Of a DNA stretch of 45,701 bases, positions 1 through 45,701 are shown one piece after another. The stretch is from the IMG/VR virus record IMGVR_UViG_3300045988_044939; one strand, written 5' to 3'. The notes below the pieces were generated by a model that saw only the letters and a program-made list of their open reading frames with translations, had not been told where the DNA came from and did not search any database. The translations under genes were made by a program, and so were the position numbers. The stretch comes from a virus. Position 1 is the first letter of the stretch, and the number at the start of each line of letters is the position of its first letter.

Positions 1-95
1 AAAATCTCAATCCGTAAATTATCATCGTCACAAATCGCAATTTTCATGTAAATCATTCCCTTGTAAACATTGTTTTCGCCATTTGCAAAAAAAAG
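1..95. repeat. terminal direct repeat, left copy (identical to 45607..45701)
   Basis: Read directly: nt 1-95 (aaaatctcaatccg...gcaaaaaaaag) are identical to nt 45607-45701. Contains the first 47 nt (minus strand) of the LytTR regulator CDS plus its upstream region. Confidence 0.95.
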
Positions 96-169
96 TGTTT
101 AAATATGTTATTTTTATTATAGCATCGTTAAATTTAGTTGTAAATAGACGTTTTGAGGTGATTTATGAA

Positions 170-490
170 ATGAAAATAATCAAAAATATACTAATTATAA
201 TAGGAGCTGTGCTTTTGCTTAATTACATTGTTTATTTACCAATGTGTGTAGACGATTATATCCGTGAAGAGTCAGAAGTGTATTCTGTCCAAAATGCGTA
301 CAGATCTTCTACCCTACATAAGAATAGCGCCCATGAAATAAAGCAGACCATGCTGCCGTTTTTATTCGTCCTGCCGCTAAACAGAAAAGACTATATCTTT
401 GATGTTACGAATAATTTCTATGCAATCATAAATATATCGGTGTATATCTGGCAGTTGCCAAGAGCAAACATTAGTGATATAATGGCATGA
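170..490 (+). CDS. small membrane protein, function unknown
   Basis: ORF 83..490 opens on TTG. An in-frame ATG at 170 lies 9 nt after GAGGTG (155-160). N-terminus MKIIKNILIIIGAVLLLNYIVYL is a TM helix. Confidence 0.55.
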   Translation: MKIIKNILIIIGAVLLLNYIVYLPMCVDDYIREESEVYSVQNAYRSSTLHKNSAHEIKQTMLPFLFVLPLNRKDYIFDVTNNFYAIINISVYIWQLPRANISDIMA

Positions 491-571
491 AACGAACTAA
501 TGTTCGGTTATATTTCCCGCAGCCGAACATATACTGTAGTGTAGATGGTAGTTGTGATAGGGAGGGTTATT

Positions 572-670
572 ATGGATTATAAGAAAGAGATTATTGAGAT
601 GGTTGAAAAATGCACGAATAATCATTGGATAGAAGTGATTTATATATTTGTGAAAAGGCTAATCGGATAA
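572..670 (+). CDS. 32-aa peptide MDYKKEIIEMVEKCTNNHWIEVIYIFVKRLIG, unknown function
   Basis: ATG 572 preceded by GGGAGGG (560-566), stop TAA 668-670, immediately followed by a strong terminator. Too short for the ORF track. Confidence 0.45.
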   Translation: MDYKKEIIEMVEKCTNNHWIEVIYIFVKRLIG

Positions 671-674
671 CATT

Positions 675-717
675 AAAAAAGACAAGGGTTTGCGCATTGC
701 CCTTGTCTTTCTTTTTA
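675..717. terminator. bidirectional rho-independent terminator
   Basis: AAGACAAGGG (679-688) pairs with CCCTTGTCTT (700-709). It is flanked by an A-run (675-680) and a T-run (710-716), between convergent genes. Confidence 0.8.
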
Positions 718-1077
718 CTTATTAGAAATCATGTCAATAAGTTTTTCTAAATTGTCCCATCCCTCATCATCCAATCTGGCTAATGCAGACACGAGACGGT
801 GTCGGAAAGAATCTTCTCCAGATTTCATTACGTCTGCAAGCATGGCAGAAATTTGTTTGTCTTTAATTCCGGGTACAAACATATTTCCTTTTCCTGTTCT
901 GAGCCATTCTTCACTCACTCCAAACTCTCTGCATATAGATTTGATAACAGCATCTGTTGGATTTCTTAAACCAGTTTCATAATTAGTAATGGTATTTCCC
1001 TTTACTCCAATTATGTCTCCAAATGCTGTCTGAGTGAGATTCTGGGATTTGCGCACTTGTTTGATTCTGTCTTTCAC
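715..1077 (-). CDS. XRE/cI-like HTH repressor (no peptidase domain)
   Basis: N-terminus IKQVRKSQNLTQTAFGDIIGVKGNTITNYETGLRNP is a classic HTH_3 motif. GTG start after GGAGGTGAGG. Divergent from the early rightward promoter. Confidence 0.85.
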   Translation of the reverse strand: MKDRIKQVRKSQNLTQTAFGDIIGVKGNTITNYETGLRNPTDAVIKSICREFGVSEEWLRTGKGNMFVPGIKDKQISAMLADVMKSGEDSFRHRLVSALARLDDEGWDNLEKLIDMISNK

Positions 1078-1097
1078 TTTTCCTCACCTCCAATGAT

Positions 1098-1176
1098 AAT
1101 ATATCATAAAAAACTCACAAAGTCAATATTTAGCGTTGACATATAACTCACATCGTGATATTATAAACTCACAAAG
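1098..1176. promoter_or_regulatory. immunity switch: leftward extended -10 promoter, rightward sigma-A promoter, three operator repeats
   Basis: Rightward promoter: TTGACA 1136-1141, 17 nt spacer, TATTAT 1159-1164. Leftward promoter: TGATATATT (reverse complement of 1098-1106). Operators: AACTCACAAAG at 1112-1122 and 1166-1176, AACTCACATCG at 1145-1155. Confidence 0.7.
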
Positions 1177-1191
1177 CAAGGAGGTGAAAAC

Positions 1192-1488
1192 ATGAAATAC
1201 AGTCCGCTCGGCAGTAAAAAAATGATATCTCAAACTTTCAATGGTGATTGCTTGAAAACCACTTTTGAAAGAGAGAACGAATTGAAGTCCGAATATGAAA
1301 TTTATGTAAACTGGATGAATCCGGATCAGTTAGCAGAAGTTTCATTTCAGTTGCCATTCCACGATTGGCAGACACTTGAAAAGTCTGAGGTTTGGAAAAA
1401 TCTGGATGAATTTCTTTCGGAGGTTGTGTATAGAAGTCTGTTAGGTTCTTTAGTTGCATTCTTTCGTGATAAATTGATTCACCAATAG
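1192..1488 (+). CDS. first early rightward ORF (cro position), unknown function
   Basis: Perfect AGGAGGTG RBS 6 nt before ATG 1192, directly downstream of the rightward promoter. No HTH recognised. Overlaps the antisense ORF 1238..1774 by 251 nt. Confidence 0.55.
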   Translation: MKYSPLGSKKMISQTFNGDCLKTTFERENELKSEYEIYVNWMNPDQLAEVSFQLPFHDWQTLEKSEVWKNLDEFLSEVVYRSLLGSLVAFFRDKLIHQ

Positions 1489-1774
1489 CGCACCCTTTTA
1501 AACATGAATAATGGGTTCCACTATACATGTAAGAAATATTTACGATTGATATGGCAATTCTGGAACGATTGATAATTTCAAAATGAACAATCAACTCATT
1601 ATTATCTTTCAACTTGAAACCAATAGGAATAAACTCTATTTTTTTTCGAGATTGGAATAAGTTCCATACAGTTCCAGCAGACCCTATTAACCCAAGCATA
1701 AAGGAAACATTTTCAAACGTAATGATTTCTTTAGCCGATTTTAAAATTGAAACAATTTGATTTATTTTAATCAC
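1238..1774 (-). CDS. leftward membrane protein embedded antisense in the early operon (start uncertain)
   Basis: 178-codon ORF whose first 95 aa look protein-like (TM FMLGLIGSAGTVWNLF, then a beta-rich segment). It lies downstream of the conserved promoter-leader element 1770-1809. The only starts are a GTG inside the SD, a non-canonical ATA, or ATG 1699 with no SD. The C-terminal third looks like antisense shadow. Confidence 0.4.
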   Translation of the reverse strand: MIKINQIVSILKSAKEIITFENVSFMLGLIGSAGTVWNLFQSRKKIEFIPIGFKLKDNNELIVHFEIINRSRIAISIVNISYMYSGTHYSCLKGCAIGESIYHERMQLKNLTDFYTQPPKEIHPDFSKPQTFQVSANRGMATEMKLLLTDPDSSSLHKFHIRTSIRSLFQKWFSSNHH

Positions 1775-1809
1775 CTCCCATATACAGGGAGTATATCACA
1801 AGAAAAGAG
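1770..1809 (-). promoter_or_regulatory. conserved 40-bp leftward promoter-leader element, copy A
   Basis: 36/40 identical to 2271-2310. On the minus strand it reads TGATATACT (extended -10), then CCCTGTATATGGGAGGTGAT (leader plus SD). Confidence 0.6.
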
Positions 1810-1817
1810 GTGAGTAT

Positions 1818-1970
1818 ATGTCTGAAAAAGAAAAAAGAATCATTGAAAAGCTGAAAGAAGCGATTCCTAATATGTCAGAGTTTGACAAGGGATACATTCT
1901 TGGTAAGACGGAAAGTTTTTCCGAGAATAAGCCAGATGATTCTGGTAAGGAGCAGAAAGAAAGTTCTTAA
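1818..1970 (+). CDS. 50-aa hypothetical protein (MSEKEKRIIEKLKEAIPNMSEFDKGYILG...)
   Basis: ATG 1818 after AGAGGTGAG, stop 1968-1970. Below the ORF-track cutoff. Confidence 0.55.
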   Translation: MSEKEKRIIEKLKEAIPNMSEFDKGYILGKTESFSENKPDDSGKEQKESS

Positions 1971-1988
1971 CTTGGAGGTGAAAACAAA

Positions 1989-2084
1989 TTGAAAAACAGA
2001 ATCGCATTCTGGATTCTTTGTTTTGTGCTTTCGGCTACCTGCGGAGCACTCGGAAGCCTACTCGCACAGTGGATGCTAAAGTAA
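1989..2084 (+). CDS. 31-aa hydrophobic peptide (TTG start)
   Basis: GGAGGTG (1975-1981) lies 7 nt before TTG 1989. Product LKNRIAFWILCFVLSATCGALGSLLAQWMLK is one TM helix. Its 3-prime end overlaps the convergent gene by 9 nt. Confidence 0.35.
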   Translation: MKNRIAFWILCFVLSATCGALGSLLAQWMLK

Positions 2085-2264
2085 CATCTGAGTGATTACA
2101 GTAGCCAGGAATCCAGTGAATCCGCCAACAACAGCACTAAATAAAGCTACTCGGAAATCATGTCGCCATTGCTGTTTCCGTAATTCTTTTTCTTTAGCTT
2201 CTTTTATTTGCTGTTCAAGGACGCTGTGCGGAACTATGGAGCCGTTTGCTATATTCGGTTTCAT
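2076..2264 (-). CDS. 62-aa tail-anchored membrane protein, leftward gene embedded in the early operon
   Basis: ATG (complement of 2262-2264) lies 10 nt after GGGAGG of conserved element copy B. C-terminal TM is FSAVVGGFTGFLATVITQMLL. Confidence 0.6.
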   Translation of the reverse strand: MKPNIANGSIVPHSVLEQQIKEAKEKELRKQQWRHDFRVALFSAVVGGFTGFLATVITQMLL

Positions 2265-2270
2265 ATTATT

Positions 2271-2310
2271 ATCACCTCCCATCTATAGGGAGTATACCAC
2301 AAGAAAGGAG
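2271..2310 (-). promoter_or_regulatory. conserved 40-bp leftward promoter-leader element, copy B
   Basis: 36/40 identical to 1770-1809. The minus strand reads TGGTATACT (extended -10) followed by CCCTATAGATGGGAGGTGAT. Confidence 0.6.
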
Positions 2311-2316
2311 CATAAA

Positions 2317-2646
2317 ATGAGCGAAGTTGATACTTACATCAAAGAAAATGCAGAAGTTCATCAGTTCGCCGCAGAGGTTGCGAGAATCATATCAGGCATT
2401 CCACAGATGCCAGAGTTCTCCTCGGAGAACATGAGCGTATCTGATGCAAGCAAGCTGATCGGACTTCCTGTAACATCAATCCGAGCAGGAATTGTATACG
2501 GATGGCTGCCGATCGGGACTGCTATCCAGAATAACAAGCCAGCAAAAAGCCTTTCCGGTGGCAGGATCACATACATCATAAGCCCTAGGAAAGTCTATGA
2601 AGTAACTGGTCATGTCTGGAAAGGCAAAGCTGCTCTCAATAAGTGA
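2317..2646 (+). CDS. putative DNA-binding protein (excisionase/MerR-like HTH)
   Basis: ATG 2317 after AAAGGAG. Segment MSVSDASKLIGLPVTSIRAGIVYGWLP resembles Xis/HTH_17-type helices. The upstream part of ORF 2092..2646 is antisense to gene 2076..2264. Confidence 0.5.
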   Translation: MSEVDTYIKENAEVHQFAAEVARIISGIPQMPEFSSENMSVSDASKLIGLPVTSIRAGIVYGWLPIGTAIQNNKPAKSLSGGRITYIISPRKVYEVTGHVWKGKAALNK

Positions 2647-2785
2647 GTGCCCCGGAGGGAGTCGACACCTCCACCCCGGAGCTTTGCATCTACTAAATCG
2701 CACTTAGTAGATACAGGTTAATTATAAGCCTCTATCTGCTAATTGTAAAGACAAATAAGAAAAAATAAGGAGAAATTAGCTAGAT

Positions 2786-2965
2786 ATGAGTGAAAACAGA
2801 AACGAAAATCAGCCAACATGGACTGACATCTCAGTAGCACTTGCTACTGAGATTGTCGAGGAAAGCAAGAAAAAGTCAAGGAGATGGTTCACAGCATGGA
2901 TTGTGACAGTCGCCGCACTGGTAGCCAGCAATCTTGCGTGGATCATAGGAGGTATCAGTGAATAA
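2786..2965 (+). CDS. 59-aa membrane protein
   Basis: ATG 2786 downstream of AAGGAG. C-terminal TM is WFTAWIVTVAALVASNLAWIIGG. Its stop overlaps the next start. Confidence 0.45.
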   Translation: MSENRNENQPTWTDISVALATEIVEESKKKSRRWFTAWIVTVAALVASNLAWIIGGISE

Positions 2966-3140
2966 TCTGAAGAACATCATCTGCGCCGCACTGATCGGAG
3001 GTTTTTCCACGTTCCTTCCATTCTGGCAGTGGGGCGGATCGGGCAGACAGCTTTTTGCGGCGGCAATGACCACGATGATTGTATATGGAATTCTCTGGGA
3101 TATTGATACGCCAGAGAGAAAGGAAAATGAAAATGTTTGA
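2958..3140 (+). CDS. 60-aa two-TM membrane protein
   Basis: GTG 2958 lies 5 nt after AGGAGG. The product is hydrophobic. Confidence 0.5.
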   Translation: MNNLKNIICAALIGGFSTFLPFWQWGGSGRQLFAAAMTTMIVYGILWDIDTPERKENENV

Positions 3141-3417
3141 GAAAGAAATTGACGAAATTTACGAACTCTGTAAAAGAGTTGCAAATGAAGTTCCGACAGC
3201 AAACGCCTCGTTCAATTATTCGATTTATGGTATGAGTGTATGTGGACTTAAAAGGAAGGAAGATGTCAGTCTTCCCGAAGGAAAATTTAAATGGGATTTG
3301 TATCAGAGTGTATCTTTTGATCCGTTTTACGAAAAAGAAAGTCGTGAAAGTCTCAATAAAATCAAAGCTTTCTTGCTGGAACTTCTGATAGATGGGGGGG
3401 TGCCCGTTAAATGCTGA
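3133..3417 (+). CDS. hypothetical protein
   Basis: ORF 3079..3417. ATG 3133 is best spaced from AAAGGA (3119-3124); ATG 3127 is the alternative. Confidence 0.55.
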   Translation: MFEKEIDEIYELCKRVANEVPTANASFNYSIYGMSVCGLKRKEDVSLPEGKFKWDLYQSVSFDPFYEKESRESLNKIKAFLLELLIDGGVPVKC

Positions 3418-3668
3418 ATCAGACAGAGCTGAAGCTCCTGCCGACAATTGAGTTGACAATGACGGTAAACGAGCTTCTGGAGGAGCTGAACAGGCGGAAA
3501 GCGTACATTCTTGACTGGGAAAACCCGTACATGTATCTGAATCATCTTGAGTATCATTGCGCTGGTGGAATCTTTCCAAACGGCGAGCAGAATCCGGCAA
3601 GAGGAGATGGTTCTGACAATGTTTACTGTTTCTTTAGCGAGGTGAGAAAAGATGCAGGAGAGAATTGA
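3411..3668 (+). CDS. hypothetical protein
   Basis: ATG overlaps the previous stop (ATGCTGA), indicating translational coupling. Confidence 0.55.
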   Translation: MLNQTELKLLPTIELTMTVNELLEELNRRKAYILDWENPYMYLNHLEYHCAGGIFPNGEQNPARGDGSDNVYCFFSEVRKDAGEN

Positions 3669-3813
3669 TGAAATCCTTGCTCTGATAGACGAGCAGCTTT
3701 CTCTTGTATCTGATAACTACATCGAGAGTTCATATAAGGCGAGGACGCTGGCGAGCTACGTGCAGGCCTTAAATGGGCTTTTAACGGCTCAGAAATCATA
3801 TAAGGAGGAATAG
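3652..3813 (+). CDS. 53-aa hypothetical helical protein
   Basis: ATG 3652 after GAGGTGAG, stop TAG 3811-3813. It fills the gap before 3816. Confidence 0.5.
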   Translation: MQERIDEILALIDEQLSLVSDNYIESSYKARTLASYVQALNGLLTAQKSYKEE

Positions 3814-3815
3814 TA

Positions 3816-4466
3816 ATGGCAACACCAGTATTAATTATCGGAAAATCTGGTTCTGGCAAGAGCACCAGTCTTAGAAACTGCCAGAATGAACACTGGAATC
3901 TTATTAGAGTATTGAATAAACCGCTTCCATTTAAAGGAAAGATTGACGGATGGTTTACAGATGATTACCAGCAGGTAATGAAGTGCCTGATCGCATCAAA
4001 AGCGGAGTCAATTGTGATTGATGATGCAGGATATCTTATCACGAATCATTTCATGAAGGGGCACGCTTCTGCTGGAAAAGGTAATGCAGTGTTCGCTCTG
4101 TACAATGATATCGGAGACTACTTCTGGAATCTTATTCAGTTCATTGTAACAAAAGTACCGCAGAATAAAATTGTTTACCTTATGATGCATGAAGAAAAGG
4201 ATGATTCTGGAGAAGTAAAGCCTAAGACCATCGGAAAACTTCTGGACGAAAAAGTTTGCATCGAGGGCATGTTTACCATCGTTCTTCGATGCATCGAAGA
4301 GAGTGGAAAACACTTATTTGTCACTCAGTCCAGTCAGGGAGCGGTAAGCAAGTCCCCAATCGGGATGTTTGGCAGTTTAACTATTGATAACGACCTTGCA
4401 GAAGTTGACAAGGTTATCAGAGATTATTATGAATTAGGAGGAACAGATAATGCAGAAACCAAATAA
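3816..4466 (+). CDS. P-loop ATPase (AAA_24/Sak4-like recombination or replication ATPase)
   Basis: Walker A is IIGKSGSGKST, Walker B-like is SIVIDDAG. It is followed by a DUF669-like gene, as in many phage replication modules. Confidence 0.65.
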   Translation: MATPVLIIGKSGSGKSTSLRNCQNEHWNLIRVLNKPLPFKGKIDGWFTDDYQQVMKCLIASKAESIVIDDAGYLITNHFMKGHASAGKGNAVFALYNDIGDYFWNLIQFIVTKVPQNKIVYLMMHEEKDDSGEVKPKTIGKLLDEKVCIEGMFTIVLRCIEESGKHLFVTQSSQGAVSKSPIGMFGSLTIDNDLAEVDKVIRDYYELGGTDNAETK

Positions 4467-5058
4467 TTACGATACTACACAGGCAGCAGGAGAATTTGAA
4501 CCAATTAAGCTTGGCGGTCATAAGATGGTAATTAAGCAGGTATCAGAGAAAAAAAGCCAGGGCGGACTTGATATGCTTGTTATCTTGTTTGATTTCGCAG
4601 AAGGAGACGAACAGGCGGGTTACTTTATGAAGCAGTTTGAAAATGACATTCGTCCAGACAAGAAATATCCGAACGCCGGCACTAACTATATGGTCATTGA
4701 CGAGAGTGTAGATTATGGTGTCCGTAACCTTAAAACATTTATCACATGCGTAGAAAAGTCAAATCCGGGATTTGCCGTTAAGTGGGACGATAATTTCGGG
4801 CAGCAGTTTAAGGGAAAACTGATCGGCGGCATCTTCCGTCTGGAGAGAGACTGGTACGACAATAAAGAAGTGAAACGTCACAAGCTTGCATGGTTCCGCA
4901 GTATTGAAGGAATTAAGGATGCAGATATCCCAGAAGAGCGCACCACGAGAGCCTATGACGATCATCTGAAAGAAGAAGCTATCATGGGAGCGAATCCGGC
5001 AGGCACGGACTTTATGAGTATTCCAGACAGTGTACAGGAAGAACTTCCGTTCAATTAA
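4450..5058 (+). CDS. DUF669-like protein (putative ssDNA-binding or annealing partner)
   Basis: The call rests on synteny after an AAA_24-type ATPase and an N-terminus (FEPIKLGGHKMVIKQVSEKKSQGG) resembling DUF669 proteins. The assignment is from memory of the family. Confidence 0.5.
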   Translation: MQKPNNYDTTQAAGEFEPIKLGGHKMVIKQVSEKKSQGGLDMLVILFDFAEGDEQAGYFMKQFENDIRPDKKYPNAGTNYMVIDESVDYGVRNLKTFITCVEKSNPGFAVKWDDNFGQQFKGKLIGGIFRLERDWYDNKEVKRHKLAWFRSIEGIKDADIPEERTTRAYDDHLKEEAIMGANPAGTDFMSIPDSVQEELPFN

Positions 5059-5073
5059 AAGGATGTGTTTTTA

Positions 5074-5592
5074 ATGGTTATACAAGTGGACACAAGGGAA
5101 CATAAATCAGAATGGGAACGGATTCAGAGTCAGTTTGATAGCCTTGGAGTGCAGTATTTTCGCTCTAAATTGTATTGCGGTGATTATCAATCACTGGACA
5201 ATGCAAAACTCTGTATTGACCGTAAAAAGGATTTGCAAGAGCTTTGTGGAAATGTCTGCCAGCAGCATGAAAGATTCAAAGCAGAGCTTATCAGAGCGCG
5301 TGAAGCAGGTATTCAGCTGATTATCCTATGCGAGCATGGACCAGATATTAAATCAGTTGGTGATGTATATTTCTGGGAGAATCCCCGAAAACATAAAGTT
5401 ATCTGGAGGACGATAAACGGCAAAAGAGTAAAAACTGTAATATCCGATAAAGCTGTTGACGGCTGTCAATTATATAAATCTCTTTGCACGATCAGAGATA
5501 AATACGGCGTCCGATTTGAATTCTGTACAAAAGAAGAAACCGGTAAAAAAATTGTGGAGTTATTGGAGGGTGGAAATGCCAAAAGCAAATAA
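5074..5592 (+). CDS. ERCC4/Mus81-type structure-specific nuclease
   Basis: VDTRE ... GDY ... IDRKKDLQEL matches the ERCC4 pattern (D-x-R-E, GDx, ERKxxxD). ATG 5074 lies 10 nt after AAAAGGA. Confidence 0.6.
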   Translation: MVIQVDTREHKSEWERIQSQFDSLGVQYFRSKLYCGDYQSLDNAKLCIDRKKDLQELCGNVCQQHERFKAELIRAREAGIQLIILCEHGPDIKSVGDVYFWENPRKHKVIWRTINGKRVKTVISDKAVDGCQLYKSLCTIRDKYGVRFEFCTKEETGKKIVELLEGGNAKSK

Positions 5593-5761
5593 AGCTAAAA
5601 GACAGTATGTTGTAACAGATCCATACGGAAATAATAGAATGACTGTTGCGGTATCTCCTGAAAAAGCAATTAATAACGCAAGATACAAAGACTATCTGGA
5701 AACTGGCGCATGGTATGACGTGCCTGATTTCGATGAATATGAAGTAGATGAAATTGTATGA
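5576..5761 (+). CDS. 61-aa hypothetical protein
   Basis: ATG 5576 after GGAGGGTGG, overlapping the previous gene end. Confidence 0.5.
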   Translation: MPKANKAKRQYVVTDPYGNNRMTVAVSPEKAINNARYKDYLETGAWYDVPDFDEYEVDEIV

Positions 5762-6255
5762 CAAAAGATGAAATTAAGCAATCAATGAAAATGCCCGAGA
5801 TTCTTTCCAGATATGAACTAAAACCGAATAGAGCGGGATTTATATGTTGTCCTTTTCACAAGGAAAAATCAGCATCCTGCAAAATCTACGATGATTCCTT
5901 TTACTGCTTCGGATGTGGAATCGGTGGCGATGTGTTTGATTTCGTAATGCAATACGAATCCGTCCCTTTTAGTACTGCGTTTATTGAGCTGGGCGGCACT
6001 TATATATCAAAAAAAGGTAAAAGTCGTAACCAGATCAGACATGAAATGCGGGATATCAAAGCAAAAAAATGCAATCCTGCTCAGGTCCCAAACGAGCTTG
6101 AACAGGTAGAAAAGAACATACTTATGTACGAAACAGCACTAAAAACGTTCCCTCCTGATTCAGAAGAGTGGTATATGTGCCAGTTTAATCTTGAGAAAGA
6201 AAAAAGCAGACATGAATTGCTGTCTGTTAAGTCAGGAGGTGAGAAAAATTCTTGA
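5758..6255 (+). CDS. CHC2 zinc-finger protein (DnaG primase N-terminal type)
   Basis: CCPFHKEKSASCKIY...FYCFGCGIGGDVFDFV is the zf-CHC2 signature. Confidence 0.75.
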   Translation: MTKDEIKQSMKMPEILSRYELKPNRAGFICCPFHKEKSASCKIYDDSFYCFGCGIGGDVFDFVMQYESVPFSTAFIELGGTYISKKGKSRNQIRHEMRDIKAKKCNPAQVPNELEQVEKNILMYETALKTFPPDSEEWYMCQFNLEKEKSRHELLSVKSGGEKNS

Positions 6256-8170
6256 AAACATTGAAAATTTACAAGCGCAAGACTTTATGGAAAAGCAGCT
6301 GTATGAAGAGCTTTTTTCAGTAAAAAGTAAAATCGACCGTTCGGAAATCAAATTCAAGCTGATGGACCGGGCAAAAAGTGTGAAAGCGAAGCATATAGCA
6401 GAAGAGTTCATAAAGGAATTCCAGAAAGCAGAGCAGGAAAAGGAAAAAGAAGAAAAAGCAAATCGTTCCATGCAGCTGGTTGAAAACATCACAAACTTTT
6501 ATCCTGATTCTGTTGATAAGGAATATCCTAATATGGCTTGTGGCAGCTGGATAGCTACAGAGAATGGAATATTTTCTTCTGAAACATCTAAGGCGAGAGA
6601 ACTTGTATGTCACCACCCGATCATGCCGATACGCCGACTGAAAAACATTGAAACAGGTGAAGAACAGATCACAGTGGCTTTTAAAAGGGATGGATATTGG
6701 ACGGAAATAACTGTTCCAAAAATTGACATTGTGACCTCTAGAGCGATAACTAATCTTGCAAGGTTCGGCGTACAGGTTAATTCAGAGAACGCAAGGCTCC
6801 TTGTAAAGTATCTGGCAGATGTTGAAATGTACAATGCCGATATGATCGACATACAGCACTCTACAAGCAAGTTAGGATGGCATGGCAATGTGTTTGTACC
6901 TTACGACCTTTCGATCGTTTTTGACGGTGAATACCGCTTTAAAACACTATTCCAGAGTATACAGGAAAGTGGAGATTACTTCAAGTGGGTGACTCTGGCT
7001 AAACAGCTGCGGTCGTGCGGACGATTAGAGCCACGAATAGCACTGGCGGCATCTTTTGCAAGTGTGCTTGTACAGCCGCTTGATGTATTACCGTTCATCG
7101 TAGATTTCTACGGACAGACAGGTGGTGGAAAGACAGTAACGATCAATATAGCGGCATCAGTTTGGGGAAATCCTGCGCCGGGAGCTTACGTTGGAAACTT
7201 TCGATCAACAGATACATCATTAGAGACTAGAGCAGATATGCTTAATAATTTTCCAATGATCCTCGATGACTCGAAGAACGCTTCTCAGTATATTCGGGAC
7301 AACTACGAAACATTGATCTATAATCTCTGTTCCGGCAAAGGGAAAGGAAGGTCAAATAAGGACCTCGGAGCAGCTAAGGAAAATACATGGAGTAATGTGA
7401 CTATTTGCAACGGTGAGAATCCTATTTCGGAATTTGCAGACTCCAGCGGAGCTATCAACAGAATTATTGAGATTGAGTGTTGCGAGGATATTTACGAGAA
7501 TCCGGCAGAGATCAACAGCGTTGTCACGAAGAACTACGGCTTTGCTGGAAGAGTATTTGTTGGAAATTTGAAACAGTTCACATCGGACGATCTGAAAGAA
7601 ATGAAAGCCGAAATTGAGAAAGGTTTTGACGGATATGACTTTCCAGCAAAACAGGTCATGGCTATATCTACACTTCTGCTGGCTGACAAATTAGCTACAG
7701 ATTTCATATTTAAGGATGGACGTGAGCTGACGGTCGAGGACGTTGTGGACATACCTACACGTAAAAAAGACGTATCTGAGGGACAGAGGTGTTATGAATT
7801 CATTCTTGAAAGTCTTTCCGTGTACGGGCAGCACTTTGATGCTCAATTCAGTTGCGATCAATGGGGATTCAAGGAAACGCCAGATGAGTATGGAGATGTA
7901 TATGTATATTTTTATCCGAAACCTCTTGAAAACCTTTTGAAAAATAATGGATTCTCCAGAAAAGCCTTTTCTGCCTGGGCAATTAATCGAGAATTGATTA
8001 AGCATACAGGAAAGAGGGATACGGTACTAAAAAGAGACGGGGGAAGCGTGATGAGGCTTATTGCAGTAAAGGTTGTCAACATAAAAAGCCTCGAAAATGA
8101 GCAAGAAAATGAGGTTATTGAAACTGGCTTTCTGCCAACTAATGCCGAAACAAATGTTCCGTTTTCGTAA
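6212..8170 (+). CDS. DUF927/SF3-type replicative helicase (primase-helicase partner)
   Basis: Walker A is YGQTGGGKTV, Walker B is PMILDDSK. The large N-terminal domain is like DUF927 proteins. Start is uncertain (ATG 6212 or later). Confidence 0.7.
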   Translation: MNCCLLSQEVRKILENIENLQAQDFMEKQLYEELFSVKSKIDRSEIKFKLMDRAKSVKAKHIAEEFIKEFQKAEQEKEKEEKANRSMQLVENITNFYPDSVDKEYPNMACGSWIATENGIFSSETSKARELVCHHPIMPIRRLKNIETGEEQITVAFKRDGYWTEITVPKIDIVTSRAITNLARFGVQVNSENARLLVKYLADVEMYNADMIDIQHSTSKLGWHGNVFVPYDLSIVFDGEYRFKTLFQSIQESGDYFKWVTLAKQLRSCGRLEPRIALAASFASVLVQPLDVLPFIVDFYGQTGGGKTVTINIAASVWGNPAPGAYVGNFRSTDTSLETRADMLNNFPMILDDSKNASQYIRDNYETLIYNLCSGKGKGRSNKDLGAAKENTWSNVTICNGENPISEFADSSGAINRIIEIECCEDIYENPAEINSVVTKNYGFAGRVFVGNLKQFTSDDLKEMKAEIEKGFDGYDFPAKQVMAISTLLLADKLATDFIFKDGRELTVEDVVDIPTRKKDVSEGQRCYEFILESLSVYGQHFDAQFSCDQWGFKETPDEYGDVYVYFYPKPLENLLKNNGFSRKAFSAWAINRELIKHTGKRDTVLKRDGGSVMRLIAVKVVNIKSLENEQENEVIETGFLPTNAETNVPFS

Positions 8171-8171
8171 T

Positions 8172-8380
8172 TTGTAACCATGTAACCGTTGTAACACGAA
8201 AAAAAACGTCCTATAGGAGAAAGTTTGAGAGTGTATAAAAAACATATACTCTAGTGATTCTCCTATATGAAAACCTTGGTTACATTGGTTACACGGTTAC
8301 ATACCTCTGAAACCCGCATAAAATAAGGGTTTTTGGCGTAACCAATAGGTCGAAAAAGTCGGTTACACGTTGGTTACAAA
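8172..8380. repeat. iteron field, putative replication origin
   Basis: Nine GGTTAC/GTAACC copies: tgtaacca, tgtaaccg and gtaaca at 8172-8196; ggttaca x3 at 8278-8303; gtaacc at 8338; ggttaca x2 at 8361-8379. Also an inverted repeat CTATAGGAGA (8211-8220) / TCTCCTATA (8260-8268). The region is noncoding and lies between the two helicase genes. Confidence 0.6.
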
Positions 8381-8477
8381 ATTAAAAAGCATATACAATT
8401 AGATTTATTATAGCAAAATTAATTGAATATTACAAAAATATTTAGTTGACATAATTATTACAAGGAGTGATTACAAA

Positions 8478-9878
8478 ATGAAAAAAGACGATCTCAATAA
8501 AAAGCAGAGATATGCATTAGATACGATGCTGTCTGGCAGCAATGTTTTTCTGACAGGTGACGCAGGAACAGGCAAGACAACGGTTATTCAAACGTTCATC
8601 GATGAGGCGGAAAAAGCTGGTAAAAATGTTCTGGTATCCGCCACTACTGGAATTGCAGCGGATAATATCGGATATGGGGCAACTACCGTACACCGGGCAT
8701 TGAATATTTCAATTAAATTTGAGGACTATAAGAAAAAGGTGAAATCCAGAGCTGAACTTCTGAAAGAAGCAGATGTTCTTATCATTGATGAAATCAGCAT
8801 GTGCCGGTTCGATTTGTTCAATATGATTGCAAAGACGATCATCACGGAGAATGAAGATAGAGCAGTTGACAGACTTCTAATCGGAGAGGACAAAGAAGAC
8901 ATTCAGTTAATCGTGATAGGCGATTTCTACCAGCTTCCCCCAGTTATCACGACAGATGACCGCAAAATTCTCTGCCGGATGTATGGATCTGATTATGGAA
9001 AGGGCGGAAAGTACGAACACGGATATGCCTTCATGTCTGAATACTGGAAAGATATGTCATTCGAATATATTAAGCTTGATGAAGTATGCAGGCAGAATGA
9101 TGAGGGATTTAAGTATGTGCTGAATGATATTAAATATGGCAACAATATTAGAAAATCCATTGCATATCTGGAGAACAACGAATCAGACAAGGTTATACCG
9201 GAAGCACCGTTCTTGGTTGGCACTAATGCAGAAGCTGACAGAATTAACAATACTTTCCTTGGCAAGTTGGATAAAAAGACCGAAAAAGTGTTTCATGCAG
9301 CAGTTGACGGCGAGCTAACATCTGCCGATATTAAGAACATTGCATTTGCCAGAGAGGACTTAATTCTTAACATCGGTGCAAAAGTGATGATTACAGTCAA
9401 TGATCTGTCTGGAAACTACGTTAATGGAACGATTGGCATCATTCAGAAAATTGTGGAAAACGGAGAATTTGAGGAATCTTATCTGGTTATCAAGACTGAT
9501 AAGGGCAAAACAGTTAGCTTGTACAGATACAGCAAAGACATTGAGAAACAGGTTATTGAGGAATCTGAACAGGAAAAAGACGGTCAGAAAATCGTAAAAG
9601 AGAAGATTGTCCGCAAAAAAGTAGGTTCTTTCTCTCAGTTCCCAGTGAAACTTGCCTGGGCGATCAGTATTCATAAATCACAGGGACAGACATTCGAAAA
9701 AATCAACATTGATCCTTGCTGTTGGGATCCTGGGCAGTTCTATGTGGCTGTTTCCCGGGCAAAATCCGCTAATGGTATACATTTTATCAGACCGATAAAA
9801 CAAAGCTATATTAAGGCGTTTAATAAGGATAACGAGCGACTTCTTGAACAGAGTTTTGAGGTAGAAGAAGGTGTATAA
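8478..9878 (+). CDS. Pif1/RecD-like SF1 DNA helicase
   Basis: GDAGTGKTT (Walker A), LIIDEISM (Walker B), and C-terminal AISIHKSQGQTF plus YVAVSRA motifs typical of AAA_30/UvrD_C_2 helicases. Confidence 0.85.
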   Translation: MKKDDLNKKQRYALDTMLSGSNVFLTGDAGTGKTTVIQTFIDEAEKAGKNVLVSATTGIAADNIGYGATTVHRALNISIKFEDYKKKVKSRAELLKEADVLIIDEISMCRFDLFNMIAKTIITENEDRAVDRLLIGEDKEDIQLIVIGDFYQLPPVITTDDRKILCRMYGSDYGKGGKYEHGYAFMSEYWKDMSFEYIKLDEVCRQNDEGFKYVLNDIKYGNNIRKSIAYLENNESDKVIPEAPFLVGTNAEADRINNTFLGKLDKKTEKVFHAAVDGELTSADIKNIAFAREDLILNIGAKVMITVNDLSGNYVNGTIGIIQKIVENGEFEESYLVIKTDKGKTVSLYRYSKDIEKQVIEESEQEKDGQKIVKEKIVRKKVGSFSQFPVKLAWAISIHKSQGQTFEKINIDPCCWDPGQFYVAVSRAKSANGIHFIRPIKQSYIKAFNKDNERLLEQSFEVEEGV

Positions 9879-9880
9879 GT

Positions 9881-10150
9881 ATGAGAGTGACACACGAGCA
9901 GATACCGAACACTATTAAGTTCTTGCAGATTGACTTCCCGGCACTGGTTCTCCAGACTGCCGGAATCGAAGAAAATGATGAATACTGGCAGCAGGTGACA
10001 GAGCAGATTCATATCGTGTCAGAAAAATATCGAAAAAACGGGTTTGTAGACCATATGCTATTGGCTTATGCGGATTATCTCGAAAAAATGTTTAAAAGAG
10101 CGCAGAAGATGAAAGAGGAGCGTGAGAAAAATGTACAAACAGAAGTATAA
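9881..10150 (+). CDS. hypothetical protein
   Basis: ORF tightly packed after the helicase gene. Confidence 0.5.
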   Translation: MRVTHEQIPNTIKFLQIDFPALVLQTAGIEENDEYWQQVTEQIHIVSEKYRKNGFVDHMLLAYADYLEKMFKRAQKMKEEREKNVQTEV

Positions 10151-10397
10151 AGAAGGTCAGCAGATCCATAAAGACATATATCTGTACATCTGTCGGTATA
10201 TCAAAGAACATCGGTACGCACCGTCCTATAAAGAGATTGCTGACGGCGTCGGCGTATCAAATGCCACGGTGCTTCGCCACATGGACATGCTGCGAACGGA
10301 TGGATTGATCGAAACGGATCACCCGAAGACACCGAGAGCGTTCCGGTTGACAGGATATGAGTTCGTTGCAAGGAGGAAGAAACATGAAACTGTATGA
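10131..10397 (+). CDS. LexA-N-terminal-like winged-helix DNA-binding protein (paralog 1)
   Basis: YICRYIKEHRYAPSYKEIADGVGVSNATVLRHMDMLRTDGLIE resembles the LexA DNA-binding domain. Paralogous to 11591..11845. Confidence 0.6.
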   Translation: MYKQKYKEGQQIHKDIYLYICRYIKEHRYAPSYKEIADGVGVSNATVLRHMDMLRTDGLIETDHPKTPRAFRLTGYEFVARRKKHETV

Positions 10398-10634
10398 GCT
10401 ATTCAAAGGCACTGAGTACATTGGAGAGTTCACTCTTGACGAGATCATAAGCATCACAGGAGCACATCGGAGTGCACTACTCACAGCGTGGCGCGCGGTG
10501 TCCTCGTAAATGACTTGTGGGACATCTCTCCGGCTTATGATCGGACTTTAAACCGGAATGACGACAATTCATTGCTTAAGCAGTTTGAAGCCGTTGCAGG
10601 GCAGATTAGGAGGTGCGTGAAGCGTGAGCAGTAA
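10384..10634 (+). pseudogene. frameshifted paralog of 11842..12102
   Basis: MKLYELF... stops at 10507-10509. The -1 frame continues as ...VNDLWDISPAYDRTLNRNDDNSLLKQFEAVAGQIRR, which aligns with the C-terminal half of the 86-aa paralog (DKDMLAQFDLLTSKLRK). Confidence 0.55.
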
Positions 10635-11010
10635 GCTAAAGGCGAAGCCACGAAAGCAGAAATTTCCTCTAGCTCAGTCCAACCAGGCAGCTCAGGCATT
10701 TGGACGAGCTATGCAGAACTGCCACAGCCAGATCAAAAGCATGGAGAAAGAAGCTTATGAGAATGGATTTAATGACGGAGAAGATTGGGCTGATACGATT
10801 AACGTTGTTACAACCATGATGGCTCTGAGACGTTTATATGGCTTTTCTACGAAACGTTTGCTCACAGTCATGCAGACTGCTAACGAGTACGTTAAAATGG
10901 CAAATAGGGGCGAAATGAGCGTTCTGAGTATGATGCAGGACATTGAAGAGAACACAGATATAATATTTGATGAGATGAATAAGAATCTGGTCAAGAAGAT
11001 GGGAGTATAA
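10624..11010 (+). CDS. hypothetical protein
   Basis: GTG 10624 lies 7 nt after AGGAGGTG. Confidence 0.55.
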   Translation: MSSKLKAKPRKQKFPLAQSNQAAQAFGRAMQNCHSQIKSMEKEAYENGFNDGEDWADTINVVTTMMALRRLYGFSTKRLLTVMQTANEYVKMANRGEMSVLSMMQDIEENTDIIFDEMNKNLVKKMGV

Positions 11011-11109
11011 AATCATGTACTAACTACACAATAACGTGTCAGTTGATTACATGGGGAAAGTGAGGATGGAAAATGTTAATTAGAAGTCAGGGCAAGGAAA
11101 TTTTAGCTA
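11009..11109. repeat. about 100-bp dispersed direct repeat, copy 1 (with 13560..13660)
   Basis: The core 11031-11109 versus 13582-13660 has about 10 mismatches in 79 nt. Copy 1 keeps a relic of the last codons of the PAPS-reductase-like gene (TITCQLITWGK* versus TIACQLLTWGK*). Confidence 0.8.
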
Positions 11110-11594
11110 ATATGGAAGGCTCGATTGCTATAGAGATTTTAGGCGACGGTAAGGGACATGCAACCATGTATTGGAAAGATAGCTATGTGCTTGGGGTTTA
11201 TTCATCGAAAGAAAAATCCATGAAAGCACATGGGCTGTATTCGGAAGAGAATAAGAACGGATACAAGATTGACTTCTTTCACTGTCCGGTATCGCAGCTT
11301 GATGAAAAAGAACGAGAATACATCCAAAAAGCCATTGATGCCGGATGGATTGTAAAAAACAAGACTGGCGGTGGACAGGATGAAGGGAAAGAAAAGATTG
11401 CTGATTACCGACCGGCAAAAGGATATCGTGATGGCATCCAACAAGGCAAGAAAACTCTGGCCCGTGATTTATCACATATCATTGATACTCATTTGCAAAT
11501 TACCCTGAAGCCAGAAAAGCAGCACAATAAAACTTCAATCAAAGCTTTTGAGAAATTTAGAGAAATGCTTGATGAAAGGAACTACGAGAAATGA
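11073..11594 (+). CDS. hypothetical protein, MLIRSQ paralog 1
   Basis: N-terminus MLIRSQGKEILA... is paralogous to 13624..13971 (MLIRSQNKEVLV...). Confidence 0.6.
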   Translation: MLIRSQGKEILANMEGSIAIEILGDGKGHATMYWKDSYVLGVYSSKEKSMKAHGLYSEENKNGYKIDFFHCPVSQLDEKEREYIQKAIDAGWIVKNKTGGGQDEGKEKIADYRPAKGYRDGIQQGKKTLARDLSHIIDTHLQITLKPEKQHNKTSIKAFEKFREMLDERNYEK

Positions 11595-11845
11595 CTATAC
11601 GTGAAATAGAGAGCAGAAAGCACATGGAATACAAACAGAATCGTAAAGATATTTATTATTTCATCGTAAAATACGAAAAACGCAAAGGCAAAATGCCACA
11701 GATCAAAACGATAGCTGAGGAATTGGACTTAAGCCCCAGTGCAGTTCAGAGACATTTACGCCAGTTTGCGGATGATGGACTGATTGAATTTTCGGGGAGC
11801 AATTCTCACAGAAAATACCGGCTGATAAGAAAGAACGAAAGATGA
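11591..11845 (+). CDS. LexA-N-terminal-like winged-helix DNA-binding protein (paralog 2)
   Basis: IKTIAEELDLSPSAVQRHLRQFADDGLIE; same architecture as 10131..10397. Confidence 0.6.
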   Translation: MTIREIESRKHMEYKQNRKDIYYFIVKYEKRKGKMPQIKTIAEELDLSPSAVQRHLRQFADDGLIEFSGSNSHRKYRLIRKNER

Positions 11846-12102
11846 AGCTTTACGATCTGTACACCTTAGATGGGATGTTCGTAGATACGCTTACCCGGAA
11901 AGAAGCTGTTGAAAGGTTCAGTCTTTCCGGGTGGGACTTCAAATCAAAAATAGACTACAGAGAATCTATCAATGGTGAATATTACCTGGATGATTCGGAA
12001 GACGATATCACTGTTAGAAAGCACAAGGACAAAGACATGCTTGCACAGTTTGACTTACTCACATCGAAGTTGAGAAAAATATTAAAAGCGGAGGGAAAAT
12101 AA
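11842..12102 (+). CDS. hypothetical protein (intact MKLY paralog)
   Basis: ATGA overlap with the upstream gene. N-terminus MKLYDLY is paralogous to 10384. Confidence 0.55.
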   Translation: MKLYDLYTLDGMFVDTLTRKEAVERFSLSGWDFKSKIDYRESINGEYYLDDSEDDITVRKHKDKDMLAQFDLLTSKLRKILKAEGK

Positions 12103-12464
12103 TGGCAGAGAATTGTAATGAATGTAGTATCGCATGGATACGTGGAAGCGATTATGCCGAGGTATCAGCGTACAATGGAAGCACTTTAAAGAATCGAACA
12201 CTTAAACTGAAAGAAGAAAACCCGGAAGATGTGAAGGTTATCGCAATTAACAAAGATGGCTCGATTTTCGCTCATGTTCCGAGAAAATACGTGCCAAATT
12301 TACGAGCCCCGAGAAAACTGACCGAAGAGCAGAGGGCGGAACTGGTTGAGCGAGGAAAGAACATGTCGAAATGGAAAGTAACTGATGTAGAAGAAACGCC
12401 AGATTTCGATTTTGACGATAAGGATGAAGAAATCCTCGATGGTGAAGATAAAATCGGTTTTTAG
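12102..12464 (+). CDS. hypothetical protein with acidic C-terminus
   Basis: TAATG overlap with the previous gene. Confidence 0.55.
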   Translation: MAENCNECSIAWIRGSDYAEVSAYNGSTLKNRTLKLKEENPEDVKVIAINKDGSIFAHVPRKYVPNLRAPRKLTEEQRAELVERGKNMSKWKVTDVEETPDFDFDDKDEEILDGEDKIGF

Positions 12465-12472
12465 GAGAAAAA

Positions 12473-12724
12473 ATGAGAGTAGATGTTCAGATGAGGAATA
12501 ATGCCATAACGATTCAAGGATTGAGGGTGTATCTGGCAGAAAGGTACGGGATCCGCAAAGGGAATCGTATCAAGTACACAGAACGCGGAGAGGAAAAAGT
12601 GGAACACATTTATGAGGTCGATGCGATTTATCCGCATTGTGTGTTGCTGCGAGATATTTTCGATAACACAAGGATTTGCCCGTGTTACGGAAAATTAAGA
12701 ATGATGTTGAATGAAATCGAGTAA
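12473..12724 (+). CDS. hypothetical protein
   Basis: ATG 12473 after AGGAGAAAAA. Confidence 0.55.
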   Translation: MRVDVQMRNNAITIQGLRVYLAERYGIRKGNRIKYTERGEEKVEHIYEVDAIYPHCVLLRDIFDNTRICPCYGKLRMMLNEIE

Positions 12725-12903
12725 ATATGAAGATGGTTAAAAGAAAGGAATAACGAATCCTCGGTAAACCGAGGTTGTATCAAGATTAGTATGGTGAATT
12801 GATACATAAAGTTTGGCGGAGTGGCCGTGCCTAAGTAAGCACTTAATAATGAATCCAAGCCGATTGCCAGACTATCCACGCACAGGATTTGTAGCGTGGT
12901 GTT

Positions 12904-13614
12904 ATGAAAGTATGTTGGTTTTCAACAGGAATAAGCAGTTTTGTAGCGTGTTATCTGGCAAAGGATGTTGACGAGATTATCTATACTCATGTATCGAATC
13001 AGCATCCCGACAGCCTGAGATTCTTGCATGATTGTGAGAAGTTGTTGGGAAGAAAGATAACGATAATCCAGTCAGATAGGTTTGACTCAGTGGATGACGT
13101 GATGGAGTTCACGCACACAATGAATACTCCGTTTGGCTCTCCATGTACGAGATATTTGAAGAAAGAAGTAAGAAAAAAATGGGAATCCGAGCATCCAGAT
13201 CACCACACCTACGTATGGGGGTTCGATGTGAATGAAAAGAGCAGAGCAGAGAATACCTGCAAGGCTCTGAGCGATTACGACCATGAGTTTCCATTGATTG
13301 AACATGGATTAACTAAACAAGAAGCGCACGGAATAGCGGACAGGTTAGGATTGAAACGTCCAGTTATGTACGAATTAGGATATCCGAACAATAATTGCAT
13401 CGGATGTGTAAAAGGTGGCATGGGTTACTGGAATAAAATCAGATTGGACTTCCCAGAAGTATTTCAAAAGCGTGCGGAGCAAGAGCGTAGATTTGGAAGA
13501 AGCTGCATAAATGGCGTATTCCTTGATGAATTAGAACCAGACAGAGGAAACATAAATACAGAAATCATGGAGGACTGCACAATAGCGTGCCAGTTGCTTA
13601 CATGGGGAAAGTGA
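12904..13614 (+). CDS. PAPS-reductase-family / PP-loop (adenine nucleotide alpha-hydrolase) protein
   Basis: The N-terminal VCWFSTGISSFVACYLA resembles the SGGxxS PP-loop of phage PAPS_reduct-type proteins. There are also C-terminal Cys clusters (NNCIGCVKGG, EDCTIAC). Confidence 0.55.
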   Translation: MKVCWFSTGISSFVACYLAKDVDEIIYTHVSNQHPDSLRFLHDCEKLLGRKITIIQSDRFDSVDDVMEFTHTMNTPFGSPCTRYLKKEVRKKWESEHPDHHTYVWGFDVNEKSRAENTCKALSDYDHEFPLIEHGLTKQEAHGIADRLGLKRPVMYELGYPNNNCIGCVKGGMGYWNKIRLDFPEVFQKRAEQERRFGRSCINGVFLDELEPDRGNINTEIMEDCTIACQLLTWGK

Positions 13615-13660
13615 GGATGTAAAATGTTAATCAGAAGTCAGAACAAGGAAGTTTTAGTTA
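13560..13660. repeat. about 100-bp dispersed direct repeat, copy 2
   Basis: See 11009..11109. Spans the 3-prime end of 12904..13614 and the 5-prime end of 13624..13971. Confidence 0.8.
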
Positions 13661-13971
13661 CACTTGAACTTTTACTCGATATCGAAGTTTCAGGTGGAAT
13701 AATAAGCGCAAGAAGAGATATGGGATGGTGTTGTTTGCTCGGAGAATATTCTACCAAAGAAAAAGCCATGAAAGTACTGGATATGATTCAGGATGCATAC
13801 ATGGAATACAAATCTGGTGAAATTGTTGGCAATGGGCTGGCGGGATCAGCATACACAGGAAGCTATGATACAAAAGAAAGTGTGGCGCATGGAATTGCTG
13901 TATTAAAAGGCTATGGAAATGAGATAAGAAAATCAATCCTGTTTCAGATGCCAGAAGATTCGGAGGTATAA
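13624..13971 (+). CDS. hypothetical protein, MLIRSQ paralog 2
   Basis: Paralog of 11073..11594. Confidence 0.6.
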   Translation: MLIRSQNKEVLVTLELLLDIEVSGGIISARRDMGWCCLLGEYSTKEKAMKVLDMIQDAYMEYKSGEIVGNGLAGSAYTGSYDTKESVAHGIAVLKGYGNEIRKSILFQMPEDSEV

Positions 13972-13973
13972 GC

Positions 13974-14381
13974 ATGAGCCATATCAAAGACAGATTATCG
14001 GATTATCATGATTTCATGAAGAAACTTGCGGATGACCACCAGATGGTTTTGGCAAGCGATGTTCTTGAAATGATAGAGCAGCTTCAAGACGATCTGGAAC
14101 AGGACGAGAAAGAAAATGGTTGGATTCCAGTCAGTGAGAAATTGCCGGAAGAATACGATTCTATATTTGCAAAGTTTAAAGGAACAGATAACTGGAAAAG
14201 AGGAATGTTCGAAAAAACATCTAAATATGTGATTGCTACAGTTGTATTTGACGATGGAACAGTATTGGTAGAGCAGGCACATACTACTGATGGAATTTGG
14301 AGAACGGATAAAAAAGTTTTAGGCGGAACAGTAGTTGCATGGATGGACTATCCAAAACCATATAAGGAGGACAGATCATGA
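13974..14381 (+). CDS. DUF551-like phage protein
   Basis: WIPVSEKLPEE ... VVAWMDYPKPY matches the DUF551 pattern. Confidence 0.55.
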   Translation: MSHIKDRLSDYHDFMKKLADDHQMVLASDVLEMIEQLQDDLEQDEKENGWIPVSEKLPEEYDSIFAKFKGTDNWKRGMFEKTSKYVIATVVFDDGTVLVEQAHTTDGIWRTDKKVLGGTVVAWMDYPKPYKEDRS

Positions 14382-14479
14382 TTACATTCTTATTAGGATT
14401 CACCCTTGGAATCATATTCGGAGTGGTCGGTCTTGCATGTGCAGCGATCATGTACGACAAGCACCACCCAGACGATTAG
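14378..14479 (+). CDS. 33-aa membrane peptide
   Basis: ATG 14378 lies 7 nt after AAGGAGG. Product is MITFLLGFTLGIIFGVVGLACAAIMYDKHHPDD; stop TAG 14477-14479. Confidence 0.5.
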   Translation: MITFLLGFTLGIIFGVVGLACAAIMYDKHHPDD

Positions 14480-14492
14480 AAAGGAGAACGGT

Positions 14493-14810
14493 ATGCTGAC
14501 AAGGAACAAAAAGCTGAAAGACTACGGTATTCCGGCAGAGGACATAGAAAAACTGAATACGATGCTGAAAGACTTCCCGGCAGAGTACGGATATCTGCTT
14601 TCCAGTGCCGCCTTGTCAGCTTGCCCGAAAAACACGGTGATAGCGGATATGGTTATCGAGAATATCCTACACCGGAAAAGTTACAGAAAAATTAGTAGAG
14701 AAAAATATATTCCGATGAACCCAAAGGACTTTTACGGATACAGGCGTAAGACCGTCGCTGTACTGTATGAGAGAATGCGGTTGTTGGGAGTGTGGGAGGA
14801 GGAAAAATGA
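14493..14810 (+). CDS. hypothetical protein
   Basis: ATG 14493 after GAAAGGAGAA. The ORF-track N-terminal extension from 14406 has no RBS and overlaps the peptide gene. Confidence 0.55.
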   Translation: MLTRNKKLKDYGIPAEDIEKLNTMLKDFPAEYGYLLSSAALSACPKNTVIADMVIENILHRKSYRKISREKYIPMNPKDFYGYRRKTVAVLYERMRLLGVWEEEK

Positions 14811-15022
14811 AATTAATTGAATTATTGACAGCAATCGGCGTAAGTGATAACAGTTGTGAGAAAATCCAGATATGTCAACCCGGCAGAGGATGGGACGATT
14901 ACGATATATTCAATGCCGGTTCAAAGCTGCTGAAACCATTTTATGACTTGAAAGTAAGCTGCCTTTCAGCGATAGAAACAGATGTGATTAGAGTTGACTT
15001 GGATTTTAATGAGAAAGGTTGA
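14807..15022 (+). CDS. hypothetical protein
   Basis: ATG 14807 after GGGAGGAGG, with ATGA overlap. Confidence 0.55.
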   Translation: MKLIELLTAIGVSDNSCEKIQICQPGRGWDDYDIFNAGSKLLKPFYDLKVSCLSAIETDVIRVDLDFNEKG

Positions 15023-15255
15023 TGGAAATGTGCTTAATAGATGCAGACGAATTAATCAAATACATCAAAATTTGGGAGATTGGAACAAGTATTAGTTCTG
15101 ACCAGAAAGAGTTTATTGATTGCGTTAACAAGCAGCCGACAGCTTTTGATGTGGATGAAGTTGTTGAGCAATTAGAGAATTATTTATTTGAAAAATATTG
15201 CATAGAAGGAGATGCAACAATTGATGAAATCGTGAAAGGTGGTGGAGTTGAATGA
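15022..15255 (+). CDS. hypothetical protein
   Basis: Start is ATG 15022 or 15028, after GAGAAAGG. Confidence 0.5.
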   Translation: MEMCLIDADELIKYIKIWEIGTSISSDQKEFIDCVNKQPTAFDVDEVVEQLENYLFEKYCIEGDATIDEIVKGGGVE

Positions 15256-15656
15256 GAGAAATTCTTTTCAAGGGAAAGCGGAAAGATGGCGGAAAATGGA
15301 TTGAGGGATATTATCAGAAAAGATATGACCTTTTAGGAAACGAAGAACACTTAATCTTCCACGCTGATAGTTATAACGTGTGGGAATATGCGGAAGTTGA
15401 TCCAGAAACACTCTGCCAGTTCACGGGACTTTGCGACAAGAACGGGAAGAAAATTTGGGAAAATGATGTCATTCAGTATGGCACAGTTGCGGCTGTTGCT
15501 AAGTTCGGAGAATACGGTAATGGAGGTTTAGGATTTTATGTAGATTTTCCAGAAGAAACAAATTATCGAAAAGATTTTTCGTACTGGGCGAAGAAAGTGG
15601 TGGTTATCGGAAATGCTTTTGATGATCAGGAATTATTGCAGGAGGTACCAGAATGA
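15252..15656 (+). CDS. YopX-family protein
   Basis: MREILFKGKRKDGGKWIEGYY ... QFTGLCDKNGKKIWENDVI is the typical YopX N-terminus. Confidence 0.7.
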   Translation: MREILFKGKRKDGGKWIEGYYQKRYDLLGNEEHLIFHADSYNVWEYAEVDPETLCQFTGLCDKNGKKIWENDVIQYGTVAAVAKFGEYGNGGLGFYVDFPEETNYRKDFSYWAKKVVVIGNAFDDQELLQEVPE

Positions 15657-15952
15657 GTAAATCAGTATTAGTGATTGATACACCAGAAACTTGTGTAGAT
15701 TGTATATTTTGTCAAGAATACAGTACAAAAAGTAGAGAATATGCATATTGCTATGTAACAAATGGGGATAGCGAAAATGACATGAAACCAATTGACTGTA
15801 TATATGGATATCGTCAATCTAAACCCGATTGGTGTCCACTTATGGAATTGCCAGAGAAAGACAATGGAGATTATCCGGCCAATACATTTGATGCAGGATT
15901 TGTGGAGGGCTGGAATCAGTGTATTGATGAGATTACGGGAGGAATGGATTAA
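15653..15952 (+). CDS. Cys-rich hypothetical protein
   Basis: ATGA overlap; contains CVDCIFC and other Cys residues. Confidence 0.5.
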   Translation: MSKSVLVIDTPETCVDCIFCQEYSTKSREYAYCYVTNGDSENDMKPIDCIYGYRQSKPDWCPLMELPEKDNGDYPANTFDAGFVEGWNQCIDEITGGMD

Positions 15953-16146
15953 TGGCATACGCAAAGAAATGTGACAGATGTGGAAAACTGTACGATGAGT
16001 ACAATTTTAAGAATGATGAAATGAATCCTAATGGGATTATGGTATTAAATTTGGACTATCAAAGAAAATTTTATTCACATACCGCTATAGATTTATGCCC
16101 CGATTGTATGAAAGAATTTCAGGATTGGATGGAAGAGGTGAAGTAG
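15952..16146 (+). CDS. zinc-ribbon protein
   Basis: CDRCGK ... CPDC four-Cys ribbon. Confidence 0.55.
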   Translation: MAYAKKCDRCGKLYDEYNFKNDEMNPNGIMVLNLDYQRKFYSHTAIDLCPDCMKEFQDWMEEVK

Positions 16147-16602
16147 ATGGAGAGATTAACGAAATTGAAAAATGGAAGGATTACTTATAACGAAAAAAGA
16201 AATCCTGTGTTTGAATGTGGTGAATTTTGCGATAACTGCCCAACTGGTACAGCATATTGTAGGACTATGAAAAAAATGATTCGTAAACTTGCCACTTATG
16301 AAGACTTAGAAGAACAGGGCTTGCTTGTGAGATTGCCGGTTAAAATCGGTGACGATATTTATAAAATTCCAAGCAAAGCGAATTACGATTTAAATGTTCT
16401 GAATGGATATAAATTAAATAACAGAGTATATCATCAAAAAGTTTACAACATTGTATTTTCACAAAGTGGTTGGTTTGTACAGTGTGATAAAGACAGCATT
16501 TATACCCCAAACGTTATTTGTGTTGACGTAGAATACGGGAAAACATGGTTCCTCACTCGTGAAGAAGCTGAGAAGAAGTTGGAGGAGATGAAGAATGGCT
16601 GA
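16147..16602 (+). CDS. hypothetical protein
   Basis: ATG immediately follows the previous stop. Confidence 0.55.
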   Translation: MERLTKLKNGRITYNEKRNPVFECGEFCDNCPTGTAYCRTMKKMIRKLATYEDLEEQGLLVRLPVKIGDDIYKIPSKANYDLNVLNGYKLNNRVYHQKVYNIVFSQSGWFVQCDKDSIYTPNVICVDVEYGKTWFLTREEAEKKLEEMKNG

Positions 16603-16759
16603 ATATGTTAAAAAATCAGATGTAATAAAAATCATGGAGGATAATTCTTACATTATGGAAGTGTTTGGTGTTAAAAAGAAAATGATTGATGGGTTTGCGA
16701 TGTGTTGTGATTTTGCAGACTTAAAAATTGTCGAGATTGATGATGAAGAGGTAGATTAA
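16595..16759 (+). CDS. 54-aa hypothetical protein
   Basis: ATG 16595 after GGAGGAG, overlapping the previous stop. Confidence 0.45.
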   Translation: MAEYVKKSDVIKIMEDNSYIMEVFGVKKKMIDGFAMCCDFADLKIVEIDDEEVD

Positions 16760-16760
16760 T

Positions 16761-17066
16761 ATGAATCCAGAAGAAGCAAAAGACATATTATCCGATATGA
16801 GAGATCAGCATTTATGTTTCCTTGAAAGTTCTGAAAACAAAGATGAATAGCAGAAAAAATATCTCAAGGAAGCATGGGCGTGTGATTCCGGAGCAAAAGC
16901 ATTGGAAAAGCAGATTCCATGCAAACCTGAAGAATATGTTCCAGATTTTCCGTACAATATATTTTCCACTCAAAAATGTGCGAAATGCGGAACACCTGTT
17001 ATTGGTAATAAAATAAGCAAGTACTGTTCTGAATGCGGGCAGAAAATTGACTGGGGAGAGGAGTGA
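16761..17066 (+). CDS. hypothetical zinc-ribbon protein interrupted by an in-frame TAG at 16848-16850
   Basis: MNPEEAKDILSDMRDQHLCFLESSENKDE-TAG-QKKYLKEAWACDSGAKALEKQIPCKPEE...CAKCG...CSECGQKIDWGEE. The part after the TAG has no ATG start. The track ORF 16822..17016 is in another frame and looks like junk. Confidence 0.5.
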
Positions 17067-17070
17067 TTAA

Positions 17071-17214
17071 ATGGATTTTAATACAGCAATGGCGAAATCA
17101 GTAGCATGGGCCAGTACATCATTTGCCGTAATAGCGGCACTCAGTTATACAAAAGAACCATTATGCTTAATGGCATTAGTTCTTCCGCTGTTTGTTGGAT
17201 TACTTGCACATTAA
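17071..17214 (+). CDS. 47-aa membrane peptide
   Basis: ATG 17071 lies 7 nt after GAGGAG; two hydrophobic segments. Confidence 0.45.
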   Translation: MDFNTAMAKSVAWASTSFAVIAALSYTKEPLCLMALVLPLFVGLLAH

Positions 17215-17233
17215 TGAGAAGGAGTTGATAATC

Positions 17234-17545
17234 ATGTTGGACAAGCCTACACTTGAAATTGACAGAGAGAAGAACGAAGTTACGATAAAATGCAATGGGG
17301 ATACTATAAAGTTCAAAGATGATAATGTGGAAGTGACCAGAGCAAGCAAAAACATGATGTTTAAACCACCAGAAATAACACCTCAGCTCGCCATATCAGC
17401 ATTTGCAGTACTACATCAATATTGCAACTCAATCAGTCCACATGATTGCATCAGATGTGCATTTTACGAGCATTGCCCGGAATGCTTCATGGGATGCCCG
17501 GGAGATCAGGGCGAGGTAATCAGAAAATTACAAAGCAACGAATAA
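17234..17545 (+). CDS. hypothetical Cys-rich protein
   Basis: ATG 17234 after GAAGGAG, within ORF 17192..17545. Confidence 0.55.
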   Translation: MLDKPTLEIDREKNEVTIKCNGDTIKFKDDNVEVTRASKNMMFKPPEITPQLAISAFAVLHQYCNSISPHDCIRCAFYEHCPECFMGCPGDQGEVIRKLQSNE

Positions 17546-17551
17546 AATTAG

Positions 17552-17579
17552 AGAGTCGGTATTTACCGGCTCTTTTTTA
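17552..17579 (+). terminator. rho-independent terminator ending the early/middle region
   Basis: GAGTCGGTA / TACCGGCTC stem (one mismatch) followed by TTTTTT. Confidence 0.7.
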
Positions 17580-17593
17580 GCACAAAATTCCTC

Positions 17594-17633
17594 AAACATG
17601 TACCACAACTTTTCCACTGACCTGTGATAGAAT
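17594..17633 (+). promoter_or_regulatory. late-promoter-like motif, copy 1
   Basis: AAACATGTACCACAACTTTT (17594-17613) is identical to 26402-26421. The extended -10 TGATAGAAT sits at the same 34-nt offset as in copy 2. Confidence 0.6.
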
Positions 17634-17686
17634 ATACTCAGAAGTGTTACTATGGGGTTTTATAGCTTAATTCAGAAAGGATATGA

Positions 17687-19249
17687 TTGGATGTTGATAG
17701 GATGGCAAACGAGAAAAATTTAATACCAAATTCTGAACGAACTCCGAGCGAACTCCGAGAAATAACAAAAAAAGGCGGTATTAAGTCGGGAGAAGTACGC
17801 CGTCAAAAAAAGACCCTTTCTGAATTAGCAAAAATGATAGCTGAAAATCCTGCCCCGGCTGCTGCAAAGAAGAAACTCGCGAAGATGGGAATATCTGATG
17901 AGGATGCAAACAACAATGCCTGCATTGTAGCTGCCGTATACGATAAAGCTATTAAAGGCAATATGCAGGCAGTAGACAAATGGGAACAGTTGGTAGCTGT
18001 ATCAAAATCAGACGAAAGCAAATATGAACTTCCTGCCAGAGTGCTCGGCAAGGCATTCGTGGATATTAACCGACAGATTAAGCCTAATATCGAATATGTA
18101 TTCGAGGGCGGTCGAGGTGGCCTAAAATCCTCATTCGTAGCTTTTAAAATTATTGAGCTTATCAAGAATAATCCTCAGATGCACGCCTGCATTACAAGAC
18201 AGGTGGCCGGTACTCTGAAAGATTCTGTATACGCTAACATGAAATGGGCTATCAACGAACTTGGACTGATGGAAGAATTTGAATGTAAGGTGTCGCCACT
18301 TGAGATCAAGTATATTAAAACGGGGCAGACAATATACTTCCGTGGTCTGGACGATGAAACCAAACTGAAATCTATTAAGCCAGAGTTTGGATATATTGGA
18401 ATCCTCTGGAAAGAGGAAAAAGATCAAATGAAGGGAGATGCTCAGGAACGTTCTGTTAATCAGTCAGTGCTTCGTGGTGGCGATGAATCCTATGATTTTT
18501 CATCATATAACCCGCCGAAGTCAAAATCAAACTGGGTAAACAGGATCAAACTCACGCCTAACCCGAAAAGAGTTATCCATCATTCGAGTTATCTGGAAGC
18601 TCCGGCGGAGTGGCTCGGACAGAAGTTTATTGACGATGCAGCACATCTGAAAGAAATCAATCCAGAAGCCTATGAGCATGAATACCTGGGTGTTCCGAAT
18701 GGTGACGGTGGAAACGTATTTGAATATCTGGAGATCAGAGATATTACCGATGAAGAGATCAGCCACATGGATCGTGTTTTCGCTGGTGTAGATTATGGAT
18801 GGTACCCGGATGCCTTCTGCTATCTCAGGACCTATTACGATTCTGCCAGAGAGAAGATATATCTGATTGACGAATTGTATGTAAATAAATGGAGCAACTC
18901 CAAGACCGCTGATTGGATCAAGAAAAAAGGCTATGACGATTATACGATGATATGTGATTCTGCGGAGCCTAAATCTGTGAATGACTTCAGAGACGCTGGA
19001 CTTCCTGCCAGAGGAGCAATCAAAGGGCCGGGAAGTATCGAGTATGGTTTTAAATTTTTACAGACAAAGACACTTGTCATTGACCCGAAGCGAACACCGA
19101 ACGCATACAAGGAAATCACAGAATATGAGTATGATCGGGACAAAGAGGGAAATGTAATAAGTGGCTATCCTGATGGAAATGACCACGCAATCTCGGCACT
19201 TAGATACGCTTATGAGCCGTTATTTAACAGGAGAGGTTACAGTGCATAA
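17687..19249 (+). CDS. terL: terminase large subunit (PBSX/Terminase_3 type) with a TerS-like N-terminal extension
   Basis: FEGGRGGLKSSF is the Walker A region of XtmB-type TerL. The first 120 aa or so (NLIPNSERTPSELREITKKGGIKSGEVRRQKK...) resemble small-terminase N-termini. The start may be ATG 17702. Confidence 0.85.
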   Translation: MDVDRMANEKNLIPNSERTPSELREITKKGGIKSGEVRRQKKTLSELAKMIAENPAPAAAKKKLAKMGISDEDANNNACIVAAVYDKAIKGNMQAVDKWEQLVAVSKSDESKYELPARVLGKAFVDINRQIKPNIEYVFEGGRGGLKSSFVAFKIIELIKNNPQMHACITRQVAGTLKDSVYANMKWAINELGLMEEFECKVSPLEIKYIKTGQTIYFRGLDDETKLKSIKPEFGYIGILWKEEKDQMKGDAQERSVNQSVLRGGDESYDFSSYNPPKSKSNWVNRIKLTPNPKRVIHHSSYLEAPAEWLGQKFIDDAAHLKEINPEAYEHEYLGVPNGDGGNVFEYLEIRDITDEEISHMDRVFAGVDYGWYPDAFCYLRTYYDSAREKIYLIDELYVNKWSNSKTADWIKKKGYDDYTMICDSAEPKSVNDFRDAGLPARGAIKGPGSIEYGFKFLQTKTLVIDPKRTPNAYKEITEYEYDRDKEGNVISGYPDGNDHAISALRYAYEPLFNRRGYSA

Positions 19250-20694
19250 TGGGACTTATAACAACACTAAAAAGGTGGTTTAACATGATTTTCAAAAAAC
19301 AAGCTGAAGAGGATTTCAACATCCAGGCAGCAGAATTCCCGGAAATGGAATCGCTGATTAACCGGTGCGCGAACATCTACAGAGGTGTACCAGAATGGCT
19401 AGATGATAAGAACAATATCAAGACAATTAACTTTGCAAAGTCTGTCTGCTCAGAGACAGCACGGCTCGCAACACTGGCGATCGGCATTCAGATAGACGGC
19501 TCCGCAAGGGCTACATGGCTTCAGGAGCAGATTGACAAGGTATATTTCCAGATTCGGCACTGGGTAGAATATGGCTGTGCCTATGGAACGGTATTTATTA
19601 AGCCGAACGGTGAGAGCCTTGACGTATTCACTCCGGTGGATGTGATGATTGTGGATTATGATAATCAGGAGATCAAAGGGATTATATTCAAGGATTCTTA
19701 TACTGTTGGACGGAAATACTATACAAGGCTTGAATATCATAGATTTGTCGAGACTACAATAGATGGCGTGACAACTTATCCGTACTACGTTTCCAACAGA
19801 GTCTATGTGTCAAAATCTCCTCAGAGCATCGGCGATAAGATTGACCTTAAACAGACCAAGTGGGCTGACCTTATGGCAGACACGCCACCAATACTCAAGG
19901 CAAACGGCGAGAAGCTGGACGGACCGTTGTATGGAATGCTGCGGACACCACAGGCGAACAACGTGGATATTAGTGCACCACTTGGACTTCCGATATTTGC
20001 AGAAGCTATTGAGGAACTAAAAGACCTCGACATTGCATACAGCCGTAATGCCGGAGAGATTTTCGATTCTCAGAAGATAGTCCTGGCAGATGATAGACTG
20101 CTGATGCCAAGTGGTACGCCTGTATCAGCCATGTCACCGCGGAGCATGGAGAACAGGCGGAATGAGATGAACTTACCGCACTTTGTTAAGAATGTATTCG
20201 GACAGGACGAGAAAGAGTTTTATCAAGAAATCAATCCACAACTCAACACAGATACCCGTATAAGCGGCATAAATGCCCTTTTAAGCCAGTTAGGGTACAA
20301 GATTGGATTCTCCAACGGGTATTTTGTTTTTAACGAATCTAGCGGTATTCAGACAGCTACGGGAGTAGAAGCAGAGCAGCAGAGAACGGTACAGTTTATC
20401 AAAGACGTTCGAGACAAACTGGAATCCTGCCTGGATGAAGTAATCTATGCATTGAACGTTTATGCTGACCTGTACGGACTTGCACCTGTTGGAACTTATG
20501 AAGTCAATTATGATTTCGGAGATATCTTGTATGTCAGAGAAAATGACCGTGCAAGATGGTGGCAGTATGTAACTACTGGCAAGGTTCCAGCGTGGCTGTA
20601 TTTTGTAAAATTCGAAGGAATGACCGAAGAAGAAGCAAAAGCAATGGTCAAAGAAGCTCAGCCAGACGAGCCAAAACTGTTTGGAGATGAATAG
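19249..20694 (+). CDS. portal protein (SPP1 gp6-like)
   Basis: The call rests on size, position after TerL and overall sequence character. Confidence 0.8.
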   Translation: MGLITTLKRWFNMIFKKQAEEDFNIQAAEFPEMESLINRCANIYRGVPEWLDDKNNIKTINFAKSVCSETARLATLAIGIQIDGSARATWLQEQIDKVYFQIRHWVEYGCAYGTVFIKPNGESLDVFTPVDVMIVDYDNQEIKGIIFKDSYTVGRKYYTRLEYHRFVETTIDGVTTYPYYVSNRVYVSKSPQSIGDKIDLKQTKWADLMADTPPILKANGEKLDGPLYGMLRTPQANNVDISAPLGLPIFAEAIEELKDLDIAYSRNAGEIFDSQKIVLADDRLLMPSGTPVSAMSPRSMENRRNEMNLPHFVKNVFGQDEKEFYQEINPQLNTDTRISGINALLSQLGYKIGFSNGYFVFNESSGIQTATGVEAEQQRTVQFIKDVRDKLESCLDEVIYALNVYADLYGLAPVGTYEVNYDFGDILYVRENDRARWWQYVTTGKVPAWLYFVKFEGMTEEEAKAMVKEAQPDEPKLFGDE

Positions 20695-20696
20695 TT

Positions 20697-21926
20697 ATGT
20701 TAAGCCCAGAATATTTGCGCCGGATAACAGAGGGCAGTGAGCAAATTGCCGAAGAACTGCATCAGTATATCATCTCTGAGATCGTATCGCGGATGATGGC
20801 AAGAATCGGCAGAGGTGAAGATTATATTCTGACCAACGCCGATGCGTGGAGAATCAGAACGCTACAAGAATCCGGTGAGCTACTAGAGGACATTCTGGCA
20901 GAATTATCCAGATATACCAAACGTGAACAGCAGGAACTTCTTGAAGCGTTTGAAGATGCCGGAATCACTGCAATGAACTATGATGACAAGATATACAAGG
21001 CGGCAGGATTAAGCCCTGTGCCGCTCGAACAGTCCCCGGCTATGATAAGGCTCATGGAGCGGAATATGCTTGCAACCATGGGCGAGTGGAAGAACTTTAC
21101 AAGAACCACTGCAAGTGCCGCTCAGAGGCTCTATATCGAGCAGTGTGACCTTGCATATAATCATGTGATGACAGGGGCAGTTGGGTATACGCAAGCCATT
21201 AAAGAGGCGGTTAATAATGTTGTGGGCGATGGTGTGACTGTCACATATCCATCTGGTAGAAAAGACACGATTGAAACAGCAGTTGCACGTTCTGTTAGAA
21301 CTGGCGTAGCACAGGCTACTGGCGATATATCGCTAAAACGCATGGAAGAAATGGACTGGGATTTAGTTCTGGTCAGTGCGCACATAGGAGCCAGAACAGG
21401 CGACGGAGGTCAGAATCCGGGAAATCACTCGTTTTGGCAAGGCAAGATATACTCTCGCTCTGGAAAGAGTAAGAAATTTCCACCGTTTTCATTGACCGGA
21501 TATGGGACAGCAAGCGGACTGTCAGGAGTCAACTGTCGGCATAGTTTCGGAGCCAGTGACGGGGAATTTAATCCTTATGCGGAATTGTCAGCACAGGACA
21601 AAGCCAACAAGGGAAAGCAGTATGAAAAAGAGCAACGACAACGCACTTATGAGCGAAGAATCCGCAAAACGAAGCGTGAAGTTCTTGGATTACAAGCAGG
21701 AGTCGACAATGCACCGAATGAAAAAGCAAAATTCGCACTCCAGCAAGACCTTGACCGGAAGTCTTTTCTTCTCCAAAAACAAAATGCCGCATACAAGGAT
21801 TACTGCAAGCAGAATAACCTGAGGGAACTGCAAGACCGGCTCATGATAGCTAAGTGGAACCGTCAGAACGCCGCAAAAGCCAGAGGAGCGGCAAGACGAT
21901 ATAAAACAGCAAAGGGGATTGACTGA
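20697..21926 (+). CDS. head morphogenesis protein (Mu F / SPP1 gp7-like)
   Basis: Position after portal; the NCRHSF motif is typical of Phage_Mu_F. Confidence 0.75.
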   Translation: MLSPEYLRRITEGSEQIAEELHQYIISEIVSRMMARIGRGEDYILTNADAWRIRTLQESGELLEDILAELSRYTKREQQELLEAFEDAGITAMNYDDKIYKAAGLSPVPLEQSPAMIRLMERNMLATMGEWKNFTRTTASAAQRLYIEQCDLAYNHVMTGAVGYTQAIKEAVNNVVGDGVTVTYPSGRKDTIETAVARSVRTGVAQATGDISLKRMEEMDWDLVLVSAHIGARTGDGGQNPGNHSFWQGKIYSRSGKSKKFPPFSLTGYGTASGLSGVNCRHSFGASDGEFNPYAELSAQDKANKGKQYEKEQRQRTYERRIRKTKREVLGLQAGVDNAPNEKAKFALQQDLDRKSFLLQKQNAAYKDYCKQNNLRELQDRLMIAKWNRQNAAKARGAARRYKTAKGID

Positions 21927-22306
21927 TGGATAGATGGGAATATTACAATCCGAATCCTGCCGGGAATCGAGTCGGAGATTGTGCTGTCCGGGCAATATGT
22001 AAAGCAACCGGGTTCGACTGGGAAACGGTATTCGCTGGATTAATGATACAGGCGTGCGCTCTGTCAGATATGCCAAGTGCAAATTATGTCTGGGGAGCGT
22101 ATCTCTATAAGCATGGATACAGGCGCAAGTTGATAGAACAGTCAGAGCGATATATCTATACAGTCAATGACTTTTGCACAGACCATCCAACAGGTACATA
22201 CATCCTCTGCATAGACGGTCATGTAGTGACGGTACAAGATGGCAAATATTTTGACACATGGGATTCCGGTAATGAGATTCCGGTATATTACTGGGAAAAG
22301 GAGTAA
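21926..22306 (+). CDS. hypothetical protein with possible Cys/His peptidase-like motifs
   Basis: NPNPAGNRVGDCAVRAI ... IDGHVV. The family is recognised only loosely. Confidence 0.5.
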   Translation: MDRWEYYNPNPAGNRVGDCAVRAICKATGFDWETVFAGLMIQACALSDMPSANYVWGAYLYKHGYRRKLIEQSERYIYTVNDFCTDHPTGTYILCIDGHVVTVQDGKYFDTWDSGNEIPVYYWEKE

Positions 22307-22310
22307 CTAA

Positions 22311-22616
22311 ATGAGCATATCAGAATTTGTACAGATTTTCCTCTCGATCTGCGGAGGGGTGTCCATTGTCGGAGGGGCGGTGGCTGTAATCTTTAAGTGG
22401 ATTACCCCGGCGTTTCGGCTTAATAAGCGAGTAGAGACACTGGAAGAACATGATAGACGAGATTATGAAAGCCTTCGAAGAATCGCAGAACGTGATTCAT
22501 TGATTCTGGAAGTGTTATCAACCATGTTGGACAGCCAGATCAGCGGAAATAACGTCGAGGAATTAAAAAAAACAAAACAGAAGCTCACAAATTATCTTGC
22601 GCAGAATCAACGTTAA
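22311..22616 (+). CDS. membrane-anchored coiled-coil protein
   Basis: N-terminal TM is IFLSICGGVSIVGGAVAVIF. Confidence 0.55.
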   Translation: MSISEFVQIFLSICGGVSIVGGAVAVIFKWITPAFRLNKRVETLEEHDRRDYESLRRIAERDSLILEVLSTMLDSQISGNNVEELKKTKQKLTNYLAQNQR

Positions 22617-22639
22617 TTGCATTAATAAGGGGTATGCTC

Positions 22640-22840
22640 ATGAAATTATATGTGTTCACTAAGAAAGATATAGACAGGTTCTTGACAGAGTGTAATTTTA
22701 CACCGGATGAAGAAAGATTGTTCCGGCTGAGGTGTCAGGAACACACTCTTGAATACTGCGCTGAACAGATGAATGTGAGTATATCCACGGCAAAACGATT
22801 AAGCCGGAGGGTGAATAATAAAATAATTAAAGTGTGTTAA
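22640..22840 (+). CDS. small sigma-70 region-4-like HTH protein (candidate late regulator)
   Basis: LEYCAEQMNVSISTAKRLSRRVNNKI resembles region-4/LuxR-type HTH. ATG 22640 is better spaced from AAGGGG than ATG 22634. Confidence 0.5.
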   Translation: MKLYVFTKKDIDRFLTECNFTPDEERLFRLRCQEHTLEYCAEQMNVSISTAKRLSRRVNNKIIKVC

Positions 22841-22851
22841 GATGACAATAA

Positions 22852-22888
22852 AAGTCCCCGGGACTATCTCCCAGGGGCTTATTTTTAT
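22852..22888. terminator. bidirectional terminator between convergent genes
   Basis: AAG(T)CCCC / GGGGCTT stem, with T-runs readable on both strands. Confidence 0.6.
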
Positions 22889-23058
22889 CTTTCCGTTTCG
22901 AGCCAGATTTCGCACTGCTCGCCGTCCTCTTCGTAGCTGACAACTTCGCCAGCTTCCAGGCGTTCCCGCCAGTCTTCCGGGTAGTTCTCTGGAATATAGA
23001 TGCAGTTATTTTCGTATACTGCATTTCCTCTTGCTTCTGAAATCATATATTCTGCCAT
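22885..23058 (-). CDS. 57-aa strongly acidic protein (third gene of the leftward cassette)
   Basis: ATG (complement of 23056-23058) lies 8 nt after AAAGGAGGAAAA. Product is MAEYMISEARGNAVYENNCIYIPENYPEDWRERLEAGEVVSYEEDGEQCEIWLETER. Not in the ORF track; the track ORF 22827..23024 is a junk frame. Confidence 0.65.
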   Translation of the reverse strand: MAEYMISEARGNAVYENNCIYIPENYPEDWRERLEAGEVVSYEEDGEQCEIWLETER

Positions 23059-23081
23059 GTTCTTTTCCTCCTTTTATTCTT

Positions 23082-23252
23082 CTATTTTTTAATATCTTCT
23101 TTTACAATTCTCTCAAGCAAACTAATAACATACTCTGGAGGATTACGTTTACCACCCTCCCAGTTTTCAATTGTTCTTTTAGGAATTTTGTATTTATCGG
23201 AAAAAGCCTGTTGGCTTAATCCAGAAAATGAACGAATTTCTTTGAACTTCAT
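23082..23252 (-). CDS. 56-aa XRE-type HTH protein (Aca-like or antitoxin-like)
   Basis: MKFKEIRSFSGLSQQAFSDKYKIPKRTIENWEGGKRNPPEYVISLLERIV. ATGA overlap with the upstream gene. Confidence 0.7.
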   Translation of the reverse strand: MKFKEIRSFSGLSQQAFSDKYKIPKRTIENWEGGKRNPPEYVISLLERIVKEDIKK

Positions 23253-23608
23253 TCTTCTTCCTCCTCTTCACCATCTTTTAACGCGTCCAACCTTTCCTGG
23301 TTTATTCGATTCATTTCAGCAATCATAAATTTGATTGCTTCCACAAATTTTTCACCTTTTGGGCTGTCCACTTTTGCATACATGTAGCCCACACTGTTTA
23401 CGGAAAAAATCGTATCTTTTACTTTGGCAAATTCTCCATATTTCCCTTCGCTGGTTCCAATAGTCCAATATTTGCCACCATCAACAGGAATACTCAACCA
23501 TCCCTGGTCGTTAGGCGTTAGACAAGCTTGAACTTTTTCTACAGCCTTATGACCATATCTGTAAATCTCATTCTGTCCGGCGTTAATATAACGATAATCC
23601 TTATACAT
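23249..23608 (-). CDS. 119-aa acidic protein with poly-Glu tail (first gene of the leftward cassette)
   Basis: ATG after AAGGAGGAACAAAAAT. No family recognised. Confidence 0.65.
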   Translation of the reverse strand: MYKDYRYINAGQNEIYRYGHKAVEKVQACLTPNDQGWLSIPVDGGKYWTIGTSEGKYGEFAKVKDTIFSVNSVGYMYAKVDSPKGEKFVEAIKFMIAEMNRINQERLDALKDGEEEEEE

Positions 23609-23646
23609 ATTTTTGTTCCTCCTTAATTTTATATCTTCCCTGTTTC

Positions 23647-23682
23647 TGATATTATAATATCACTCAATGAGTGACATGTCAA
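23647..23682 (-). promoter_or_regulatory. strong leftward sigma-A promoter with two overlapping palindromic operators
   Basis: On the minus strand: TTGACA (complement of 23677-23682), 17 nt spacer, TATTAT (complement of 23654-23659). Palindromes are TGATATTATAATATCA (23647-23662) and TCACTCAATGAGTGA (23660-23674). Confidence 0.7.
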
Positions 23683-23779
23683 TACTTTTTTGACACTTTT
23701 TTGAACTTTTTAGATTGGTACATCTATGCAAAAATATAGCTATAGAAAGTCATAGAATAAGTCATAGGAGGTGTACGAG

Positions 23780-24250
23780 ATGGCATTATATAACAATCCT
23801 TATCAATATAGTTTTGGCGTTCCGGGGCAGATGAACCAATTTCAGCAACAGTCTGTCCAGATGCCAGCTCAACCAGTACAGCAACCCCAGCAGAATAGCA
23901 ATGGTATCCTGTGGGTATCTGGAGAAGTAGGTGCAAAATCCTATCTGGTAGCACCCGGAACAAGTGTTTTACTGATGGACAGTGAAAGCGAAAAGTTCTA
24001 CATAAAATCCACAGACGTTTCCGGTATGCCACAGCCATTACGGACGTTTGAATACCACGAGGTAGGCACTCAGATGCCACCTAAACAGCCTGTTCAGAAC
24101 ATGGACAATAAATACGTCACAAGACAGGAATACGACAATTTAAAGGGCAAATACGAAGCTATCATAAACCGATTGAATTCTTTTTCTGAACCTGTTAGAG
24201 CTAATACCGTACAGGAATCAGCAGCCAAGGGAGGAAATGCAGATGAGTAA
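23780..24250 (+). CDS. Q/P-rich protein with conserved GILWVSGEVGAKSYLVAPGTSVLLMD core
   Basis: ATG 23780 after TAGGAGGTG. Low-complexity Q-rich ends. Confidence 0.6.
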   Translation: MALYNNPYQYSFGVPGQMNQFQQQSVQMPAQPVQQPQQNSNGILWVSGEVGAKSYLVAPGTSVLLMDSESEKFYIKSTDVSGMPQPLRTFEYHEVGTQMPPKQPVQNMDNKYVTRQEYDNLKGKYEAIINRLNSFSEPVRANTVQESAAKGGNADE

Positions 24251-24464
24251 TCCATTGTTTAATGCACTTGGTGGTGGGATGCCACAGGGAAACGGACCAA
24301 TGCAGATGATACAGCAGTTTATGCAGTTTAAGCAGAATTTTAAGGGAGACCCGAAGGAAGAAGTCCAGAAGATGTTACAGTCTGGGAAGATTTCCCAACA
24401 GCAACTTAATCAGGTTCAGCAGATGGCAGGACAGTTTCAACACATGCTGAAAGGAATGAAATAG
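24237..24464 (+). CDS. 75-aa Q/M-rich protein
   Basis: Overlaps the previous gene end, after GGGAGG. Confidence 0.55.
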   Translation: MQMSNPLFNALGGGMPQGNGPMQMIQQFMQFKQNFKGDPKEEVQKMLQSGKISQQQLNQVQQMAGQFQHMLKGMK

Positions 24465-24516
24465 TACATTACAATCTGGCCAGATTGATGTAAATACACA
24501 AAAAGGAGATTATATT

Positions 24517-25293
24517 ATGGATGGAAATTTAACAGCATCAGACGTTGCTCTTTTGACCGGGAACAATAGAAATGACGGCATGTTTGGCGGAGATGGCAGC
24601 TGGTGGATTATTGTTTTATTCATTTTTGCTTTCTTCGGATGGGGAAACAACGGCTGGGGTAATAACGGAAACGGCGGTGGATATGCAGCCACAGCAGCTA
24701 CTCAGGCAGATATTCAGAGAGGATTTGACAATTCCGCAGTAATCAGCAAACTTGACGGAATCAATAGCGGCCTCTGTGATGGCTTTTATGCCATGAATAA
24801 TGGCATGCTTACCGGATTCAATGGAATCAACACCAATATCATGCAGACTGGCTTCGGCATCCAGCAGGCGATCAATGCTGATACTGTAGCGAATATGCAG
24901 AATACCAATGCACTTCAGGCACAGCTTGCGAACTGCTGTTGTGAAACCAGGGAAGCTATCCAGGGCGTAAACTACAATATGGCGCAGAACACCTGCGCAT
25001 TGCAGAACACGATGAACAGCAACACAAGAGACATTATCGACAGCCAGAACGCAGGGACAAGAGCGATTCTTGACTATCTCTGCAATGAAAAGATTTCTAA
25101 CCTGCAGGCCGAGAACAATGATCTCAGACGTGCCGCTTCTCAGGATCGCCAGAGCGCACTGCTCACAACTGCAATGGCTTCTCAGACGCAGCAGCTCATT
25201 AATGCAATCAATCCAGCGCCGATCCCGGCATATCAGGTCCCTAATCCGAACACATATTACGGATGCGGATGTAACACTGGATGCAATTGCTGA
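24517..25293 (+). CDS. G/N/Q/C-rich membrane protein (YjcZ-like Gly-rich TM N-terminus, CxC-rich C-terminus)
   Basis: AAAGGAG RBS. Features are GGDGSWWIIVLFIFAFFGWGNNGWGNNGNGGG, ANCCCE and a C-terminal YYGCGCNTGCNC. Confidence 0.65.
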   Translation: MDGNLTASDVALLTGNNRNDGMFGGDGSWWIIVLFIFAFFGWGNNGWGNNGNGGGYAATAATQADIQRGFDNSAVISKLDGINSGLCDGFYAMNNGMLTGFNGINTNIMQTGFGIQQAINADTVANMQNTNALQAQLANCCCETREAIQGVNYNMAQNTCALQNTMNSNTRDIIDSQNAGTRAILDYLCNEKISNLQAENNDLRRAASQDRQSALLTTAMASQTQQLINAINPAPIPAYQVPNPNTYYGCGCNTGCNC

Positions 25294-25405
25294 TAACTTC
25301 ATATCGAGAGTATCTTTCGATTGATTTCGGATGTCGGCTTATGCCGTATTACACAGAGGGGCAGGCTGAGACCTGTCCTTTTGTGATATGAAAGGGGTAA
25401 AAATT

Positions 25406-25828
25406 ATGGCAGAATTTACAAGTGTAGCTGCTCAGACTGTAGCAGCTAATGGAAACGTAGTATTTTCAAATACAGCAGTTAAGGGTTCTAACTGCATTCA
25501 GCACAGAGAGGGAAGTGGAATCATCACTCTGAGAGGATTGACTAACCAGTGCAAGGCTAGATTCTTTGTGGATTTTTCTGGTAATATCGCAATTCCAACA
25601 GGTGGAACTGTCGGAGCTATCTCTTTGGCGATTGCAATCTCTGGCGAACCTGTATTATCTTCACAGATGATTTCCACGCCGGCGGCAGTAGACCAGTACA
25701 ACAATGTGTCCTCTGGCATTTATATTGACGTACCTCGCGGATGTTGCGTTAACATCGCGGTAGAGAACACTAGCGATCAGGCAATTTCTGTTGCAAACGC
25801 AAACATTGTTGTAACCAGAGAAGCGTAG
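25406..25828 (+). CDS. beta-rich protein resembling BclA-C-terminal/C1q-TNF-like jelly-roll domains
   Basis: ATG 25406 lies 8 nt after AAAGGGG. The pattern of alternating hydrophobic strands (ITLRGL.., FFVDFSGNIAIP.., ISLAIAISGEPV.., IYIDVPRGCCVNIAVEN.., ANIVVTR) resembles exosporium BclA-C-like domains. Similarity was judged by eye only. Confidence 0.55.
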   Translation: MAEFTSVAAQTVAANGNVVFSNTAVKGSNCIQHREGSGIITLRGLTNQCKARFFVDFSGNIAIPTGGTVGAISLAIAISGEPVLSSQMISTPAAVDQYNNVSSGIYIDVPRGCCVNIAVENTSDQAISVANANIVVTREA

Positions 25829-25839
25829 GAGGTGCAGTT

Positions 25840-26394
25840 ATGAGAGATATTAAGGATTTATGCGCAAGAATCGAAGACGAGCTTTCCAAAATTGCTGATA
25901 ATGGACTGACCACTGGAAATCTGGATATGACGTATAAGCTGATTGACATGTACAAAGATATCAAGAATACACAGTACTGGGACAAAAAAGTGGAGTACTA
26001 TAACACTGTCCTTGATGAGATGCGTGGCGGCTATAATGACGATTACAGCGAACGCGGAAGAAAGCGTGACAGCATGGGGAGATACAGTGCAAATGACGGC
26101 AGAATGATGCCGGATTACGACTGGGGCAGTTCTTATGCCAGACGCGGTGAGCATTATGTCAGAGGACATTACAGCCGCTCTGATGGACGAGATGCTTATG
26201 ACGACTATATGACACAGAAACAGAGCTATCGTTCCGGCAAATCTGAGGACTGCAAGAGGAAGATGCTTGCCGCTCTGGAAGAACATCTCGACGAACTCAC
26301 TACAGAAATGAGCGATATGTCCAAGGACGCAGAGTGCCGGGAGGAACGCGATCTTGTTAAAAGATATGTGGAAAAGCTCCGGAATATGCTCTAA
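25840..26394 (+). CDS. charged R/D/Y/S-rich protein
   Basis: TAGGAGGTG RBS. N-terminal helical IEDELSKIADNGLTTGNLDMTYKLIDMYKDIK, then RD/RS/Y-rich low complexity. Confidence 0.6.
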   Translation: MRDIKDLCARIEDELSKIADNGLTTGNLDMTYKLIDMYKDIKNTQYWDKKVEYYNTVLDEMRGGYNDDYSERGRKRDSMGRYSANDGRMMPDYDWGSSYARRGEHYVRGHYSRSDGRDAYDDYMTQKQSYRSGKSEDCKRKMLAALEEHLDELTTEMSDMSKDAECREERDLVKRYVEKLRNML

Positions 26395-26401
26395 TTGGCT
26401 A

Positions 26402-26441
26402 AAACATGTACCACAACTTTTTGAAGAGTCTGTGGTAAAAT
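26402..26441 (+). promoter_or_regulatory. late-promoter-like motif, copy 2
   Basis: AAACATGTACCACAACTTTT (26402-26421), 11 nt, then TGGTAAAAT (26433-26441). Same spacing as copy 1. Confidence 0.6.
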
Positions 26442-26447
26442 GTATTC

Positions 26448-27034
26448 ATAAGGAAGATTCGTAAGTGATTACAGTCACTTGACATAGATGCATTTTTTCA
26501 TTGATTCCTCCTTTCTTGGGTACGTGTCCTTAATAGAAAATGCAGTGTTTAGCTAACACAAGAAGCATGAGGTTGAAAAGCGAATGCAATTTCCGACACG
26601 TACCATTGCCGTTAGTGCATGGCGGCATACCTCCTTGTGAGCATATAACTGAATAGTGGAATCCAACCCGTGCAGAGGTGCGCGACAGTATAGGCGGTGT
26701 TGACGTAGCCCGAAACGTCTCGTGTTTAGGCATAGCACGTTAAATACCTTGCTAACCCGGGAATCCGGGTTATGTGGAAAGTACGTTAATGGTAGACTGA
26801 CAGGGTCGCTCCCTGGGTTCCGGTTCGATTCCGGGCTTTCCGCTTTGATTCGGTTAGAATTACGCTGTCTGTATACAGGCGGTTTATGATTCGGCTGAAT
26901 TTGCATAGAAGCAGTTGTGCAGAAACCAATGATATCAATGGAAGAACAGAAACTACTTGCGACTATGCTCAAACAACCCATGGGAAAAGGTTATTGCTTA
27001 TCCTGTTGACTGGAGGCCGGTCCGAAAAGCATAA
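26448..27034 (+). ncRNA. large structured noncoding RNA candidate (ROOL/GOLLD-class), boundaries approximate
   Basis: About 0.8 kb has no RBS-bearing ORF and starts after a promoter motif. Exact helices include 26519-26528/26595-26604 (10 bp), 26754-26760/26765-26771 (7 bp), 26903-26908/26963-26968 and 26463-26468/26475-26480. It is flanked and interrupted by tRNA-like elements. Confidence 0.55.
26775..26843 (+). other. tRNA-like element embedded in the noncoding region
   Basis: Acceptor TGGAAAG / CTTTCCG and canonical T-arm TCCGG-TTCGATT-CCGGG. The D-arm is weak, and the anticodon arm CAGGG-TCGCT-CCCTG has only a 5-nt loop with a very short variable region. Confidence 0.35.
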
Positions 27035-27108
27035 TGGAATGTAGCTCAGTTGGAAGAGCGGAGAGCACATAGCTCTTGACGTCGCAGGTTCGAATCCTGC
27101 CTTTCCGT
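27035..27108 (+). tRNA. tRNA or tRNA-like (anticodon CAU if the loop is 7 nt), atypical
   Basis: Canonical TA-GCTC-AGTTGGAA-GAGC D-arm and GCAGG-TTCGAAT-CCTGC T-arm. The acceptor TGGAATG/CTTTCCG has one U-U mismatch and a U1-G72 pair. The anticodon loop CACATAG has A33 and a pairable C32-G38. No encoded CCA. Confidence 0.55.
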
Positions 27109-27185
27109 TTACCTTGCCAGTGGTCTAACTGGCTTAATCCATTTACCTGCGGCGGCAGGTCAATAAACACGACCAGGAGGATGTT

Positions 27186-27818
27186 ATGCAGAAACTTATT
27201 GACACATTAAAATCATTTGGAATTGAGATCCCGGAGGACAAGCAGGCGGATGTTAAAAAGGCACTCTCTGAGCATTATAAGAATGCCAAAGAAGTAGCAA
27301 AAACCCTGTCGAAAGTCGAGGGAGAACGTGATGGCTGGAAAGAACGTGCCGAGACAGCAGAAGAAACCTTAAAAGGTTTTGACGGTATCGACCCGGCAAA
27401 TGTTAAAAGCGAGTTAGAGACTTGGAAACAGAAGGCAGCAGATGCAGAGAAAGAGTTTAATGCAAAAATCTACGACCGTGATTTCTCAGACGCTCTGAAA
27501 GCGGCACTCGACGATGTTAAGTTTTCCAGCGAAGCAGCAAAGAAATCAGTCATGGCAGATATTAAAGAAGCAGGTCTTAAGCTGAAAGATGGTAAAATCC
27601 TTGGATTAAATGACCTGATCGAACAGATGAAGCAGTCTGACGCATCCGCTTTTGTAGATGAATCTCAGCAGCAGGCTCAGCAGAACCAGGCAAGATTTAC
27701 CACTCATGTTGGACAGCAGCAGACACCGGGAAGCATGACAAAGAAGGAAATCGAAGCGATCAAAGACCCGTCCGAGAGACAGGCTGCAATTGCTCAGAAT
27801 ATCCAGTTATTCCAGTGA
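27186..27818 (+). CDS. scaffolding protein (DUF4355-like)
   Basis: Helical, charged, immediately upstream of the major capsid gene, with CAGGAGG RBS. Confidence 0.75.
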   Translation: MQKLIDTLKSFGIEIPEDKQADVKKALSEHYKNAKEVAKTLSKVEGERDGWKERAETAEETLKGFDGIDPANVKSELETWKQKAADAEKEFNAKIYDRDFSDALKAALDDVKFSSEAAKKSVMADIKEAGLKLKDGKILGLNDLIEQMKQSDASAFVDESQQQAQQNQARFTTHVGQQQTPGSMTKKEIEAIKDPSERQAAIAQNIQLFQ

Positions 27819-27828
27819 TTTTTTACAC

Positions 27829-27888
27829 CGACTATACGCCAGAGTATAGCCGCTAACCCAATACCTTAATAGTTATGGGTAGAAAGGA
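27829..27888 (+). promoter_or_regulatory. conserved 5-prime leader motif upstream of the major capsid gene
   Basis: Hairpin CGACTATAC/GTATAGCCG, then CGCTAACC and AGTTATGGGTAGAAAGGA. Same architecture as 31328-31390. Confidence 0.55.
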
Positions 27889-27896
27889 TTTTTTAT

Positions 27897-29054
27897 ATGG
27901 CAGCAAAAGCTAATCTTATTATGACAAATGATATCCAGGTCACGGCACGTGAGATTGACTTTGTAACCAGATTCGAAAGAAACTGGGAGCACTTGCGTGA
28001 GATTCTTGGTATCATGCGTCCAATCAAAAAGACACCCGGAGCGGTTCTTAAATCAAAATACGCAGAAGGCACATTGCAGGACGGAAATGTTAAAGAGGGC
28101 GAAGAAATCCCTTACAGCAAATTCACTGTAAAAGAAAAGCCTTATGCAGAAATGAGCATTGAGAAGTACGCAAAGGCTGTATCTATCGAAGCAATCAAGG
28201 ATCACGGTTATGAGAACGCTGTTCAGATGACCGATGACGAATTCCTTTTCCAGCTTCAGACCAATGTTACCGGCAGATTCTATGATTATCTGAAAACCGG
28301 TACACTTACTTCCACAGAAACCACATTCCAGATGGCTCTGGCAATGGCTAAGGGTCGTGTTGAAAACAAATTCAAGCAGATGCACAGAAATGTGACTGGT
28401 GTTGTTGGATTTGTGAATATTCTGGACGTATATGAATACCTCGGAGCAGCTGAGATCACTATTCAGAACCAGTTCGGATTCCAATACATGAAGGATTTCA
28501 TGGGATTCAATACCATCTTCCTGTTATCTGACAGTGAGATCCCACGTGGACAGGTTATCGCTACACCTGTTGAGAACATCGTTCTTTACTATGTGGATCC
28601 AAACGAATCTGATTTCGCAAGAGCAGGCCTTGTATACACTGTATCTGGCGAGACAAATCTGATCGGATTCCATACACAGGGCAACTACCACACGGCAGTG
28701 TCTGAAGCGTTCGCGGTTATGGGACTTACTCTTTTTGCGGAGTACATTGATGCAATTGCAGTAATTACCATTGATGAGACACCAGCACTTGGCACTCTGG
28801 TAGTAACATCTGCGGAAGGAACAGCAACTGGTGATACAAAAATCACTGTAAATCCGGCTAAGGAAAACTCCAACAACGTATACAAATACAAAGTTGCGGC
28901 AGACGCAGTAACTGTCGGATATGGACAGAATCTCAGAAACTGGACTTCTTGGGACGGAAAAGCTGATGTTAAAGCAGCAACCGGACAGAAGATTACAGTA
29001 GTTGAGTGTGACGGAACATACAAAGCACTGAATGCCGGAAGTGCGACTCTGTAA
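27897..29054 (+). CDS. major capsid protein (HK97-fold type) with C-terminal Ig-like extension
   Basis: The call rests on position after the scaffold, size and sequence character. The C-terminal 90 aa or so (LVVTSAEGTATGDTKITVNPA...KITVVECDGTYKAL) looks like a Big_2-type domain. Confidence 0.8.
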   Translation: MAAKANLIMTNDIQVTAREIDFVTRFERNWEHLREILGIMRPIKKTPGAVLKSKYAEGTLQDGNVKEGEEIPYSKFTVKEKPYAEMSIEKYAKAVSIEAIKDHGYENAVQMTDDEFLFQLQTNVTGRFYDYLKTGTLTSTETTFQMALAMAKGRVENKFKQMHRNVTGVVGFVNILDVYEYLGAAEITIQNQFGFQYMKDFMGFNTIFLLSDSEIPRGQVIATPVENIVLYYVDPNESDFARAGLVYTVSGETNLIGFHTQGNYHTAVSEAFAVMGLTLFAEYIDAIAVITIDETPALGTLVVTSAEGTATGDTKITVNPAKENSNNVYKYKVAADAVTVGYGQNLRNWTSWDGKADVKAATGQKITVVECDGTYKALNAGSATL

Positions 29055-29086
29055 CAGCAAAATCATAAATGTAGGAGGTAACTGGC

Positions 29087-29581
29087 ATGGCTTATGCAGA
29101 TTATAAATTCTATACAGAATCATTCGGCAATGTCGTGCCAGAAACCGACTTTCCACGACTGGCAGAAAGAGCCAGTGATTTTGTGGACACAATGACGTTT
29201 GATAGGTTGGTGGACGGACTGCCGACGAACGAACGCTCACAGAAGCGCATCAAAAAGGTGGTCTGCTCACTGGCTGAATTAATGTATCAGATTGAGCTTG
29301 CTGAAAAGAATGCTACTAATGCCGCTGTGAGCGGTACATCAACCGTAATCGGGTCCGGTGGTAGCATTACAGGCATTGTAACCTCTGTATCATCCGGCAG
29401 TGAATCCATCTCTTACGCAACACCTCAGCAGATTGGGGCGAGCGCAAAAGAGTGGAGCGCAGTGTATGCCGCCGCCGGAGATGTACAAAAAACGAACAAC
29501 TTACTCTTAAAGACAGCTTTGCCGCTTCTGATAGGAGTAAGGACTGATGATGGAATACCAGTATTGTATGCAGGAGTGTGA
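29087..29581 (+). CDS. head-tail connector/adaptor (gp6-like)
   Basis: MAYADYKFYTESFGN...ETDFPRLAERASDFVD is a typical Phage_connect_1 N-terminus. Confidence 0.65.
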   Translation: MAYADYKFYTESFGNVVPETDFPRLAERASDFVDTMTFDRLVDGLPTNERSQKRIKKVVCSLAELMYQIELAEKNATNAAVSGTSTVIGSGGSITGIVTSVSSGSESISYATPQQIGASAKEWSAVYAAAGDVQKTNNLLLKTALPLLIGVRTDDGIPVLYAGV

Positions 29582-29585
29582 TTAT

Positions 29586-29855
29586 ATGGACATTTCAACG
29601 CTTGGCTCATGTATAGCAATCGTTATGATCTGCTACATCGTAGGAATGGGCTGCAAAGCATCAAAAAGAATCTCTGATGAATGGATTCCGGTAATCATGG
29701 CGGTTATTGGTGGAATTCTCGGAGCGGTCGGGATGGGAGTTATCCCGGATTTCCCGGCATCGGACTATATCACGGCAGTTGCAGTTGGTATGTTTAACGG
29801 ATTGTCGGCAACTGGTGTGAATCAGGTTATTAAGCAGGCAGTGCAGAAAGAATAA
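29586..29855 (+). CDS. holin-like membrane protein
   Basis: ATG 29586 lies 9 nt after AGGAG. It has three hydrophobic segments and the motif WIPVIMAVIGGILGAVGMGVIPDFP...GLSATGVNQVIKQ, which resembles Firmicutes phage holins. Confidence 0.6.
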   Translation: MDISTLGSCIAIVMICYIVGMGCKASKRISDEWIPVIMAVIGGILGAVGMGVIPDFPASDYITAVAVGMFNGLSATGVNQVIKQAVQKE

Positions 29856-29871
29856 TTAAGGAGAGGGTATC

Positions 29872-30333
29872 ATGTACGAAAAAACGGTGACGATTTTTGA
29901 CTATTACGAATCAGCCACGACAGGAGATGCGTACTGGTATCCTCATGTTTTATCCGGCGTTGACCTCATTACGGACAAGGGGGCAATTCTTAAAAAGTAC
30001 GGACCAGACGCAACTGACAACGCACAGTTACACATTCGTTATACTGTTCAGAATGGCGATATAACCATTACTGACAAGAATGGCAAGATTCTCCCATGGG
30101 TGCCAGTTAAAGAGTGGAAAAGGCAGATTAACAACGCTCTGGAAGACACTATTACATTCTCAGATGAATCATTCTTCTGGGAGGGTGAGTGGACTGGTGG
30201 AACGGTATCTGACAGTGATTATCGGAATGGATTCTACCAGTACATGAATGAGAATAAGGACAACGTATTCAAGATTACCAGTGTGGGTGGTCCGTATACA
30301 CTGATTCCACATTTTGAGATTCTGGGTAAGTAA
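29872..30333 (+). CDS. head-tail joining / head closure protein candidate
   Basis: Call is based on position in the connector module; AAGGAGAGGG RBS. Confidence 0.5.
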   Translation: MYEKTVTIFDYYESATTGDAYWYPHVLSGVDLITDKGAILKKYGPDATDNAQLHIRYTVQNGDITITDKNGKILPWVPVKEWKRQINNALEDTITFSDESFFWEGEWTGGTVSDSDYRNGFYQYMNENKDNVFKITSVGGPYTLIPHFEILGK

Positions 30334-30334
30334 T

Positions 30335-30826
30335 ATGAGCAAAATTCATCATTTCAAAGGATTCTCCATAGTTGACGGAAATATGAAAATCAAGCTGAAT
30401 ATGGACAGGTTCTCCAGACAATACCAAGAAGCCCAGTATCTTCTTGATGGAATGGTTATGGACGGTATGGTTCCGTTTATGCCGATGATTACAGGAGACT
30501 TCATTAACCGGACAAGAGTTGAGAGTACATCCTTGCAAGGAACTGGGAAAGTATGTGCGGCGGCGGCTCCTTATGGGCGTTTTCTGTACGAGGGGAAAGG
30601 AATGGTTGATGAAGCAACTGGAAGTCCCTACGCGAGACGTGGAGCAAAGAAAGTTCTCGTCAGTCAGTTTTCTGGCCGGACAGCCGCAAAGGAAAATCTT
30701 GAATACACCAAACAAGCTCACCCACAGGCACAGGCAAAGTGGTTTGATGCCGCTAAACGACAATACGGTGACGCATGGATTCGTAAAGTAAAAGCACAGG
30801 CAGGAGGTGGCAGATATGGCGGATAA
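30335..30826 (+). CDS. minor capsid / tail-completion-type protein
   Basis: ATG 30335 within ORF 30314..30826, in the connector module. Confidence 0.5.
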   Translation: MSKIHHFKGFSIVDGNMKIKLNMDRFSRQYQEAQYLLDGMVMDGMVPFMPMITGDFINRTRVESTSLQGTGKVCAAAAPYGRFLYEGKGMVDEATGSPYARRGAKKVLVSQFSGRTAAKENLEYTKQAHPQAQAKWFDAAKRQYGDAWIRKVKAQAGGGRYGG

Positions 30827-31316
30827 ACCTATCGGTAAGGATGCAACCGGATACGAGATTCTGACAGATGCCATGAAAGCACTTCTGAACCAGTATCCGG
30901 GACTGTACGAAAATGAAACAATCAAATTTGAAGAACTCGGAAAGGAATCAGGTATTGCGTTCTCAGCAGATAATGGAGCTTTAATCTATTCAGAAAAAGA
31001 AGATGTCTGTGGTGTGATGCACCAGATATGCCAGTATCCGTTTTATGTGGTATACCGAACGGCATCTGACAAGGAAAGGCAGAAGTTATCTGTTCAGAAG
31101 TTCCTTGATAATCTCGGTAAATGGATATGTCGAGAACCAGTTGTCATAAACGGCTCTGAGACACGCTTAAATGCGTTTCCTGAACTTTCACAGGGACGAG
31201 TGATAAAGCGCATTACTCGCGATAACTCCTATGGTTTAGAGCCACAGGAGAGTGGCGTACAGGATTGGTTATTGCCATTGTCAGTACGCTACGAAAACAC
31301 TTATGAAGTAATATAA
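30816..31316 (+). CDS. minor capsid / tail terminator-type protein
   Basis: ATG 30816 after AGGAGGTG; precedes the major tail gene. Confidence 0.5.
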   Translation: MADKPIGKDATGYEILTDAMKALLNQYPGLYENETIKFEELGKESGIAFSADNGALIYSEKEDVCGVMHQICQYPFYVVYRTASDKERQKLSVQKFLDNLGKWICREPVVINGSETRLNAFPELSQGRVIKRITRDNSYGLEPQESGVQDWLLPLSVRYENTYEVI

Positions 31317-31327
31317 CAAGTAACAAC

Positions 31328-31390
31328 CGGCTATCAATTAGAGATAGTCGCTAACCTACACAGCCTTTTAAAAGTTATAGGCAGAAAGGA
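31328..31390 (+). promoter_or_regulatory. conserved 5-prime leader motif upstream of the major tail gene
   Basis: Hairpin CGGCTATC/GATAGTCG, then CGCTAACC and AGTTATAGGCAGAAAGGA. Confidence 0.55.
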
Positions 31391-31397
31391 CATTTCT

Positions 31398-31898
31398 ATG
31401 GCAGTTACAGGAAAAATTGACCGTAAATATATGGCACATTATATCGATGCAGGCTCTCTCTGTGGGGGACTGACACCGAAATATGAGCGTCTTGGAAAAG
31501 ATCTGGAAGAGTACAATGTCGAACTCAATCCAGATACTGAAACATCTAAAAACATTCTCGGAGAATCCACATTCAAGCATAACGGCTACGAAGTTTCTTC
31601 TGACGCTGATCCGTTCTATGCAGATACTACTTCTGATCTGTTCACGGCATTGCAGAAGATCGTAGATGGACGTCTCAAAGACGACAACCTTAAAACAAAA
31701 GCAGTTGAGGTACATCTCTGGACAGAAGCCACAGCAGGAAAGTATGAAGCATATCAGCAGGATTGCTATGTTGTGCCGACTTCCTACGGCGGTGACACAT
31801 CCGGCTATCAGATTCCGTTTACCGTCAACTATGTTGGCGAACGTGTAAAAGGAAAATTTGATATCAGTTCCGGTACATTCACAGCTGACAGTGAATAA
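31398..31898 (+). CDS. major tail protein
   Basis: Size and position upstream of the chaperone genes and tape measure. Confidence 0.7.
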   Translation: MAVTGKIDRKYMAHYIDAGSLCGGLTPKYERLGKDLEEYNVELNPDTETSKNILGESTFKHNGYEVSSDADPFYADTTSDLFTALQKIVDGRLKDDNLKTKAVEVHLWTEATAGKYEAYQQDCYVVPTSYGGDTSGYQIPFTVNYVGERVKGKFDISSGTFTADSE

Positions 31899-31924
31899 GC
31901 ACATATACAAGGAGGGCGTGCCAA

Positions 31925-32350
31925 ATGGCAAAAATAATTAATACAAAAATTGATGATGGAATTCTCATTTTTACATTCACAAATAACGAAGATGAAGTTT
32001 TTTCTTCTTTCAAACTTAATCCGACGGACATTAATGTAGCAGCACGTGCAGAGGAGCTGATAGAATATTTTGAGCAGCTCAAAGATTCTATTCAGAAAGT
32101 TACATCTGGTAAAGAGATGGCAGAGCTGAATAGACAGATTGAGGATAAAATCAATTATCTGCTCGGATATGAAGCATCAAAAGACCTGTTCAAAGAACCA
32201 ATTACCGCAACAACCGTTTTCGGAAATGGTCAGGTGTTCGCTTACATTGTTCTGGATAAGATCGCAGAAGCAATTGCGCCGGAAATCGAAAAGAGAAAAA
32301 AGAAAATGCAGGCAGCAGTCAATAAGTATACGGAGAAGTATGCAAAATGA
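31925..32350 (+). CDS. tail assembly chaperone
   Basis: Position between the major tail and tape-measure genes. Confidence 0.6.
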   Translation: MAKIINTKIDDGILIFTFTNNEDEVFSSFKLNPTDINVAARAEELIEYFEQLKDSIQKVTSGKEMAELNRQIEDKINYLLGYEASKDLFKEPITATTVFGNGQVFAYIVLDKIAEAIAPEIEKRKKKMQAAVNKYTEKYAK

Positions 32351-32919
32351 CCGCCTATGAGCTTCCCACCTCACTCAACATCAGTGGGGTGGATTTTTCT
32401 ATTAGAACGGATTTTCGAGCGATCATTGACATTCTAATTGCCATGAATGACCCGGAACTGGATGAGCAGGCGAAAGCAGTTGTTATGCTACAGATTCTGT
32501 TTGAGGACTGGCAGAGTATACCGGCTGAGTGTCTGAATGAAGCTTGTCAGAAAGCGTCGGAGTTCATCGACTGCGGACAGTTGGACGATAATCCAAACCA
32601 CCCAAAGCCCCGTTTAATGGACTGGGAACAGGATGGAGATATGATCGTTCCGGCGGTAAATAAAGTTGCTGGTAAAGAAATCAGATCAGTACCTTATATG
32701 CACTGGTGGACGTTTTTTGGATACTTTATGGAATCTGGCGAGTGCCTGTTCAACACCGTAGTTGGAATCCGCTCTAAAAAAGCAAAGGGTGAAAAACTCG
32801 ATAAATGGGAAAAGAAATTTTATCAGGAAAATAAAAACATAATTGACATAAAAACACGTCTCAGCGACGAGGAGCAAGCTTATAAAGATAAGCTGAATGA
32901 GATGTTGAACCTCAAATAG
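32347..32919 (+). CDS. Gp15-like tail assembly protein
   Basis: ATGA overlap. N-terminus resembles the Phage_Gp15 family (assignment from memory). Confidence 0.55.
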   Translation: MTAYELPTSLNISGVDFSIRTDFRAIIDILIAMNDPELDEQAKAVVMLQILFEDWQSIPAECLNEACQKASEFIDCGQLDDNPNHPKPRLMDWEQDGDMIVPAVNKVAGKEIRSVPYMHWWTFFGYFMESGECLFNTVVGIRSKKAKGEKLDKWEKKFYQENKNIIDIKTRLSDEEQAYKDKLNEMLNLK

Positions 32920-32934
32920 TTAGGAGGTGGACAC

Positions 32935-33435
32935 ATGGCTGCTGATGGCTCAGTCATTATTGATACTAGGATGGACACATCAGGTGTGCAAAACGGCGTA
33001 TCAGCAATCAGGCAGTCTTTTAACGGACTTGGCAGCGTAGTAAAAAAAATAGGTGTACTGATTGGCGGAGCATTCGCAATTGGGAAACTGGCCCAGTTTG
33101 GGAAAGAGTGCGTAGAGCTTGGCTCTAATCTGGCAGAAGTGCAGAATGTGGTCGATGTTACTTTTACAACCATGTCTGATAAGGTTAATGAATTTGCAAA
33201 GAACGCCATGACCTCTGCCGGTCTGTCAGAAACAATGGCAAAACAGTATGTCGGAACGTTCGGGGCAATGTCTAAGTCGTTCGGTTTCTCTGAGGCACAG
33301 GCTTACGATATGTCAACGGCTCTGACACAGTTAACTGGCGATGTGGCATCATTCTACAACATTTCACAAGACTTGGCTTATATAAAACTAAAGTCAGTTT
33401 TTACAGGAGAAACGGAAACACTTAAAGACTTGGGT
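32935..33435 (+). CDS. tape measure protein, exon 1
   Basis: Ends ...SVFTGETETLKDLG, inside the conserved TMP core motif. The TAA at 33436-33438 is intronic. Confidence 0.8.
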
Positions 33436-34335
33436 TAACAATTAGCTCCCTTACACAGCAATGTGTATTGAATAACATGGTGAACGAAGAAATCTTCGGT
33501 GTGTTGCTTTATGAGCAATGCTAACGGTAAAAGCCTAAAATTATTTAAAAAACTTGTGGTTATGACACCTATATGATATAATATTTATAGGAGGTGATTT
33601 CCATGAGTGAAGAAATTTGGAAAGATATTAACGGCTACGAAGGTCTGTATCAAGTAAGCAATCTGGGAAGAATAAAAAGTCTTGAGCGTAGATGCAAAGC
33701 AAAATGGTATACAAGAAAAGTACCAGAGAAAATTTATTCTCCTGCGCTTGATACTTACGGTTATCCAATAGTCTCTTTGCATAAAGACGGCAAAAAGAAA
33801 ACAATCACAATTCATAAATTGGTTGCAAATGCTTTTCTTAAAAAGCCGGACGGTTGCAATTCTATTAATCACATTGACGAAAACAAGCAGAATAATTGTG
33901 TTGAAAATCTTGAATGGTGTACTGTTCAAGAAAACAATGCTTATGGAACGAGAGTAGAACGACTAAGAAAAACTCAGCAAAGAGCAGTTCTACAATGTGA
34001 TTTAAATGGAAACGTAATCAAAGAATGGGAAGGAATGAACTTCCTTTGCAGAGAAACAGGATACGATCAAGGCCTAATATCTAAAGTATGCAACAATGTT
34101 TATAGGCATCGCACTGCATATGGATTCAAATGGAAATTTAAATAATCATGGTAATACCGTGCTAAGCATCGAAGAGTCTCAATAAGAGGCTCTTTTTTTG
34201 ATGAAAGTGTAACGACTATTCCGTAAGGAAGTAGGTTTAAGGTGAAATTCCCTATTCCGAAGTGCCATGCATCCAATTTGGATGAAGAGATAGTCTACTC
34301 CCCTAATAAATATCGGGAAACCGAGGGTATAAAGG
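33436..34335 (+). mobile_element. group I intron (IA2, T4 td-like core) carrying an HNH homing endonuclease ORF
   Basis: 5-prime junction TTGGGT|TAA as in td. The 3-prime core is TAACGACTATTCC..GGAAGTAGGTTTAAGGTG..AGATAGTCTACTCC and ends in G (34335). Joining the exons gives in-frame ...LKDLG-VVMTQSAL.... Confidence 0.8.
33603..34145 (+). CDS. HNH homing endonuclease (NUMOD4 + HNH_3)
   Basis: WKDINGYEGLYQVSNLGRIKS (NUMOD4) and INHIDENKQNNCVENLEWCTVQEN (HNH). ATG lies 6 nt after AGGAGGTG. Confidence 0.85.
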   Translation: MSEEIWKDINGYEGLYQVSNLGRIKSLERRCKAKWYTRKVPEKIYSPALDTYGYPIVSLHKDGKKKTITIHKLVANAFLKKPDGCNSINHIDENKQNNCVENLEWCTVQENNAYGTRVERLRKTQQRAVLQCDLNGNVIKEWEGMNFLCRETGYDQGLISKVCNNVYRHRTAYGFKWKFK

Positions 34336-36561
34336 GTCGTTATGACACAAAGTGCGCTTGACCAGTACGCACTGGCAAATGGTTATGGTAAAACCACATC
34401 TGCCATGACTGAGCAGGAGAAAGTAGCTCTCCGTCTGGCTTTTGTGCAGAAACAGTTATCAGCCGCATCTGGTGACTTCATCCGTACTTCTGACAGCTGG
34501 GCGAACCAAGTGCGAGTTATGCAGTTACAGCTGCAGTCTCTCAAGGCAACAGTCGGGCAGGGACTGATTAATATTTTCACGCCTGTTCTGAAAGTGATTA
34601 ATGTTCTGCTAGGCAAACTGGCAACTTTGGCGAATGCTTTCAAAAGCTTCACGGAGCTTATCACCGGTAAGAAATCCTCCGGTCAGACAAGCGGAAGTGG
34701 AGCAGGTCTCACAGGCGATGCAAGTGGCGTGCAGGATACGGCAGATGCTTACGGACAGGCAGCAGACAATGCCGGCAAGTTAGCAGATTCTACAGAAGAT
34801 GTAGCCGATGCAACAAAAGATGCGGCAAAAGCGGCGAAAGGATATCTTAGTCCACTCGATGAAATTAATCGGTATTCTACGCAGGATGCATCATCAACAG
34901 CAAGCAAAACTCCGTCGACATCCGGTAGCGGGAGTGGCGGCGGCGGAACATCTCTTCCGAGTGCAGTCAGCAACGTAGATTATGGAAAGATGGCGGAGGG
35001 TGAAACCGCTCTGGACAAAATCAGCAAATCAGCTGAAAAGCTTGCGAAGCTCTTAAAAAGGCTCTGGAAACCATTCCAGGACGCTTGGAAAAAAGAGGGT
35101 AAGAACACCATTGACGCGGCAAACATTGCCTTGTCGGGAATCGCAAAGCTCGCTAAGAGTGTAGGCAGGAGCCTTGTAGAAGTCTGGACAAATGGAACAG
35201 GTACGACAATGCTTACAAACATGTTAAGGATTGCTCAGAATGTGCTTAAGACTATCGGTAACATTGCATCCGGTTTTGCCGATGCGTGGAACAAGAATAA
35301 TGTCGGAACGCAGATTATCCAAAACATTGCAGATGCTCTTGTAGTAGTCATGCAGTTTGTTGAGAGGATTGCCGCAGATACGGCAACATGGGCGGCGAAC
35401 TTGGACTTCTATCCGCTATTGGAATCTATCAGCAATTTAACGAGCGCATTTGCTCCAATTCTGGAATCTATTGGAAATGTCCTTGAATGGATTTACAACA
35501 ACATTGTCCTCCCGATGCTGAAATGGGTCATTGAAGTAGGACTTCCGACAGTGATTAATTTAGTGTCGAAAGTAGCTACGTTTCTCGCCGATCATCAGTC
35601 GATCGTTGAAGCGTTCGGTGTGGCCCTGATCGGGGCGTTCGCAGCGGCAAAGATTGCGGGATTGGCATCGAGTGTTATTAAGAGTGTGTCTGGAATAGCC
35701 ATGTCTGCAAAGGGACTTATCTCGTTAATGACTGGTACAGGTGGCATCATGGGTGGTATCAAAGCTATTGCAACAGCTATCGGACCAGGTGGAGTCTTTG
35801 TTCTTGCAGTCGGCGCATGTATTGCGATTGGTGTATTACTGTACAAAAACTGGGACAAAATCAAAGAAATGGCTGGAAAGGTATGGGATTGGATTTCTAA
35901 TAAAACAAGGCGTTTTGTTGAGGATATTGGGAATAAGCTCAGAGGTCTAGCTACCAAAATGACGACCATTTGGGGGAACATGAAGGCCAGCGCACATCAG
36001 AAATGGAATGCTATATGGTCTACTGTTAGTGGCTTTGCTGAAAGAATCAAGAACGCTATTGTTGATAAATTCACATCCGCCAAAAACACTGTAGTCGATG
36101 TATTTAACGGAATGAGAGATGCTATCAGGTCTGTTCTGAACAACATCATAAGTGTTGTAAACGGGGCTATCAGTAAAGTGAATGGAGTTGTTAGTGCGAT
36201 TGAATCAGCGTTCTCTTTCGGCCCATGGAAAGTACCGACCCCATTCGGCTCAAAGACTATCGGATTCAGAGCTACTTTCCCAAGAGTGCCGACGGTCCCG
36301 TATTTAGCCAAGGGTGCAGTTATTCCACCAAGAAGTGAGTTCCTTGCAGTCTTAGGAGACCAGAAGCAGGGTAACAACATCGAGACACCAGAAGCTCTAC
36401 TCAGAAAGATTGTCCGAGAAGAAACAGCAGGACGGCAGGCAGGCGGTGGAAGTTACCGATTTACAGCGCAGATCAACCGCAGGACACTGTTTGACGAGAT
36501 GATGAAAGAAGCACAGATGAGACGAGATACAAGCGGTAGAAACCCGTTCGAGATGGCATAG
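34336..36561 (+). CDS. tape measure protein, exon 2
   Basis: VVMTQSALDQYALANGYGK... continues the TMP core, with a long helical and TM-rich body. Stop TAG 36559-36561. Confidence 0.8.
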   Translation, partial: VVMTQSALDQYALANGYGKTTSAMTEQEKVALRLAFVQKQLSAASGDFIRTSDSWANQVRVMQLQLQSLKATVGQGLINIFTPVLKVINVLLGKLATLANAFKSFTELITGKKSSGQTSGSGAGLTGDASGVQDTADAYGQAADNAGKLADSTEDVADATKDAAKAAKGYLSPLDEINRYSTQDASSTASKTPSTSGSGSGGGGTSLPSAVSNVDYGKMAEGETALDKISKSAEKLAKLLKRLWKPFQDAWKKEGKNTIDAANIALSGIAKLAKSVGRSLVEVWTNGTGTTMLTNMLRIAQNVLKTIGNIASGFADAWNKNNVGTQIIQNIADALVVVMQFVERIAADTATWAANLDFYPLLESISNLTSAFAPILESIGNVLEWIYNNIVLPMLKWVIEVGLPTVINLVSKVATFLADHQSIVEAFGVALIGAFAAAKIAGLASSVIKSVSGIAMSAKGLISLMTGTGGIMGGIKAIATAIGPGGVFVLAVGACIAIGVLLYKNWDKIKEMAGKVWDWISNKTRRFVEDIGNKLRGLATKMTTIWGNMKASAHQKWNAIWSTVSGFAERIKNAIVDKFTSAKNTVVDVFNGMRDAIRSVLNNIISVVNGAISKVNGVVSAIESAFSFGPWKVPTPFGSKTIGFRATFPRVPTVPYLAKGAVIPPRSEFLAVLGDQKQGNNIETPEALLRKIVREETAGRQAGGGSYRFTAQINRRTLFDEMMKEAQMRRDTSGRNPFEMA

Positions 36562-36574
36562 AAAGGAGGGCGTT

Positions 36575-36949
36575 ATGGAAAAGTATAAAATCAACGGAAC
36601 AATAATTTGGCAACCGGATAAAGACCTTGCGCTCTCCTTTGCTACGACTTACACGGAATCCAGCCAGAGGACGCAATACGGTGTAGGTTACTTTACACCG
36701 ATGTTTACCGTAGAACAGTATACGTACAAGGCTAGCGATCTCCCGATGGCAGAGGCAACCAAGATTTTGCAGATGGTGGCAAAAGGTTATAAATTTACGC
36801 TTCATTATTTCTCGCCATATTACGGAGTTTGGAGAGACGCTCCGTTCTACGTAGGGCAGACACAAAACATAGCTATCGGAGAATTATCAGATGACAGAAA
36901 AATACTATCATCGCTAGAATTTAACATGACGGGGGTGAACCCACTGTGA
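36575..36949 (+). CDS. small tail component (distal-tail position)
   Basis: Lies between the tape measure and tail fibre genes; GAAAGGAGGG RBS. Confidence 0.5.
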   Translation: MEKYKINGTIIWQPDKDLALSFATTYTESSQRTQYGVGYFTPMFTVEQYTYKASDLPMAEATKILQMVAKGYKFTLHYFSPYYGVWRDAPFYVGQTQNIAIGELSDDRKILSSLEFNMTGVNPL

Positions 36950-39900
36950 TTAATGTAAGTAATGCATTCAGAGAAAAGCTTGAAGCCGGTGAACCAGTCA
37001 GAATGGTAGTGGATATCACCTTTCCTGACGGGACGAAAAAGACCATTGACAAAGATGTCATGAACGGCGACAACGGGTTTTCCGACTGCGCAGATAGCAG
37101 TAGCTTTCCGATCGGCGCTACTGTCTGTAAAACACTGACACTGAGTATTAATAACGATCAGGAACAGTGGAAGAACTACAACTTTTACGGAGCCAAGATT
37201 CATGCTTATCTGAAGCTTCAGACGTCGTATGCGGCGCCGGAATCTGTAAGCACACTGTTAGATGAAAGTTATAACCCGATTCTGGACAGCGTCGGTGATC
37301 CTATCATCGCAACACAGGCAGCTACAAAAGACATCATTGAAACTATTGACAAGGGAGTCTATACAGTCACTACGCCAGAGCAATACTCAGATATCATCAA
37401 TGTTACGGCGCTGGATGATATGTATAAGGCGAATAAGACATATACCAGCGGATTGAAACTGCCGCAGTCACTCATTAACCTTGTCAGAGATGCTTGTAAG
37501 ACTGTCGGCATAGGCATGAATCTGACTATGAAACATGGCGATATTATAATAAGAAGCGTTCCTGACAGTATGACATTTCGCCAGCTGTTCGGATATGCGG
37601 CTATGGTTGAGTCTGCGAACGCGCGAATTGATTATTTCGGGAATCTCCAGTTTGTGAAATGGGATTTTGAAAAAGCAGATGTTCCGGAATTGAAGAACTA
37701 TGGAAACCCACCTACACTTTCTAGTGACGATATAGTTATAACTGGAATCAAGGTAACGAACGGGCAGTCAAACGACGATGCTAATACTGATTATTCCGGC
37801 ATGTACGGAGATGAAGGCTACGTCCTTGAACTTGAGAACGAGCTGATTGATACCGATCAGCTTCAGACAGTAGCGAATATCATCGGCGAACAGATTGTAG
37901 GAGCGCGATTCCGGAACCTTGAGGGTGATCTGGTGTACAATCCACTCGTCGAGTTTGGCGACATGGTGTACACTTACGACCGATTAGGGAATAAGTACCT
38001 TACTCCTCTGACAGACGTTTCCGGAAATGTAGGCGGCCTGACTACAGTTAAGACACAGGCCGATGATCCAATCAGAGGCAGCAGTGACTTTTACGGGAAC
38101 AGCACGAAAGCTATAGTTGCGGCACGTCAGATGGTACAAAAAGAAACATCCGCAAGAGAAGAGGCTATAAAGAGATTAGCTGAAACACTCAATTCTTCAA
38201 GCGGTCTGTATATGACACAAGAGCCACAGCAGGACGGTAGCATCATATACTATATGCACAACAAAGCAACCATGGCGGAATCTAACATAATCTGGAAACT
38301 GACAGCAGAAGCATTTGCCGTGTCGATTGATGGTGGAAAAACGTATCCTTACGGCTTTGCGGTGACTGGCGAATTAATAACCAGGCTACTCTATGCAGAG
38401 GGCATCAACGCCGACTATATTAACGCAGGAACGCTCATCGTAAGAGACAAAAGTGGAAATGCGATATTTGAAGCGGATATGGATACCGGATCAGTTACCC
38501 TTAACGGAAGTTATGTGACGATCGGCGGTAAACCACTTGATGAAAAGATTGAAGATGTTGAGAACATGGCAGCTCTGGCCAGAAACATGACCATGCAGCT
38601 TGATAACGACTATCAGGGAATCCCGGTAGACTCTGACGGCAACTATACAGAGTTCCCGGAGTGCACCACAACGGCGACCGTCATGTACGGCACACAGGAT
38701 ATCACGGATAACTGCACGTACACGATTACGACATCCCAGAACATACAGGGAAACTGGAATAAGGAAACTAAGACATACACCGTTACCGGACTGACCGCAG
38801 ACAGCGGATGGGTGAACATCAAGGCGGCATATCTGAACAACCTTGTCGTATCGAAACAGTTCTCACTTGCGAAACAGTACGCCGGACCGCAGGGAATTCC
38901 GGGCGTTGGAATAGATGGAAAGACAACGTATCTGCATATCCAGTACGCACCGGTACAGAACCCGACAGCGGCGCAGATGAGCAAGACACCGGATAAGTAT
39001 ATCGGAACTTATACGGACTTTTCTGGCGTCGACAGTACTGACCCGAGCAAGTACACGTGGGCGAAATTCGAGGGCGATCAGGGCGCACAGGGACCGAAGG
39101 GGGCGGACGGAAAGACGCCATACTTCCACATCGCATATGCTAACAGCGCTGATGGCAGAACAGGTTTCTCCGTGGATGATAGTGTCAATAAGCTGTATAT
39201 CGGTCAGTATACCGATTACGCGCCGGATGATAGTACAGACCCGACGAAATATAGTTGGACGAAAATCAAGGGCGAACAGGGAACTGCCGGAAGGACTTAT
39301 TTCTTCCAGTCAAACGCTGATGTTTTGCTGATGGGGGCTGACAAGAAGATAACACCGGCGCCGCTCATTGTAGATTCGTTCTATCGTGACGGAAACGGCG
39401 AAGTTGCACAGTCACAAAAAGGTTGGTGGAAACTGGAAAAATCCACCGACAGCGGCGCTACATGGGCAATACTCACGGTATCGCAGACTGCGGCACTTGA
39501 CCGCCTGAAGATTAATGTCAACGGACTGTCACTCAAGGCCCATGATATGCTCAAGGTTTCGCTGTATTTCGACCAGTCAAAAACGAAGCTTGCGGACTAC
39601 CAGACATATCCCGTTGCGGTTGATGTGGCGTCTCTGACACAGGAGCAGATTGTCGATATCTTGTCAGACGATGGGAAATTCAAGGGGCTGTACTACGAAA
39701 AGGATGAAAGCGGAAACCAGACACTGTTTATTTCGTTCAATGCCATGAAAGGTGGCGTCATCAGTCTTGGCGGCACGAATAACGGAAACGGTCAGCTGAA
39801 GATTTACGATGCTGACGGAAATCAGATATCGAGATTAGGATATACCGGATATGTCGTGCTTAATAAGAATACCGGGAATCCAATGGTATCTCTTAATACT

Positions 39901-40764
39901 GCCGGATTGCGACTATATACAGACTATACGGATTCAGAGAACTACAATGCACTGATGCTTGGAAAGTATGGACTGTATGCACAGAAAGTTCAAAATAAAG
40001 TGCCTGAACTTTGGATGGAAGGTGATACGAGCAAAAAATGGGAAGGCTATATTGTTCGCTATCTGAACAACAAAGTCCGAATAAATACAAACTCACTTTT
40101 TACGGACGGATGCGAACTTGGAGCAAATTTTTCGACAGATGGAAGTGCAACTATTGGTAAAAGCTTGAGCGTAGGCGGAAACGCAACTGTCGATGGAACC
40201 CTTATGTTCTACGACTTGCAAAATCAAGCAAAAACATCCGGCAAAGTCAAAAGACAGCCGGTGGCGTCTGTAAGTGCAGTTGGTTCACAGGTGGCTTATT
40301 TTTCGTCAGGAAAAGGGACGCCAGCGGGTTCAACGGCAACATACAGGCGTTTAGGAGTTTGTGCTCAATGGGGAGGGACTTCTAGTGCGGCAGCTTCTTT
40401 TGCCACAGACTATTTGTATACTGGCACGCAGGTTTCAGATATTCGTCTGAAGGACAACATCAAGAACAGCACAACAACTGCCCTCGAAACAGTTAATCAG
40501 ATGAAAGTCCGTCAGTTTGACTGGAAGAAAGAGAGAGGTGGATGGCATCAAAATATCGGTTTCGTGGCAGATGAACTGGAAGAAATCGACCCGAACTTGG
40601 CTCTGGGCGGCGGATATGACGAAAACGGCGAGATGGACATTAAACAGATTAACAGCCCGTACTTGCTGAACTACGCTATCAAAGCCATACAGGAACTTAG
40701 CGCAAAGGTTGACGAGCAAGAGAAACGTATTAAAGAATTAGAAAGGAGATTAAGTAATGGGTAA
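36946..40764 (+). CDS. tail-associated / tail fibre protein with C-terminal S74 intramolecular chaperone domain
   Basis: GTG start in a GTGA overlap. It contains collagen-like triplets and repeats. The C-terminal SDIRLKDNI...VRQFDWK...GFVADELEEIDP matches Peptidase_S74. Confidence 0.85.
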   Translation: MINVSNAFREKLEAGEPVRMVVDITFPDGTKKTIDKDVMNGDNGFSDCADSSSFPIGATVCKTLTLSINNDQEQWKNYNFYGAKIHAYLKLQTSYAAPESVSTLLDESYNPILDSVGDPIIATQAATKDIIETIDKGVYTVTTPEQYSDIINVTALDDMYKANKTYTSGLKLPQSLINLVRDACKTVGIGMNLTMKHGDIIIRSVPDSMTFRQLFGYAAMVESANARIDYFGNLQFVKWDFEKADVPELKNYGNPPTLSSDDIVITGIKVTNGQSNDDANTDYSGMYGDEGYVLELENELIDTDQLQTVANIIGEQIVGARFRNLEGDLVYNPLVEFGDMVYTYDRLGNKYLTPLTDVSGNVGGLTTVKTQADDPIRGSSDFYGNSTKAIVAARQMVQKETSAREEAIKRLAETLNSSSGLYMTQEPQQDGSIIYYMHNKATMAESNIIWKLTAEAFAVSIDGGKTYPYGFAVTGELITRLLYAEGINADYINAGTLIVRDKSGNAIFEADMDTGSVTLNGSYVTIGGKPLDEKIEDVENMAALARNMTMQLDNDYQGIPVDSDGNYTEFPECTTTATVMYGTQDITDNCTYTITTSQNIQGNWNKETKTYTVTGLTADSGWVNIKAAYLNNLVVSKQFSLAKQYAGPQGIPGVGIDGKTTYLHIQYAPVQNPTAAQMSKTPDKYIGTYTDFSGVDSTDPSKYTWAKFEGDQGAQGPKGADGKTPYFHIAYANSADGRTGFSVDDSVNKLYIGQYTDYAPDDSTDPTKYSWTKIKGEQGTAGRTYFFQSNADVLLMGADKKITPAPLIVDSFYRDGNGEVAQSQKGWWKLEKSTDSGATWAILTVSQTAALDRLKINVNGLSLKAHDMLKVSLYFDQSKTKLADYQTYPVAVDVASLTQEQIVDILSDDGKFKGLYYEKDESGNQTLFISFNAMKGGVISLGGTNNGNGQLKIYDADGNQISRLGYTGYVVLNKNTGNPMVSLNTAGLRLYTDYTDSENYNALMLGKYGLYAQKVQNKVPELWMEGDTSKKWEGYIVRYLNNKVRINTNSLFTDGCELGANFSTDGSATIGKSLSVGGNATVDGTLMFYDLQNQAKTSGKVKRQPVASVSAVGSQVAYFSSGKGTPAGSTATYRRLGVCAQWGGTSSAAASFATDYLYTGTQVSDIRLKDNIKNSTTTALETVNQMKVRQFDWKKERGGWHQNIGFVADELEEIDPNLALGGGYDENGEMDIKQINSPYLLNYAIKAIQELSAKVDEQEKRIKELERRLSNG
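38881..39300 (+). repeat. internal tandem protein repeats in the tail fibre gene
   Basis: G-x-QG...DGKT(T/P)Y(L/F)HI(Q/A)YA...YIG(T/Q)YTD...DS(T)DP(S/T)KY(T/S)W(A/T)K occurs twice, with a partial third copy. Confidence 0.7.
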
Positions 40765-41139
40765 ATTTAACGAGTATTCACAGAAATCTGGAACTGGATC
40801 GTTGAGAAACTGACCAATGCGGTCATCAGCAACTTGCAGACGAACAACCAGACGGTACTGGGGGCGATTAATGAATTAAATAATAACCCCTTTCTGAGGT
40901 ACGAAAGAACCTACGGAACATCTCTTACGGTTTCGAACGTGCGTGGCGCTACGCATGGTTTGATATTAATAGGTTACACTCTTATCCCATTCTATATTAG
41001 TGGTTCTAGTACATTGGGATATGCTATTGCAACACCGCAACTTCCAGACGAAATCAGTGTTTCAAACAACGGACGTGCAGTTACTATTACAGCAAAAACA
41101 GCTCAAGTAATAACCTGCATCTATCCGTATATGAAATAA
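40757..41139 (+). pseudogene. tail-module gene with an apparent -1 frameshift near 40786
   Basis: ATG 40757 (AAGGAG 8 nt upstream) gives MGKFNEYSQKS... and stops at 40811-40813. The -1 frame is open from 40771 (..EIWNWIVEKLTNAVISNLQTNNQTVLGAINEL...) to 41139 but has no ATG. The track starts it at TTG 40834, which has no RBS. Confidence 0.5.
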
Positions 41140-41228
41140 TTTTTTTCCGTCTTTCCATTTAGTTCGTTAAAAAATCATAAAAAGCTACCAATGGAGCGTG
41201 GAATCTGTACGCTACAGCCACTACAAAT

Positions 41229-42677
41229 ATGTTTCATGATTTCATGAAAGGAGTTGATAATTTGGAAATTAAAGGTATTGACGTATCATCCAATCAAGGA
41301 AAACCGGACTGGTCGAAAGTGGCTAAATCCGGTATCAAATTCGCAATCTTGAGAGTACATCAGAAAACAGGTGTTGACGGCTCATTCGAGTACAACTACA
41401 GGGGATGCAAGAGCAACGGAATCCTTGTTGGTGGATATAAGTACAGTTACGCTCTGACACCGGCACAGGCTATTGATGAAGCGGAAGACGTGATCGCCGC
41501 ACTAAACGGGCGAGGACTGGACTTTCCGATGTTTTATGATCTCGAGTGGTCTAATCAGCGAAAACTCGGTAAACAGGCAGTCGAAAACATTGCAGTTGCC
41601 TTTCTGACAAGGATGAAAAAAGCTGGTTATAAGGTCGGTATCTACTGCAATCTGGACTGGTACAACGGCGTTCTGACTGACGCACTCAGAAAGTATGAGT
41701 GCTGGATTGCACATTACCCAGACCCCGATAATGGAACAATGCAAACAAGGGTAAAACCAAAAGCAGGAATTGGCTGGCAGTATTCCAGCAAAGGAAAAGT
41801 ATCTGGAATCAGCGGCAACGTTGACATGGATGTGTTCTACAAGGACTATAGAGGAACAGCACAGAAAGGAGAAACTAAAATGGTAAAAATCAGTAACTGT
41901 GGGCATGACGAAAACGGAAGATATGCAGGTGGAAAAGCAGGAGATCAGACTGGGACAGAGTATCAGATCATGAACTGGTACAGCAGACCGTGGCTCTGCG
42001 TCCTGAGATTTAATGATGCTAAAATCGCATCCATGATTGCAGACATGGCGACAAAAGCAGCACAAAACAATCTCATCGGCTACGATCAGGGTACCGCCGG
42101 AAACAGCAATGACCGGTATACGTTCTGGCAGCACTTAAAGGCAAGTAACTACGATCCGGCACAGATCACGGTAGCTTGTGAATCTGATTGCAGTGCGAGC
42201 ACAGCAGCTATCGTCAAAGGGGCTGGGTATCGATTAAATAACGCAAAACTCAAAGCAGTCAGCATCTATCTGACAACACGAAACATGAGGGCCGCAATGA
42301 AGGCTGCCGGTGCGAAAGTACTGACGGATAGTAAGTATCTGACATCTGGTGACTATTTAAAGGCAGGAGATATCCTCCTGAACGATAATCACCACGTGGC
42401 TATTGCTGTTACCACCGGTGCAAAAGTAAGTACACCTTCAACTACGCTTACCGGTACCTTCCAGACAAGACTTCCGATTCTGAGAAAGGGCAGTTCCGGT
42501 ACAGCTGTGGCAATGCTTCAGGCGATGCTGGGCGTAGAAGTTGACGGACAGTTTGGGAATGACACATATGATTCCCTCAAAGTTTTCCAGAAAAATGTCG
42601 GTGTAAAGGCAAATGGAACTTGCGGCATTGATACCTGGAAGAGAGTGATTGAGCACATGAAAGCCAACACGAAATGA
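41229..42677 (+). CDS. endolysin: GH25 muramidase + NlpC/P60-like Cys/His domain + PG_binding_1
   Basis: IKGIDVSSNQG...FAILR...YDLEW (GH25); ESDCSAS...NHHVAIAV (putative Cys/His hydrolase); LRKGSSGTAVAMLQAML...DGQFGNDT (PG-binding). The likely true start is TTG 41262, 8 nt after AAAGGAG. Confidence 0.85.
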   Translation: MFHDFMKGVDNLEIKGIDVSSNQGKPDWSKVAKSGIKFAILRVHQKTGVDGSFEYNYRGCKSNGILVGGYKYSYALTPAQAIDEAEDVIAALNGRGLDFPMFYDLEWSNQRKLGKQAVENIAVAFLTRMKKAGYKVGIYCNLDWYNGVLTDALRKYECWIAHYPDPDNGTMQTRVKPKAGIGWQYSSKGKVSGISGNVDMDVFYKDYRGTAQKGETKMVKISNCGHDENGRYAGGKAGDQTGTEYQIMNWYSRPWLCVLRFNDAKIASMIADMATKAAQNNLIGYDQGTAGNSNDRYTFWQHLKASNYDPAQITVACESDCSASTAAIVKGAGYRLNNAKLKAVSIYLTTRNMRAAMKAAGAKVLTDSKYLTSGDYLKAGDILLNDNHHVAIAVTTGAKVSTPSTTLTGTFQTRLPILRKGSSGTAVAMLQAMLGVEVDGQFGNDTYDSLKVFQKNVGVKANGTCGIDTWKRVIEHMKANTK

Positions 42678-42870
42678 TGTTCTGATTGATTTTCCCTTCA
42701 GAACAAGTTATACTGTTAGCAGTCGCACAGGGATTGAACTTATGACGTATAGCACCCTGTGTGGCTAGCACAAGTTGATAGTGCAGACTGATTCCGACGT
42801 GCATGAACGGAAGAGCTGTATGTCCCAATTCGGGGGCTGTCAGCAGCGGCACGAGCGGACAGTCAGAAAA

Positions 42871-42905
42871 AGAGTTGGGCCTAAAAACCCGACTCTCTTT
42901 TTTTA
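42871..42905 (+). terminator. rho-independent terminator ending the late operon
   Basis: AGAGTTGGG / CCCGACTCT stem (one G-U pair) followed by CTTTTTTT. Confidence 0.8.
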
Positions 42906-42943
42906 CGTTAAATTACGATGTTATGAACAGATATAGATTTACA

Positions 42944-42968
42944 CGGTTAGTCACAAATTAGTCACAAG
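42944..42968. repeat. tandem TTAGTCACA repeat, copy set 1
   Basis: CGGTTAGTCACAAATTAGTCACAAG. A near-identical set lies at 43142-43166. Confidence 0.75.
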
Positions 42969-43141
42969 CAAAGCCTGGAAACCCGCATAAACAAAGGATT
43001 CTTGAAGACTTTCATTAAAATTAGATTAAAGAAAATGTCTTTGCGAAATCCCTTGTAAAATGCGGAAAAGCCAGTAAAATCAAGGCTTTGCAGACTTTCG
43101 TTAGAGTGATTAAGACATTTTAAAAACGATAAAAATAGGAA

Positions 43142-43166
43142 CGGTTAGTCACAGTTAGTCACAAAC
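43142..43166. repeat. tandem TTAGTCACA repeat, copy set 2 (overlaps the integrase stop)
   Basis: CGGTTAGTCACAGTTAGTCACAAAC. Confidence 0.75.
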
Positions 43167-44320
43167 GGGACTTTTATCTTTTCAATCTCCGTCCGGAGTT
43201 CTTCTAGGGTTCTGTGACCATACACAGCATTCGTGACATCGTTCCCAAACGAATGACCCAGCATCCTCTTCCGGTCGTTCTCCCGGACGCCGTATTTTTC
43301 ACACAGAGTAGAAAAGGTATGTCGACAATCGTGCGGCGTGTGCTTCGGGTTGCCGGTTATCCCCAATCGTTCCAGTGTAGGGTAAAACAGAGCGTTTCGG
43401 TGCTGCGTCTGGGAATAGATGCAGAGTTTACCGTTTTGCGTCAGGACCTTGCTCTTTGCAAACTCATATATGGCCGGATGGATTGGAACGATCCTGTCTT
43501 TTCCGGCTGCGGTCTTGATGCCACCCTGAAAATATCTCTCTTCAAGATTGGTCGTAAGCTTCAGGACCTCGCCAATTCTCCATCCAGAGTAACACATGAT
43601 TAGAATGAGCTGCGCTTCTGGATCATCGGTGTTATTCCAAAGGATTTGCAATTCCTCATCCGAAAAAGGTGTGCCATGTTCCGTATCATCATTTGCGTTA
43701 ACTTTTACATATAAAGCCTTGTTTTCCGACACAATTTCTGAATAAATGGCATACTTATACATCTGCTTAAAGAGGGTTAATATAATTGCTTTGCTTTGCT
43801 TCTTAAGAGTACATTTATCTATTACGTCTTGTAAATCGGGGGCTTTTAAATTTTCAAATGTGCGATTGTGTAATGCTTTACAGTTTGAGTAAGCTGTTTT
43901 GTATGATTCCATCGAGCTATAAGACGCTTTTGTCCCGTCTGGAAATTTCCATGCATAGAATTGCTCATATACCTCTGAGAACGTCAATTTGTGCGTTTCC
44001 GGGTGCTTTTCCTCTGTGCCCTTAAATGTATTGTAGTCTGACAGAATACGTCCTATAAGGGCGTCTGCGTCCGTTGTAGGGGCAATCTCAAGTTCCTTTT
44101 CCATACCCGGCTTGTACGTCCCAGCTTTGTAAGCTGTCAGAACGGCGAACCCTTTCAGATAGTCGTCAACGTAGCAGATCGCAGGCGGACGGATCGCTTT
44201 CCCTGTTGCGTCCAGCGTTGCCGGTGGGTGCACTGCATAGCAGTTTCTTCGACCCTTGCCAAGATAGCGGATAGAGCCGAAACTGTTTGGCAATTTCGGG
44301 TACTTCTTTCTTTTTGCCAT
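43145..44320 (-). CDS. int: tyrosine recombinase / phage integrase
   Basis: C-terminal HDCRHTFSTL...MLGHS...AVYGH carries the R-H-R-Y catalytic pattern. AAGGAGGAAAA RBS. Confidence 0.9.
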   Translation of the reverse strand: MAKRKKYPKLPNSFGSIRYLGKGRRNCYAVHPPATLDATGKAIRPPAICYVDDYLKGFAVLTAYKAGTYKPGMEKELEIAPTTDADALIGRILSDYNTFKGTEEKHPETHKLTFSEVYEQFYAWKFPDGTKASYSSMESYKTAYSNCKALHNRTFENLKAPDLQDVIDKCTLKKQSKAIILTLFKQMYKYAIYSEIVSENKALYVKVNANDDTEHGTPFSDEELQILWNNTDDPEAQLILIMCYSGWRIGEVLKLTTNLEERYFQGGIKTAAGKDRIVPIHPAIYEFAKSKVLTQNGKLCIYSQTQHRNALFYPTLERLGITGNPKHTPHDCRHTFSTLCEKYGVRENDRKRMLGHSFGNDVTNAVYGHRTLEELRTEIEKIKVPFVTNCD

Positions 44321-44333
44321 GATTTTCCTCCTT

Positions 44334-44367
44334 GTATAAAAACAGCCCCTGCCGTTAAGCAGGAGCT
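44334..44367 (-). terminator. terminator between the membrane-protein gene and int
   Basis: AGCCCCTGC / GCAGGAGCT stem (8 of 9 bp), followed on the minus strand by TGTTTTTAT. Confidence 0.55.
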
Positions 44368-44375
44368 AGTCTGGT

Positions 44376-44945
44376 TTACTCAATCTCGTCAATGTCAAAA
44401 GAATATCCAAGGACTTCTCCAACATCTGTGCATTTTCCTTTTAATGTTACTTTATCGCCTTTGGTAAGAGATGCTGCCTTTGATTTTTGCTCGTCGTTTT
44501 TAATATTACACTGTACGCCGATGATTTCAAAATCGCCGTCAGCTGTGAGGCTGATGTATTTTCCAGAGGCATCAATGTTGCTGAGATTTCCAGTGATCTC
44601 AAGATATTTGCCTTTGTATTTGTCAGATGCACCCATGGCGTTACTATCAAGATCGGACATCATATCATTAACAGAAACAGTAGTGTACTCGATTGGCGCA
44701 GCTTCTTCTTTTTGTTTAGTAGTAGTTTCTTTCTTTTCTGAAGAAGTAGCGGTTGCTGCGCTTTTATCTGATTCTGAATCACTTTCACCAGCTACAGCTC
44801 CGATGATGGCTCCGACAAGGATTATCAGCACAACCCATTTGAGCTTTCCACCTTTTAATTTCTTCCGGCACTGCGGGCAGACTTTAGCATCTGCCGGAAT
44901 CTCCGTTTTACAATATTTGCATTTCTTTGTTTTCTCTTCGCTCAT
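44376..44945 (-). CDS. zinc-ribbon, single-pass membrane protein with OB-fold (tRNA_anti-like) ectodomain
   Basis: CKYCK...CPQC ribbon, TM WVVLIILVGAIIGAVAG, S/T/E-rich linker, and a C-terminal KYKGKYLEITG...GDKVTLKGKC pattern. Confidence 0.7.
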   Translation of the reverse strand: MSEEKTKKCKYCKTEIPADAKVCPQCRKKLKGGKLKWVVLIILVGAIIGAVAGESDSESDKSAATATSSEKKETTTKQKEEAAPIEYTTVSVNDMMSDLDSNAMGASDKYKGKYLEITGNLSNIDASGKYISLTADGDFEIIGVQCNIKNDEQKSKAASLTKGDKVTLKGKCTDVGEVLGYSFDIDEIE

Positions 44946-44948
44946 GCT

Positions 44949-45653
44949 TTATTTCCCTCCAATGACGTAGTTTTCATATTTTTCTCTTATTTTCGCAAGT
45001 TCTCTTTGCCTGATCGGGACGATCGCGCCAGATGCCATCGTAAAAAAATGGCTTACTTCGCTTACCTCGTCCATATTAACTATATAGCTCTGGTGGCAGC
45101 GCAAAAATCTTCCGTCAAGACTCTTTTCGATATCATTGAGCTTTCCTCGTTCCTTGTGTGATATTCCGCACGTGCAATGGATCATTATGTATTTGTTCTG
45201 GCTTTCGATGTATTCAATATGCCGGAATTCAGCTCTGTGAAAGTAGTCCTTGTTCTTGATAGTAAGCGTTTTTTCACGGATATTTTCAAGCGTCTGCTTA
45301 ACAACTGAATACATTCTTCCATGCTCAGAGCCTTTAATGATGTAATGAATCGGCAGCACATCAAGTGCATCAAATACATATTCTTTGCGTTCTGTCCAAA
45401 AAGTGATATTTCCATAGTATCCGATTTTTCTTAATCTTTTGGCAATCTCTATGCCATTTTCTCCGTTAATGGAGACATCAAGAATTATTATGTCATACCA
45501 TTCACCATCTGAAACATCGTCGATCAAAGGCTTTCCGCTGGTGTAGGTGGCTAATGTATATCCACCATCACCATGCTCTTTTAGATATCGGTCAATGCTA
45601 TTTTTGAAAATCTCAATCCGTAAATTATCATCGTCACAAATCGCAATTTTCAT
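44949..45653 (-). CDS. LytTR-family response regulator (REC + LytTR), orphan
   Basis: REC: MKIAICDDD, IIILDV (acceptor Asp), HYIIKG (Lys). LytTR: FRHIEYIESQNKY...FLRCHQSYIVNMDEV...IVPIRQR. No histidine kinase is present in the genome. Confidence 0.85.
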   Translation of the reverse strand: MKIAICDDDNLRIEIFKNSIDRYLKEHGDGGYTLATYTSGKPLIDDVSDGEWYDIIILDVSINGENGIEIAKRLRKIGYYGNITFWTERKEYVFDALDVLPIHYIIKGSEHGRMYSVVKQTLENIREKTLTIKNKDYFHRAEFRHIEYIESQNKYIMIHCTCGISHKERGKLNDIEKSLDGRFLRCHQSYIVNMDEVSEVSHFFTMASGAIVPIRQRELAKIREKYENYVIGGK

Positions 45654-45701
45654 GTAAATCATTCCCTTGTAAACATTGTTTTCGCCATTTGCAAAAAAAA
45701 G

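Follow-up and report, generated by a model that had tools for sequence, protein, structure and literature searches.

A self-contained cassette in reverse orientation within the head-gene region of a Blautia-like gut phage: a probable anti-defence locus with two uncharacterised cargo proteins

Introduction

In a human-gut, Blautia-like phage, a three-gene unit is inserted backwards among the head genes, which raises the question of what such a unit does there and how it is controlled. The phage was analysed as one stretch of 45,701 nucleotides (IMG/VR record IMGVR_UViG_3300045988_044939), hereafter the window. The host of its nearest cultured relative is Blautia, and at least 591 related stretches are present in IMG/VR, the phage lineage being very common in human-gut viromes. 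The phage is temperate, with an integrase gene (43145-44320) and a CI-like repressor gene (715-1077). A preliminary description of the window had offered several readings of the unit, namely an acr-aca-like anti-defence operon, a toxin-antitoxin module or an exclusion locus. On the basis of a comparison with a set of 82 sister loci, the locus appears most likely to serve anti-defence, with two uncharacterised proteins as its cargo, because sister phages hold a known anti-CRISPR family in the same slot under the same switch.

Organization and transcription signals of the cassette

The cassette lies between late transcription units and has its own promoter and its own terminator. Its features are the following.

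22837-23765, minus strand: whole accessory cassette, the stretch absent from the empty-site sister L001
22846-22876, minus strand: intrinsic terminator closing the cassette (terminator scan: stem of 8 pairs at 22876-22856, then a T-run)
22885-23058, minus strand: orfC (from the ORF list), 57 aa, pI 4.05, net charge -12.5
23082-23252, minus strand: orfB, 56-aa XRE-family HTH protein (Pfam HTH_3 and HTH_19)
23249-23608, minus strand: orfA (from the ORF list), 119 aa, acidic, pI 5.0, with a C-terminal EEEEEE
23647-23662, no strand: AT-rich perfect palindrome TGATATTATAATATCA, exact, over the -10 region and the transcription start
23654-23682, minus strand: sigma-A-type promoter (-35 TTGACA, 23682-23677; 17-nt spacer; -10 TATTAT, 23659-23654)
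23657-23677, no strand: ATGTCAC-N7-GTGATAT, the candidate alpha-type operator; its perfect core is TCACTCAATGAGTGA (23660-23674)

All three minus-strand genes of the proposed operon were found, as was the coupling of orfA to orfB by a 4-nt ATGA overlap. The operon had been placed between the MuF-like gene (20697-21926; Phage_min_cap2, E 2e-74) and the scaffolding gene (27186-27818; phrog_194), but its actual neighbours are a 68-aa sigma-region-4-like gene on the left and, on the right, a gene for a Q-rich protein with no assigned function (23771/23780-24250; phrog_21718). A 142-aa minus-strand ORF (26553-26981) was considered as a second backwards gene and rejected, since it had no family match and a RAGATH-21 RNA and a tRNA are present in that region.

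The near-consensus promoter described previously was recovered by the promoter scan, in which it agreed with the consensus at 11 of 12 positions and had in addition a TG extended -10 element at 23662-23661. The number of promoter-like sites in the 1.5-kb region is not significant in itself, because three were found against 4.1 expected; the weight of the cassette promoter rests on its quality and placement rather than on the site count. The terminator had been thought to be bidirectional, which is only partly supported: the minus-strand terminator was called with its 8 pairs, whereas the scan called none on the plus strand at the cassette end, where a C.A mismatch breaks the stem.

A hypervariable slot in sister phages

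When the window was compared by blastn with the sister phage L001 (MT835739), the flanks aligned (20684-22836 and 23766-26437), and L001 had about 78 bp in place of the 929 bp of the cassette. By alignment, the cassette is an accessory insertion, set apart from the sisters by a clean indel. The slot was empty in 34 of the 82 sister loci (empty-site length 91-159 bp) and occupied in the other 48 by stretches of 663-2861 bp, with roughly two dozen to about 30 different ORF arrangements. Related phages thus carry variable cargo at one fixed site, as acr-aca loci do. A small DNA-binding regulator was present in 47 of the 48 occupied sites (HTH in 43, RHH in four), and one HTH follows many unrelated genes across the slot. 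As read from these loci, the slot combines hypervariable cargo with a constant regulator.

The regulatory DNA is maintained as well. More than 20 sister loci share a conserved promoter block of about 85 bp ahead of differing first genes; block and operator together stand before no fewer than five unrelated first genes, and the same block is duplicated within some cassettes (L002, L031, L170 and L213).

The regulator and its operator

The product of orfB scored just above the gathering cut-off of the XRE family (HTH_3, 23.2 bits; cut-off 23) and scored just below the cut-off of HTH_19 (29.3 bits, E 8e-7; cut-off 30.2). It also resembles the C-terminal domain of MqsA (TIGR03830, E 1.8e-5). In the PDB sequence search it matched HigA-2 (E 0.013-0.034; 5jaa, E 0.034), the uncharacterised protein Atu1735 and HTH proteins of the multiprotein-bridging-factor type, and Aca1, Aca2 and AcrIIA1 were absent at E<0.1. 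HTHs of the orfB type, either free or as a C-terminal fusion, account for the regulator in the 43 HTH-bearing sister sites. In the fused form, an identical HTH stands at the C-terminus of proteins of 230-256 aa encoded by the second gene of the operon, whose N-terminal part of about 190 aa has no assigned function.

Two perfect palindromes had been reported at the promoter, and both TGATATTATAATATCA and TCACTCAATGAGTGA proved exact. A third, TGACATGTCA (23672-23681), overlaps the -35 element. Palindromes as such are not rare in the window, where 10 perfect ones with arms of at least 7 nt were counted against 6.4 +/- 2.4 in Markov shuffles, and a functional palindrome was therefore argued from the comparison of sister phages. 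The alpha-type candidate operator fills the promoter spacer between -35 and -10. Four regulator types were distinguished in the sister loci, three HTH types (alpha, beta and gamma) and one RHH type. The alpha operator occurred with the alpha HTH (17/17), the beta operator with the beta HTH (19/19) and the gamma operator with the gamma HTH, and the RHH cassettes had GTGC-N6-GCAC; in about 40 loci the spacer palindrome changed with the regulator type, with zero exceptions at primary promoters. Autorepression is supported indirectly, in that the spacer palindrome switches together with the regulator variant, and orfB is a candidate Aca-like autorepressor. It should be noted that this partition of operators and regulators could be partly inherited rather than selected, as promoter, cargo and regulator are physically linked.

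The AT-rich palindrome TGATATTATAATATCA shares the half-site GTGATAT with the candidate operator and was considered as a second operator. Its equivalent in beta-type promoters is GTGGTATTATATAATCATC, in which the palindrome is not kept, and the 16-mer TGATATTATAATATCA also occurs in promoters of unrelated Firmicute phages having other spacer palindromes. For these two reasons the second-operator reading was rejected, and TGATATTATAATATCA probably serves as -10 and leader sequence, not as an operator. Thus, of the earlier proposal that both palindromes serve autoregulation, the operator-like spacer palindrome stands, whereas TGATATTATAATATCA is not conserved as a palindrome. The cassette promoter is also 76% similar to the early phage promoter at 1135-1176, a similarity suggesting that the phage CI repressor may control the cassette; what the two promoters have in common is the scaffold of -35 and -10 elements, and the switch region's ACTCACA repeats are not among the shared parts.

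Cargo of the window and of its sisters

The only recognisable cargo of the slot consists of an AcrIC5 family and a solo Cas5b, both related to anti-CRISPR. In L173, a 67-aa protein matched Pfam PF22147 (AcrIC5) with 35.2 bits (cut-off 27, E 1.4e-8), and its gene is followed by an orfB-type HTH, so that regulator and acr-family gene stand in one operon there; the window cargo, orfA and orfC, are not known Acrs. A frameshifted copy of the AcrIC5 family was found behind an alpha-type promoter in L213. Inhibition of type I-C has been shown for a homologue of AcrIC5 encoded by a prophage of a gut Bifidobacterium (PMC10651486). The solo Cas5b homologue (TIGR01895, E 7e-20; relatives named Cas5b; type I-B) is the last gene of the cassettes in L148, L154, L171 and L174.

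Hairpin-AATGTAAA elements were observed adjoining the solo phage Cas5 and were considered as possible mimics of genuine CRISPR repeats. They had no match to CRISPR-DR in Rfam, and no arrays turned up when metagenome contigs were scanned for exact matches.

For orfA, 315 clusters of homologues were found, with the acidic tail conserved; among the 82 loci only the window, L002 and L209 carry it, most sister phages being without orfA. For orfC, 45 clusters were found. Neither protein matched any family in Pfam at E<=1 (AcrIC5 included), NCBIfam or PADLOC, neither had a PDB sequence match of note, and orfC had no match in PHROGs. The sole match of orfA in these family scans was a weak one (E 0.0075) to a PHROG of a virion structural protein, and it was dismissed as noise. 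Structure prediction with AF2 followed by Foldseek had been suggested for both: the models were confident (pLDDT 91.3 for orfA and 87.9 for orfC), but there were no matches at E<0.3 in PDB for either, nor in BFVD for orfA, so that no function can be read from structure. Searches of Pfam, PDB sequences and Foldseek gave no homology of either protein to a described Acr family. No evident hydrophobic segment was seen in their translations.

In other phages, orfC homologues always stand behind a small HTH_26 or RHH gene, and three regulator families have been seen as partners (XRE in the window, RHH in L025 and HTH_26 in L018). Moreover, a second phage lineage (75-80 kb, unrelated) has one HTH_26-led slot in which orfC and solo Cas5 replace each other. 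Across elements, the partner of orfA is one of three distinct HTH proteins, or there is no HTH partner at all, homologues without an adjacent HTH being found in L004-L007, L008-L012, L232 and L235. Such swapping of regulator partners, by orfC among three families and by orfA among three HTH proteins or none, is, as we interpret these contexts, the acr pattern. The domain of orfA also forms the C-terminus (residues 351-452) of P0181, a DnaG-type primase that carries a Zn-ribbon and Toprim, and in L008-L012 the gene immediately downstream of an orfA homologue encodes a PIF1-like helicase, an SSB gene being close by.

A proposed self-repressed anti-defence operon and its alternatives

We consider it probable, though far from settled, that the cassette is an accessory operon of the moron type and of the acr-aca kind, transcribed on its own and repressing itself. 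The strong host sigma-A promoter would fire when phage DNA enters the cell, or from the prophage, giving one transcript that would cover orfA, orfB and orfC and end at its own terminator. The orfB protein, probably as a dimer, would then bind the 21-bp inverted repeat ATGTCAC-N7-GTGATAT and, as this repeat fills the -35/-10 spacer, is predicted to shut the promoter down. The cargo, orfA and orfC, would most likely be inhibitors of host defence, the leading candidate targets being type I-B or I-C CRISPR-Cas of Lachnospiraceae; orfC, being highly acidic, may work by mimicry, possibly of nucleic acid, and orfA through a compact domain of new fold that ends in an acidic tail. From this arrangement we infer that orfB represses the promoter, that the genes are expressed early or in the lysogen and that the cargo has anti-defence activity, and both cargo proteins are regarded as candidate anti-defence effectors. 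The earlier acr-aca proposal is supported at the level of the locus, with its clean indel, hypervariable slot, AcrIC5 family, Cas5b and operator-regulator switch, but not at that of orfA and orfC, which match no Acr.

The cassette might instead be a moron expressed in the lysogen, whose autoregulated promoter keeps up a low steady level of orfA and orfC, the two proteins blocking other phages or mobile elements (superinfection exclusion or prophage-encoded defence). The unit's own promoter and terminator between late units of a temperate phage, its presence or absence among sisters and a promoter architecture like that of the phage's early promoter would suit such a role. However, neither cargo protein has an evident hydrophobic segment or a defence match in PADLOC, and the sole recognisable cargo of the slot is anti-CRISPR-related, so that we regard this as unlikely. 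The primase fusion of orfA and its adjacency to the PIF1-like helicase raise another possibility, in which orfA is a replication or recombination accessory, for example a helicase- or ssDNA-binding module, and the cassette tunes phage DNA metabolism. Acidic C-terminal tails comparable to the conserved tail of orfA are known from SSB and T7 gp2.5. Against this, the slot that holds orfA is dispensable, hypervariable and remote from the replication module, orfA is narrowly distributed among the 82 loci, an AcrIC5-family gene can replace it under the same promoter, and helicase binding would also fit inhibition of a defence helicase-nuclease; we consider a replication role for the cassette decidedly improbable. 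Against the anti-defence reading, in turn, stand the primase fusion and helicase adjacency, which point to DNA-replication partners of orfA rather than Cas proteins; slots of this kind also gather genes of other roles, and guilt by association can mislead.

The toxin-antitoxin option of the preliminary description fared worst. A type II module of the higBA/mqsRA layout would have orfA as the toxin gene, followed by the overlapping XRE antitoxin gene orfB, and both the ATGA overlap and the best named matches of orfB (MqsA C-terminal domain and HigA-2) fit such an order. However, orfA is acidic and matched no toxin family in Pfam, NCBIfam or PADLOC and no structure, it occurs in several elements without an adjacent HTH, and the same HTH follows many unrelated genes. 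At only 56 aa, orfB is a bare DNA-binding domain and therefore has no room for a toxin-neutralising domain. A toxin-antitoxin module is thus very hard to credit.

With the anti-defence operon as the preferred reading, a bolder version of it is conceivable but rather doubtful in our view. Here, orfA and orfC would found two new anti-CRISPR or anti-defence families with unseen folds, under a new Aca-type repressor family with at least three operator types; orfA might seize a helicase-type component (Cas3 or another helicase-nuclease) via a module shared with mobile-element primases; and the slot, with about two dozen cargo families of no assigned function and a solo Cas5b with repeat-like hairpins, would be a rich source of type I-B/I-C inhibitors. 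If this is true, the slot would be an abundant source of new inhibitors of these types in human-gut Lachnospiraceae.

To our knowledge, few anti-defence proteins are known for Clostridia. A fixed slot and a recognisable promoter/repressor module, together with AcrIC5 and Cas5b, would make the harvest of such proteins simple. In addition, the natural variants of operator and repressor offer a ready set of orthogonal pairs for testing how Aca-type specificity evolves, and the folds predicted for orfA and orfC, compact and of high confidence, have no known relatives.

Comparison with known systems

Several known systems resemble the cassette in part. In lambdoid morons, which are promoter-gene-terminator units between late genes, the own promoter and terminator, the opposite orientation and the dispensable insertion at a transcription-unit boundary are all similar, whereas the cassette has in addition its own repressor and hypervariable multi-gene cargo. 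The higBA/mqsRA modules share a first gene overlapping an XRE HTH gene, and an HTH that resembles the MqsA and HigA DNA-binding domains; the cassette differs in having no toxin homology, no obligatory pairing and an HTH without a neutralising domain. Proteins of the AcrIIA1 type from Listeria phages are Acr-HTH fusions that repress their own promoter. The sister proteins in which the HTH is the C-terminal domain are similar to them, but the HTH of the window is free and the domain order of the sister fusions is reversed relative to AcrIIA1. AcrIIA22 is found in hypervariable islands of clostridial prophages (PMC8545432), which follow a similar logic at a different locus and with a different protein; as no match came from the PDB sequence search, AcrIIA22 was dismissed as the identity of orfC.

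As for AcrIC5 (PF22147; PDB 7yhr), family members in L173 and L213 stand under the regulatory module of the cassette, and the sister-locus protein is rich in acidic residues, as is orfC, although orfA and orfC themselves give no AcrIC5 match (Pfam, E<=1). The cassette also resembles acr-aca operons (Aca1 in Mu-like Pseudomonas phages such as JBD30; Aca2 in Pectobacterium phage ZF40). Like the cassette, they have a strong constitutive-type promoter with inverted repeats, a gene for a small HTH protein within the operon, small and often acidic cargo that varies among sister phages, and an insertion among head-morphogenesis genes that is present or absent in relatives; the sister L173 even has an AcrIC5-family gene followed by the regulator. 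The differences are that the nearest likeness of orfB is to HigA and to the C-terminal domain of MqsA, that the HTH is in the middle of the operon or variable in position rather than in the classic order of acr then aca, that in many sisters it is fused to an N-terminal domain of about 190 aa, and that neither cargo protein of the window is a known Acr. In kind the locus is one already known, while its members are new.

Genomic context of the cassette

A temperate, siphovirus-like phage carries the cassette; its landmarks are as follows (window coordinates):

715-1077, CI-like repressor
17687-19249, TerL
19249-20694, portal
20697-21926, MuF-like/minor capsid protein 2
up to 22840, three small genes, the last encoding a 68-aa sigma-region-4-like protein
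22837-23765, cassette
from 23771, five genes of unknown function
about 26400-27185, non-coding gap with RAGATH-21 RNA and tRNA-Met
27186-27818, scaffolding protein
27897-29054, major head protein
43145-44320, integrase

The nearest cultured relative is Blautia phage Montmirail (58% portal identity), in which the scaffolding gene comes almost directly after the minor head gene, so that 21926-27186 is accessory relative to this phage. This region places 5.2 kb of unknown-function genes within the head module, and its products include proteins of 126 aa (phrog_3754), 101 aa, 68 aa (the sigma-region-4-like one), 156 aa (Q-rich) and 258 aa (Gly/Asn/Cys-rich). The scaffold gene, taken in the preliminary description as the right-hand neighbour of the cassette, is not: it begins at 27186 and the cassette ends at 23765. 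The ~750-bp non-coding gap directly upstream of it contains a RAGATH-21 RNA motif (26519-26604; 75.3 bits, cut-off 70.3) and a tRNA-Met(CAT) (27034-27109); a 142-aa minus-strand ORF overlapping both (26553-26981) is probably no gene. The lysogeny switch (1094-1190), which separates the gene of the CI-like repressor from a 98-aa gene read rightward, has three AACTCACA repeats, the palindrome TGATAATATATCA and a rightward promoter, TTGACATATAACTCACATCGTGATATTATAA, with ~76% identity to the cassette promoter.

Genes and signals of the cassette

Sequence reading, ORF listing (22600-24000) and a promoter and terminator scan gave the following features:

23682-23654, minus, promoter TTGACA-17-TATTAT, 11/12 consensus positions plus a TG extended -10
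23249-23608, minus, orfA, 119 aa, C-terminus EEEEEE
23082-23252, minus, orfB (XRE HTH), 56 aa
22885-23058, minus, orfC, 57 aa
22876-22856, minus, terminator

The three minus-strand genes, the ATGA overlap of orfA and orfB, the near-consensus promoter and both palindromes, which are exact, were thus as first described. The terminator had been considered bidirectional; the scan called it on the minus strand and not on the plus strand, where a C.A mismatch interrupts its stem. AGGAGG lies upstream of each gene, and the computed pI was 5.0 for orfA, 9.75 for orfB and 4.05 for orfC (net charge -12.5). A third palindrome, TGACATGTCA, overlaps the -35. Since such palindromes are not rare in the window (10 perfect ones with arms of 7 nt or longer, versus 6.4 +/- 2.4 expected), the mere presence of those in the cassette is weak evidence.

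A hypervariable slot

One related phage (L001, MT835739) aligns on both sides of the cassette and has ~78 bp in place of 22837-23765. In another (L002, MT839401), orfA and orfB are retained with 94% identity and orfC is replaced by a second copy of the cassette promoter and two other genes. We gathered 80 further sister loci via the right-hand flanking gene (at least 591 exist in IMG/VR), and measured the interval from the 68-aa gene to the Q-rich gene in all 82. This slot was empty in 34 loci (91-159 bp) and occupied in 48 (663-2861 bp), with about 30 ORF arrangements. In 43 of the 48 occupied sites there was an orfB-type HTH, which was a free protein of 54-59 aa in some and formed the C-terminal domain of a longer one (230-256 aa) in others; a 76-aa ribbon-helix-helix (RHH) protein replaced it in four, and the remaining one had an unrelated plus-strand insertion. 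Among sampled loci orfA was rare (the window, L002 and L209), and orfC even rarer. On this comparison of sequences, the cassette is a dispensable insertion in a hypervariable slot. In the empty-site phage a terminator hairpin is followed by a -10-like element at the slot, which is a natural boundary between transcription units, and a backwards unit is therefore tolerated there.

Co-variation of regulators and putative operators

An exact-match scan of IMG/VR with the AT-rich palindrome recovered many loci of the window's phage lineage, in which an ~85-bp promoter block, AGTTCAAAAAAGTGTCAAAAAAGTATTGACATATCACYCRWTGAGTGATATTATAATATCAGAAAG, precedes at least five unrelated first genes and is at times duplicated within one cassette. 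The repeat in the promoter spacer changed with the type of regulator:

Spacer repeats by regulator type
alpha HTH (…GKRNPPEYV…): TCAC-N7-GTGR, 17/17 loci, plus 5 with a TTGACT -35
beta HTH (…GKSKCPDYV…): perfect 21-bp palindrome ATACCACCAAATTGGTGGTAT or single-base variants, 19/19, plus L159
gamma HTH: CCACGCATTGCGTGG, L173
RHH: GTGC-N6-GCAC, 4 loci

The promoter sequence flanking the spacer is common to all four types, and within each type the cargo between promoter and regulator varies. The sole deviation is an internal second promoter in locus L213, where the genes behind an alpha operator are a frameshifted AcrIC5-like one and one for a gamma HTH; this cassette encodes an alpha HTH as well. 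The pattern, to which physical linkage could contribute, lends strong comparative support to a model in which the regulator would bind the spacer repeat and repress the promoter, and the orfB-type HTH is probably a new family of Aca-type regulators that has three or more operator specificities. Of the two palindromes proposed as autoregulation sites, only the spacer one switches with regulator type. The AT-rich one most plausibly serves as an extended -10 and leader element, because it is not kept in beta promoters and its 16-mer also occurs in unrelated promoters with different spacer palindromes.

Cargo proteins

Homologues of orfA formed 315 clusters in a word-indexed search, all with at least about 59% identity, and no more than 48 came from a profile search against 1.84 billion representatives; the family is compact. 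In species-representative genomes, every match was to a Clostridia-type MAG except for one in a Gastranaerophilaceae bin. Homologues keep an acidic tail at the C-terminus, but not its sequence. Elsewhere orfA occurs on its own ahead of a small terminase gene; behind a lysis module, where it overlaps the gene of a 198-aa HTH_3 protein; ahead of a 123-aa HTH of the same type (L233); in an integrated element, where the gene of a PIF1-like helicase lies downstream of it; and in a DnaG-type primase, of which it forms the C-terminal domain. The last (P0181; L228 1613-2983) is a 456-aa protein with CHC2 zinc ribbon and Toprim, from small contigs with resolvase and Fic genes. Homologues of orfC (45 clusters, at least 65% identity) frequently have an acidic tail, and a small DNA-binding protein always precedes them: XRE in the window, RHH in L025 and HTH_26 in L018, where another TTGACA-17-TATAAT promoter, its spacer again holding a palindrome, precedes orfC.

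AF2 gave a confident model of orfA (pLDDT 91.3; short N-terminal strands, one helix, a four-stranded sheet and a long C-terminal helix) and a beta-hairpin, helix, beta-hairpin layout for orfC (pLDDT 87.9). The structure search suggested as a check gave no match, either for orfA in Foldseek against PDB and BFVD or for orfC against PDB, and on these models both are predicted to be orphan-fold cargo proteins.

Most other cargo proteins had no family match. A 67-aa protein of locus L173 matched Pfam AcrIC5 (35.2 bits, E 1.4e-8, cut-off 27) and aligned weakly with solved AcrIC5 (7yhr); with the HTH gene directly after it, it is a textbook acr-aca pair. Gut Gram-positive bacteria are known to have AcrIC5 homologues, and type I-C inhibition was shown for one from a Bifidobacterium prophage (PMC10732046; PMC10651486). 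In Bifidobacterium, a validated RacrIC1 lies just downstream of an AcrIC5 homologue (PMC10651486). Between the AcrIC5-like gene and gamma HTH of L213, a hairpin (1716-1776 in cassette coordinates; CCTG-TATCGG-CAGG) followed by ATAAGGATGAAAGG may loosely resemble a type I-C repeat stem-loop and handle. An N-terminal module of ~40 aa, MK(K)YNxSxIMKxAWxxVKK…ISxxLKxAWxEAK, recurs in the products of many first genes that are otherwise unrelated (for example, L080 3760-4203, L002 reverse strand 1216-1536 and L118 6629-6925); it matches phrog_28198 and phrog_8305 (unknown function), and the C-terminal domains joined to it differ.

A 229-aa homologue of type I-B Cas5 was the last gene of four cassettes (L148, L154, L171 and L174). 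It matched TIGR01895 with E 7e-20, under the trusted cut-off, and its database relatives, named Cas5b or Cas5t, carry PF09704. A 56%-identical solo Cas5 occurs in an unrelated 75-80-kb phage lineage, in a slot behind a small HTH_26 gene that in other members holds the orfC homologue P0154, so that in two independent lineages orfC and solo Cas5 take each other's place as cargo. Across these gut-phage lineages solo Cas5 is 229-230 aa long and lies behind small HTH genes.

Each is followed by hairpins (cassette coordinates for the first four loci):

L148/L154/L171/L174, Cas5 1443-2132, hairpin 2154-2195 (CAGTTAC-GAAT-GTAACTG in L148)
L242, Cas5 5312-6004, hairpins 6040-6160 (CATCAT-TTTT-ATGATG; CAGGC-GTTT-TGCCTG, one mismatch)

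The stems differ and the 3' flank, AATGTAAA, is identical; this flank is similar to the 3' terminus of type I-B CRISPR repeats in clostridia. Of the 48 cassettes, only the four with Cas5 had the element. Such hairpins might be repeat-like RNA decoys acting together with Cas5, but Rfam gave no CRISPR-DR match, and an exact-match scan of metagenome contigs found no arrays. Downstream of the orfC/Cas5 slot, the 75-80-kb phages have a conserved gene-free stretch (L018 3700-4000, L242 6230-6470) with its own TTGACA promoter and the motif GCTATC…AACGAG…GGAACTCAGGAGGGGC, which may represent a small RNA or leader missing from the annotation.

Interpretation and comparison with known systems

The cassette is probably an acr-aca-like operon that counters defence and represses itself. 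Its strong promoter would be fired by host RNA polymerase, accumulating orfB would occupy the spacer repeat and close the promoter, and orfA and orfC would target host defence, for which type I-B or I-C CRISPR-Cas systems are the leading candidates. The preliminary description had weighed an acr-aca-like locus against a toxin-antitoxin or exclusion locus; the layout and the AcrIC5-family gene in the slot of a sister phage speak for the former. A higBA/mqsRA-like toxin-antitoxin pair is very improbable, given that orfA, an acidic protein without a match to any toxin family, also occurs without an HTH, and that orfB is a bare 56-aa DNA-binding domain partnering many unrelated genes. A lysogen-expressed moron with a role in exclusion or defence is unlikely, and slightly more so is a replication-linked role of orfA, to which its fusion to primase and the adjoining helicase gene would point; the same evidence would also fit orfA targeting a defence helicase.

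The principle of such an anti-defence operon would not surprise a specialist; its value lies in the abundant gut-phage slot, the clean regulator-operator series and the solo Cas5b. A PDB search with orfB returned no Aca structure, and orfA and orfC matched no known Acr family in sequence and fold searches. By its layout the cassette is placed among loci of the acr-aca kind, and the acr-aca loci of Mu-like Pseudomonas phages likewise lie among head genes.

Follow-up and report, generated by a model that had tools for sequence, protein, structure and literature searches.

A portable gene cassette of gut viruses that pairs a predicted long-helix, Cys-rich protein with a TNF/C1q-like jelly-roll

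Five co-oriented genes (g1 to g5) that lie between a minor capsid gene and the scaffold gene of a virus (IMG/VR record IMGVR_UViG_3300045988_044939; the 45,701-nucleotide stretch analysed is called the window) form the core of a portable cassette that thousands of gut viruses carry. The cassette is neither part of this particular head-assembly pathway nor a spore-specific moron. Our best explanation, to which we give a probability of roughly 40%, is that it builds a fibre-like, Cys-stapled assembly late in infection, likely on the virion surface as a head or neck fibre. Three genes upstream of the core (o126, o101 and sig68) probably belong to the cassette as well.

Gene content of the cassette in the window

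The ORF list of the window contained the five plus-strand genes exactly where an earlier note on this DNA had placed them (Table 1), and each of them is preceded by an AGGAGG/GGAGG-like Shine-Dalgarno site at a distance of 6–10 nt. All five genes are real, given their strong PHROG matches (E-values from 1e-27 to 1e-64), the many clusters of g3 and g4 homologues and their low dN/dS. Across 76–102 distinct alleles, dN/dS amounted to 0.070 for g1, 0.039 for g2, 0.020 for g3 (the lowest of all genes tested), 0.027 for g4 and 0.021 for g5, a range of 0.020–0.070 that compares with 0.041–0.072 for MuF, scaffold and MCP; purifying selection on the cassette is as strong as on capsid genes. In agreement with the earlier view that none of the products looks like a standard virion component, no known virion family was matched by any of them. 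Each falls into a PHROG without known function, and searches of g1–g5 returned no Pfam or NCBIfam family.

The position of the cluster between MuF and scaffold had also been noted, and both flanking genes were matched. However, MuF and g1 are not adjacent: three plus-strand genes (21926..22840), which are part of the same recurrent module as g1–g5, and an inverted three-ORF unit intervene. Between g5 and the scaffold gene lies a 790-bp non-coding gap with a RAGATH-21 RNA and a tRNA-Met.

The description of the proteins as low in complexity applies to the N-terminus of g1, to g2 and to g3, but not to g4, which is a globular domain. In g1 (12% Q; Q+N 19%, mostly within the first 40 residues), a variable Q/P/Y-rich N-terminus is followed by a conserved, beta-rich-looking core of ~55 residues, a C-terminal part and a charged tail. 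The protein matches phrog_21718 (E 7e-39). Its homologues group into 45 clusters at 70% identity, and K76 and G82 never vary in an alignment of 23 sequences; neither the PDB nor Pfam gave a match, the C-terminal part giving only weak coiled-coil matches at E > 1. The g2 protein (23% Q, 13% M; phrog_22984, E 1.5e-27) is probably helical. In g5 (13% D, 10% R, 9% Y; phrog_28802, E 9e-64), helical-looking conserved N- and C-terminal segments surround an R/D/Y/S/G-rich middle with RDSMGRY and GEHYVRGHYSR motifs, and neither Pfam nor NCBIfam contained a matching family.

Among the upstream genes, o126 repeatedly travels with the cassette, adjoining g1 or following g5 in 15 of 44 g3 lineages. It matches phrog_3754 (function unknown), and 16 diverse members aligned share invariant D18, C19, R22, A23, H99, D110 and D113; the same 16 gave no Pfam or PDB sequence match. 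Judged by this motif, o126 may be a papain-like Cys-His-Asp enzyme. The spacing of Cys19, His99 and Asp110–113 resembles that of Peptidase C39, an assignment that we rejected since C39 models left the 16 members unmatched. We likewise rejected a double-glycine leader (LSxxELxxIxGG type with a GG/GA/GS cleavage site) at the N-terminus of g3 for want of a fixed GG: the motif there reads S-L-A-D-I-A-A-V-T-G and the next residue varies (G, N, S, K or R-N). Homologues of o101, for which PHROG and Pfam searches gave no family, lie before sig68 in 5 of 44 lineages. The sig68 protein itself is matched weakly by Pfam Sigma70_r4 (E 0.007) and also by sigma factors in PHROG (E 5e-6), is located upstream of g1 in ~17 of 44 lineages and is a candidate regulator of the cassette.

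The inverted insert encodes proteins of 57 aa, 56 aa (XRE-type HTH with an HTH_19/HTH_3 match) and 119 aa, and a strong sigma-70-like promoter is predicted for it on the minus strand. Its content varies in close relatives, where the 119-aa ORF was found at 3 loci, the HTH gene at 59 and the 57-aa ORF at none, and the insert is missing altogether from lineages L001, L191, L192, L236 and L272. Upstream of g1, three direct ACTTTT repeats may serve as an operator or promoter of the cassette. A search of the window for the two-repeat pattern gave a single match, a count that is not significant, as 33 of 100 shuffles contained at least one match. ACTTT-N5-6-ACTTT-like elements are present between sig68 and g1 in L001, L011, L179, L191, L192, L236 and L272.

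Table 1 Coordinates of the cassette and its surroundings in the window
Feature	Position	Strand	Description
Phage_min_cap2 (MuF)	20697..21926		Pfam match; called MuF in the earlier note
o126	21926..22306	+	126-aa accessory protein
o101	22311..22616	+	101 aa; N-terminal hydrophobic helix, charged helical C-terminal part
sig68	22634..22840	+	68-aa helix-turn-helix protein resembling sigma-70 region 4
Insert terminator	22876..22856	-	terminator of the inverted insert
Inverted insert	22885..23608	-	variable, three ORFs between sig68 and g1; interrupts the module
Insert promoter	23682..23654	-	predicted, sigma-70-like
ACTTTT repeats	23684..23712	+	three direct repeats, ~11 bp apart, 70–95 nt upstream of g1
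g1	23780..24250	+	156 aa; alternative GTG start at 23771
g2	24237..24464	+	75 aa; start overlaps the end of g1
g3	24517..25293	+	258 aa
g4	25406..25828	+	140 aa; alternative ATG at 25388, 18 nt before the start
g5	25840..26394	+	184 aa
Scaffold gene	27186..27818		Phage_scaffold Pfam match
Capsid gene	27897..29054

The g3 and g4 proteins and their natural fusion

The core protein g3 (15% N, 11% G, 10 Cys) matches phrog_16490 (E 1e-59) and has homologues in >8,000 clusters of the protein database (>7,900 at 90% identity). From the N-terminus onwards it consists of an amphipathic peptide, a Gly/Asn-rich region, a hydrophobic segment of 14–16 residues (WWIIVLFIFAFFGW) and a Gly/Trp/Asn linker. The hydrophobic segment is short and lacks flanking positive charges, with Trp and Gly on its flanks. 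Next come a predicted ~160-residue helix that bears the CCC motif and further conserved Cys, a Pro-rich segment and a CGCNxGCxC tail. In an alignment of 20 diverse members the CCC motif was invariant and the Cys-rich tail conserved, and homologues of 211–305 aa retain the helical domain, the CCC motif and the tail. The AF2 model was poor overall (pLDDT 56) and showed a single helix at residues 74–231, reaching ~90 pLDDT at 160–200; a periodicity of ~3.65 residues was not clearly above shuffles. Homologues in crAss-like phages already carry the annotations 'spike protein/glycoprotein' or 'outer capsid protein/viral fiber'.

The motifs that the earlier note had quoted for g3 were all found (GGDGSWWIIVLFIFAFFGWGNNGWGNNGNGGG, ANCCCE and the terminal GCGCNTGCNC), among them the N-terminal one that had suggested a YjcZ-type sporulation peptide. 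The likeness to YjcZ itself did not hold up: neither the window protein nor 19 diverse homologues matched YjcZ or any other NCBIfam or Pfam family at E ≤ 1 in HMMER searches, in which a match of very small length could be masked by the composition filters, and g3 is a multi-part protein of 258 aa.

For g4, by contrast, the fold proposed earlier from the strand pattern (BclA C-terminal or C1q-like) was borne out by structure prediction. This A/V/S/I-rich beta protein with 4 Cys and a conserved GCC motif (phrog_20016, E 1e-61) gave a confident AF2 model (pLDDT 89.5, pTM 0.82) of a TNF/C1q jelly-roll. Foldseek comparison with the PDB, a check that the earlier note had proposed, retrieved the F-BclA CTD (9h38; E 5.6e-7, TMq 0.72), EDA-A1, BclA (1wck) and C1q domains with probability 1.00 and TM values of 0.5–0.77; a cyanophage tail-fibre CBD was also among the top matches. 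The highest TM scores of all were those of BxpB (8d02), ExsF (9h3d) and ExsFA (7r1m), with TMq 0.76–0.77 at 10–11% identity, and over all exosporium-type structures TMq ranged from 0.65 to 0.77, Foldseek E from 6e-7 to 5e-5 and identity from 10 to 14%. In BFVD, the matches of g4 included C1q and collagen-like fibre proteins encoded by phages or by giant viruses, as well as stand-alone proteins of 130–142 aa from gut sipho-, myo- and podoviruses. At the level of sequence profiles the BclA relationship is not visible: g4 had no Pfam match at E ≤ 1, BclA_C included, and the precomputed Pfam entry was '-' for all 240 homologues listed.

Homologues of g4 form >7,900 clusters at 90% identity and 693 at 50%; the best 150 representatives are nearly all stand-alone proteins of 130–160 aa (~140). 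The three longer representatives that we inspected were explained by a wrongly called start or by deletions that had fused the gene to others of the cassette. In a related phage, residues 1–222 of g3 are naturally fused in frame to residues 11–140 of g4, joined at a short microhomology. The carrier is otherwise intact, and the fusion puts a C-terminal TNF-like knob on the stalk in one chain, replacing exactly the tail of g3. We recovered 12 contigs with this fusion; the four examined came from separate metagenome assemblies and had identical alleles, which makes them one clone. The allele comparison gave no sign of diversifying selection on g4, unlike typical receptor-binding tips, which diversify.

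Order, position and distribution of the cassette

A survey of co-occurrence in other phages, likewise proposed earlier, covered 44 g3 lineages with flanks of up to 8 kb upstream, and the order g1-(g2)-g3-(g4|cys146)-(g5) was kept wherever the genes were detected. The g1 gene is located immediately upstream of g3 in ~36 of the 44 lineages and g2 between them in ~10, an undercount given that this protein is short and divergent; g5 follows g4 or the cys146 protein in ~13. This cys146 is an unrelated Cys-rich protein that holds the g4 slot in some lineages. It gave no Pfam match (L002 member) and no NCBIfam or PDB sequence match (eight-member alignment), and g4 had no sequence-level homology to it or to the protein that follows g3 in crAss-like phages.

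The position of the cassette varies between genomes (after MuF, behind the lysin or the tail fibres, or at the edges of prophages, as in E. ramulus), which fits the moron-like accessory role that had been raised earlier as an alternative. It follows MuF in the window lineage, L001, L011 and L179, and is beside MuF, scaffold or both in just 4 of 44 lineages, MuF being undetected in the flank of the other 40. In Dulem virus 33, whose MCP is 37% identical, MuF and scaffold are nearly contiguous and the cassette sits 16 kb away, between lysin and integrase. Prophage 315.5 has the head module without the cassette, as do streptococcal phages of the same capsid family. Given the 4/44 linkage, Dulem virus 33 and prophage 315.5, we rejected the cassette as an obligatory part of an SPP1-like portal-MuF-scaffold-MCP head module. 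The cassette is co-oriented with late genes and often ends a structural/lysis operon or sits inside one. It lies next to lysis genes in Ceridwen, Dulem virus 33, XP41-N3 and cr116_1, and in L270 and L271 it follows the tail fibres, the usual lysis position; in Bacteroides phage C3_41T2LP and C. perfringens XP41-N3 it is found among early or recombination genes.

A near-complete cassette (o126 and g1–g5) is encoded by the lytic Butyrivibrio virus Ceridwen, isolated on Butyrivibrio fibrisolvens, and further carriers are contigs that were assigned to Lachnospira, Eubacterium ramulus and Selenomonas. Homologues of g3 occur in phages of C. perfringens and Butyrivibrio, in one of Bacteroides uniformis, in crAss-like phages and in Methanomassiliicoccales-attributed viruses. 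The distribution tracks gut habitat and not host taxonomy, extending over Clostridia, Negativicutes, crAss-like, Bacteroides and Methanomassiliicoccales-attributed viruses. Butyrivibrio, Lachnospira, Eubacterium ramulus and Selenomonas are not known to sporulate. The spore link drawn earlier from composition is therefore weakened.

A fibre-like assembly, its alternatives and known systems

In our preferred explanation, the assembly would be built in the cytoplasm late in infection, with g3 as its stalk. The short hydrophobic, Trp-flanked N-terminal segment would anchor in a hydrophobic pocket or a membrane, the ~160-residue helix would form a shaft of roughly 20 nm if straight, the CCC cluster would staple the oligomer and the Pro/Cys-rich C-terminal tail would dock the knob. 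The knob would be g4, a jelly-roll expected to form a trimer, and in some lineages the unrelated Cys-rich protein would fill its slot. Adaptors or assembly factors are plausible roles for g1, g2 and g5, and sig68 may drive the cassette from the ACTTTT-repeat element. Most probably the assembly would end up on the outside of released virions and serve there as a head or neck fibre. This layout of N-terminal anchor, shaft and C-terminal trimeric knob would parallel adenovirus and reovirus fibres as well as BclA on spores.

Several observations argue for such a fibre. The fold of g4 is that of trimeric fibre tips and anchors, g3 is predicted to form a single long helix with an invariant CCC and a conserved Cys-rich tail, and the natural fusion joins stalk and knob in a single chain. 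The conserved order, late-gene orientation, capsid-like purifying selection and gut-wide distribution point the same way. Inspection of the sequences by eye revealed no evident signal peptide in g1, g2, g4 or g5, which fits cytoplasmic assembly, as for virions. Endospore appendages dock covalently by combining CC motifs with C1q-like tips (PMC12357932), and for one crassvirus small head-fibre proteins are documented, with uncharacterised analogues expected elsewhere by the authors (PMC10172136). Against a fibre, a hydrophobic transmembrane-like segment is unusual for a capsid or neck fibre, and a decoration would hardly call for a module as elaborate as this one, with 5–8 genes that include a regulator and two peptidase-like genes. 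The location among early or recombination genes in C3_41T2LP and XP41-N3, the low-confidence g3 model with its near-shuffle periodicity, the single clone behind the examined fusion alleles, the lack of diversifying selection on g4 and the missing sequence homology between g4, cys146 and the crAss-like post-g3 protein also count against it, as does the literature, in which we found no virion proteomics or microscopy for any carrier phage.

The hydrophobic segment could instead mark a late module acting on membranes, in which g3 would insert into the host cytoplasmic membrane and, together with its partners, control egress or lysis timing, remodel the membrane or exclude superinfecting phages. 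We consider this rather unlikely, although the cytoplasmic membrane is the sole envelope layer common to Firmicutes, Bacteroidetes and wall-less archaea, and no architectural feature is better conserved across all lineages, crAss-like and archaea-attributed ones included, than the Trp/Gly-flanked 14–16-mer. The frequent proximity to lysis genes and the usual lysis position in L270/L271 would suit it, o101 would be a second small hydrophobic, helical protein, and the layout of g3 recalls T4 holin T, which has one transmembrane segment and a large helical domain with Cys. However, the window phage already encodes a Hol44-family holin and a GH25 endolysin, the stretch in g3 is not a typical signal-anchor or holin segment, and without signal peptides a fused TNF-like knob would face the cytoplasm, where it has no obvious role. 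PADLOC defence models did not match the cassette proteins except for g3 against the coiled-coil tail of ZorA (E 0.007, 13 bits), a match that we take as compositional. The same segment would have a different use, helping to form a channel through the membrane, if the products were internal head or ejection proteins, packaged together with the MuF-type minor capsid protein or close to it and released into the host. Low complexity combined with a hydrophobic segment is typical of the ejection proteins of P22 and T7; selection equal to that on capsid genes and the location directly after MuF in four lineages fit as well. We regard this as improbable, given that 40 of 44 lineages lack a detectable MuF in the fetched flank, that Dulem virus 33 combines the same head module with a distant cassette, that streptococcal phages with the same capsid family do without it, and that a TNF-like jelly-roll and a ~20-nm helix are unexpected for passage through a tail channel.

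Least probable, in our judgement, is a lysogenic-conversion module whose products would act as exosporium- or appendage-like proteins on spores of sporulating Clostridia. The nearest structural neighbours of g4 are indeed exosporium proteins (F-BclA, BxpB/ExsF/ExsFA, BclA), mother-cell assembly would suit the Cys-rich motifs and the seeming lack of signal peptides, and the CC motifs and C1q tips of endospore appendages (PMC12357932) can be read in its favour. Many carrier hosts are Clostridia, C. perfringens among them, and the lysin-integrase junction of Dulem virus 33 and the prophage edge in E. ramulus are moron positions. Nevertheless, the TNF/C1q fold is just as common among viral fibres, no YjcZ, BclA_C, DUF3992 or DUF4183 HMM was matched, the genes are co-oriented with lytic late genes, and the lytic Butyrivibrio fibrisolvens phage, the Lachnospira, Eubacterium ramulus and Selenomonas contigs and the crAss-like, Bacteroides and archaea-attributed viruses with g3 all lie outside this reading.

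Among known systems, the YjcZ peptides resemble g3 by eye and in composition only, through a Gly-rich stretch beside a short, strongly hydrophobic I/L/V/F segment. They are tiny proteins of tens of residues in which a Gly-rich part and a single hydrophobic helix make up the whole chain; the length of g3 is about five to ten times theirs, and g3 has a conserved helical Cys-containing domain that they lack and also occurs in non-Firmicutes viruses. With BclA, F-BclA and ExsFA (BxpB), g4 shares the jelly-roll fold, and like ExsFA/BxpB it is a small stand-alone domain. In sporulating Bacillus, ExsFA/BxpB is a stand-alone TNF-like protein whose ligand is the N-terminal leader found on collagen-like proteins. 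The g3::g4 fusion resembles BclA in combining a stalk with a C-terminal TNF-like domain. Unlike these proteins, g4 has 10–14% identity to them, no BclA_C match, no collagen GXX repeats or exosporium leader in the same chain and no collagen-like partner; the proposed stalk is a chain of its own, predicted to be alpha-helical, and the cassette is phage-encoded, including in phages of hosts not known to sporulate. ENA systems likewise have conserved Cys/CC-type motifs beside a C1q-like domain, and g4 shows no evident signal peptide; in Pfam, g1–g5 and the L002 cys146 matched neither DUF3992 (S/L-ENA) nor DUF4183 (F-ENA).

The proposed layout is also that of viral and head fibres (adenovirus fibre, reovirus sigma1, phi29 gp8.5, crAss001 gp21/gp29 and C1q-tipped collagen-like phage fibres), and TNF/C1q-like tips are present in many phage and giant-virus fibre proteins. 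The cassette differs in dividing stalk and knob between two genes, in the hydrophobic, Gly/Trp-flanked anchor, invariant CCC and metallothionein-like Cys tail of g3, and in the three low-complexity partners and regulator that accompany the g3-g4 pair. Like phage morons, it has a variable insertion site among otherwise related genomes (lysin-integrase junction, prophage edge), is absent from related head modules and has its own candidate promoter region. In contrast to morons, it is large (5–8 genes) with an invariant internal order, is under selection as strong as that on essential structural genes and is also carried by apparently virulent phages, namely crAss-like phages, Ceridwen and the large DNA-polymerase-encoding L270 phage.

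Five conserved genes inside a head operon

The five co-oriented genes g1–g5 lie between a gene matching Phage_min_cap2 (MuF in the earlier note) and the Phage_scaffold and capsid genes, each behind a GGAGG-type ribosome-binding site. Their coordinates and siting agree with the earlier note, the motifs it quoted were all found in the sequence, and its five-gene observation as a whole is confirmed. The genome is that of a temperate siphovirus of gut origin with terminase, portal, tape measure, tail fibre, Hol44 holin, GH25 endolysin and integrase genes. Hundreds of near-identical contigs were found in IMG/VR, and the lineage is very abundant in the human gut. The low-complexity composition ascribed to the whole cluster applies to the g1 N-terminus, g2 and g3 (Q+N 19–29%) but not to g4, an ordinary beta-rich domain; g3 has 10 cysteines, and g5 is D/R/Y-rich.

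All five proteins match PHROGs of unknown function (E 1e-27 to 1e-64), and none matched a Pfam or NCBIfam family. Scans of Pfam, NCBIfam and PADLOC with g1–g5, the genes around them and aligned diverse homologues returned nothing beyond such PHROGs, and no known defence system was matched in PADLOC. Profile searches against PDB sequences with g1, g3, the upstream 126-aa product o126 and cys146, a Cys-rich family, gave chance or coiled-coil matches only. Searches with g3 and g4 each yielded ~8,000 clusters; these come from gut metagenomes and prophages, and almost none has a name more informative than ‘hypothetical’. Constraint on the cassette matches that on the capsid genes: across 76–102 distinct alleles from related contigs, dN/dS was 0.070, 0.039, 0.020, 0.027 and 0.021 for g1 to g5, compared with 0.041 for MuF, 0.044 for scaffold and 0.072 for the major capsid protein (MCP).

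Coordinates of the cassette, its surroundings and related features in other loci
Feature	Locus	Position	Strand	Remark
MuF	window	20697..21926		Pfam Phage_min_cap2
o126, o101, sig68	window	21926..22840	+	126, 101 and 68 aa
Inverted three-ORF unit	window	22885..23608	-	57 aa; XRE-type HTH, 56 aa; 119 aa
ACTTTT direct repeats	window	23684..23712	+	
g1	window	23780..24250	+	156 aa
g2	window	24237..24464	+	75 aa
g3	window	24517..25293	+	258 aa
g4	window	25406..25828	+	140 aa
g5	window	25840..26394	+	184 aa
RAGATH-21 RNA	window	26519..26604	+	Rfam
tRNA-Met (CAT)	window	27034..27109	+	
Scaffold	window	27186..27818		Phage_scaffold
MCP	window	27897..29054	+	
Holin	window	29547..29855	+	Hol44 family
Endolysin	window	41229..42677		GH25
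RAGATH-21 RNA	Dulem virus 35 (L001)	8312..8388		
RAGATH-21 RNA	L010	4803..4878		
Clostridiales-1 RNA	L004	5845..6013	-	146.9 bits
‘Endonuclease’	Dulem virus 33 (L268)	6862..7413	-	
563-aa GDPD protein	L272	1239..2930		
HExxH proteins	L103	5408..5755, 7988..8383		
HExxH protein	L106	7770..8234		
HExxH protein	L002	7928..8314		
HExxH protein	L003	7793..8134		

The holin gene (Phage_holin_5_2, E 3e-23) is surrounded by head–tail connector genes ~11 kb upstream of the endolysin gene, and Dulem virus 35 is arranged likewise. At the C-terminus of the MCP, residues 307–385 form an S-layer SbsC-like domain (PF18316, E 1e-14) that is probably Ig-like and is a built-in decoration domain; streptococcal and some gut relatives are without it, their matches ending near residue 295–300.

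Content and position of the cassette

Our survey took in 275 loci, gathered in part with single distant queries; the sources were phage records, GTDB genomes, IMG/VR and metagenome assemblies, and 266 loci were annotated with iterated HMMs. In all 44 g3 lineages, defined as clusters at 75% identity, the order g1–(g2)–g3–(g4 or cys146)–(g5) was unbroken. About 36 of the 44 have g1 upstream of g3, which is followed by g4 in 24 and by the unrelated cys146 in 11. Rarer detections were g5, a small HExxH protein, a 68-aa protein resembling sigma-70 region 4, and o126, in which Asp-Cys, His and Asp residues are invariant. Since o126, o101 and sig68 precede g1 in the window, the module there begins directly after MuF. 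Small HExxH metallopeptidase-like proteins adjoin the cassette in many lineages, crAss-like and Bacteroides phages included; they match phrog_1233, one is annotated ‘PolyVal metallopeptidase’, and the window cassette encodes none.

The cassette stands beside MuF, scaffold or both in only four of the 44 lineages. It follows the endolysin in Butyrivibrio virus Ceridwen and the tail fibres in a large phage with its own DNA polymerase gene (L270/L271), lies between lysin and integrase in Dulem virus 33 and between an antirepressor gene and Gam/Erf in C. perfringens phage XP41-N3, and occupies the very edge of a Eubacterium ramulus prophage, beside host rplT. A g3 homologue alone was found near terS and capsid genes in crAss-like cr116_1, among recombination genes in a Bacteroides uniformis phage, and between reverse transcriptase and integrase in vir215, a virus attributed to Methanomassiliicoccales. 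Dulem virus 33 has the capsid family of the window with nearly contiguous MuF and scaffold genes, and the same head module occurs without the cassette in streptococcal prophage 315.5; no streptococcal phage was among the matches in our g3 and g4 searches. The varied positions and these two genomes indicate a self-contained, horizontally mobile unit that was inserted into the head operon of the window, in keeping with the moron-like accessory nature suggested earlier. In Dulem virus 33, an ‘endonuclease’ gene is itself inserted on the opposite strand, apparently between g2- and g3-like genes, leaving the cassette genes undisrupted.

Between sig68 and g1 the window module is split by an inverted unit. 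This unit has a terminator and a strong sigma-70-like promoter of its own, and its content varies even in close, near-identical relatives. In other lineages the same spot is empty or has a different ~800-bp insert; small morons appear to have a local hot spot here. The ACTTTT repeats recur at this place in other lineages.

A 790-bp non-coding gap from g5 to scaffold contains the RAGATH-21 RNA (75.3 bits against a gathering score of 70.3) and tRNA-Met. We rejected this RNA as a part of the cassette. It lies upstream of the scaffold gene in all three loci that have it, just 5′ in Dulem virus 35 and ~400 nt 5′, with tRNA genes between, in L010, and therefore belongs with the scaffold/capsid operon. 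Another locus, L003, has a tRNA at the corresponding place, and a literature search on RAGATH-21 found nothing. In a Lachnospira intestinalis prophage (L004), a Clostridiales-1 RNA lies ~2 kb upstream of the cassette.

Predicted architecture of g3 and g4

A g4 profile built from 50%-identity representatives was used to gather more diverse sequences for AlphaFold2, whose model is all-beta and confident (pLDDT 89.5, pTM 0.82). Foldseek against the PDB ranked the C-terminal domain of F-BclA from B. thuringiensis first (E 5.6e-7), followed by EDA-A1, by BxpB, ExsF and ExsFA (TMq 0.76–0.77), and by BclA and C1q domains. The best BFVD matches were stand-alone 130–142-aa proteins from gut sipho-, myo- and podoviruses, ahead of C1q and collagen-like fibre proteins. 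The BclA/C1q likeness first guessed from strand pattern thus stands for the predicted fold but not for family membership, with 10–14% identity and no BclA_C HMM match. No collagen repeats occur in g4, and of 693 clusters at 50% identity, the best 150 representatives are nearly all stand-alone proteins of ~140 aa. In hhalign comparisons g4 and cys146 showed no relation to each other, nor did either show any to the protein encoded downstream of g3 in cr116_1; as an ‘alternative knob’, cys146 would be an analogue by position only.

The layout of g3 is fixed across an alignment of 20 diverse homologues. An amphipathic N-terminal peptide, often S-L-A-D-I-A-A-V-T-G, leads into a Gly/Asn/Asp stretch, a Trp-flanked hydrophobic segment of 14–16 residues and a Gly/Trp/Asn linker; a long region with GLCDGFY, invariant CCC, NTCA and DxLC motifs follows, and the protein ends in a P-x-P-AY-VPNP segment and a CGCNxGCGC-like tail. 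From a shallow alignment (23 sequences, at least 81% identical), AlphaFold2 produced a poor model overall (pLDDT 56), a single helix over residues 74–231 that is confident only at ~150–210. We claim no coiled coil, because the hydrophobic periodicity of this helix (~3.65 residues) is not clearly above shuffles. Neither YjcZ nor any other family HMM matched any of the 20 proteins, and PDB sequences gave no match to g3, so the YjcZ likeness proposed for its N-terminus reduces to local composition within a far larger, different protein. A double-glycine leader/C39 peptidase assignment for the g3 N-terminus and o126 was likewise rejected as a membership claim.

Three 353-aa protein clusters (P0068, P0069 and P0089) share one match pattern to g3, and P0068 joins g3 residues 1–222 in frame to g4 residues 11–140. 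P0069 occurs in 12 contigs of otherwise intact relatives of the window phage (~90% nucleotide identity); the four examined come from separate assemblies and carry identical alleles, that is, one clone. The junction shows ~7–10 nt of microhomology (CTCAGAC...GCAGC), far below assembler k-mer length, and what is deleted is precisely the intergenic region together with the Pro/Cys-rich g3 tail, leaving anchor, helix and C-terminal TNF-like domain in one chain. We read this as Rosetta-stone evidence that the normal place of g4 would be the C-terminus of g3, where the g3 tail would dock it, with the caveats that the alleles are one clone and that a protein database can show in-frame deletions only. 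Other in-frame deletion fusions between cassette genes, in related contigs, are P0007 (g2 residues 1–68 joined to g3 from residue 22), P0244 (o126::g4) and P0330 (g1::g4). In the fusion lineage L272, sig68 appears frameshifted, and a protein with a GDPD (glycerophosphodiester phosphodiesterase) domain is encoded directly upstream of MuF, unlike in the window, where the portal gene adjoins MuF.

Possible roles of the cassette

We give a probability of about 40% to the reading that the cassette encodes a fibre-like structure put together in the cytoplasm at a late stage of infection. Its stalk would be g3, with a hydrophobic anchor, a ~20-nm shaft and a CCC staple, and its knob g4, a role that cys146 may take in other lineages; the other three, g1, g2 and g5, would serve as adaptors or help in assembly, and sig68 may act on the ACTTTT repeats. 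The virion surface would be the likeliest location, by parallel with other viral fibres and with BclA/ENA appendages, in which CC motifs and C1q-like tips serve covalent docking (PMC12357932); the small head fibres of a crassvirus also fit (PMC10172136). Literature searches on virion proteomes of C. perfringens carriers and on Ceridwen found nothing relevant.

The conserved hydrophobic segment and the lysis genes often found nearby would also suit a membrane-acting egress or exclusion module. We consider this unlikely, given that holin and endolysin are already present, the segment is atypical and the partner proteins appear to be without signal peptides. That the products are instead internal or ejection proteins seems less probable still.

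The spore-surface link, which had been drawn from composition, is weakened by the carriers. Ceridwen, isolated on Butyrivibrio fibrisolvens, carries o126 and g1–g5, and contigs from Lachnospira, Eubacterium ramulus, Selenomonas and Anaerovibrio hold the cassette in part or nearly whole. None of these hosts is known to sporulate, and the g3 family extends to crAss-like phages, Bacteroides phages and viruses attributed to archaea. Metagenome bins give less certain host assignments, yet the spread of the cassette tracks gut habitat, not sporulation. A literature search combining YjcZ and phage found nothing relevant. We regard a spore-surface role as very improbable, and a tempting but weak link is thereby removed.

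The earlier interpretation is supported in part. The families were already catalogued as PHROGs of unknown function; new are the predicted fold of g4, a cassette now defined and shown to be widespread, the finding that it does not depend on the head module, the strong constraint on it and the stalk–knob fusion. A module of five to eight genes without assigned function, common to viruses of Firmicutes and Bacteroidetes and viruses attributed to archaea, ranks among the larger blind spots in gut phages, and five ‘hypothetical proteins’ now become a model, open to test, with stalk, knob, adaptors and regulator. This model is directly checkable, as cultivable carriers exist: Butyrivibrio phage Ceridwen, C. 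perfringens phages (CPD1, XP41-N3 and others) and Bacteroides phage C3_41T2LP. Assembly on virions would bear on phage persistence and adhesion in the gut, and membrane action would mean a new egress or exclusion device.

A broader and rather doubtful extension of the fibre reading is a hitherto unrecognised appendage system spanning the gut virome. It would comprise a split fibre, that is, a CCC-stapled helical stalk with hydrophobic anchor and a separately encoded TNF/C1q-like knob, assembled by prion-like and R/D/Y-rich partners under a mini-sigma-like switch and moved horizontally among sipho-, myo-, podo-, crAss-like and methanogen viruses. Such a system might benefit the virus particle within the intestine, through adhesion to mucus or particles or through environmental stability for instance, and not through recognition of a single host. 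If the appendage reading is true, the cassette would be the viral counterpart of the BclA/ENA spore appendages.

Follow-up and report, generated by a model that had tools for sequence, protein, structure and literature searches.

Evidence for a mobile group I intron with an I-HmuI-type endonuclease gene in the tape-measure gene of a gut phage

Why should the tape-measure protein (TMP) gene of an otherwise complete phage be listed as two separate genes with an endonuclease gene between them? The question is raised by a stretch of viral DNA of 45,701 nucleotides (the window), whose remainder amounts to a complete phage genome in which the genes for terminase, portal, capsid, tail and lysis are intact. 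A preliminary description had attributed the split to a td-like group I intron carrying an HNH homing endonuclease, and had remarked that the ORF track shows two genes instead; the ORF list indeed gives the split halves. We consider it very likely that a mobile group I intron of subgroup IA occupies positions 33436-34335, within the TMP gene of a temperate siphovirus-type gut phage. The intron, its endonuclease and its coordinates as first described are upheld by the predicted fold, by covariation and by alleles that lack the intron.

All features discussed here lie on the plus strand. TMP exon 1 (32935-33435), delimited by the ORF list and by alignment to intron-less alleles, has 167 codons and ends in TETLKDLG. 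Its frame is closed after ...FTGETETLKDLG by the TAA at 33436-33438, and this stop forms the UAA start of the predicted 900-nt intron (33436-34335), whose 3′ end is the omega-G at 34335. The frame reopens at 34336 with VVMTQSALDQYALANGYGK, where exon 2 (34336-36561; 741 codons and a stop) begins with VVMTQSAL, as given by the ORF list and a match to phrog_1535. Deletion of 33436-34335 in silico yields one TMP frame of 908 codons and a stop (909), and the spliced protein has a single continuous match to phrog_1535 over residues 14-906 (E 5.5e-160). The stop, the resumption 900 nt later and the 909-codon frame had all been proposed before, and they prove exact. The GC content of the intron is 0.357 versus 0.445 and 0.471 for the exons. 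Pfam has no match for exon 1 alone, and neither the TMP N-terminal region nor the endonuclease has one in NCBIfam.

An open frame alone is weak evidence, because many other in-frame deletions likewise leave the TMP frame open. Decisive evidence for the boundaries comes from the gapless alignment of the spliced DNA junction, predicted to be ...AAAGACTTGGGT|GTCGTTATGACA..., to the intron-less alleles L001, L002 and L003 of related gut phages. In these relatives the position is covered by a single unbroken protein instead of two. Boundaries moved by -1 or -2 give an identical protein (GGG for GGT), and those given here are preferred because they place a U at -1 and a G (G34335) at the end of the intron. 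The 5′ junction is GACTTGGGT|TAACAATT and its T4 td counterpart is TCTTGGGT|TAATTGAGG, so that the TTGGGT|TAA start was correctly likened to that of td. In the alleles L086 and L087, the junction reads DLG|IVMTQ.

The 5′ part of the intron can be modelled as a series of helices beginning at the splice site. P1 (33432-33448; 98% paired) joins exon GGGU and intron UAA with UUAGCUC; only four of its base pairs involve the exon, and the U33435-G33445 wobble at the 5′ splice site is kept in 14 of 14 sequences. P2 (33453-33466) is the hairpin ACACA-GCAA-UGUGU, in which four of five pairs are changed on both sides; it occurs in five sequence versions, all with a GNRA loop. The P3 5′ strand, CAUGGUG (33476-33482), pairs with 34263-34269 in a pseudoknot with P7. 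P3 is 100% paired and has five covarying versions (window, PH15, SPR, EH93P2 and CS266P2). Between P3 and J3/4 stand two extra hairpins (33485-33521), P3.1 (33485-33498) and P3.2 (33501-33521), which are present with differing sequences in all five related introns and missing in td and the Twort terminase intron; P3.1 is also found by RNAalifold. The segment 33524-33535 contains the P4 5′ strand ACGGUA (33524-33529), J4/5 AAA and the P5 5′ strand GCC (33533-33535), and its counterpart at 34150-34160 contains the P5 3′ strand (34150-34152), J5/4 AA and the P4 3′ strand UACCGU (34155-34160). P4 is 100% paired, with a version in SPR (ACAGGG/CCCUGU) that is compensatory at three pairs. P5 is short and weaker, being 86% paired with a non-standard first pair in 6 of 14 sequences, and the endonuclease ORF lies between its two strands (33535/34150).

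The 3′ part holds P6, the catalytic core and the P9 module. P6 (34161-34208) covaries, with the versions GCU/AGU, GCC/GGU and GUC/GAU across the window and its relatives; as GCU/AGU it surrounds the long hairpin P6a (34167-34203). P6a has the look of an intrinsic terminator with a U-run, and a terminator scan gives a match at 34171-34195. The PH15 intron has an equivalent P6a hairpin and U-run of different sequence. The hairpin and U-run (34171-34199) precede the catalytic core, and a real terminator there would work against transcription continuing into exon 2. The core itself (34214-34295) comprises P7 (34214-34219/34290-34295), P7.1 (34220-34229), P7.2 (34234-34258), the P3 3′ strand (34263-34269), P8 (34270-34284) and J8/7, and the three core blocks quoted in the preliminary description are present, as is the terminal G34335. 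P7.1 and P7.2 are pairings typical of subgroup IA, located between P7 and the P3 3′ strand, and both are found by RNAalifold; P7.1 has GUAA, GCGA and GCAA as variants of its GNRA loop, and compensatory changes are seen in P7.2. The P9 module (34301-34335) consists of P9 (34301-34303/34325-34327), P9a (UCGG-GAAA-CCGA, 34313-34324) and the 3′ tail to the omega-G, and is 90-96% identical to introns of Staphylococcus, Listeria, Enterococcus and Bacillus phages. A search for P10 found no convincing pairing.

This fold replaced a hand-made model with P3 as GAAUA/UAUUC, P4/P5 as the hairpin at 33485-33498 and the ORF in P6a, which was dropped after comparison with PH15, SPR, EH93P2 and CS266P2. The adopted model pairs CAUGGUG with UGCCAUG in P3 and ACGGUA with UACCGU in P4, and it puts the ORF in L5. 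A run of RNAalifold on the isolated 5′ fragment was usable only for P2 and P3.1, since the true partner strands are absent from that fragment and spurious long-range pairs arise. It also paired the 5′ exon UUGGGU with GCCUAA (33533-33538), a pairing treated as coincidental or unexplained and set aside because position 33533 varies between G and A and because the canonical guide sequence is at the 5′ end.

The predicted P1-P9 fold is supported by covariation. Without constraints, RNAalifold finds P7, P7.1, P7.2, P8, P9 and P9a, with compensatory changes in 12 of 28 pairs. The full model has 86 pairs, including the P3/P7 pseudoknot, and was scored on an alignment of 14 sequences. In this alignment 97.5% of cells are paired, compared to 37-47% when partners are slid, and 11 pairs are changed on both sides, compared to 2.6±1.1 in shuffles, none of which reaches 11 (0 of 500). 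P3, P4, P6, P7 and P8 all have compensatory versions in relatives.

The family model R1 reaches 65.7 bits on the Twort terminase intron, which lies outside its training set, and 32.3 bits (E 1.4e-7) on the core of td. With R1 and the unconstrained alignment fold, the group I core that the preliminary description expected under a covariance model is recovered. The Rfam search that it proposed came out differently: RF00028 at its gathering threshold finds no intron in the whole window, and a permissive search gives 23.6 bits (cut-off 50; E 0.0014) over the 3′ half of the intron only. This shortfall is not evidence against an intron, because RF00028 also misses td and five related phage introns, having no match on those of T4 td, PH15, SPR, EH93P2, Twort and CS266P2. 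RF00028 is blind to this intron subgroup, and the core is also split by an ORF. The distantly related HNH loci (35-53% amino acid identity; L050-L081 and L088-L090) have no match to the intron-core model and add no covariation.

Loop L5 contains what appears to be a self-contained gene. The homing endonuclease gene (33603-34145) encodes 180 amino acids of the I-HmuI type, with NUMOD4 (PF07463; 65.5 bits, cut-off 23.4, E 5e-18) and HNH_3 (PF13392; 27.6 bits, cut-off 24.8, E 2e-6) domains above their Pfam cut-offs. It has a full-length match to I-HmuI (PDB 1U3E) over residues 6-179 (E 4.5e-17), and it also matches phrog_59. At the catalytic-His position, its His90 (...NHIDENKQNN...) is aligned to the His of I-HmuI (...DHKDGNKDNN...). 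The Shine-Dalgarno sequence AGGAGGTG (33589-33596) lies 6 nt before the ATG at 33603, in agreement with the earlier reading of a NUMOD4/HNH ORF with its own RBS. Further upstream within the intron, a promoter-like site (33554-33582) can be read from the sequence as TTGTGG, a 17-nt spacer and TG-n-TATAAT. This site is not listed by a consensus promoter scan because its -35 hexamer has only three of six matches, and it may function as an intron-internal promoter.

The same features bear on a different reading, in which a free-standing HNH gene has entered the TMP gene and the two halves are translated separately and assembled non-covalently, without splicing. Such an arrangement is reportedly found in the split nrdA of Aeromonas phage Aeh1. 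The two ORFs of the ORF track would fit it, as would the endonuclease's own RBS and promoter-like site, and the second half may start at the ATG at 34342, which has a G-rich stretch a few bases upstream. However, this ATG is the conserved internal Met of VVMTQ, which is present in intron-less alleles as well. Moreover, the approximately 360 non-coding nucleotides around the ORF are conserved beyond the exons, contain a compensatory group I core and are homologous to annotated and known introns, while a U at -1, a 3′ G and pairing of P1 with the exon are not needed for plain insertion of a gene. We therefore regard separate translation as very improbable.

If the insert is a group I intron, it may still be one that has ceased to splice. 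On this account the element is a remnant, the TMP is inactive and the contigs are defective prophages. The short P1, the absence of a clear P10 and the terminator-like hairpin within the intron would be in keeping with such decay. Against this, both exons are open in all 44 intron-bearing viral-contig alleles, as far as the loci reach, and the TMP codons differ from those of L005 by 65 synonymous and 4 non-synonymous changes. This pattern indicates that the host gene is functional and under purifying selection. In addition, the predicted ribozyme helices stay paired via compensatory changes, the endonuclease ORF is intact in at least 44 copies and the phage genome is otherwise complete, so that a dead gene is scarcely more than a slight chance. 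Virtually no weight is given to three other kinds of intervening element, whose sole support is the gene interruption itself and which can be taken as already refuted by the sequence. An in-frame stop at the start of the insert closes the TMP frame, contrary to an intein; against a group II intron, the core is group I and Pfam finds no domain besides NUMOD4 and HNH_3, with no reverse transcriptase; and the gaps known for translational bypassing are far shorter than 900 nt.

The distribution of the group I intron suggests that it is mobile. Its carriers number 44 viral contigs and 2 genome contigs, all with the intron at an identical site; among them its RNA parts are 86-100% identical, compared to 68-94% for the exons, whose identity drops as low as 68-74%. 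At least 80 near-identical TMP alleles are without it, and the peptide is unchanged at 71 further empty sites beyond L001-L003. The empty sites, which encode an equal peptide, show approximately 10 synonymous differences within 24 nt: the intron-type empty site is ACGGAAACACTTAAAGACTTGGGTGTCGTTATGACACAAAGT and the common one is ACAGAAACGCTCAAGGACCTCGGCGTGGTAATGACCCAGTCG. Identity between carriers peaks beside the junction (0.96/0.89) and falls to 0.82, while identity between carriers and empty alleles is lowest beside the junction (0.70-0.77) and rises to 0.9. These profiles reveal a gradient, read as co-conversion, on the flanks of the predicted intron. Homing introns are characterized by presence/absence polymorphism, by higher conservation of the intron than of its exons and by co-conversion, and all three are found at this locus. 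The gradient and the distinct flank haplotype also offer indirect support for site-specific nicking or cleavage near the insertion site by the endonuclease. The breakpoint of one mosaic allele lies at the intron, and intron-type flanks occur at two of the empty sites.

A mechanism can be proposed from these features. The TMP gene would be transcribed through the intron, and the RNA would fold as a P1-P9 ribozyme. An external guanosine would attack after U33435, held in the P1 U-G wobble, and the freed exon 1 would then attack after G34335 to give an mRNA for one TMP of 908 amino acids. Both self-splicing and guanosine dependence are predictions from the sequence. L5 would serve as an independent cassette, with a promoter-like site, a strong RBS and the 180-residue endonuclease. 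During co-infection or prophage contact, the endonuclease would nick or cut a TMP allele that lacks the intron, close to the point of insertion, its cleavage site and strand being presumed by analogy with I-HmuI. Recombinational repair from the intron-bearing genome would then copy the intron together with adjoining exon sequence.

Recognition of the intron changes how such genomes are read. Gene callers give two unrelated ORFs and an HNH gene, where a 908-residue tape measure is restored once the intron is recognized. The length of the TMP is commonly regarded as determining that of the tail, and the restored TMP therefore matters for phage classification. Public records of related introns are misannotated as well: the EH93P2 terminase is given as two CDS, and the split genes of CS266P2 and SPR are termed "hypothetical". 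The locus is also a natural data set for the study of intron homing in phages of the human gut: near-identical phage contigs number in the hundreds, and a minority of them have the intron. General knowledge of group I introns or TMP genes is left unchanged.

A broader reading, which we hold to be doubtful, is that the two extra hairpins between P3 and J3/4, the near-invariant P9 module (>90%) and the P6a terminator define an unnamed IA sub-lineage. It would be a modular chassis across Firmicute phages that swaps endonucleases (HNH, GIY-YIG) and host genes (TMP, terminase, DNA polymerase III alpha). The range of the P9 module under this reading covers Staphylococcus, Listeria, Enterococcus, Bacillus, Clostridium and gut Lachnospiraceae phages. 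If it were true, the P6a terminator would close the promoter-RBS-endonuclease cassette in L5, and would tie expression of the TMP to antitermination or to folding of the ribozyme during transcription.

The intron resembles several known systems to different degrees. The term "td-like" applies only loosely. Like T4 td, the window has the 5′ splice hexamer TTGGGT|TAA, a homologous P7/P7.1/P7.2/P8 core, an in-frame stop that opens the intron and a free-standing endonuclease ORF, and to this extent the earlier comparison stands. It does not extend to the location of the ORF (the P6a loop in td, L5 here), to the type of endonuclease (GIY-YIG I-TevI in td, HNH here) or to the extra hairpins, as td has none after P3. 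The P9 region of td is also different, and its host gene is td in a Gram-negative phage. On a strict definition, a close relative of td would have an ORF in P6a, a GIY-YIG endonuclease and nothing between P3 and P4, none of which is found here.

The nearest relatives are introns of Firmicute phages, namely those of Staphylococcus phage PH15 terminase, Bacillus phage SPR, Enterococcus phage EH93P2 terminase, Clostridium phage CS266P2 and Twort terminase. The PH15 large-terminase intron (DQ834250, CDS join 720..2952) is the closest sequence relative found, with 75% identity over the 3′ 180 nt. The 5′ 180 nt have no blastn relatives among annotated phages, and the similarity to PH15 there is by eye only. 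The two introns share their start (GGGT|TAAC) and a GNRA-looped P2; in both, P3 is followed by the pair of extra hairpins and P4, L5 houses an ORF, the P6a hairpin is accompanied by a U-run, and P7-P9 are present. However, the PH15 intron interrupts a terminase gene and its endonuclease is of the GIY-YIG (SegB-like) type, whereas that of the window is in TMP and carries an HNH enzyme. The two thus have a common ribozyme in which the endonuclease has been exchanged. I-HmuI, from the DNA polymerase gene intron of Bacillus phage SPO1, is a full-length homologue of the window endonuclease with an equal domain order and approximately 35% identity, as judged by eye from the alignment.

TMP genes interrupted by group I introns, in some cases with an HNH endonuclease, have been published previously, and Lactobacillus phage JCL1032 is another phage with a published TMP intron. 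Prophages of the Bacillus cereus group carry TMP-IVS1, IVS2 and IVS3a/b of class IA1/IA2, which are polymorphic in presence and absence, are related to introns of SPbeta, PH15 and Twort, and include an H-N-H endonuclease encoded by IVS3a of B. weihenstephanensis KBAB4 (Tourasse & Kolsto 2008, PMC2504315). By published description they match the window in host gene class and intron class, but they belong to different phages and hosts, the window phage being of a human-gut Lachnospiraceae type. Vibrio phage ICP1 has an intron in its TMP gene that carries an HNH-3 endonuclease, and splicing to full-length TMP was demonstrated by RNA-seq and RT-PCR (Barth et al. 2023, PMC10448857). ICP1 is of an unrelated lineage with a Gram-negative host, and its likeness to the window is likewise by published description. 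The same work reports that TMP genes are often interrupted and that nuclease genes mark recombination boundaries (PMC10448857), and the related locus L014 similarly has a nuclease gene at a recombination boundary.

The tail tape-measure protein (TMP) gene of the window is interrupted by a 900-nt element (33436-34335, + strand) that, on the evidence of its sequence and predicted structure, is very probably a splicing-competent mobile group I intron. The TMP frame that opens at 32935 ends ...FTGETETLKDLG, is followed by TAA at 33436-33438, and reopens at 34336 with VVMTQSALDQYALANGYGK, from where it runs to 36561. Excision of 33436-34335 leaves a single open reading frame (ORF) of 908 codons plus a stop. 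Both the stop with reopening 900 nt later and the restored frame of 909 codons had been noticed in the preliminary description, and both can be read in the sequence. A frame left open by a deletion is weak evidence by itself, and dozens of alternative deletions with ends up to 12 nt from these boundaries also keep it open; the decisive evidence is provided by intron-less relatives. A query of 201 aa across the junction gives one unbroken match each in MT835997, MT836350, and MT835739, which are human-faecal phage contigs (98-99.5% identity), and matches the TMPs of Anaerostipes, Streptococcus, Solobacterium, and other phages at 44-75%. Related phages thus have one uninterrupted protein and, at the DNA level, the alignment of the joined exons with intron-less relatives crosses the junction without a gap. 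Boundary shifts of -1 or -2 nt yield an identical protein, and the boundaries used here are those that give U at -1 and a 3′-terminal G. In addition, residues 14-906 of the spliced product match PHROG 1535 (tail length tape measure protein) in a single stretch (E 5.5e-160).

The 3′ 190 nt of the intron are similar to several phage introns, with 75% identity to the PH15 terminase intron and to an element of Bacillus phage SPR. The final 50-80 nt are 90-96% identical to segments of Enterococcus, Listeria (A511-like), Staphylococcus (Twort, K-like), Bacillus, and Clostridium phages. The P7′-P9 module GATAGTCTACTCCCCTAATAAATATCGGGAAACCGAGGGTA (34290-34333, +) recurs at 90-96% identity in introns from over 200 records of phages that infect Staphylococcus, Listeria, Enterococcus, Bacillus, and Clostridium; its conservation, far above that of the remaining ribozyme, suggests a shared or exchanged peripheral module.

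Side-by-side reading of the PH15, SPR, EH93P2, CS266P2, and window introns reveals one common predicted architecture, all on the + strand here. P1 (33432-33448) carries the U33435-G33445 wobble, P2 (33453-33466) has a GNRA loop, and P3 (33476-82 with 34263-69) forms a pseudoknot with P7. Two extra hairpins, P3.1 (33485-98) and P3.2 (33501-21), are followed by J3/4, a UAA directly 5′ of P4 (33524-29 with 34155-60), and by P5 (33533-35 with 34150-52), which closes the loop that holds an endonuclease ORF. P6 (34161-63 with 34206-08) bears the long hairpin P6a (34167-34203). The remainder consists of P7 (34214-19 with 34290-95), P7.1 (34220-29, GNRA loop), P7.2 (34234-58), P8 (34270-84), P9 and P9a (34301-27, GAAA loop), and the omega-G at 34335. 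The two hairpins between the P3 5′ strand and J3/4 (33485-33521; 1568-1606 in locus L004, and in L082, L083, and L085) keep their position in five related introns and are missing from the T4 td intron and the Twort terminase intron. P3.2 is always closed by G-C, U-G, and G-U pairs (GUG/UGC), the motif of the inner end of P3. The term "P3.1" denotes an optional group I pairing (PMC3873408).

Unconstrained RNAalifold analysis of 15 3′ domains recovers P7, P7.1, P7.2, P8, P9, and P9a, with compensatory changes at 12 of 28 pairs. A covariance model built from this alignment, termed R1, detects the Twort terminase intron, which lies outside its training set, at 65.7 bits (E 5e-14) and the td core at 32.3 bits (E 1.4e-7), and has no match in the window beyond the intron. 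P3 exists in five covarying versions in five introns (CAUGGUG/UGCCAUG, CUUGGUG/CGCCAAG, GUCAGUG/CGCUGAC, UCUAGUG/CGCUAGA, and CUCGUG/UGCGAG), and P2 in five sequence versions, every one with a GNRA loop. When the full 86-pair model is applied to 14 sequences from which the ORF has been removed, pairing holds in 97.5% of cells, compared to 37-47% with partners slid by 1-3 columns; both sides change at 11 pairs, compared to 2.6±1.1 in shuffles, and the observed value is reached in 0 of 500. Weaker elements are P1, to which the exon contributes only four pairs; P5, a short helix whose first pair is non-standard in 6 of the 14 sequences; and P10, for which no pairing was found. The exon end UUGGGU (33430-33435) can alternatively pair with GCCUAA (33533-33538, the P5 5′ strand) over 6 bp at a strength equal to that of the canonical P1, and position 33533 varies between G and A among copies. 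This is possibly an alternative pairing that would hide the splice site, or a coincidence.

A search with the Rfam group I model RF00028, which the preliminary description had proposed, stays below the gathering score in the window; a permissive local search gives only a sub-threshold match of 23.6 bits (E 0.0014, 34091-34317) that aligns J6/7-P7, P8, and J8/7-P7′. The same model finds zero matches at E≤0.1 in the loci of five related phage introns, among them that of the PH15 terminase (annotated in GenBank as a joined CDS), and zero at E≤1 in the locus of T4 td, the archetypal self-splicing phage intron. Because RF00028 is blind to all of these, the Rfam result is uninformative for this subgroup.

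I-HmuI, the intron endonuclease of Bacillus phage SPO1, is a strand-specific nicking enzyme. The 180-aa product of the intron ORF (33603-34145, +) is its full-length homologue (PDB 1U3E; E 4.5e-17, residues 6-179 against 3-172), with His90 in NHIDENKQNN aligned to the His in DHKDGNKDNN. As first reported, the protein is of the NUMOD4/HNH type, with NUMOD4 and HNH_3 domains that both exceed the Pfam cut-offs, and it has its own ribosome-binding site, the Shine-Dalgarno sequence AGGAGGTG (33589-33596, +) 6 nt 5′ of the ATG at 33603. The window has no HNH gene other than this one. A putative promoter, TTGTGG-17 nt-TGATATAAT (33554-33582, +), can be read 5′ of the ORF; with only three of six matching positions in its -35 hexamer, it is absent from the output of a consensus scan. 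P6a (34167-34203, +) resembles an intrinsic terminator, with a 10-bp stem and then 7 T, directly 3′ of the ORF and 5′ of the catalytic core. An equivalent hairpin and U-run of different sequence occur in the PH15 intron, whereas the U-run is missing from the EH93P2 and SPR introns.

All 44 viral-contig carriers keep both exons open, within the extent of each locus, and a comparison of 230 codons between the window and the close allele L005 shows 65 synonymous and 4 non-synonymous differences. The window is an otherwise complete temperate siphovirus-type genome, in which the primase/helicase, large terminase, portal, head proteins, tail protein, endolysin, and integrase are intact. This means that a functional TMP must be made, and therefore that the insert must be removed at the RNA level. 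In the best-supported account, the late transcript would self-splice by the standard group I route, and the endonuclease would drive homing of the intron into empty alleles. Elsewhere, the window contains a RAGATH-21 motif (26519-26604, +; 75.3 bits against a gathering score of 70.3, E 7e-13) in the head-gene region, ~430 nt 5′ of a phage-encoded tRNA-Met gene (anticodon CAT; 27034-27109, +; ARAGORN and Rfam, 41 bits).

With the endonuclease protein as query, this intron is found at an identical TMP position in 44 IMG/VR contigs and in two genome contigs, of which one has the label Lachnospiraceae and the other lies in a Prevotella-labelled bin. Identity to the window is 93-100% for the RNA parts and 70-94% for the flanking exons in viral-contig carriers, and 86-91% and 68-71%, respectively, in genome-contig carriers, so the intron is more conserved than its host gene. 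The junction peptide matches at least 594 stretches, the best 80 of which are all uninterrupted (97-99% amino acid identity), and carriers are thus a minority. Identity between carriers peaks in the 30 nt flanking each intron side (0.96 and 0.89) and decays to ~0.82, while that between carriers and empty alleles is lowest beside the intron (0.70-0.77) and climbs to ~0.9. At 71 empty sites the peptide GETETLKDLG|VVMT is identical to that of carriers, with ~10 synonymous differences from the carrier haplotype in a stretch of 24 nt, among them a switch between Ser codon families (AGT versus TCG or TCA). Intron-type flanks occur in only 2 of the 71 (among L092-L171). The intron also has a lower GC content (0.357) than the exons (0.445 and 0.471). 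The mosaic TMP allele L014 (IMGVR_UViG_3300045988_016306) switches exactly at the intron: exon 1 near the junction is 97-100% identical to the window, and exon 2, which is L039-like, only ~70%. This agrees with a published view of nuclease genes as markers of recombination boundaries. Together, these features are the marks that would be expected of homing and exon co-conversion from a diverged donor.

The two empty alleles with intron-type flanks, …AAAGACTTGGGT|GTTGTTATGACACAAAG… and …AAAGATTTGGGT|GTCGTTATGACGCAAAG…, may bear the footprint of a precise loss of the intron, or may be naive target sites that are susceptible. The 12-kb contig CAVIPV010000089.1 (L086) carries an intron-bearing TMP and is binned in a Prevotella sp. 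MAG, a label that is probably a binning error; the remaining host hints (Anaerostipes phages, Lachnospiraceae MGYG-HGUT-00118) are all Lachnospiraceae.

Three public records of related introns (OP172805.1, L083; OP172776.1, L085; OM236515.1, L082) are annotated as separate genes; R1 scores them at 104-125 bits, all three being within its training set. In EH93P2 the large terminase is annotated as two CDS that flank a "hypothetical protein". In Clostridium phage CS266P2 an I-HmuI-like gene separates the parts of a DNA polymerase III alpha-like gene, and in SPR a ~400-nt intron with no annotated endonuclease ORF splits spr_85/spr_84. The present case, clear-cut and thoroughly documented, can help annotation and illustrates homing in gut phages at the level of populations.

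A specialist would find nothing surprising in a TMP group I intron. Group I introns occupy three sites in TMP genes of B. cereus-group prophages (IA1 or IA2, one with an H-N-H endonuclease), and a Lactobacillus phage JCL1032 TMP intron is likewise listed (PMC2504315). Interruptions of TMP are frequent, and in ICP1 RNA-seq and RT-PCR have confirmed the splicing of a TMP intron that carries an HNH-3 endonuclease (Barth et al. 2023, PMC10448857). The kind of element is thus already known. The observation in the preliminary description is confirmed as a whole, and its intron interpretation is supported, with details corrected. Its term "td-like" applies only to the splice hexamer and core, which both introns share; the ORF lies in L5 rather than in P6a, the endonuclease is HNH rather than GIY-YIG, and the two post-P3 hairpins and the P9 module also differ. 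The closest relative is the PH15 terminase intron, which has the ribozyme in common with the window but a GIY-YIG endonuclease and a terminase host gene instead of HNH and TMP. This pair illustrates endonuclease exchange and retargeting in one ribozyme lineage.

Follow-up and report, generated by a model that had tools for sequence, protein, structure and literature searches.

An orphan REC-LytTR response regulator borne as an accessory gene by a temperate phage of human-gut Blautia

What use might a temperate phage make of a response regulator for which it supplies no kinase? The question is raised by the ~45.6-kb genome of a temperate siphophage of human-gut Blautia, available as the IMG/VR record IMGVR_UViG_3300045988_044939, whose full 45,701 nt are referred to below as the window. 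Close to one end of it lies a gene for a protein that joins a receiver (REC) domain to a LytTR DNA-binding domain. LytTR regulators such as AgrA, ComE, FsrA, VirR and PlnC typically read peptide quorum signals. Phages that read host signals are likewise known, either through ligand-binding receptors (VqmA-Phi, LuxR) or through peptide systems (arbitrium); a phage response regulator served by a borrowed host kinase is, to our knowledge, not among the characterised cases.

A conserved receiver-LytTR protein encoded by the phage

The regulator gene (44949..45653, minus strand; 234 aa) matches phrog_8810 (E 5.7e-37). The open reading frame extends over 44949-45662(-), with an in-frame ATG at 45662 upstream of the chosen start, which was set at 45653 because both the homologues and a ribosome-binding site (AAGGGA) point there. 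Residues 1-120 (45294..45653, minus) form the receiver domain (PF00072, 40.3 bits against a GA of 30.2) and residues ~139-225 (44979..45239, minus) the LytTR domain (PF04397, 57.6 bits against a GA of 22.6), both above the curated Pfam thresholds. The original prediction, that the phospho-acceptor residues are kept and the LytTR domain is complete, holds on both counts: D7/D8/D9, the phospho-acceptor D59 (codon 45477-45479), T87 and K107 are all in place, and the DNA-binding part has the all-beta LytTR fold, superposing on AgrA (4xqj; TM 0.85, rmsd 1.5), with AgrA 3bs1 and also 3d6w as further structural matches. The AF2 model (pLDDT 86.8) displays the strand/helix alternation of a (beta-alpha)5 fold over residues 1-128, with receiver structures matching at a TM of ~0.8 and an rmsd of ~2 A, and full-length ComE (4cbv, E 5.5e-15) is the PDB entry that it matches best. 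In domain architecture, structure and retention of the phospho-acceptor residues the protein is thus comparable to ComE and AgrA, whereas its NCBIfam scores fall far under the respective cut-offs (AgrA, 40 against 400; LytR, 58 against 375). Taken together, these features suggest a working ComE/AgrA-type transcription factor that would need phosphorylation.

As had been foreseen, no histidine kinase accompanies it: a Pfam search at E<=1e-3 of ~85 open reading frames spanning the whole window (at least 40 aa long, picked greedily and scanned as concatenates) recovered no HisKA, HATPase_c, HATPase_c_5 or Hpt domain, and none of these domains lies beside the phage homologues of the regulator. The locus is not a classical two-component pair, in which the kinase is encoded with its regulator.

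The gene is under purifying selection (dN/dS of 0.13 over 1132 pairs), and the 234-codon frame is intact in 86 of 88 related loci. In an alignment of 34 family members D7 is invariant, and conservation reaches at least 90% at D8, D59, T87 and K107; these five receiver active-site positions are all kept down to 33% identity, and the LytTR domain is conserved to the same degree as the receiver. These observations bear on the view that the protein works as a transcription factor without phosphorylation, or that it is decaying and no longer has a part in signalling. Such a view would be consistent with the presence of frameshifted copies in the near-identical phages P0034, P0049, P0052 and P0058, from which it follows that the regulator is dispensable, with the viability of relatives that lack it, and with the Gly that follows K107 in the phage clade at a position where Pro is usual. 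However, the low dN/dS, the intact frames and the active-site conservation argue against it, as do the cluster sizes, with intact forms numbering hundreds to thousands of member sequences and frameshifted ones 1-2, and we consider it very unlikely.

A further alternative concerns the origin of the gene. The window begins and ends with the same 95 bp (1..95 and 45607-45701, 100% identical), and the existence of this terminal direct repeat is all that speaks for the regulator being a host gene outside the phage, with the repeat as an att duplication. However, the repeat falls within the regulator frame, spanning its first codons and 5' leader, and in a Blautia fusiformis prophage the ends of the window are contiguous and the repeat is present once; it is therefore an assembly overlap (a circular-assembly artefact or a permutation) and not an att duplication. 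Homology to this prophage ends near window position 43016, where host DNA starts, past the integrase gene, which would place attP at ~43000-43144. Within Blautia prophages the regulator sits between cI and the integrase gene, and the prophages bearing it have different integrases (tyrosine or serine recombinases) and different chromosomal insertion sites. It is also found in hundreds of ~45 kb viral contigs with varied permutation points: more than 446 IMG/VR contigs encode its relatives, one allele is represented in more than 1500 assembly blocks, and the cultured lysogen Blautia fusiformis CLA-AA-H217 carries a version that is 97% identical. The regulator is genuinely phage-borne, and the reading as an external host gene, of negligible probability, is already refuted.

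An accessory cassette in the lysogeny region

The regulator is co-oriented with a gene for a membrane protein combining a DZR zinc ribbon, a transmembrane segment and an OB fold (44376..44945, minus), which begins 3 nt past the regulator stop, and the tyrosine integrase gene (43145..44320, minus) lies downstream, both as originally described. The two genes are predicted to be co-transcribed from a near-consensus sigma-70 promoter, TTTACA-17-TGcTATAAT (116..144, minus; 11/12 matches, with the TG), which reads across the circular junction, leaves a leader of ~60 nt and is kept in both regulator alleles. An intrinsic terminator (44343..44368, minus; 11-bp stem with 6 GC pairs, followed by a T-run) closes the unit before int. 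The OB fold of the membrane protein is of the tRNA_anti-like type (PF12869, 1.5e-22 in Pfam) and is predicted to be extracytoplasmic. The protein also matches phrog_8545, annotated as 'superinfection exclusion Sie-like' (E 2.7e-20); this profile, the transmembrane segment and the position between int and cI make it a candidate member of that family. Neither the regulator and the Sie-like protein nor the two small proteins described below (smORF1 and smORF2) gave a defence-system match in PADLOC.

Comparison of 78 judgeable related phage contigs carrying the Sie-like gene revealed the regulator in 58 and its absence from 20, the latter retaining the Sie-like gene, smORF1, smORF2 and cI. Since these relatives keep the same backbone without it, the regulator is an accessory cassette (a moron) and not part of the core lysis-lysogeny switch; for the same reason the Sie-like gene and the smORFs cannot be strictly regulator-dependent. 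Its own promoter, terminator, variable presence and position outside the essential modules are all those of a moron, and homologues of 50-53% identity are encoded as single-gene units with their own promoter and a terminator upstream.

The pairing with a membrane protein is reminiscent of HdrRM and BrsRM of Streptococcus mutans, in each of which one transcript covers the genes for a LytTR regulator and a membrane protein; those regulators have no REC domain, and their membrane protein acts as an obligate inhibitor. In contrast, the gene downstream of the phage regulator is variable (coding for an OB/Sie-like protein, a SHOCT protein, a multi-TM zinc ribbon protein, or absent altogether) and the Sie-like gene persists in phages without the regulator, both of which rule it out as an obligate partner.

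The neighbouring immunity switch and the search for target sites

Across the circular junction, the predicted layout of small genes beside a cI-like gene was recovered. The regulator start (equivalent to position 47) and that of smORF1 (170..490, plus), a 106-aa single-pass membrane protein, are divergent; smORF2 (572..670, plus; 32 aa) follows further downstream, and next to it is the gene for the cI-like repressor (715..1077, minus), a 120-aa RstR-like protein whose only domain is HTH_3, an S24 peptidase domain being absent. smORF1 occurs in regulator-less phages too, as other alleles, and a conserved TGGCAGTTGCCA encodes the WQLPR motif at its C-terminus. Ahead of smORF2 lie a strong promoter of its own, TTGCCA-17-TGnTATAAT (455-483), and, behind that promoter, a perfect LexA (Cheo) box, CGAACTAATGTTCG (493-506; the whole element 455..506, plus), at about +1 of the predicted smORF2 transcript. 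The conserved block at 494-610 around this box has no Rfam match; as its arms are conserved and its 4-nt spacer is variable, it is best understood as a protein-binding palindrome, namely the LexA box, and a structured RNA at this site was rejected.

The N-terminus of smORF2 (MDYKKEIIEM) is conserved and hydrophilic, whereas its C-terminus varies with the cI allele. It has no signal or GG leader, in line with the original observation that the peptide lacks an AgrD or double-glycine leader. Its own promoter with a LexA box, its linkage to cI and its presence in phages without the regulator rule it out as a quorum pre-peptide; it is more likely an SOS-controlled antirepressor, situated outside the regulator cassette. 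The self-contained peptide communication that had been entertained as a weak possibility is not supported. Pfam searches of the window's frames recovered no AgrB, AgrD, C39 peptidase or ABC exporter domains either, and the locus is not an agr-, com- or blp-type peptide quorum-sensing locus: unlike the ComE and AgrA systems, this phage genome is without a cognate kinase, AgrB/AgrD or a ComC-type peptide.

The primary induction switch appears instead to consist of the non-cleavable cI and the LexA-box-controlled smORF2. For these two genes only, a parallel is offered by the LexA-controlled antirepressors of the Gifsy phages and coliphage 186 (Tum), where a short non-cleavable repressor is combined with a small gene behind an SOS box (PMC3121763), the difference being that the small gene of the present phage adjoins cI convergently and encodes just 32 aa.

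Three direct repeats of AACTCACA (starting at 1112, 1145 and 1166) lie at the early promoter (1112..1173, plus). LytTR domains bind paired 9-10-bp direct repeats, ~12 bp apart, in target promoters, and the copies at 1145 and 1166 have just the 9-bp length and 21-bp spacing by which regulator sites were expected to be recognised. Their sequence, however, differs from one cI allele to another although the regulator is 97-99% identical throughout, which makes them immunity-specific cI operators and not LytTR boxes. A scan of the genome for the generic LytTR consensus pair showed no enrichment (1 match against 3.1 expected), and no common motif was found upstream of the divergent phage homologues. 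Repeat architecture turned up in isolated cases only, and a perfect 10-mer repeat at 21-bp spacing is confined to the upstream region of a single homologue (L097). Repeats of 'TTGTAAA' close to where the regulator begins were rejected as sites, since alleles having the same regulator do not keep them. Unlike what is seen with ComE and AgrA, no canonical 9-bp/12-bp repeat site was found in the phage, the only clear 21-bp repeats being those of cI. The idea that the regulator is tied to the lysis-lysogeny decision thus lost its specific support: the gene is optional and the repeats are cI operators.

The divergence of a transcription factor from a small ORF is, nevertheless, the arrangement of the TF-smORF modules of Silpe et al. 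(2023), and VqmA-Phi of phage VP882 and LuxR-type factors similarly pair a phage transcription factor having a host-made input with divergent small ORFs near cI (PMC10432266). By analogy, the regulator could be a second, SOS-independent induction input: once phosphorylated, it would activate the divergent promoter, read-through from smORF1 into smORF2 would bypass LexA, and smORF2 would inactivate cI. This fits the constant 122 nt between the regulator and smORF1 starts in both regulator alleles, the back-to-back overlap of their putative promoters, the lack of a strong terminator between smORF1 and smORF2, and the restriction of a ~32%-identity smORF1 allele to regulator-less contigs. The covariation of the smORF2 C-terminus with a cI devoid of a cleavage domain would also fit, and the logic has been demonstrated experimentally in Vibrio and Aeromonas phages (PMC10432266). 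However, regulator-less phages possess both smORF1 and smORF2, homologues of 40-53% identity either come without smORF1 or are encoded 2 kb from smORF2, the intergenic region has no regulator-type repeats (its one candidate is unconserved among alleles with the same regulator), and the covariation of smORF2 and cI may be plain linkage. The known factors, moreover, sense their ligand by binding it themselves, and inactivation of cI by their smORF is established; in the present phage phosphotransfer would be the input, smORF1 and smORF2 are found in the absence of the regulator as well, and smORF2 has a LexA box. We regard this alternative as improbable. In its most complete form, a host kinase or Hpt signal would phosphorylate the regulator, which would drive a smORF1-smORF2 transcript past the LexA-controlled promoter so that smORF2 inactivates the non-cleavable cI. 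A gut phage of a Gram-positive host would then have a second induction trigger, fed by a phosphorelay. This form is similarly improbable; if true, it would constitute SOS-independent induction of the TF-smORF type that takes its input from host two-component signalling and not from a diffusible ligand.

Likely phosphodonors and related systems

The absence of a phage kinase, the intact phospho-acceptor site and the purifying selection together make it reasonable to infer dependence on a host phosphodonor. To this extent the proposed coupling to a host kinase stands, while its specific link to lysis-lysogeny does not. Hints as to the donor come from the cellular relatives of the regulator (29-39% identity, mostly from Oscillospirales): a HATPase_c_5 kinase adjoins 8 of 76 and an Hpt protein 22 of 76, one of the latter also having a hybrid kinase. 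Judging by these gene neighbourhoods, the predicted partners of the cellular relatives are AgrC-type kinases or Hpt relays. All relatives of more than 45% identity are phage-derived and the cellular ones are at most 39% identical; hence a recent capture from the host is unsupported, and no paralogue newly taken from a host points to the partner.

A different possibility is lysogenic conversion, with the host as the main object of the regulator's action: it might rewire a LytTR regulon of the host (bacteriocin, agr-like or autolysis genes), or else serve a host kinase as a decoy or phosphate sink. Its moron architecture and variable carriage, the conserved receiver chemistry and the lack of a detectable target site in the phage would all agree with this, as would the 'listening in' that Hargreaves et al. 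suggested for the LytTR genes they had observed in phages (PMC3901668). On the other hand, the LytTR domain is only ~30-35% identical to those of cellular relatives, with no close relative from Blautia, so that specific mimicry is not indicated, and a pure phosphate sink would need no LytTR domain, yet this domain is as conserved as the receiver. A predominantly host-directed role thus seems unlikely.

A precedent for an orphan regulator of this kind is presented by CdtR of the Clostridioides difficile CdtLoc, likewise an orphan REC-LytTR protein on an accessory locus of a gut Firmicute, whose activity needs the phospho-acceptor Asp though its kinase is not known (PMC6699598). CdtR is chromosomal and stands beside its toxin targets, whereas the present regulator is phage-borne. 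Among phages, LytTR regulators are already catalogued (PHROG 8810): the C. difficile phage LIBA2945 also has an orphan REC-LytTR gene, Ruminococcus phage NatCom_29429 differs in coding for a regulator plus a HATPase_c_5 kinase, and the agr cassette of phiCDHM1, with a kinase and peptide but no regulator, is a mirror image of the present phage. These pieces are uncharacterised, and our literature search found no paper characterising a phage REC-LytTR regulator.

The explanation that we favour, with moderate confidence, is that the phage carries a self-contained moron with a host-phosphorylated orphan REC-LytTR regulator, which is not the primary induction switch. The moron would extend over 44343-45653 together with the promoter at 116-144, thereby comprising promoter, regulator, Sie-like gene and terminator within the lysogeny region. 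With no kinase supplied by the phage, Asp59 would receive its phosphate from a host donor, probably an AgrC-type (HPK10) kinase or a hybrid-kinase/Hpt relay of the sort found beside the cellular relatives, and possibly acetyl phosphate. The regulator would thereby make the accessory transcription of the lysogen conditional on a host signal. Candidate targets are the operon to which it belongs, with the Sie-like gene, perhaps also the divergent smORF1, and/or genes of the host.

Around the cassette, the analysis brings out the make-up of the switch, with cI operators and a small protein behind a LexA box, and shows the 21-bp repeats at the early promoter to have been a misleading cue. The abundance of the regulator in human-gut viromes and the availability of a cultured lysogen make it directly testable whether gut prophages tap host two-component signalling.

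Organization of a phage-borne regulator gene

The window represents a temperate siphophage genome of 45,606 bp (GC 42%) whose termini overlap through a perfect 95-bp repeat (1-95 = 45607-45701). Re-derivation of ORFs and domains confirmed the coordinates and gene order of the original prediction. The regulator gene, a membrane-protein gene (44376-44945, 189 aa) beginning 3 nt past the regulator stop, and a tyrosine integrase (int; 43145-44320) form a minus-strand row. On the other side of the junction are a 106-aa membrane ORF (smORF1; 170-490, plus strand), a 32-aa ORF (smORF2; 572-670, plus strand) and a 120-aa cI-like repressor of the HTH_3 type (cI; 715-1077, minus strand). As the longest ORF the regulator extends from 45662 downward on the minus strand (237 codons); its true start is the ATG at 45653, with the RBS AAGGGA, yielding 234 aa, the length of all full-length homologues.

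The regulator is a genuine receiver-LytTR protein. Both its LytTR (57.6 bits) and Response_reg (40.3 bits) matches exceed the Pfam gathering thresholds, and a family alignment of 34 members (33-85% identity) shows D7 in every sequence and D8, D59, T87 and K107 in at least 90% of them, upholding the claim of a complete LytTR domain and intact phospho-acceptor residues, the acceptor itself being D59 (codon 45477-45479). The AlphaFold model (mean pLDDT 86.8) retrieves full-length ComE (4cbv, E 5.5e-15) as its top PDB neighbor, and its C-terminal domain superimposes on the AgrA LytTR domain with a TM-score of 0.85 and an rmsd of 1.5 A. The dN/dS is 0.13 (main allele, 1132 pairs) and the 234-codon ORF is intact in 86 of 88 related loci. 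Independent frameshifts occur in a few near-identical phages (P0034, P0049, P0052, P0058), which suggests that the regulator is dispensable, though normally maintained. These lie at four different positions, all leading into the same long alternative frame, and reflect either repeated inactivation of the gene or faulty assembly. Separately, two short metagenome contigs (P0044, P0062) join an XRE-type HTH N-terminus to the C-terminal part of the regulator family, with the receiver partly or wholly replaced; either deletions that fused a cI-like gene to a regulator gene or chimeric assembly may account for them.

The 95-bp repeat spans the regulator gene's leader and initial codons. As it lies inside the 5' end of this gene, and the two window ends are contiguous in Blautia fusiformis CLA-AA-H217, we rejected it as an att site. 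In that genome cI (97.5% identity), smORF2 (100%), smORF1 (99%), the regulator (97%), the membrane-protein gene (94%) and int (96%) are all present, with homology to the window ending near 43016, beyond int. A 70%-identical regulator allele is annotated in the same slot in Blautia obeum, in the order cI, small ORFs, regulator, membrane protein, integrase and then host genes; the recombinase beside this allele is of the tyrosine type in some cases and a large serine enzyme in others, and the chromosomal sites differ. Hence, the loci of both species show the gene to be phage-borne rather than a host gene beyond an att duplication. Relatives are encoded by at least 446 IMG/VR contigs, mostly of ~45 kb, and the family corresponds to PHROG 8810 (function unknown; E 5.7e-37).

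An accessory cassette beside the immunity region

A near-consensus promoter (TTTACA-17-TGcTATAAT; 144-116, minus strand), conserved in both alleles, and a strong intrinsic terminator after the membrane-protein gene (44368-44343, minus strand) delimit a unit of promoter, regulator, membrane protein and terminator. For the membrane protein, the profile hits are PF12869 and PHROG 8545 ('superinfection exclusion Sie-like'). Other phages have either a SHOCT membrane protein or a multi-TM zinc-ribbon protein at its position, or leave the position empty. Regulator homologues of 50-53% identity form a unit by themselves, abutting an endolysin gene, with their own promoter and a terminator upstream. 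Among 80 viral contigs with the Sie-like gene, the regulator is immediately upstream in 58 and absent from 20, e.g. GenBank MT835739. In the latter contigs, a smORF1 homologue and the Sie-like gene are immediate, divergent neighbors, and smORF2 and cI follow as usual. Thus, the proposed tie to the lysis-lysogeny switch was not borne out: the regulator is an accessory cassette outside the core switch.

smORF2, with the N-terminus MDYKKEIIEM, is retained even in the most distantly related phage modules, and its C-terminus covaries with the adjacent cI allele. At about +1 of its strong promoter (455-483, plus strand; TTGCCA-17-TGnTATAAT) lies CGAACTAATGTTCG (493-506), a perfect fit to CGAAC-N4-GTTCG, the consensus of the Firmicute LexA (Cheo) box; the window has just one other GAAC-N4-GTTC site. 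Of 165 box copies in the collected loci, 125 preserve the arms and vary in the 4-nt spacer, a pattern indicative of a protein-binding palindrome. Given this box and a cI in which Pfam detects no S24 peptidase domain, the most economical reading is that smORF2 is a candidate SOS-controlled antirepressor, comparable to the small LexA-controlled antirepressor of Gifsy prophages (PMC3121763). A quorum pre-peptide for the regulator, earlier considered a weak possibility, is rejected, since smORF2 has neither a signal sequence nor a double-glycine leader, occurs also in regulator-less phages and carries the LexA box. That both smORFs occur in those phages likewise weakens a model in which the regulator activates divergent transcription through smORF1 and smORF2 and so induces the prophage independently of SOS, following the TF-smORF logic of PMC10432266; we regard this as quite improbable.

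At the early promoter, AACTCACA recurs as direct repeats at 1112, 1145 and 1166 (1112-1173, flanking the promoter, with spacings of 33 and 21 bp). In phages with other cI alleles and a regulator of 97-99% identity, the same three positions carry TGTACAA, GTTTACAA, TAACACAA, AACAAGAA or AATTTCGA. By this comparison of alleles the repeats are immunity-specific cI operators, the HTH_3 repressor thus having direct-repeat operators. The 9-bp repeats with 21-bp periodicity that had been envisaged as regulator sites are present at the early promoter, but vary with the cI allele while the regulator stays constant. Across the genome, a generic LytTR consensus pair shows no enrichment (1 match versus 3.1 expected), and no motif common to the upstream regions of divergent regulator homologues was found.

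Other features of the genome

Several further features were observed. An ORF with NUMOD4 and HNH_3 domains (33594-34145) seems to interrupt the tape-measure gene, leaving segments at 32935-33438 and 34342-36561; together with a sub-threshold group I intron match (34091-34317; 23.6 bits, E 0.0015), this raises the possibility of an intron that carries a homing endonuclease. A RAGATH-21 small RNA (75.3 bits versus a gathering threshold of 70.3) and a tRNA gene occupy 26519-26604 and 27035-27108 in a gap between head-module genes. A 47-nt repeat (1763-1809 and 2264-2310, 87% identical), holding an RBS inside the inverted repeat CTCCC-N7-GGGAG, precedes the minus-strand ORFs 1238-1774 and 2076-2282 within the plus-strand early region and may be a common regulatory cassette of two morons. 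A 65-nt repeat (17580-17644 and 26388-26452, 72% identical), with the core AAACATGTACCACAACTTTT conserved ahead of an extended -10 element, stands once before the terminase gene and once before the scaffold/capsid block, and looks like a common late-promoter or activator site. Inside the structural region, the stretch 23249-23682 holds a minus-strand 119-aa ORF with a promoter resembling the early one (inverted repeat I1, 78% match to 1136-1175). Two paralogous early genes whose N-termini are alike (MLIRSQ...) are marked by the copies of a 121-nt repeat (11023-11143 and 13574-13694, 79% identical).

Possible phosphate source and relation to known systems

The absence of a histidine kinase was corroborated by a Pfam scan (E<=1e-3) of ~85 ORFs spanning the whole genome, which detected no HisKA, HATPase_c, HATPase_c_5 or Hpt domain and recovered replication, packaging, head, tail, holin and endolysin families; a kinase is likewise lacking beside the phage homologues. 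All relatives above 45% identity come from phages, and the closest cellular proteins (29-39% identity) are mostly from Oscillospirales. An AgrC-type HATPase_c_5 kinase lies within 4 kb in eight of 76 loci of cellular relatives and an Hpt protein is found at 22, in one case also with a hybrid PAS kinase, suggesting that the ancestral partners were HPK10 kinases or phosphorelays.

The most likely mechanism is that of a host-phosphorylated accessory regulator. The lysogen would constitutively transcribe the two-gene unit; the regulator would require a phosphate on Asp59, presumably from a host donor, and would then modulate accessory phage genes, host genes or both, with the Sie-like protein predicted to act at the envelope. 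A role exerted mainly on the host, through control of a host regulon or as a sink for phosphate, is unlikely.

By architecture and fold the regulator belongs to the REC-LytTR family. It falls outside the agr, com and blp systems, because kinase, peptide and exporter are all absent from the phage. As an orphan LytTR regulator it is like CdtR, which still needs its Asp (PMC6699598), and conceptually it resembles phage-encoded receptors of host signals. Related arrangements were noted in two other phages. In Ruminococcus phage NatCom_29429 (3794-6078), a 42-aa ORF, a REC-LytTR gene and a gene for a HATPase_c_5 kinase lie consecutively and may constitute an entire agr-like system carried by a phage; in C. 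difficile phage LIBA2945 (1281-4711), three antirepressor/BRO genes are immediately followed by an orphan REC-LytTR gene. Phage LytTR genes were noted in 2014 with the 'listening-in' idea (PMC3901668), which is thus not itself new; we found no functional study of such regulators in the literature, the family being catalogued in PHROGs. The regulator is a new, abundant example of a known yet uncharacterized kind and, being widespread in the gut and present in a cultured host, is experimentally tractable.
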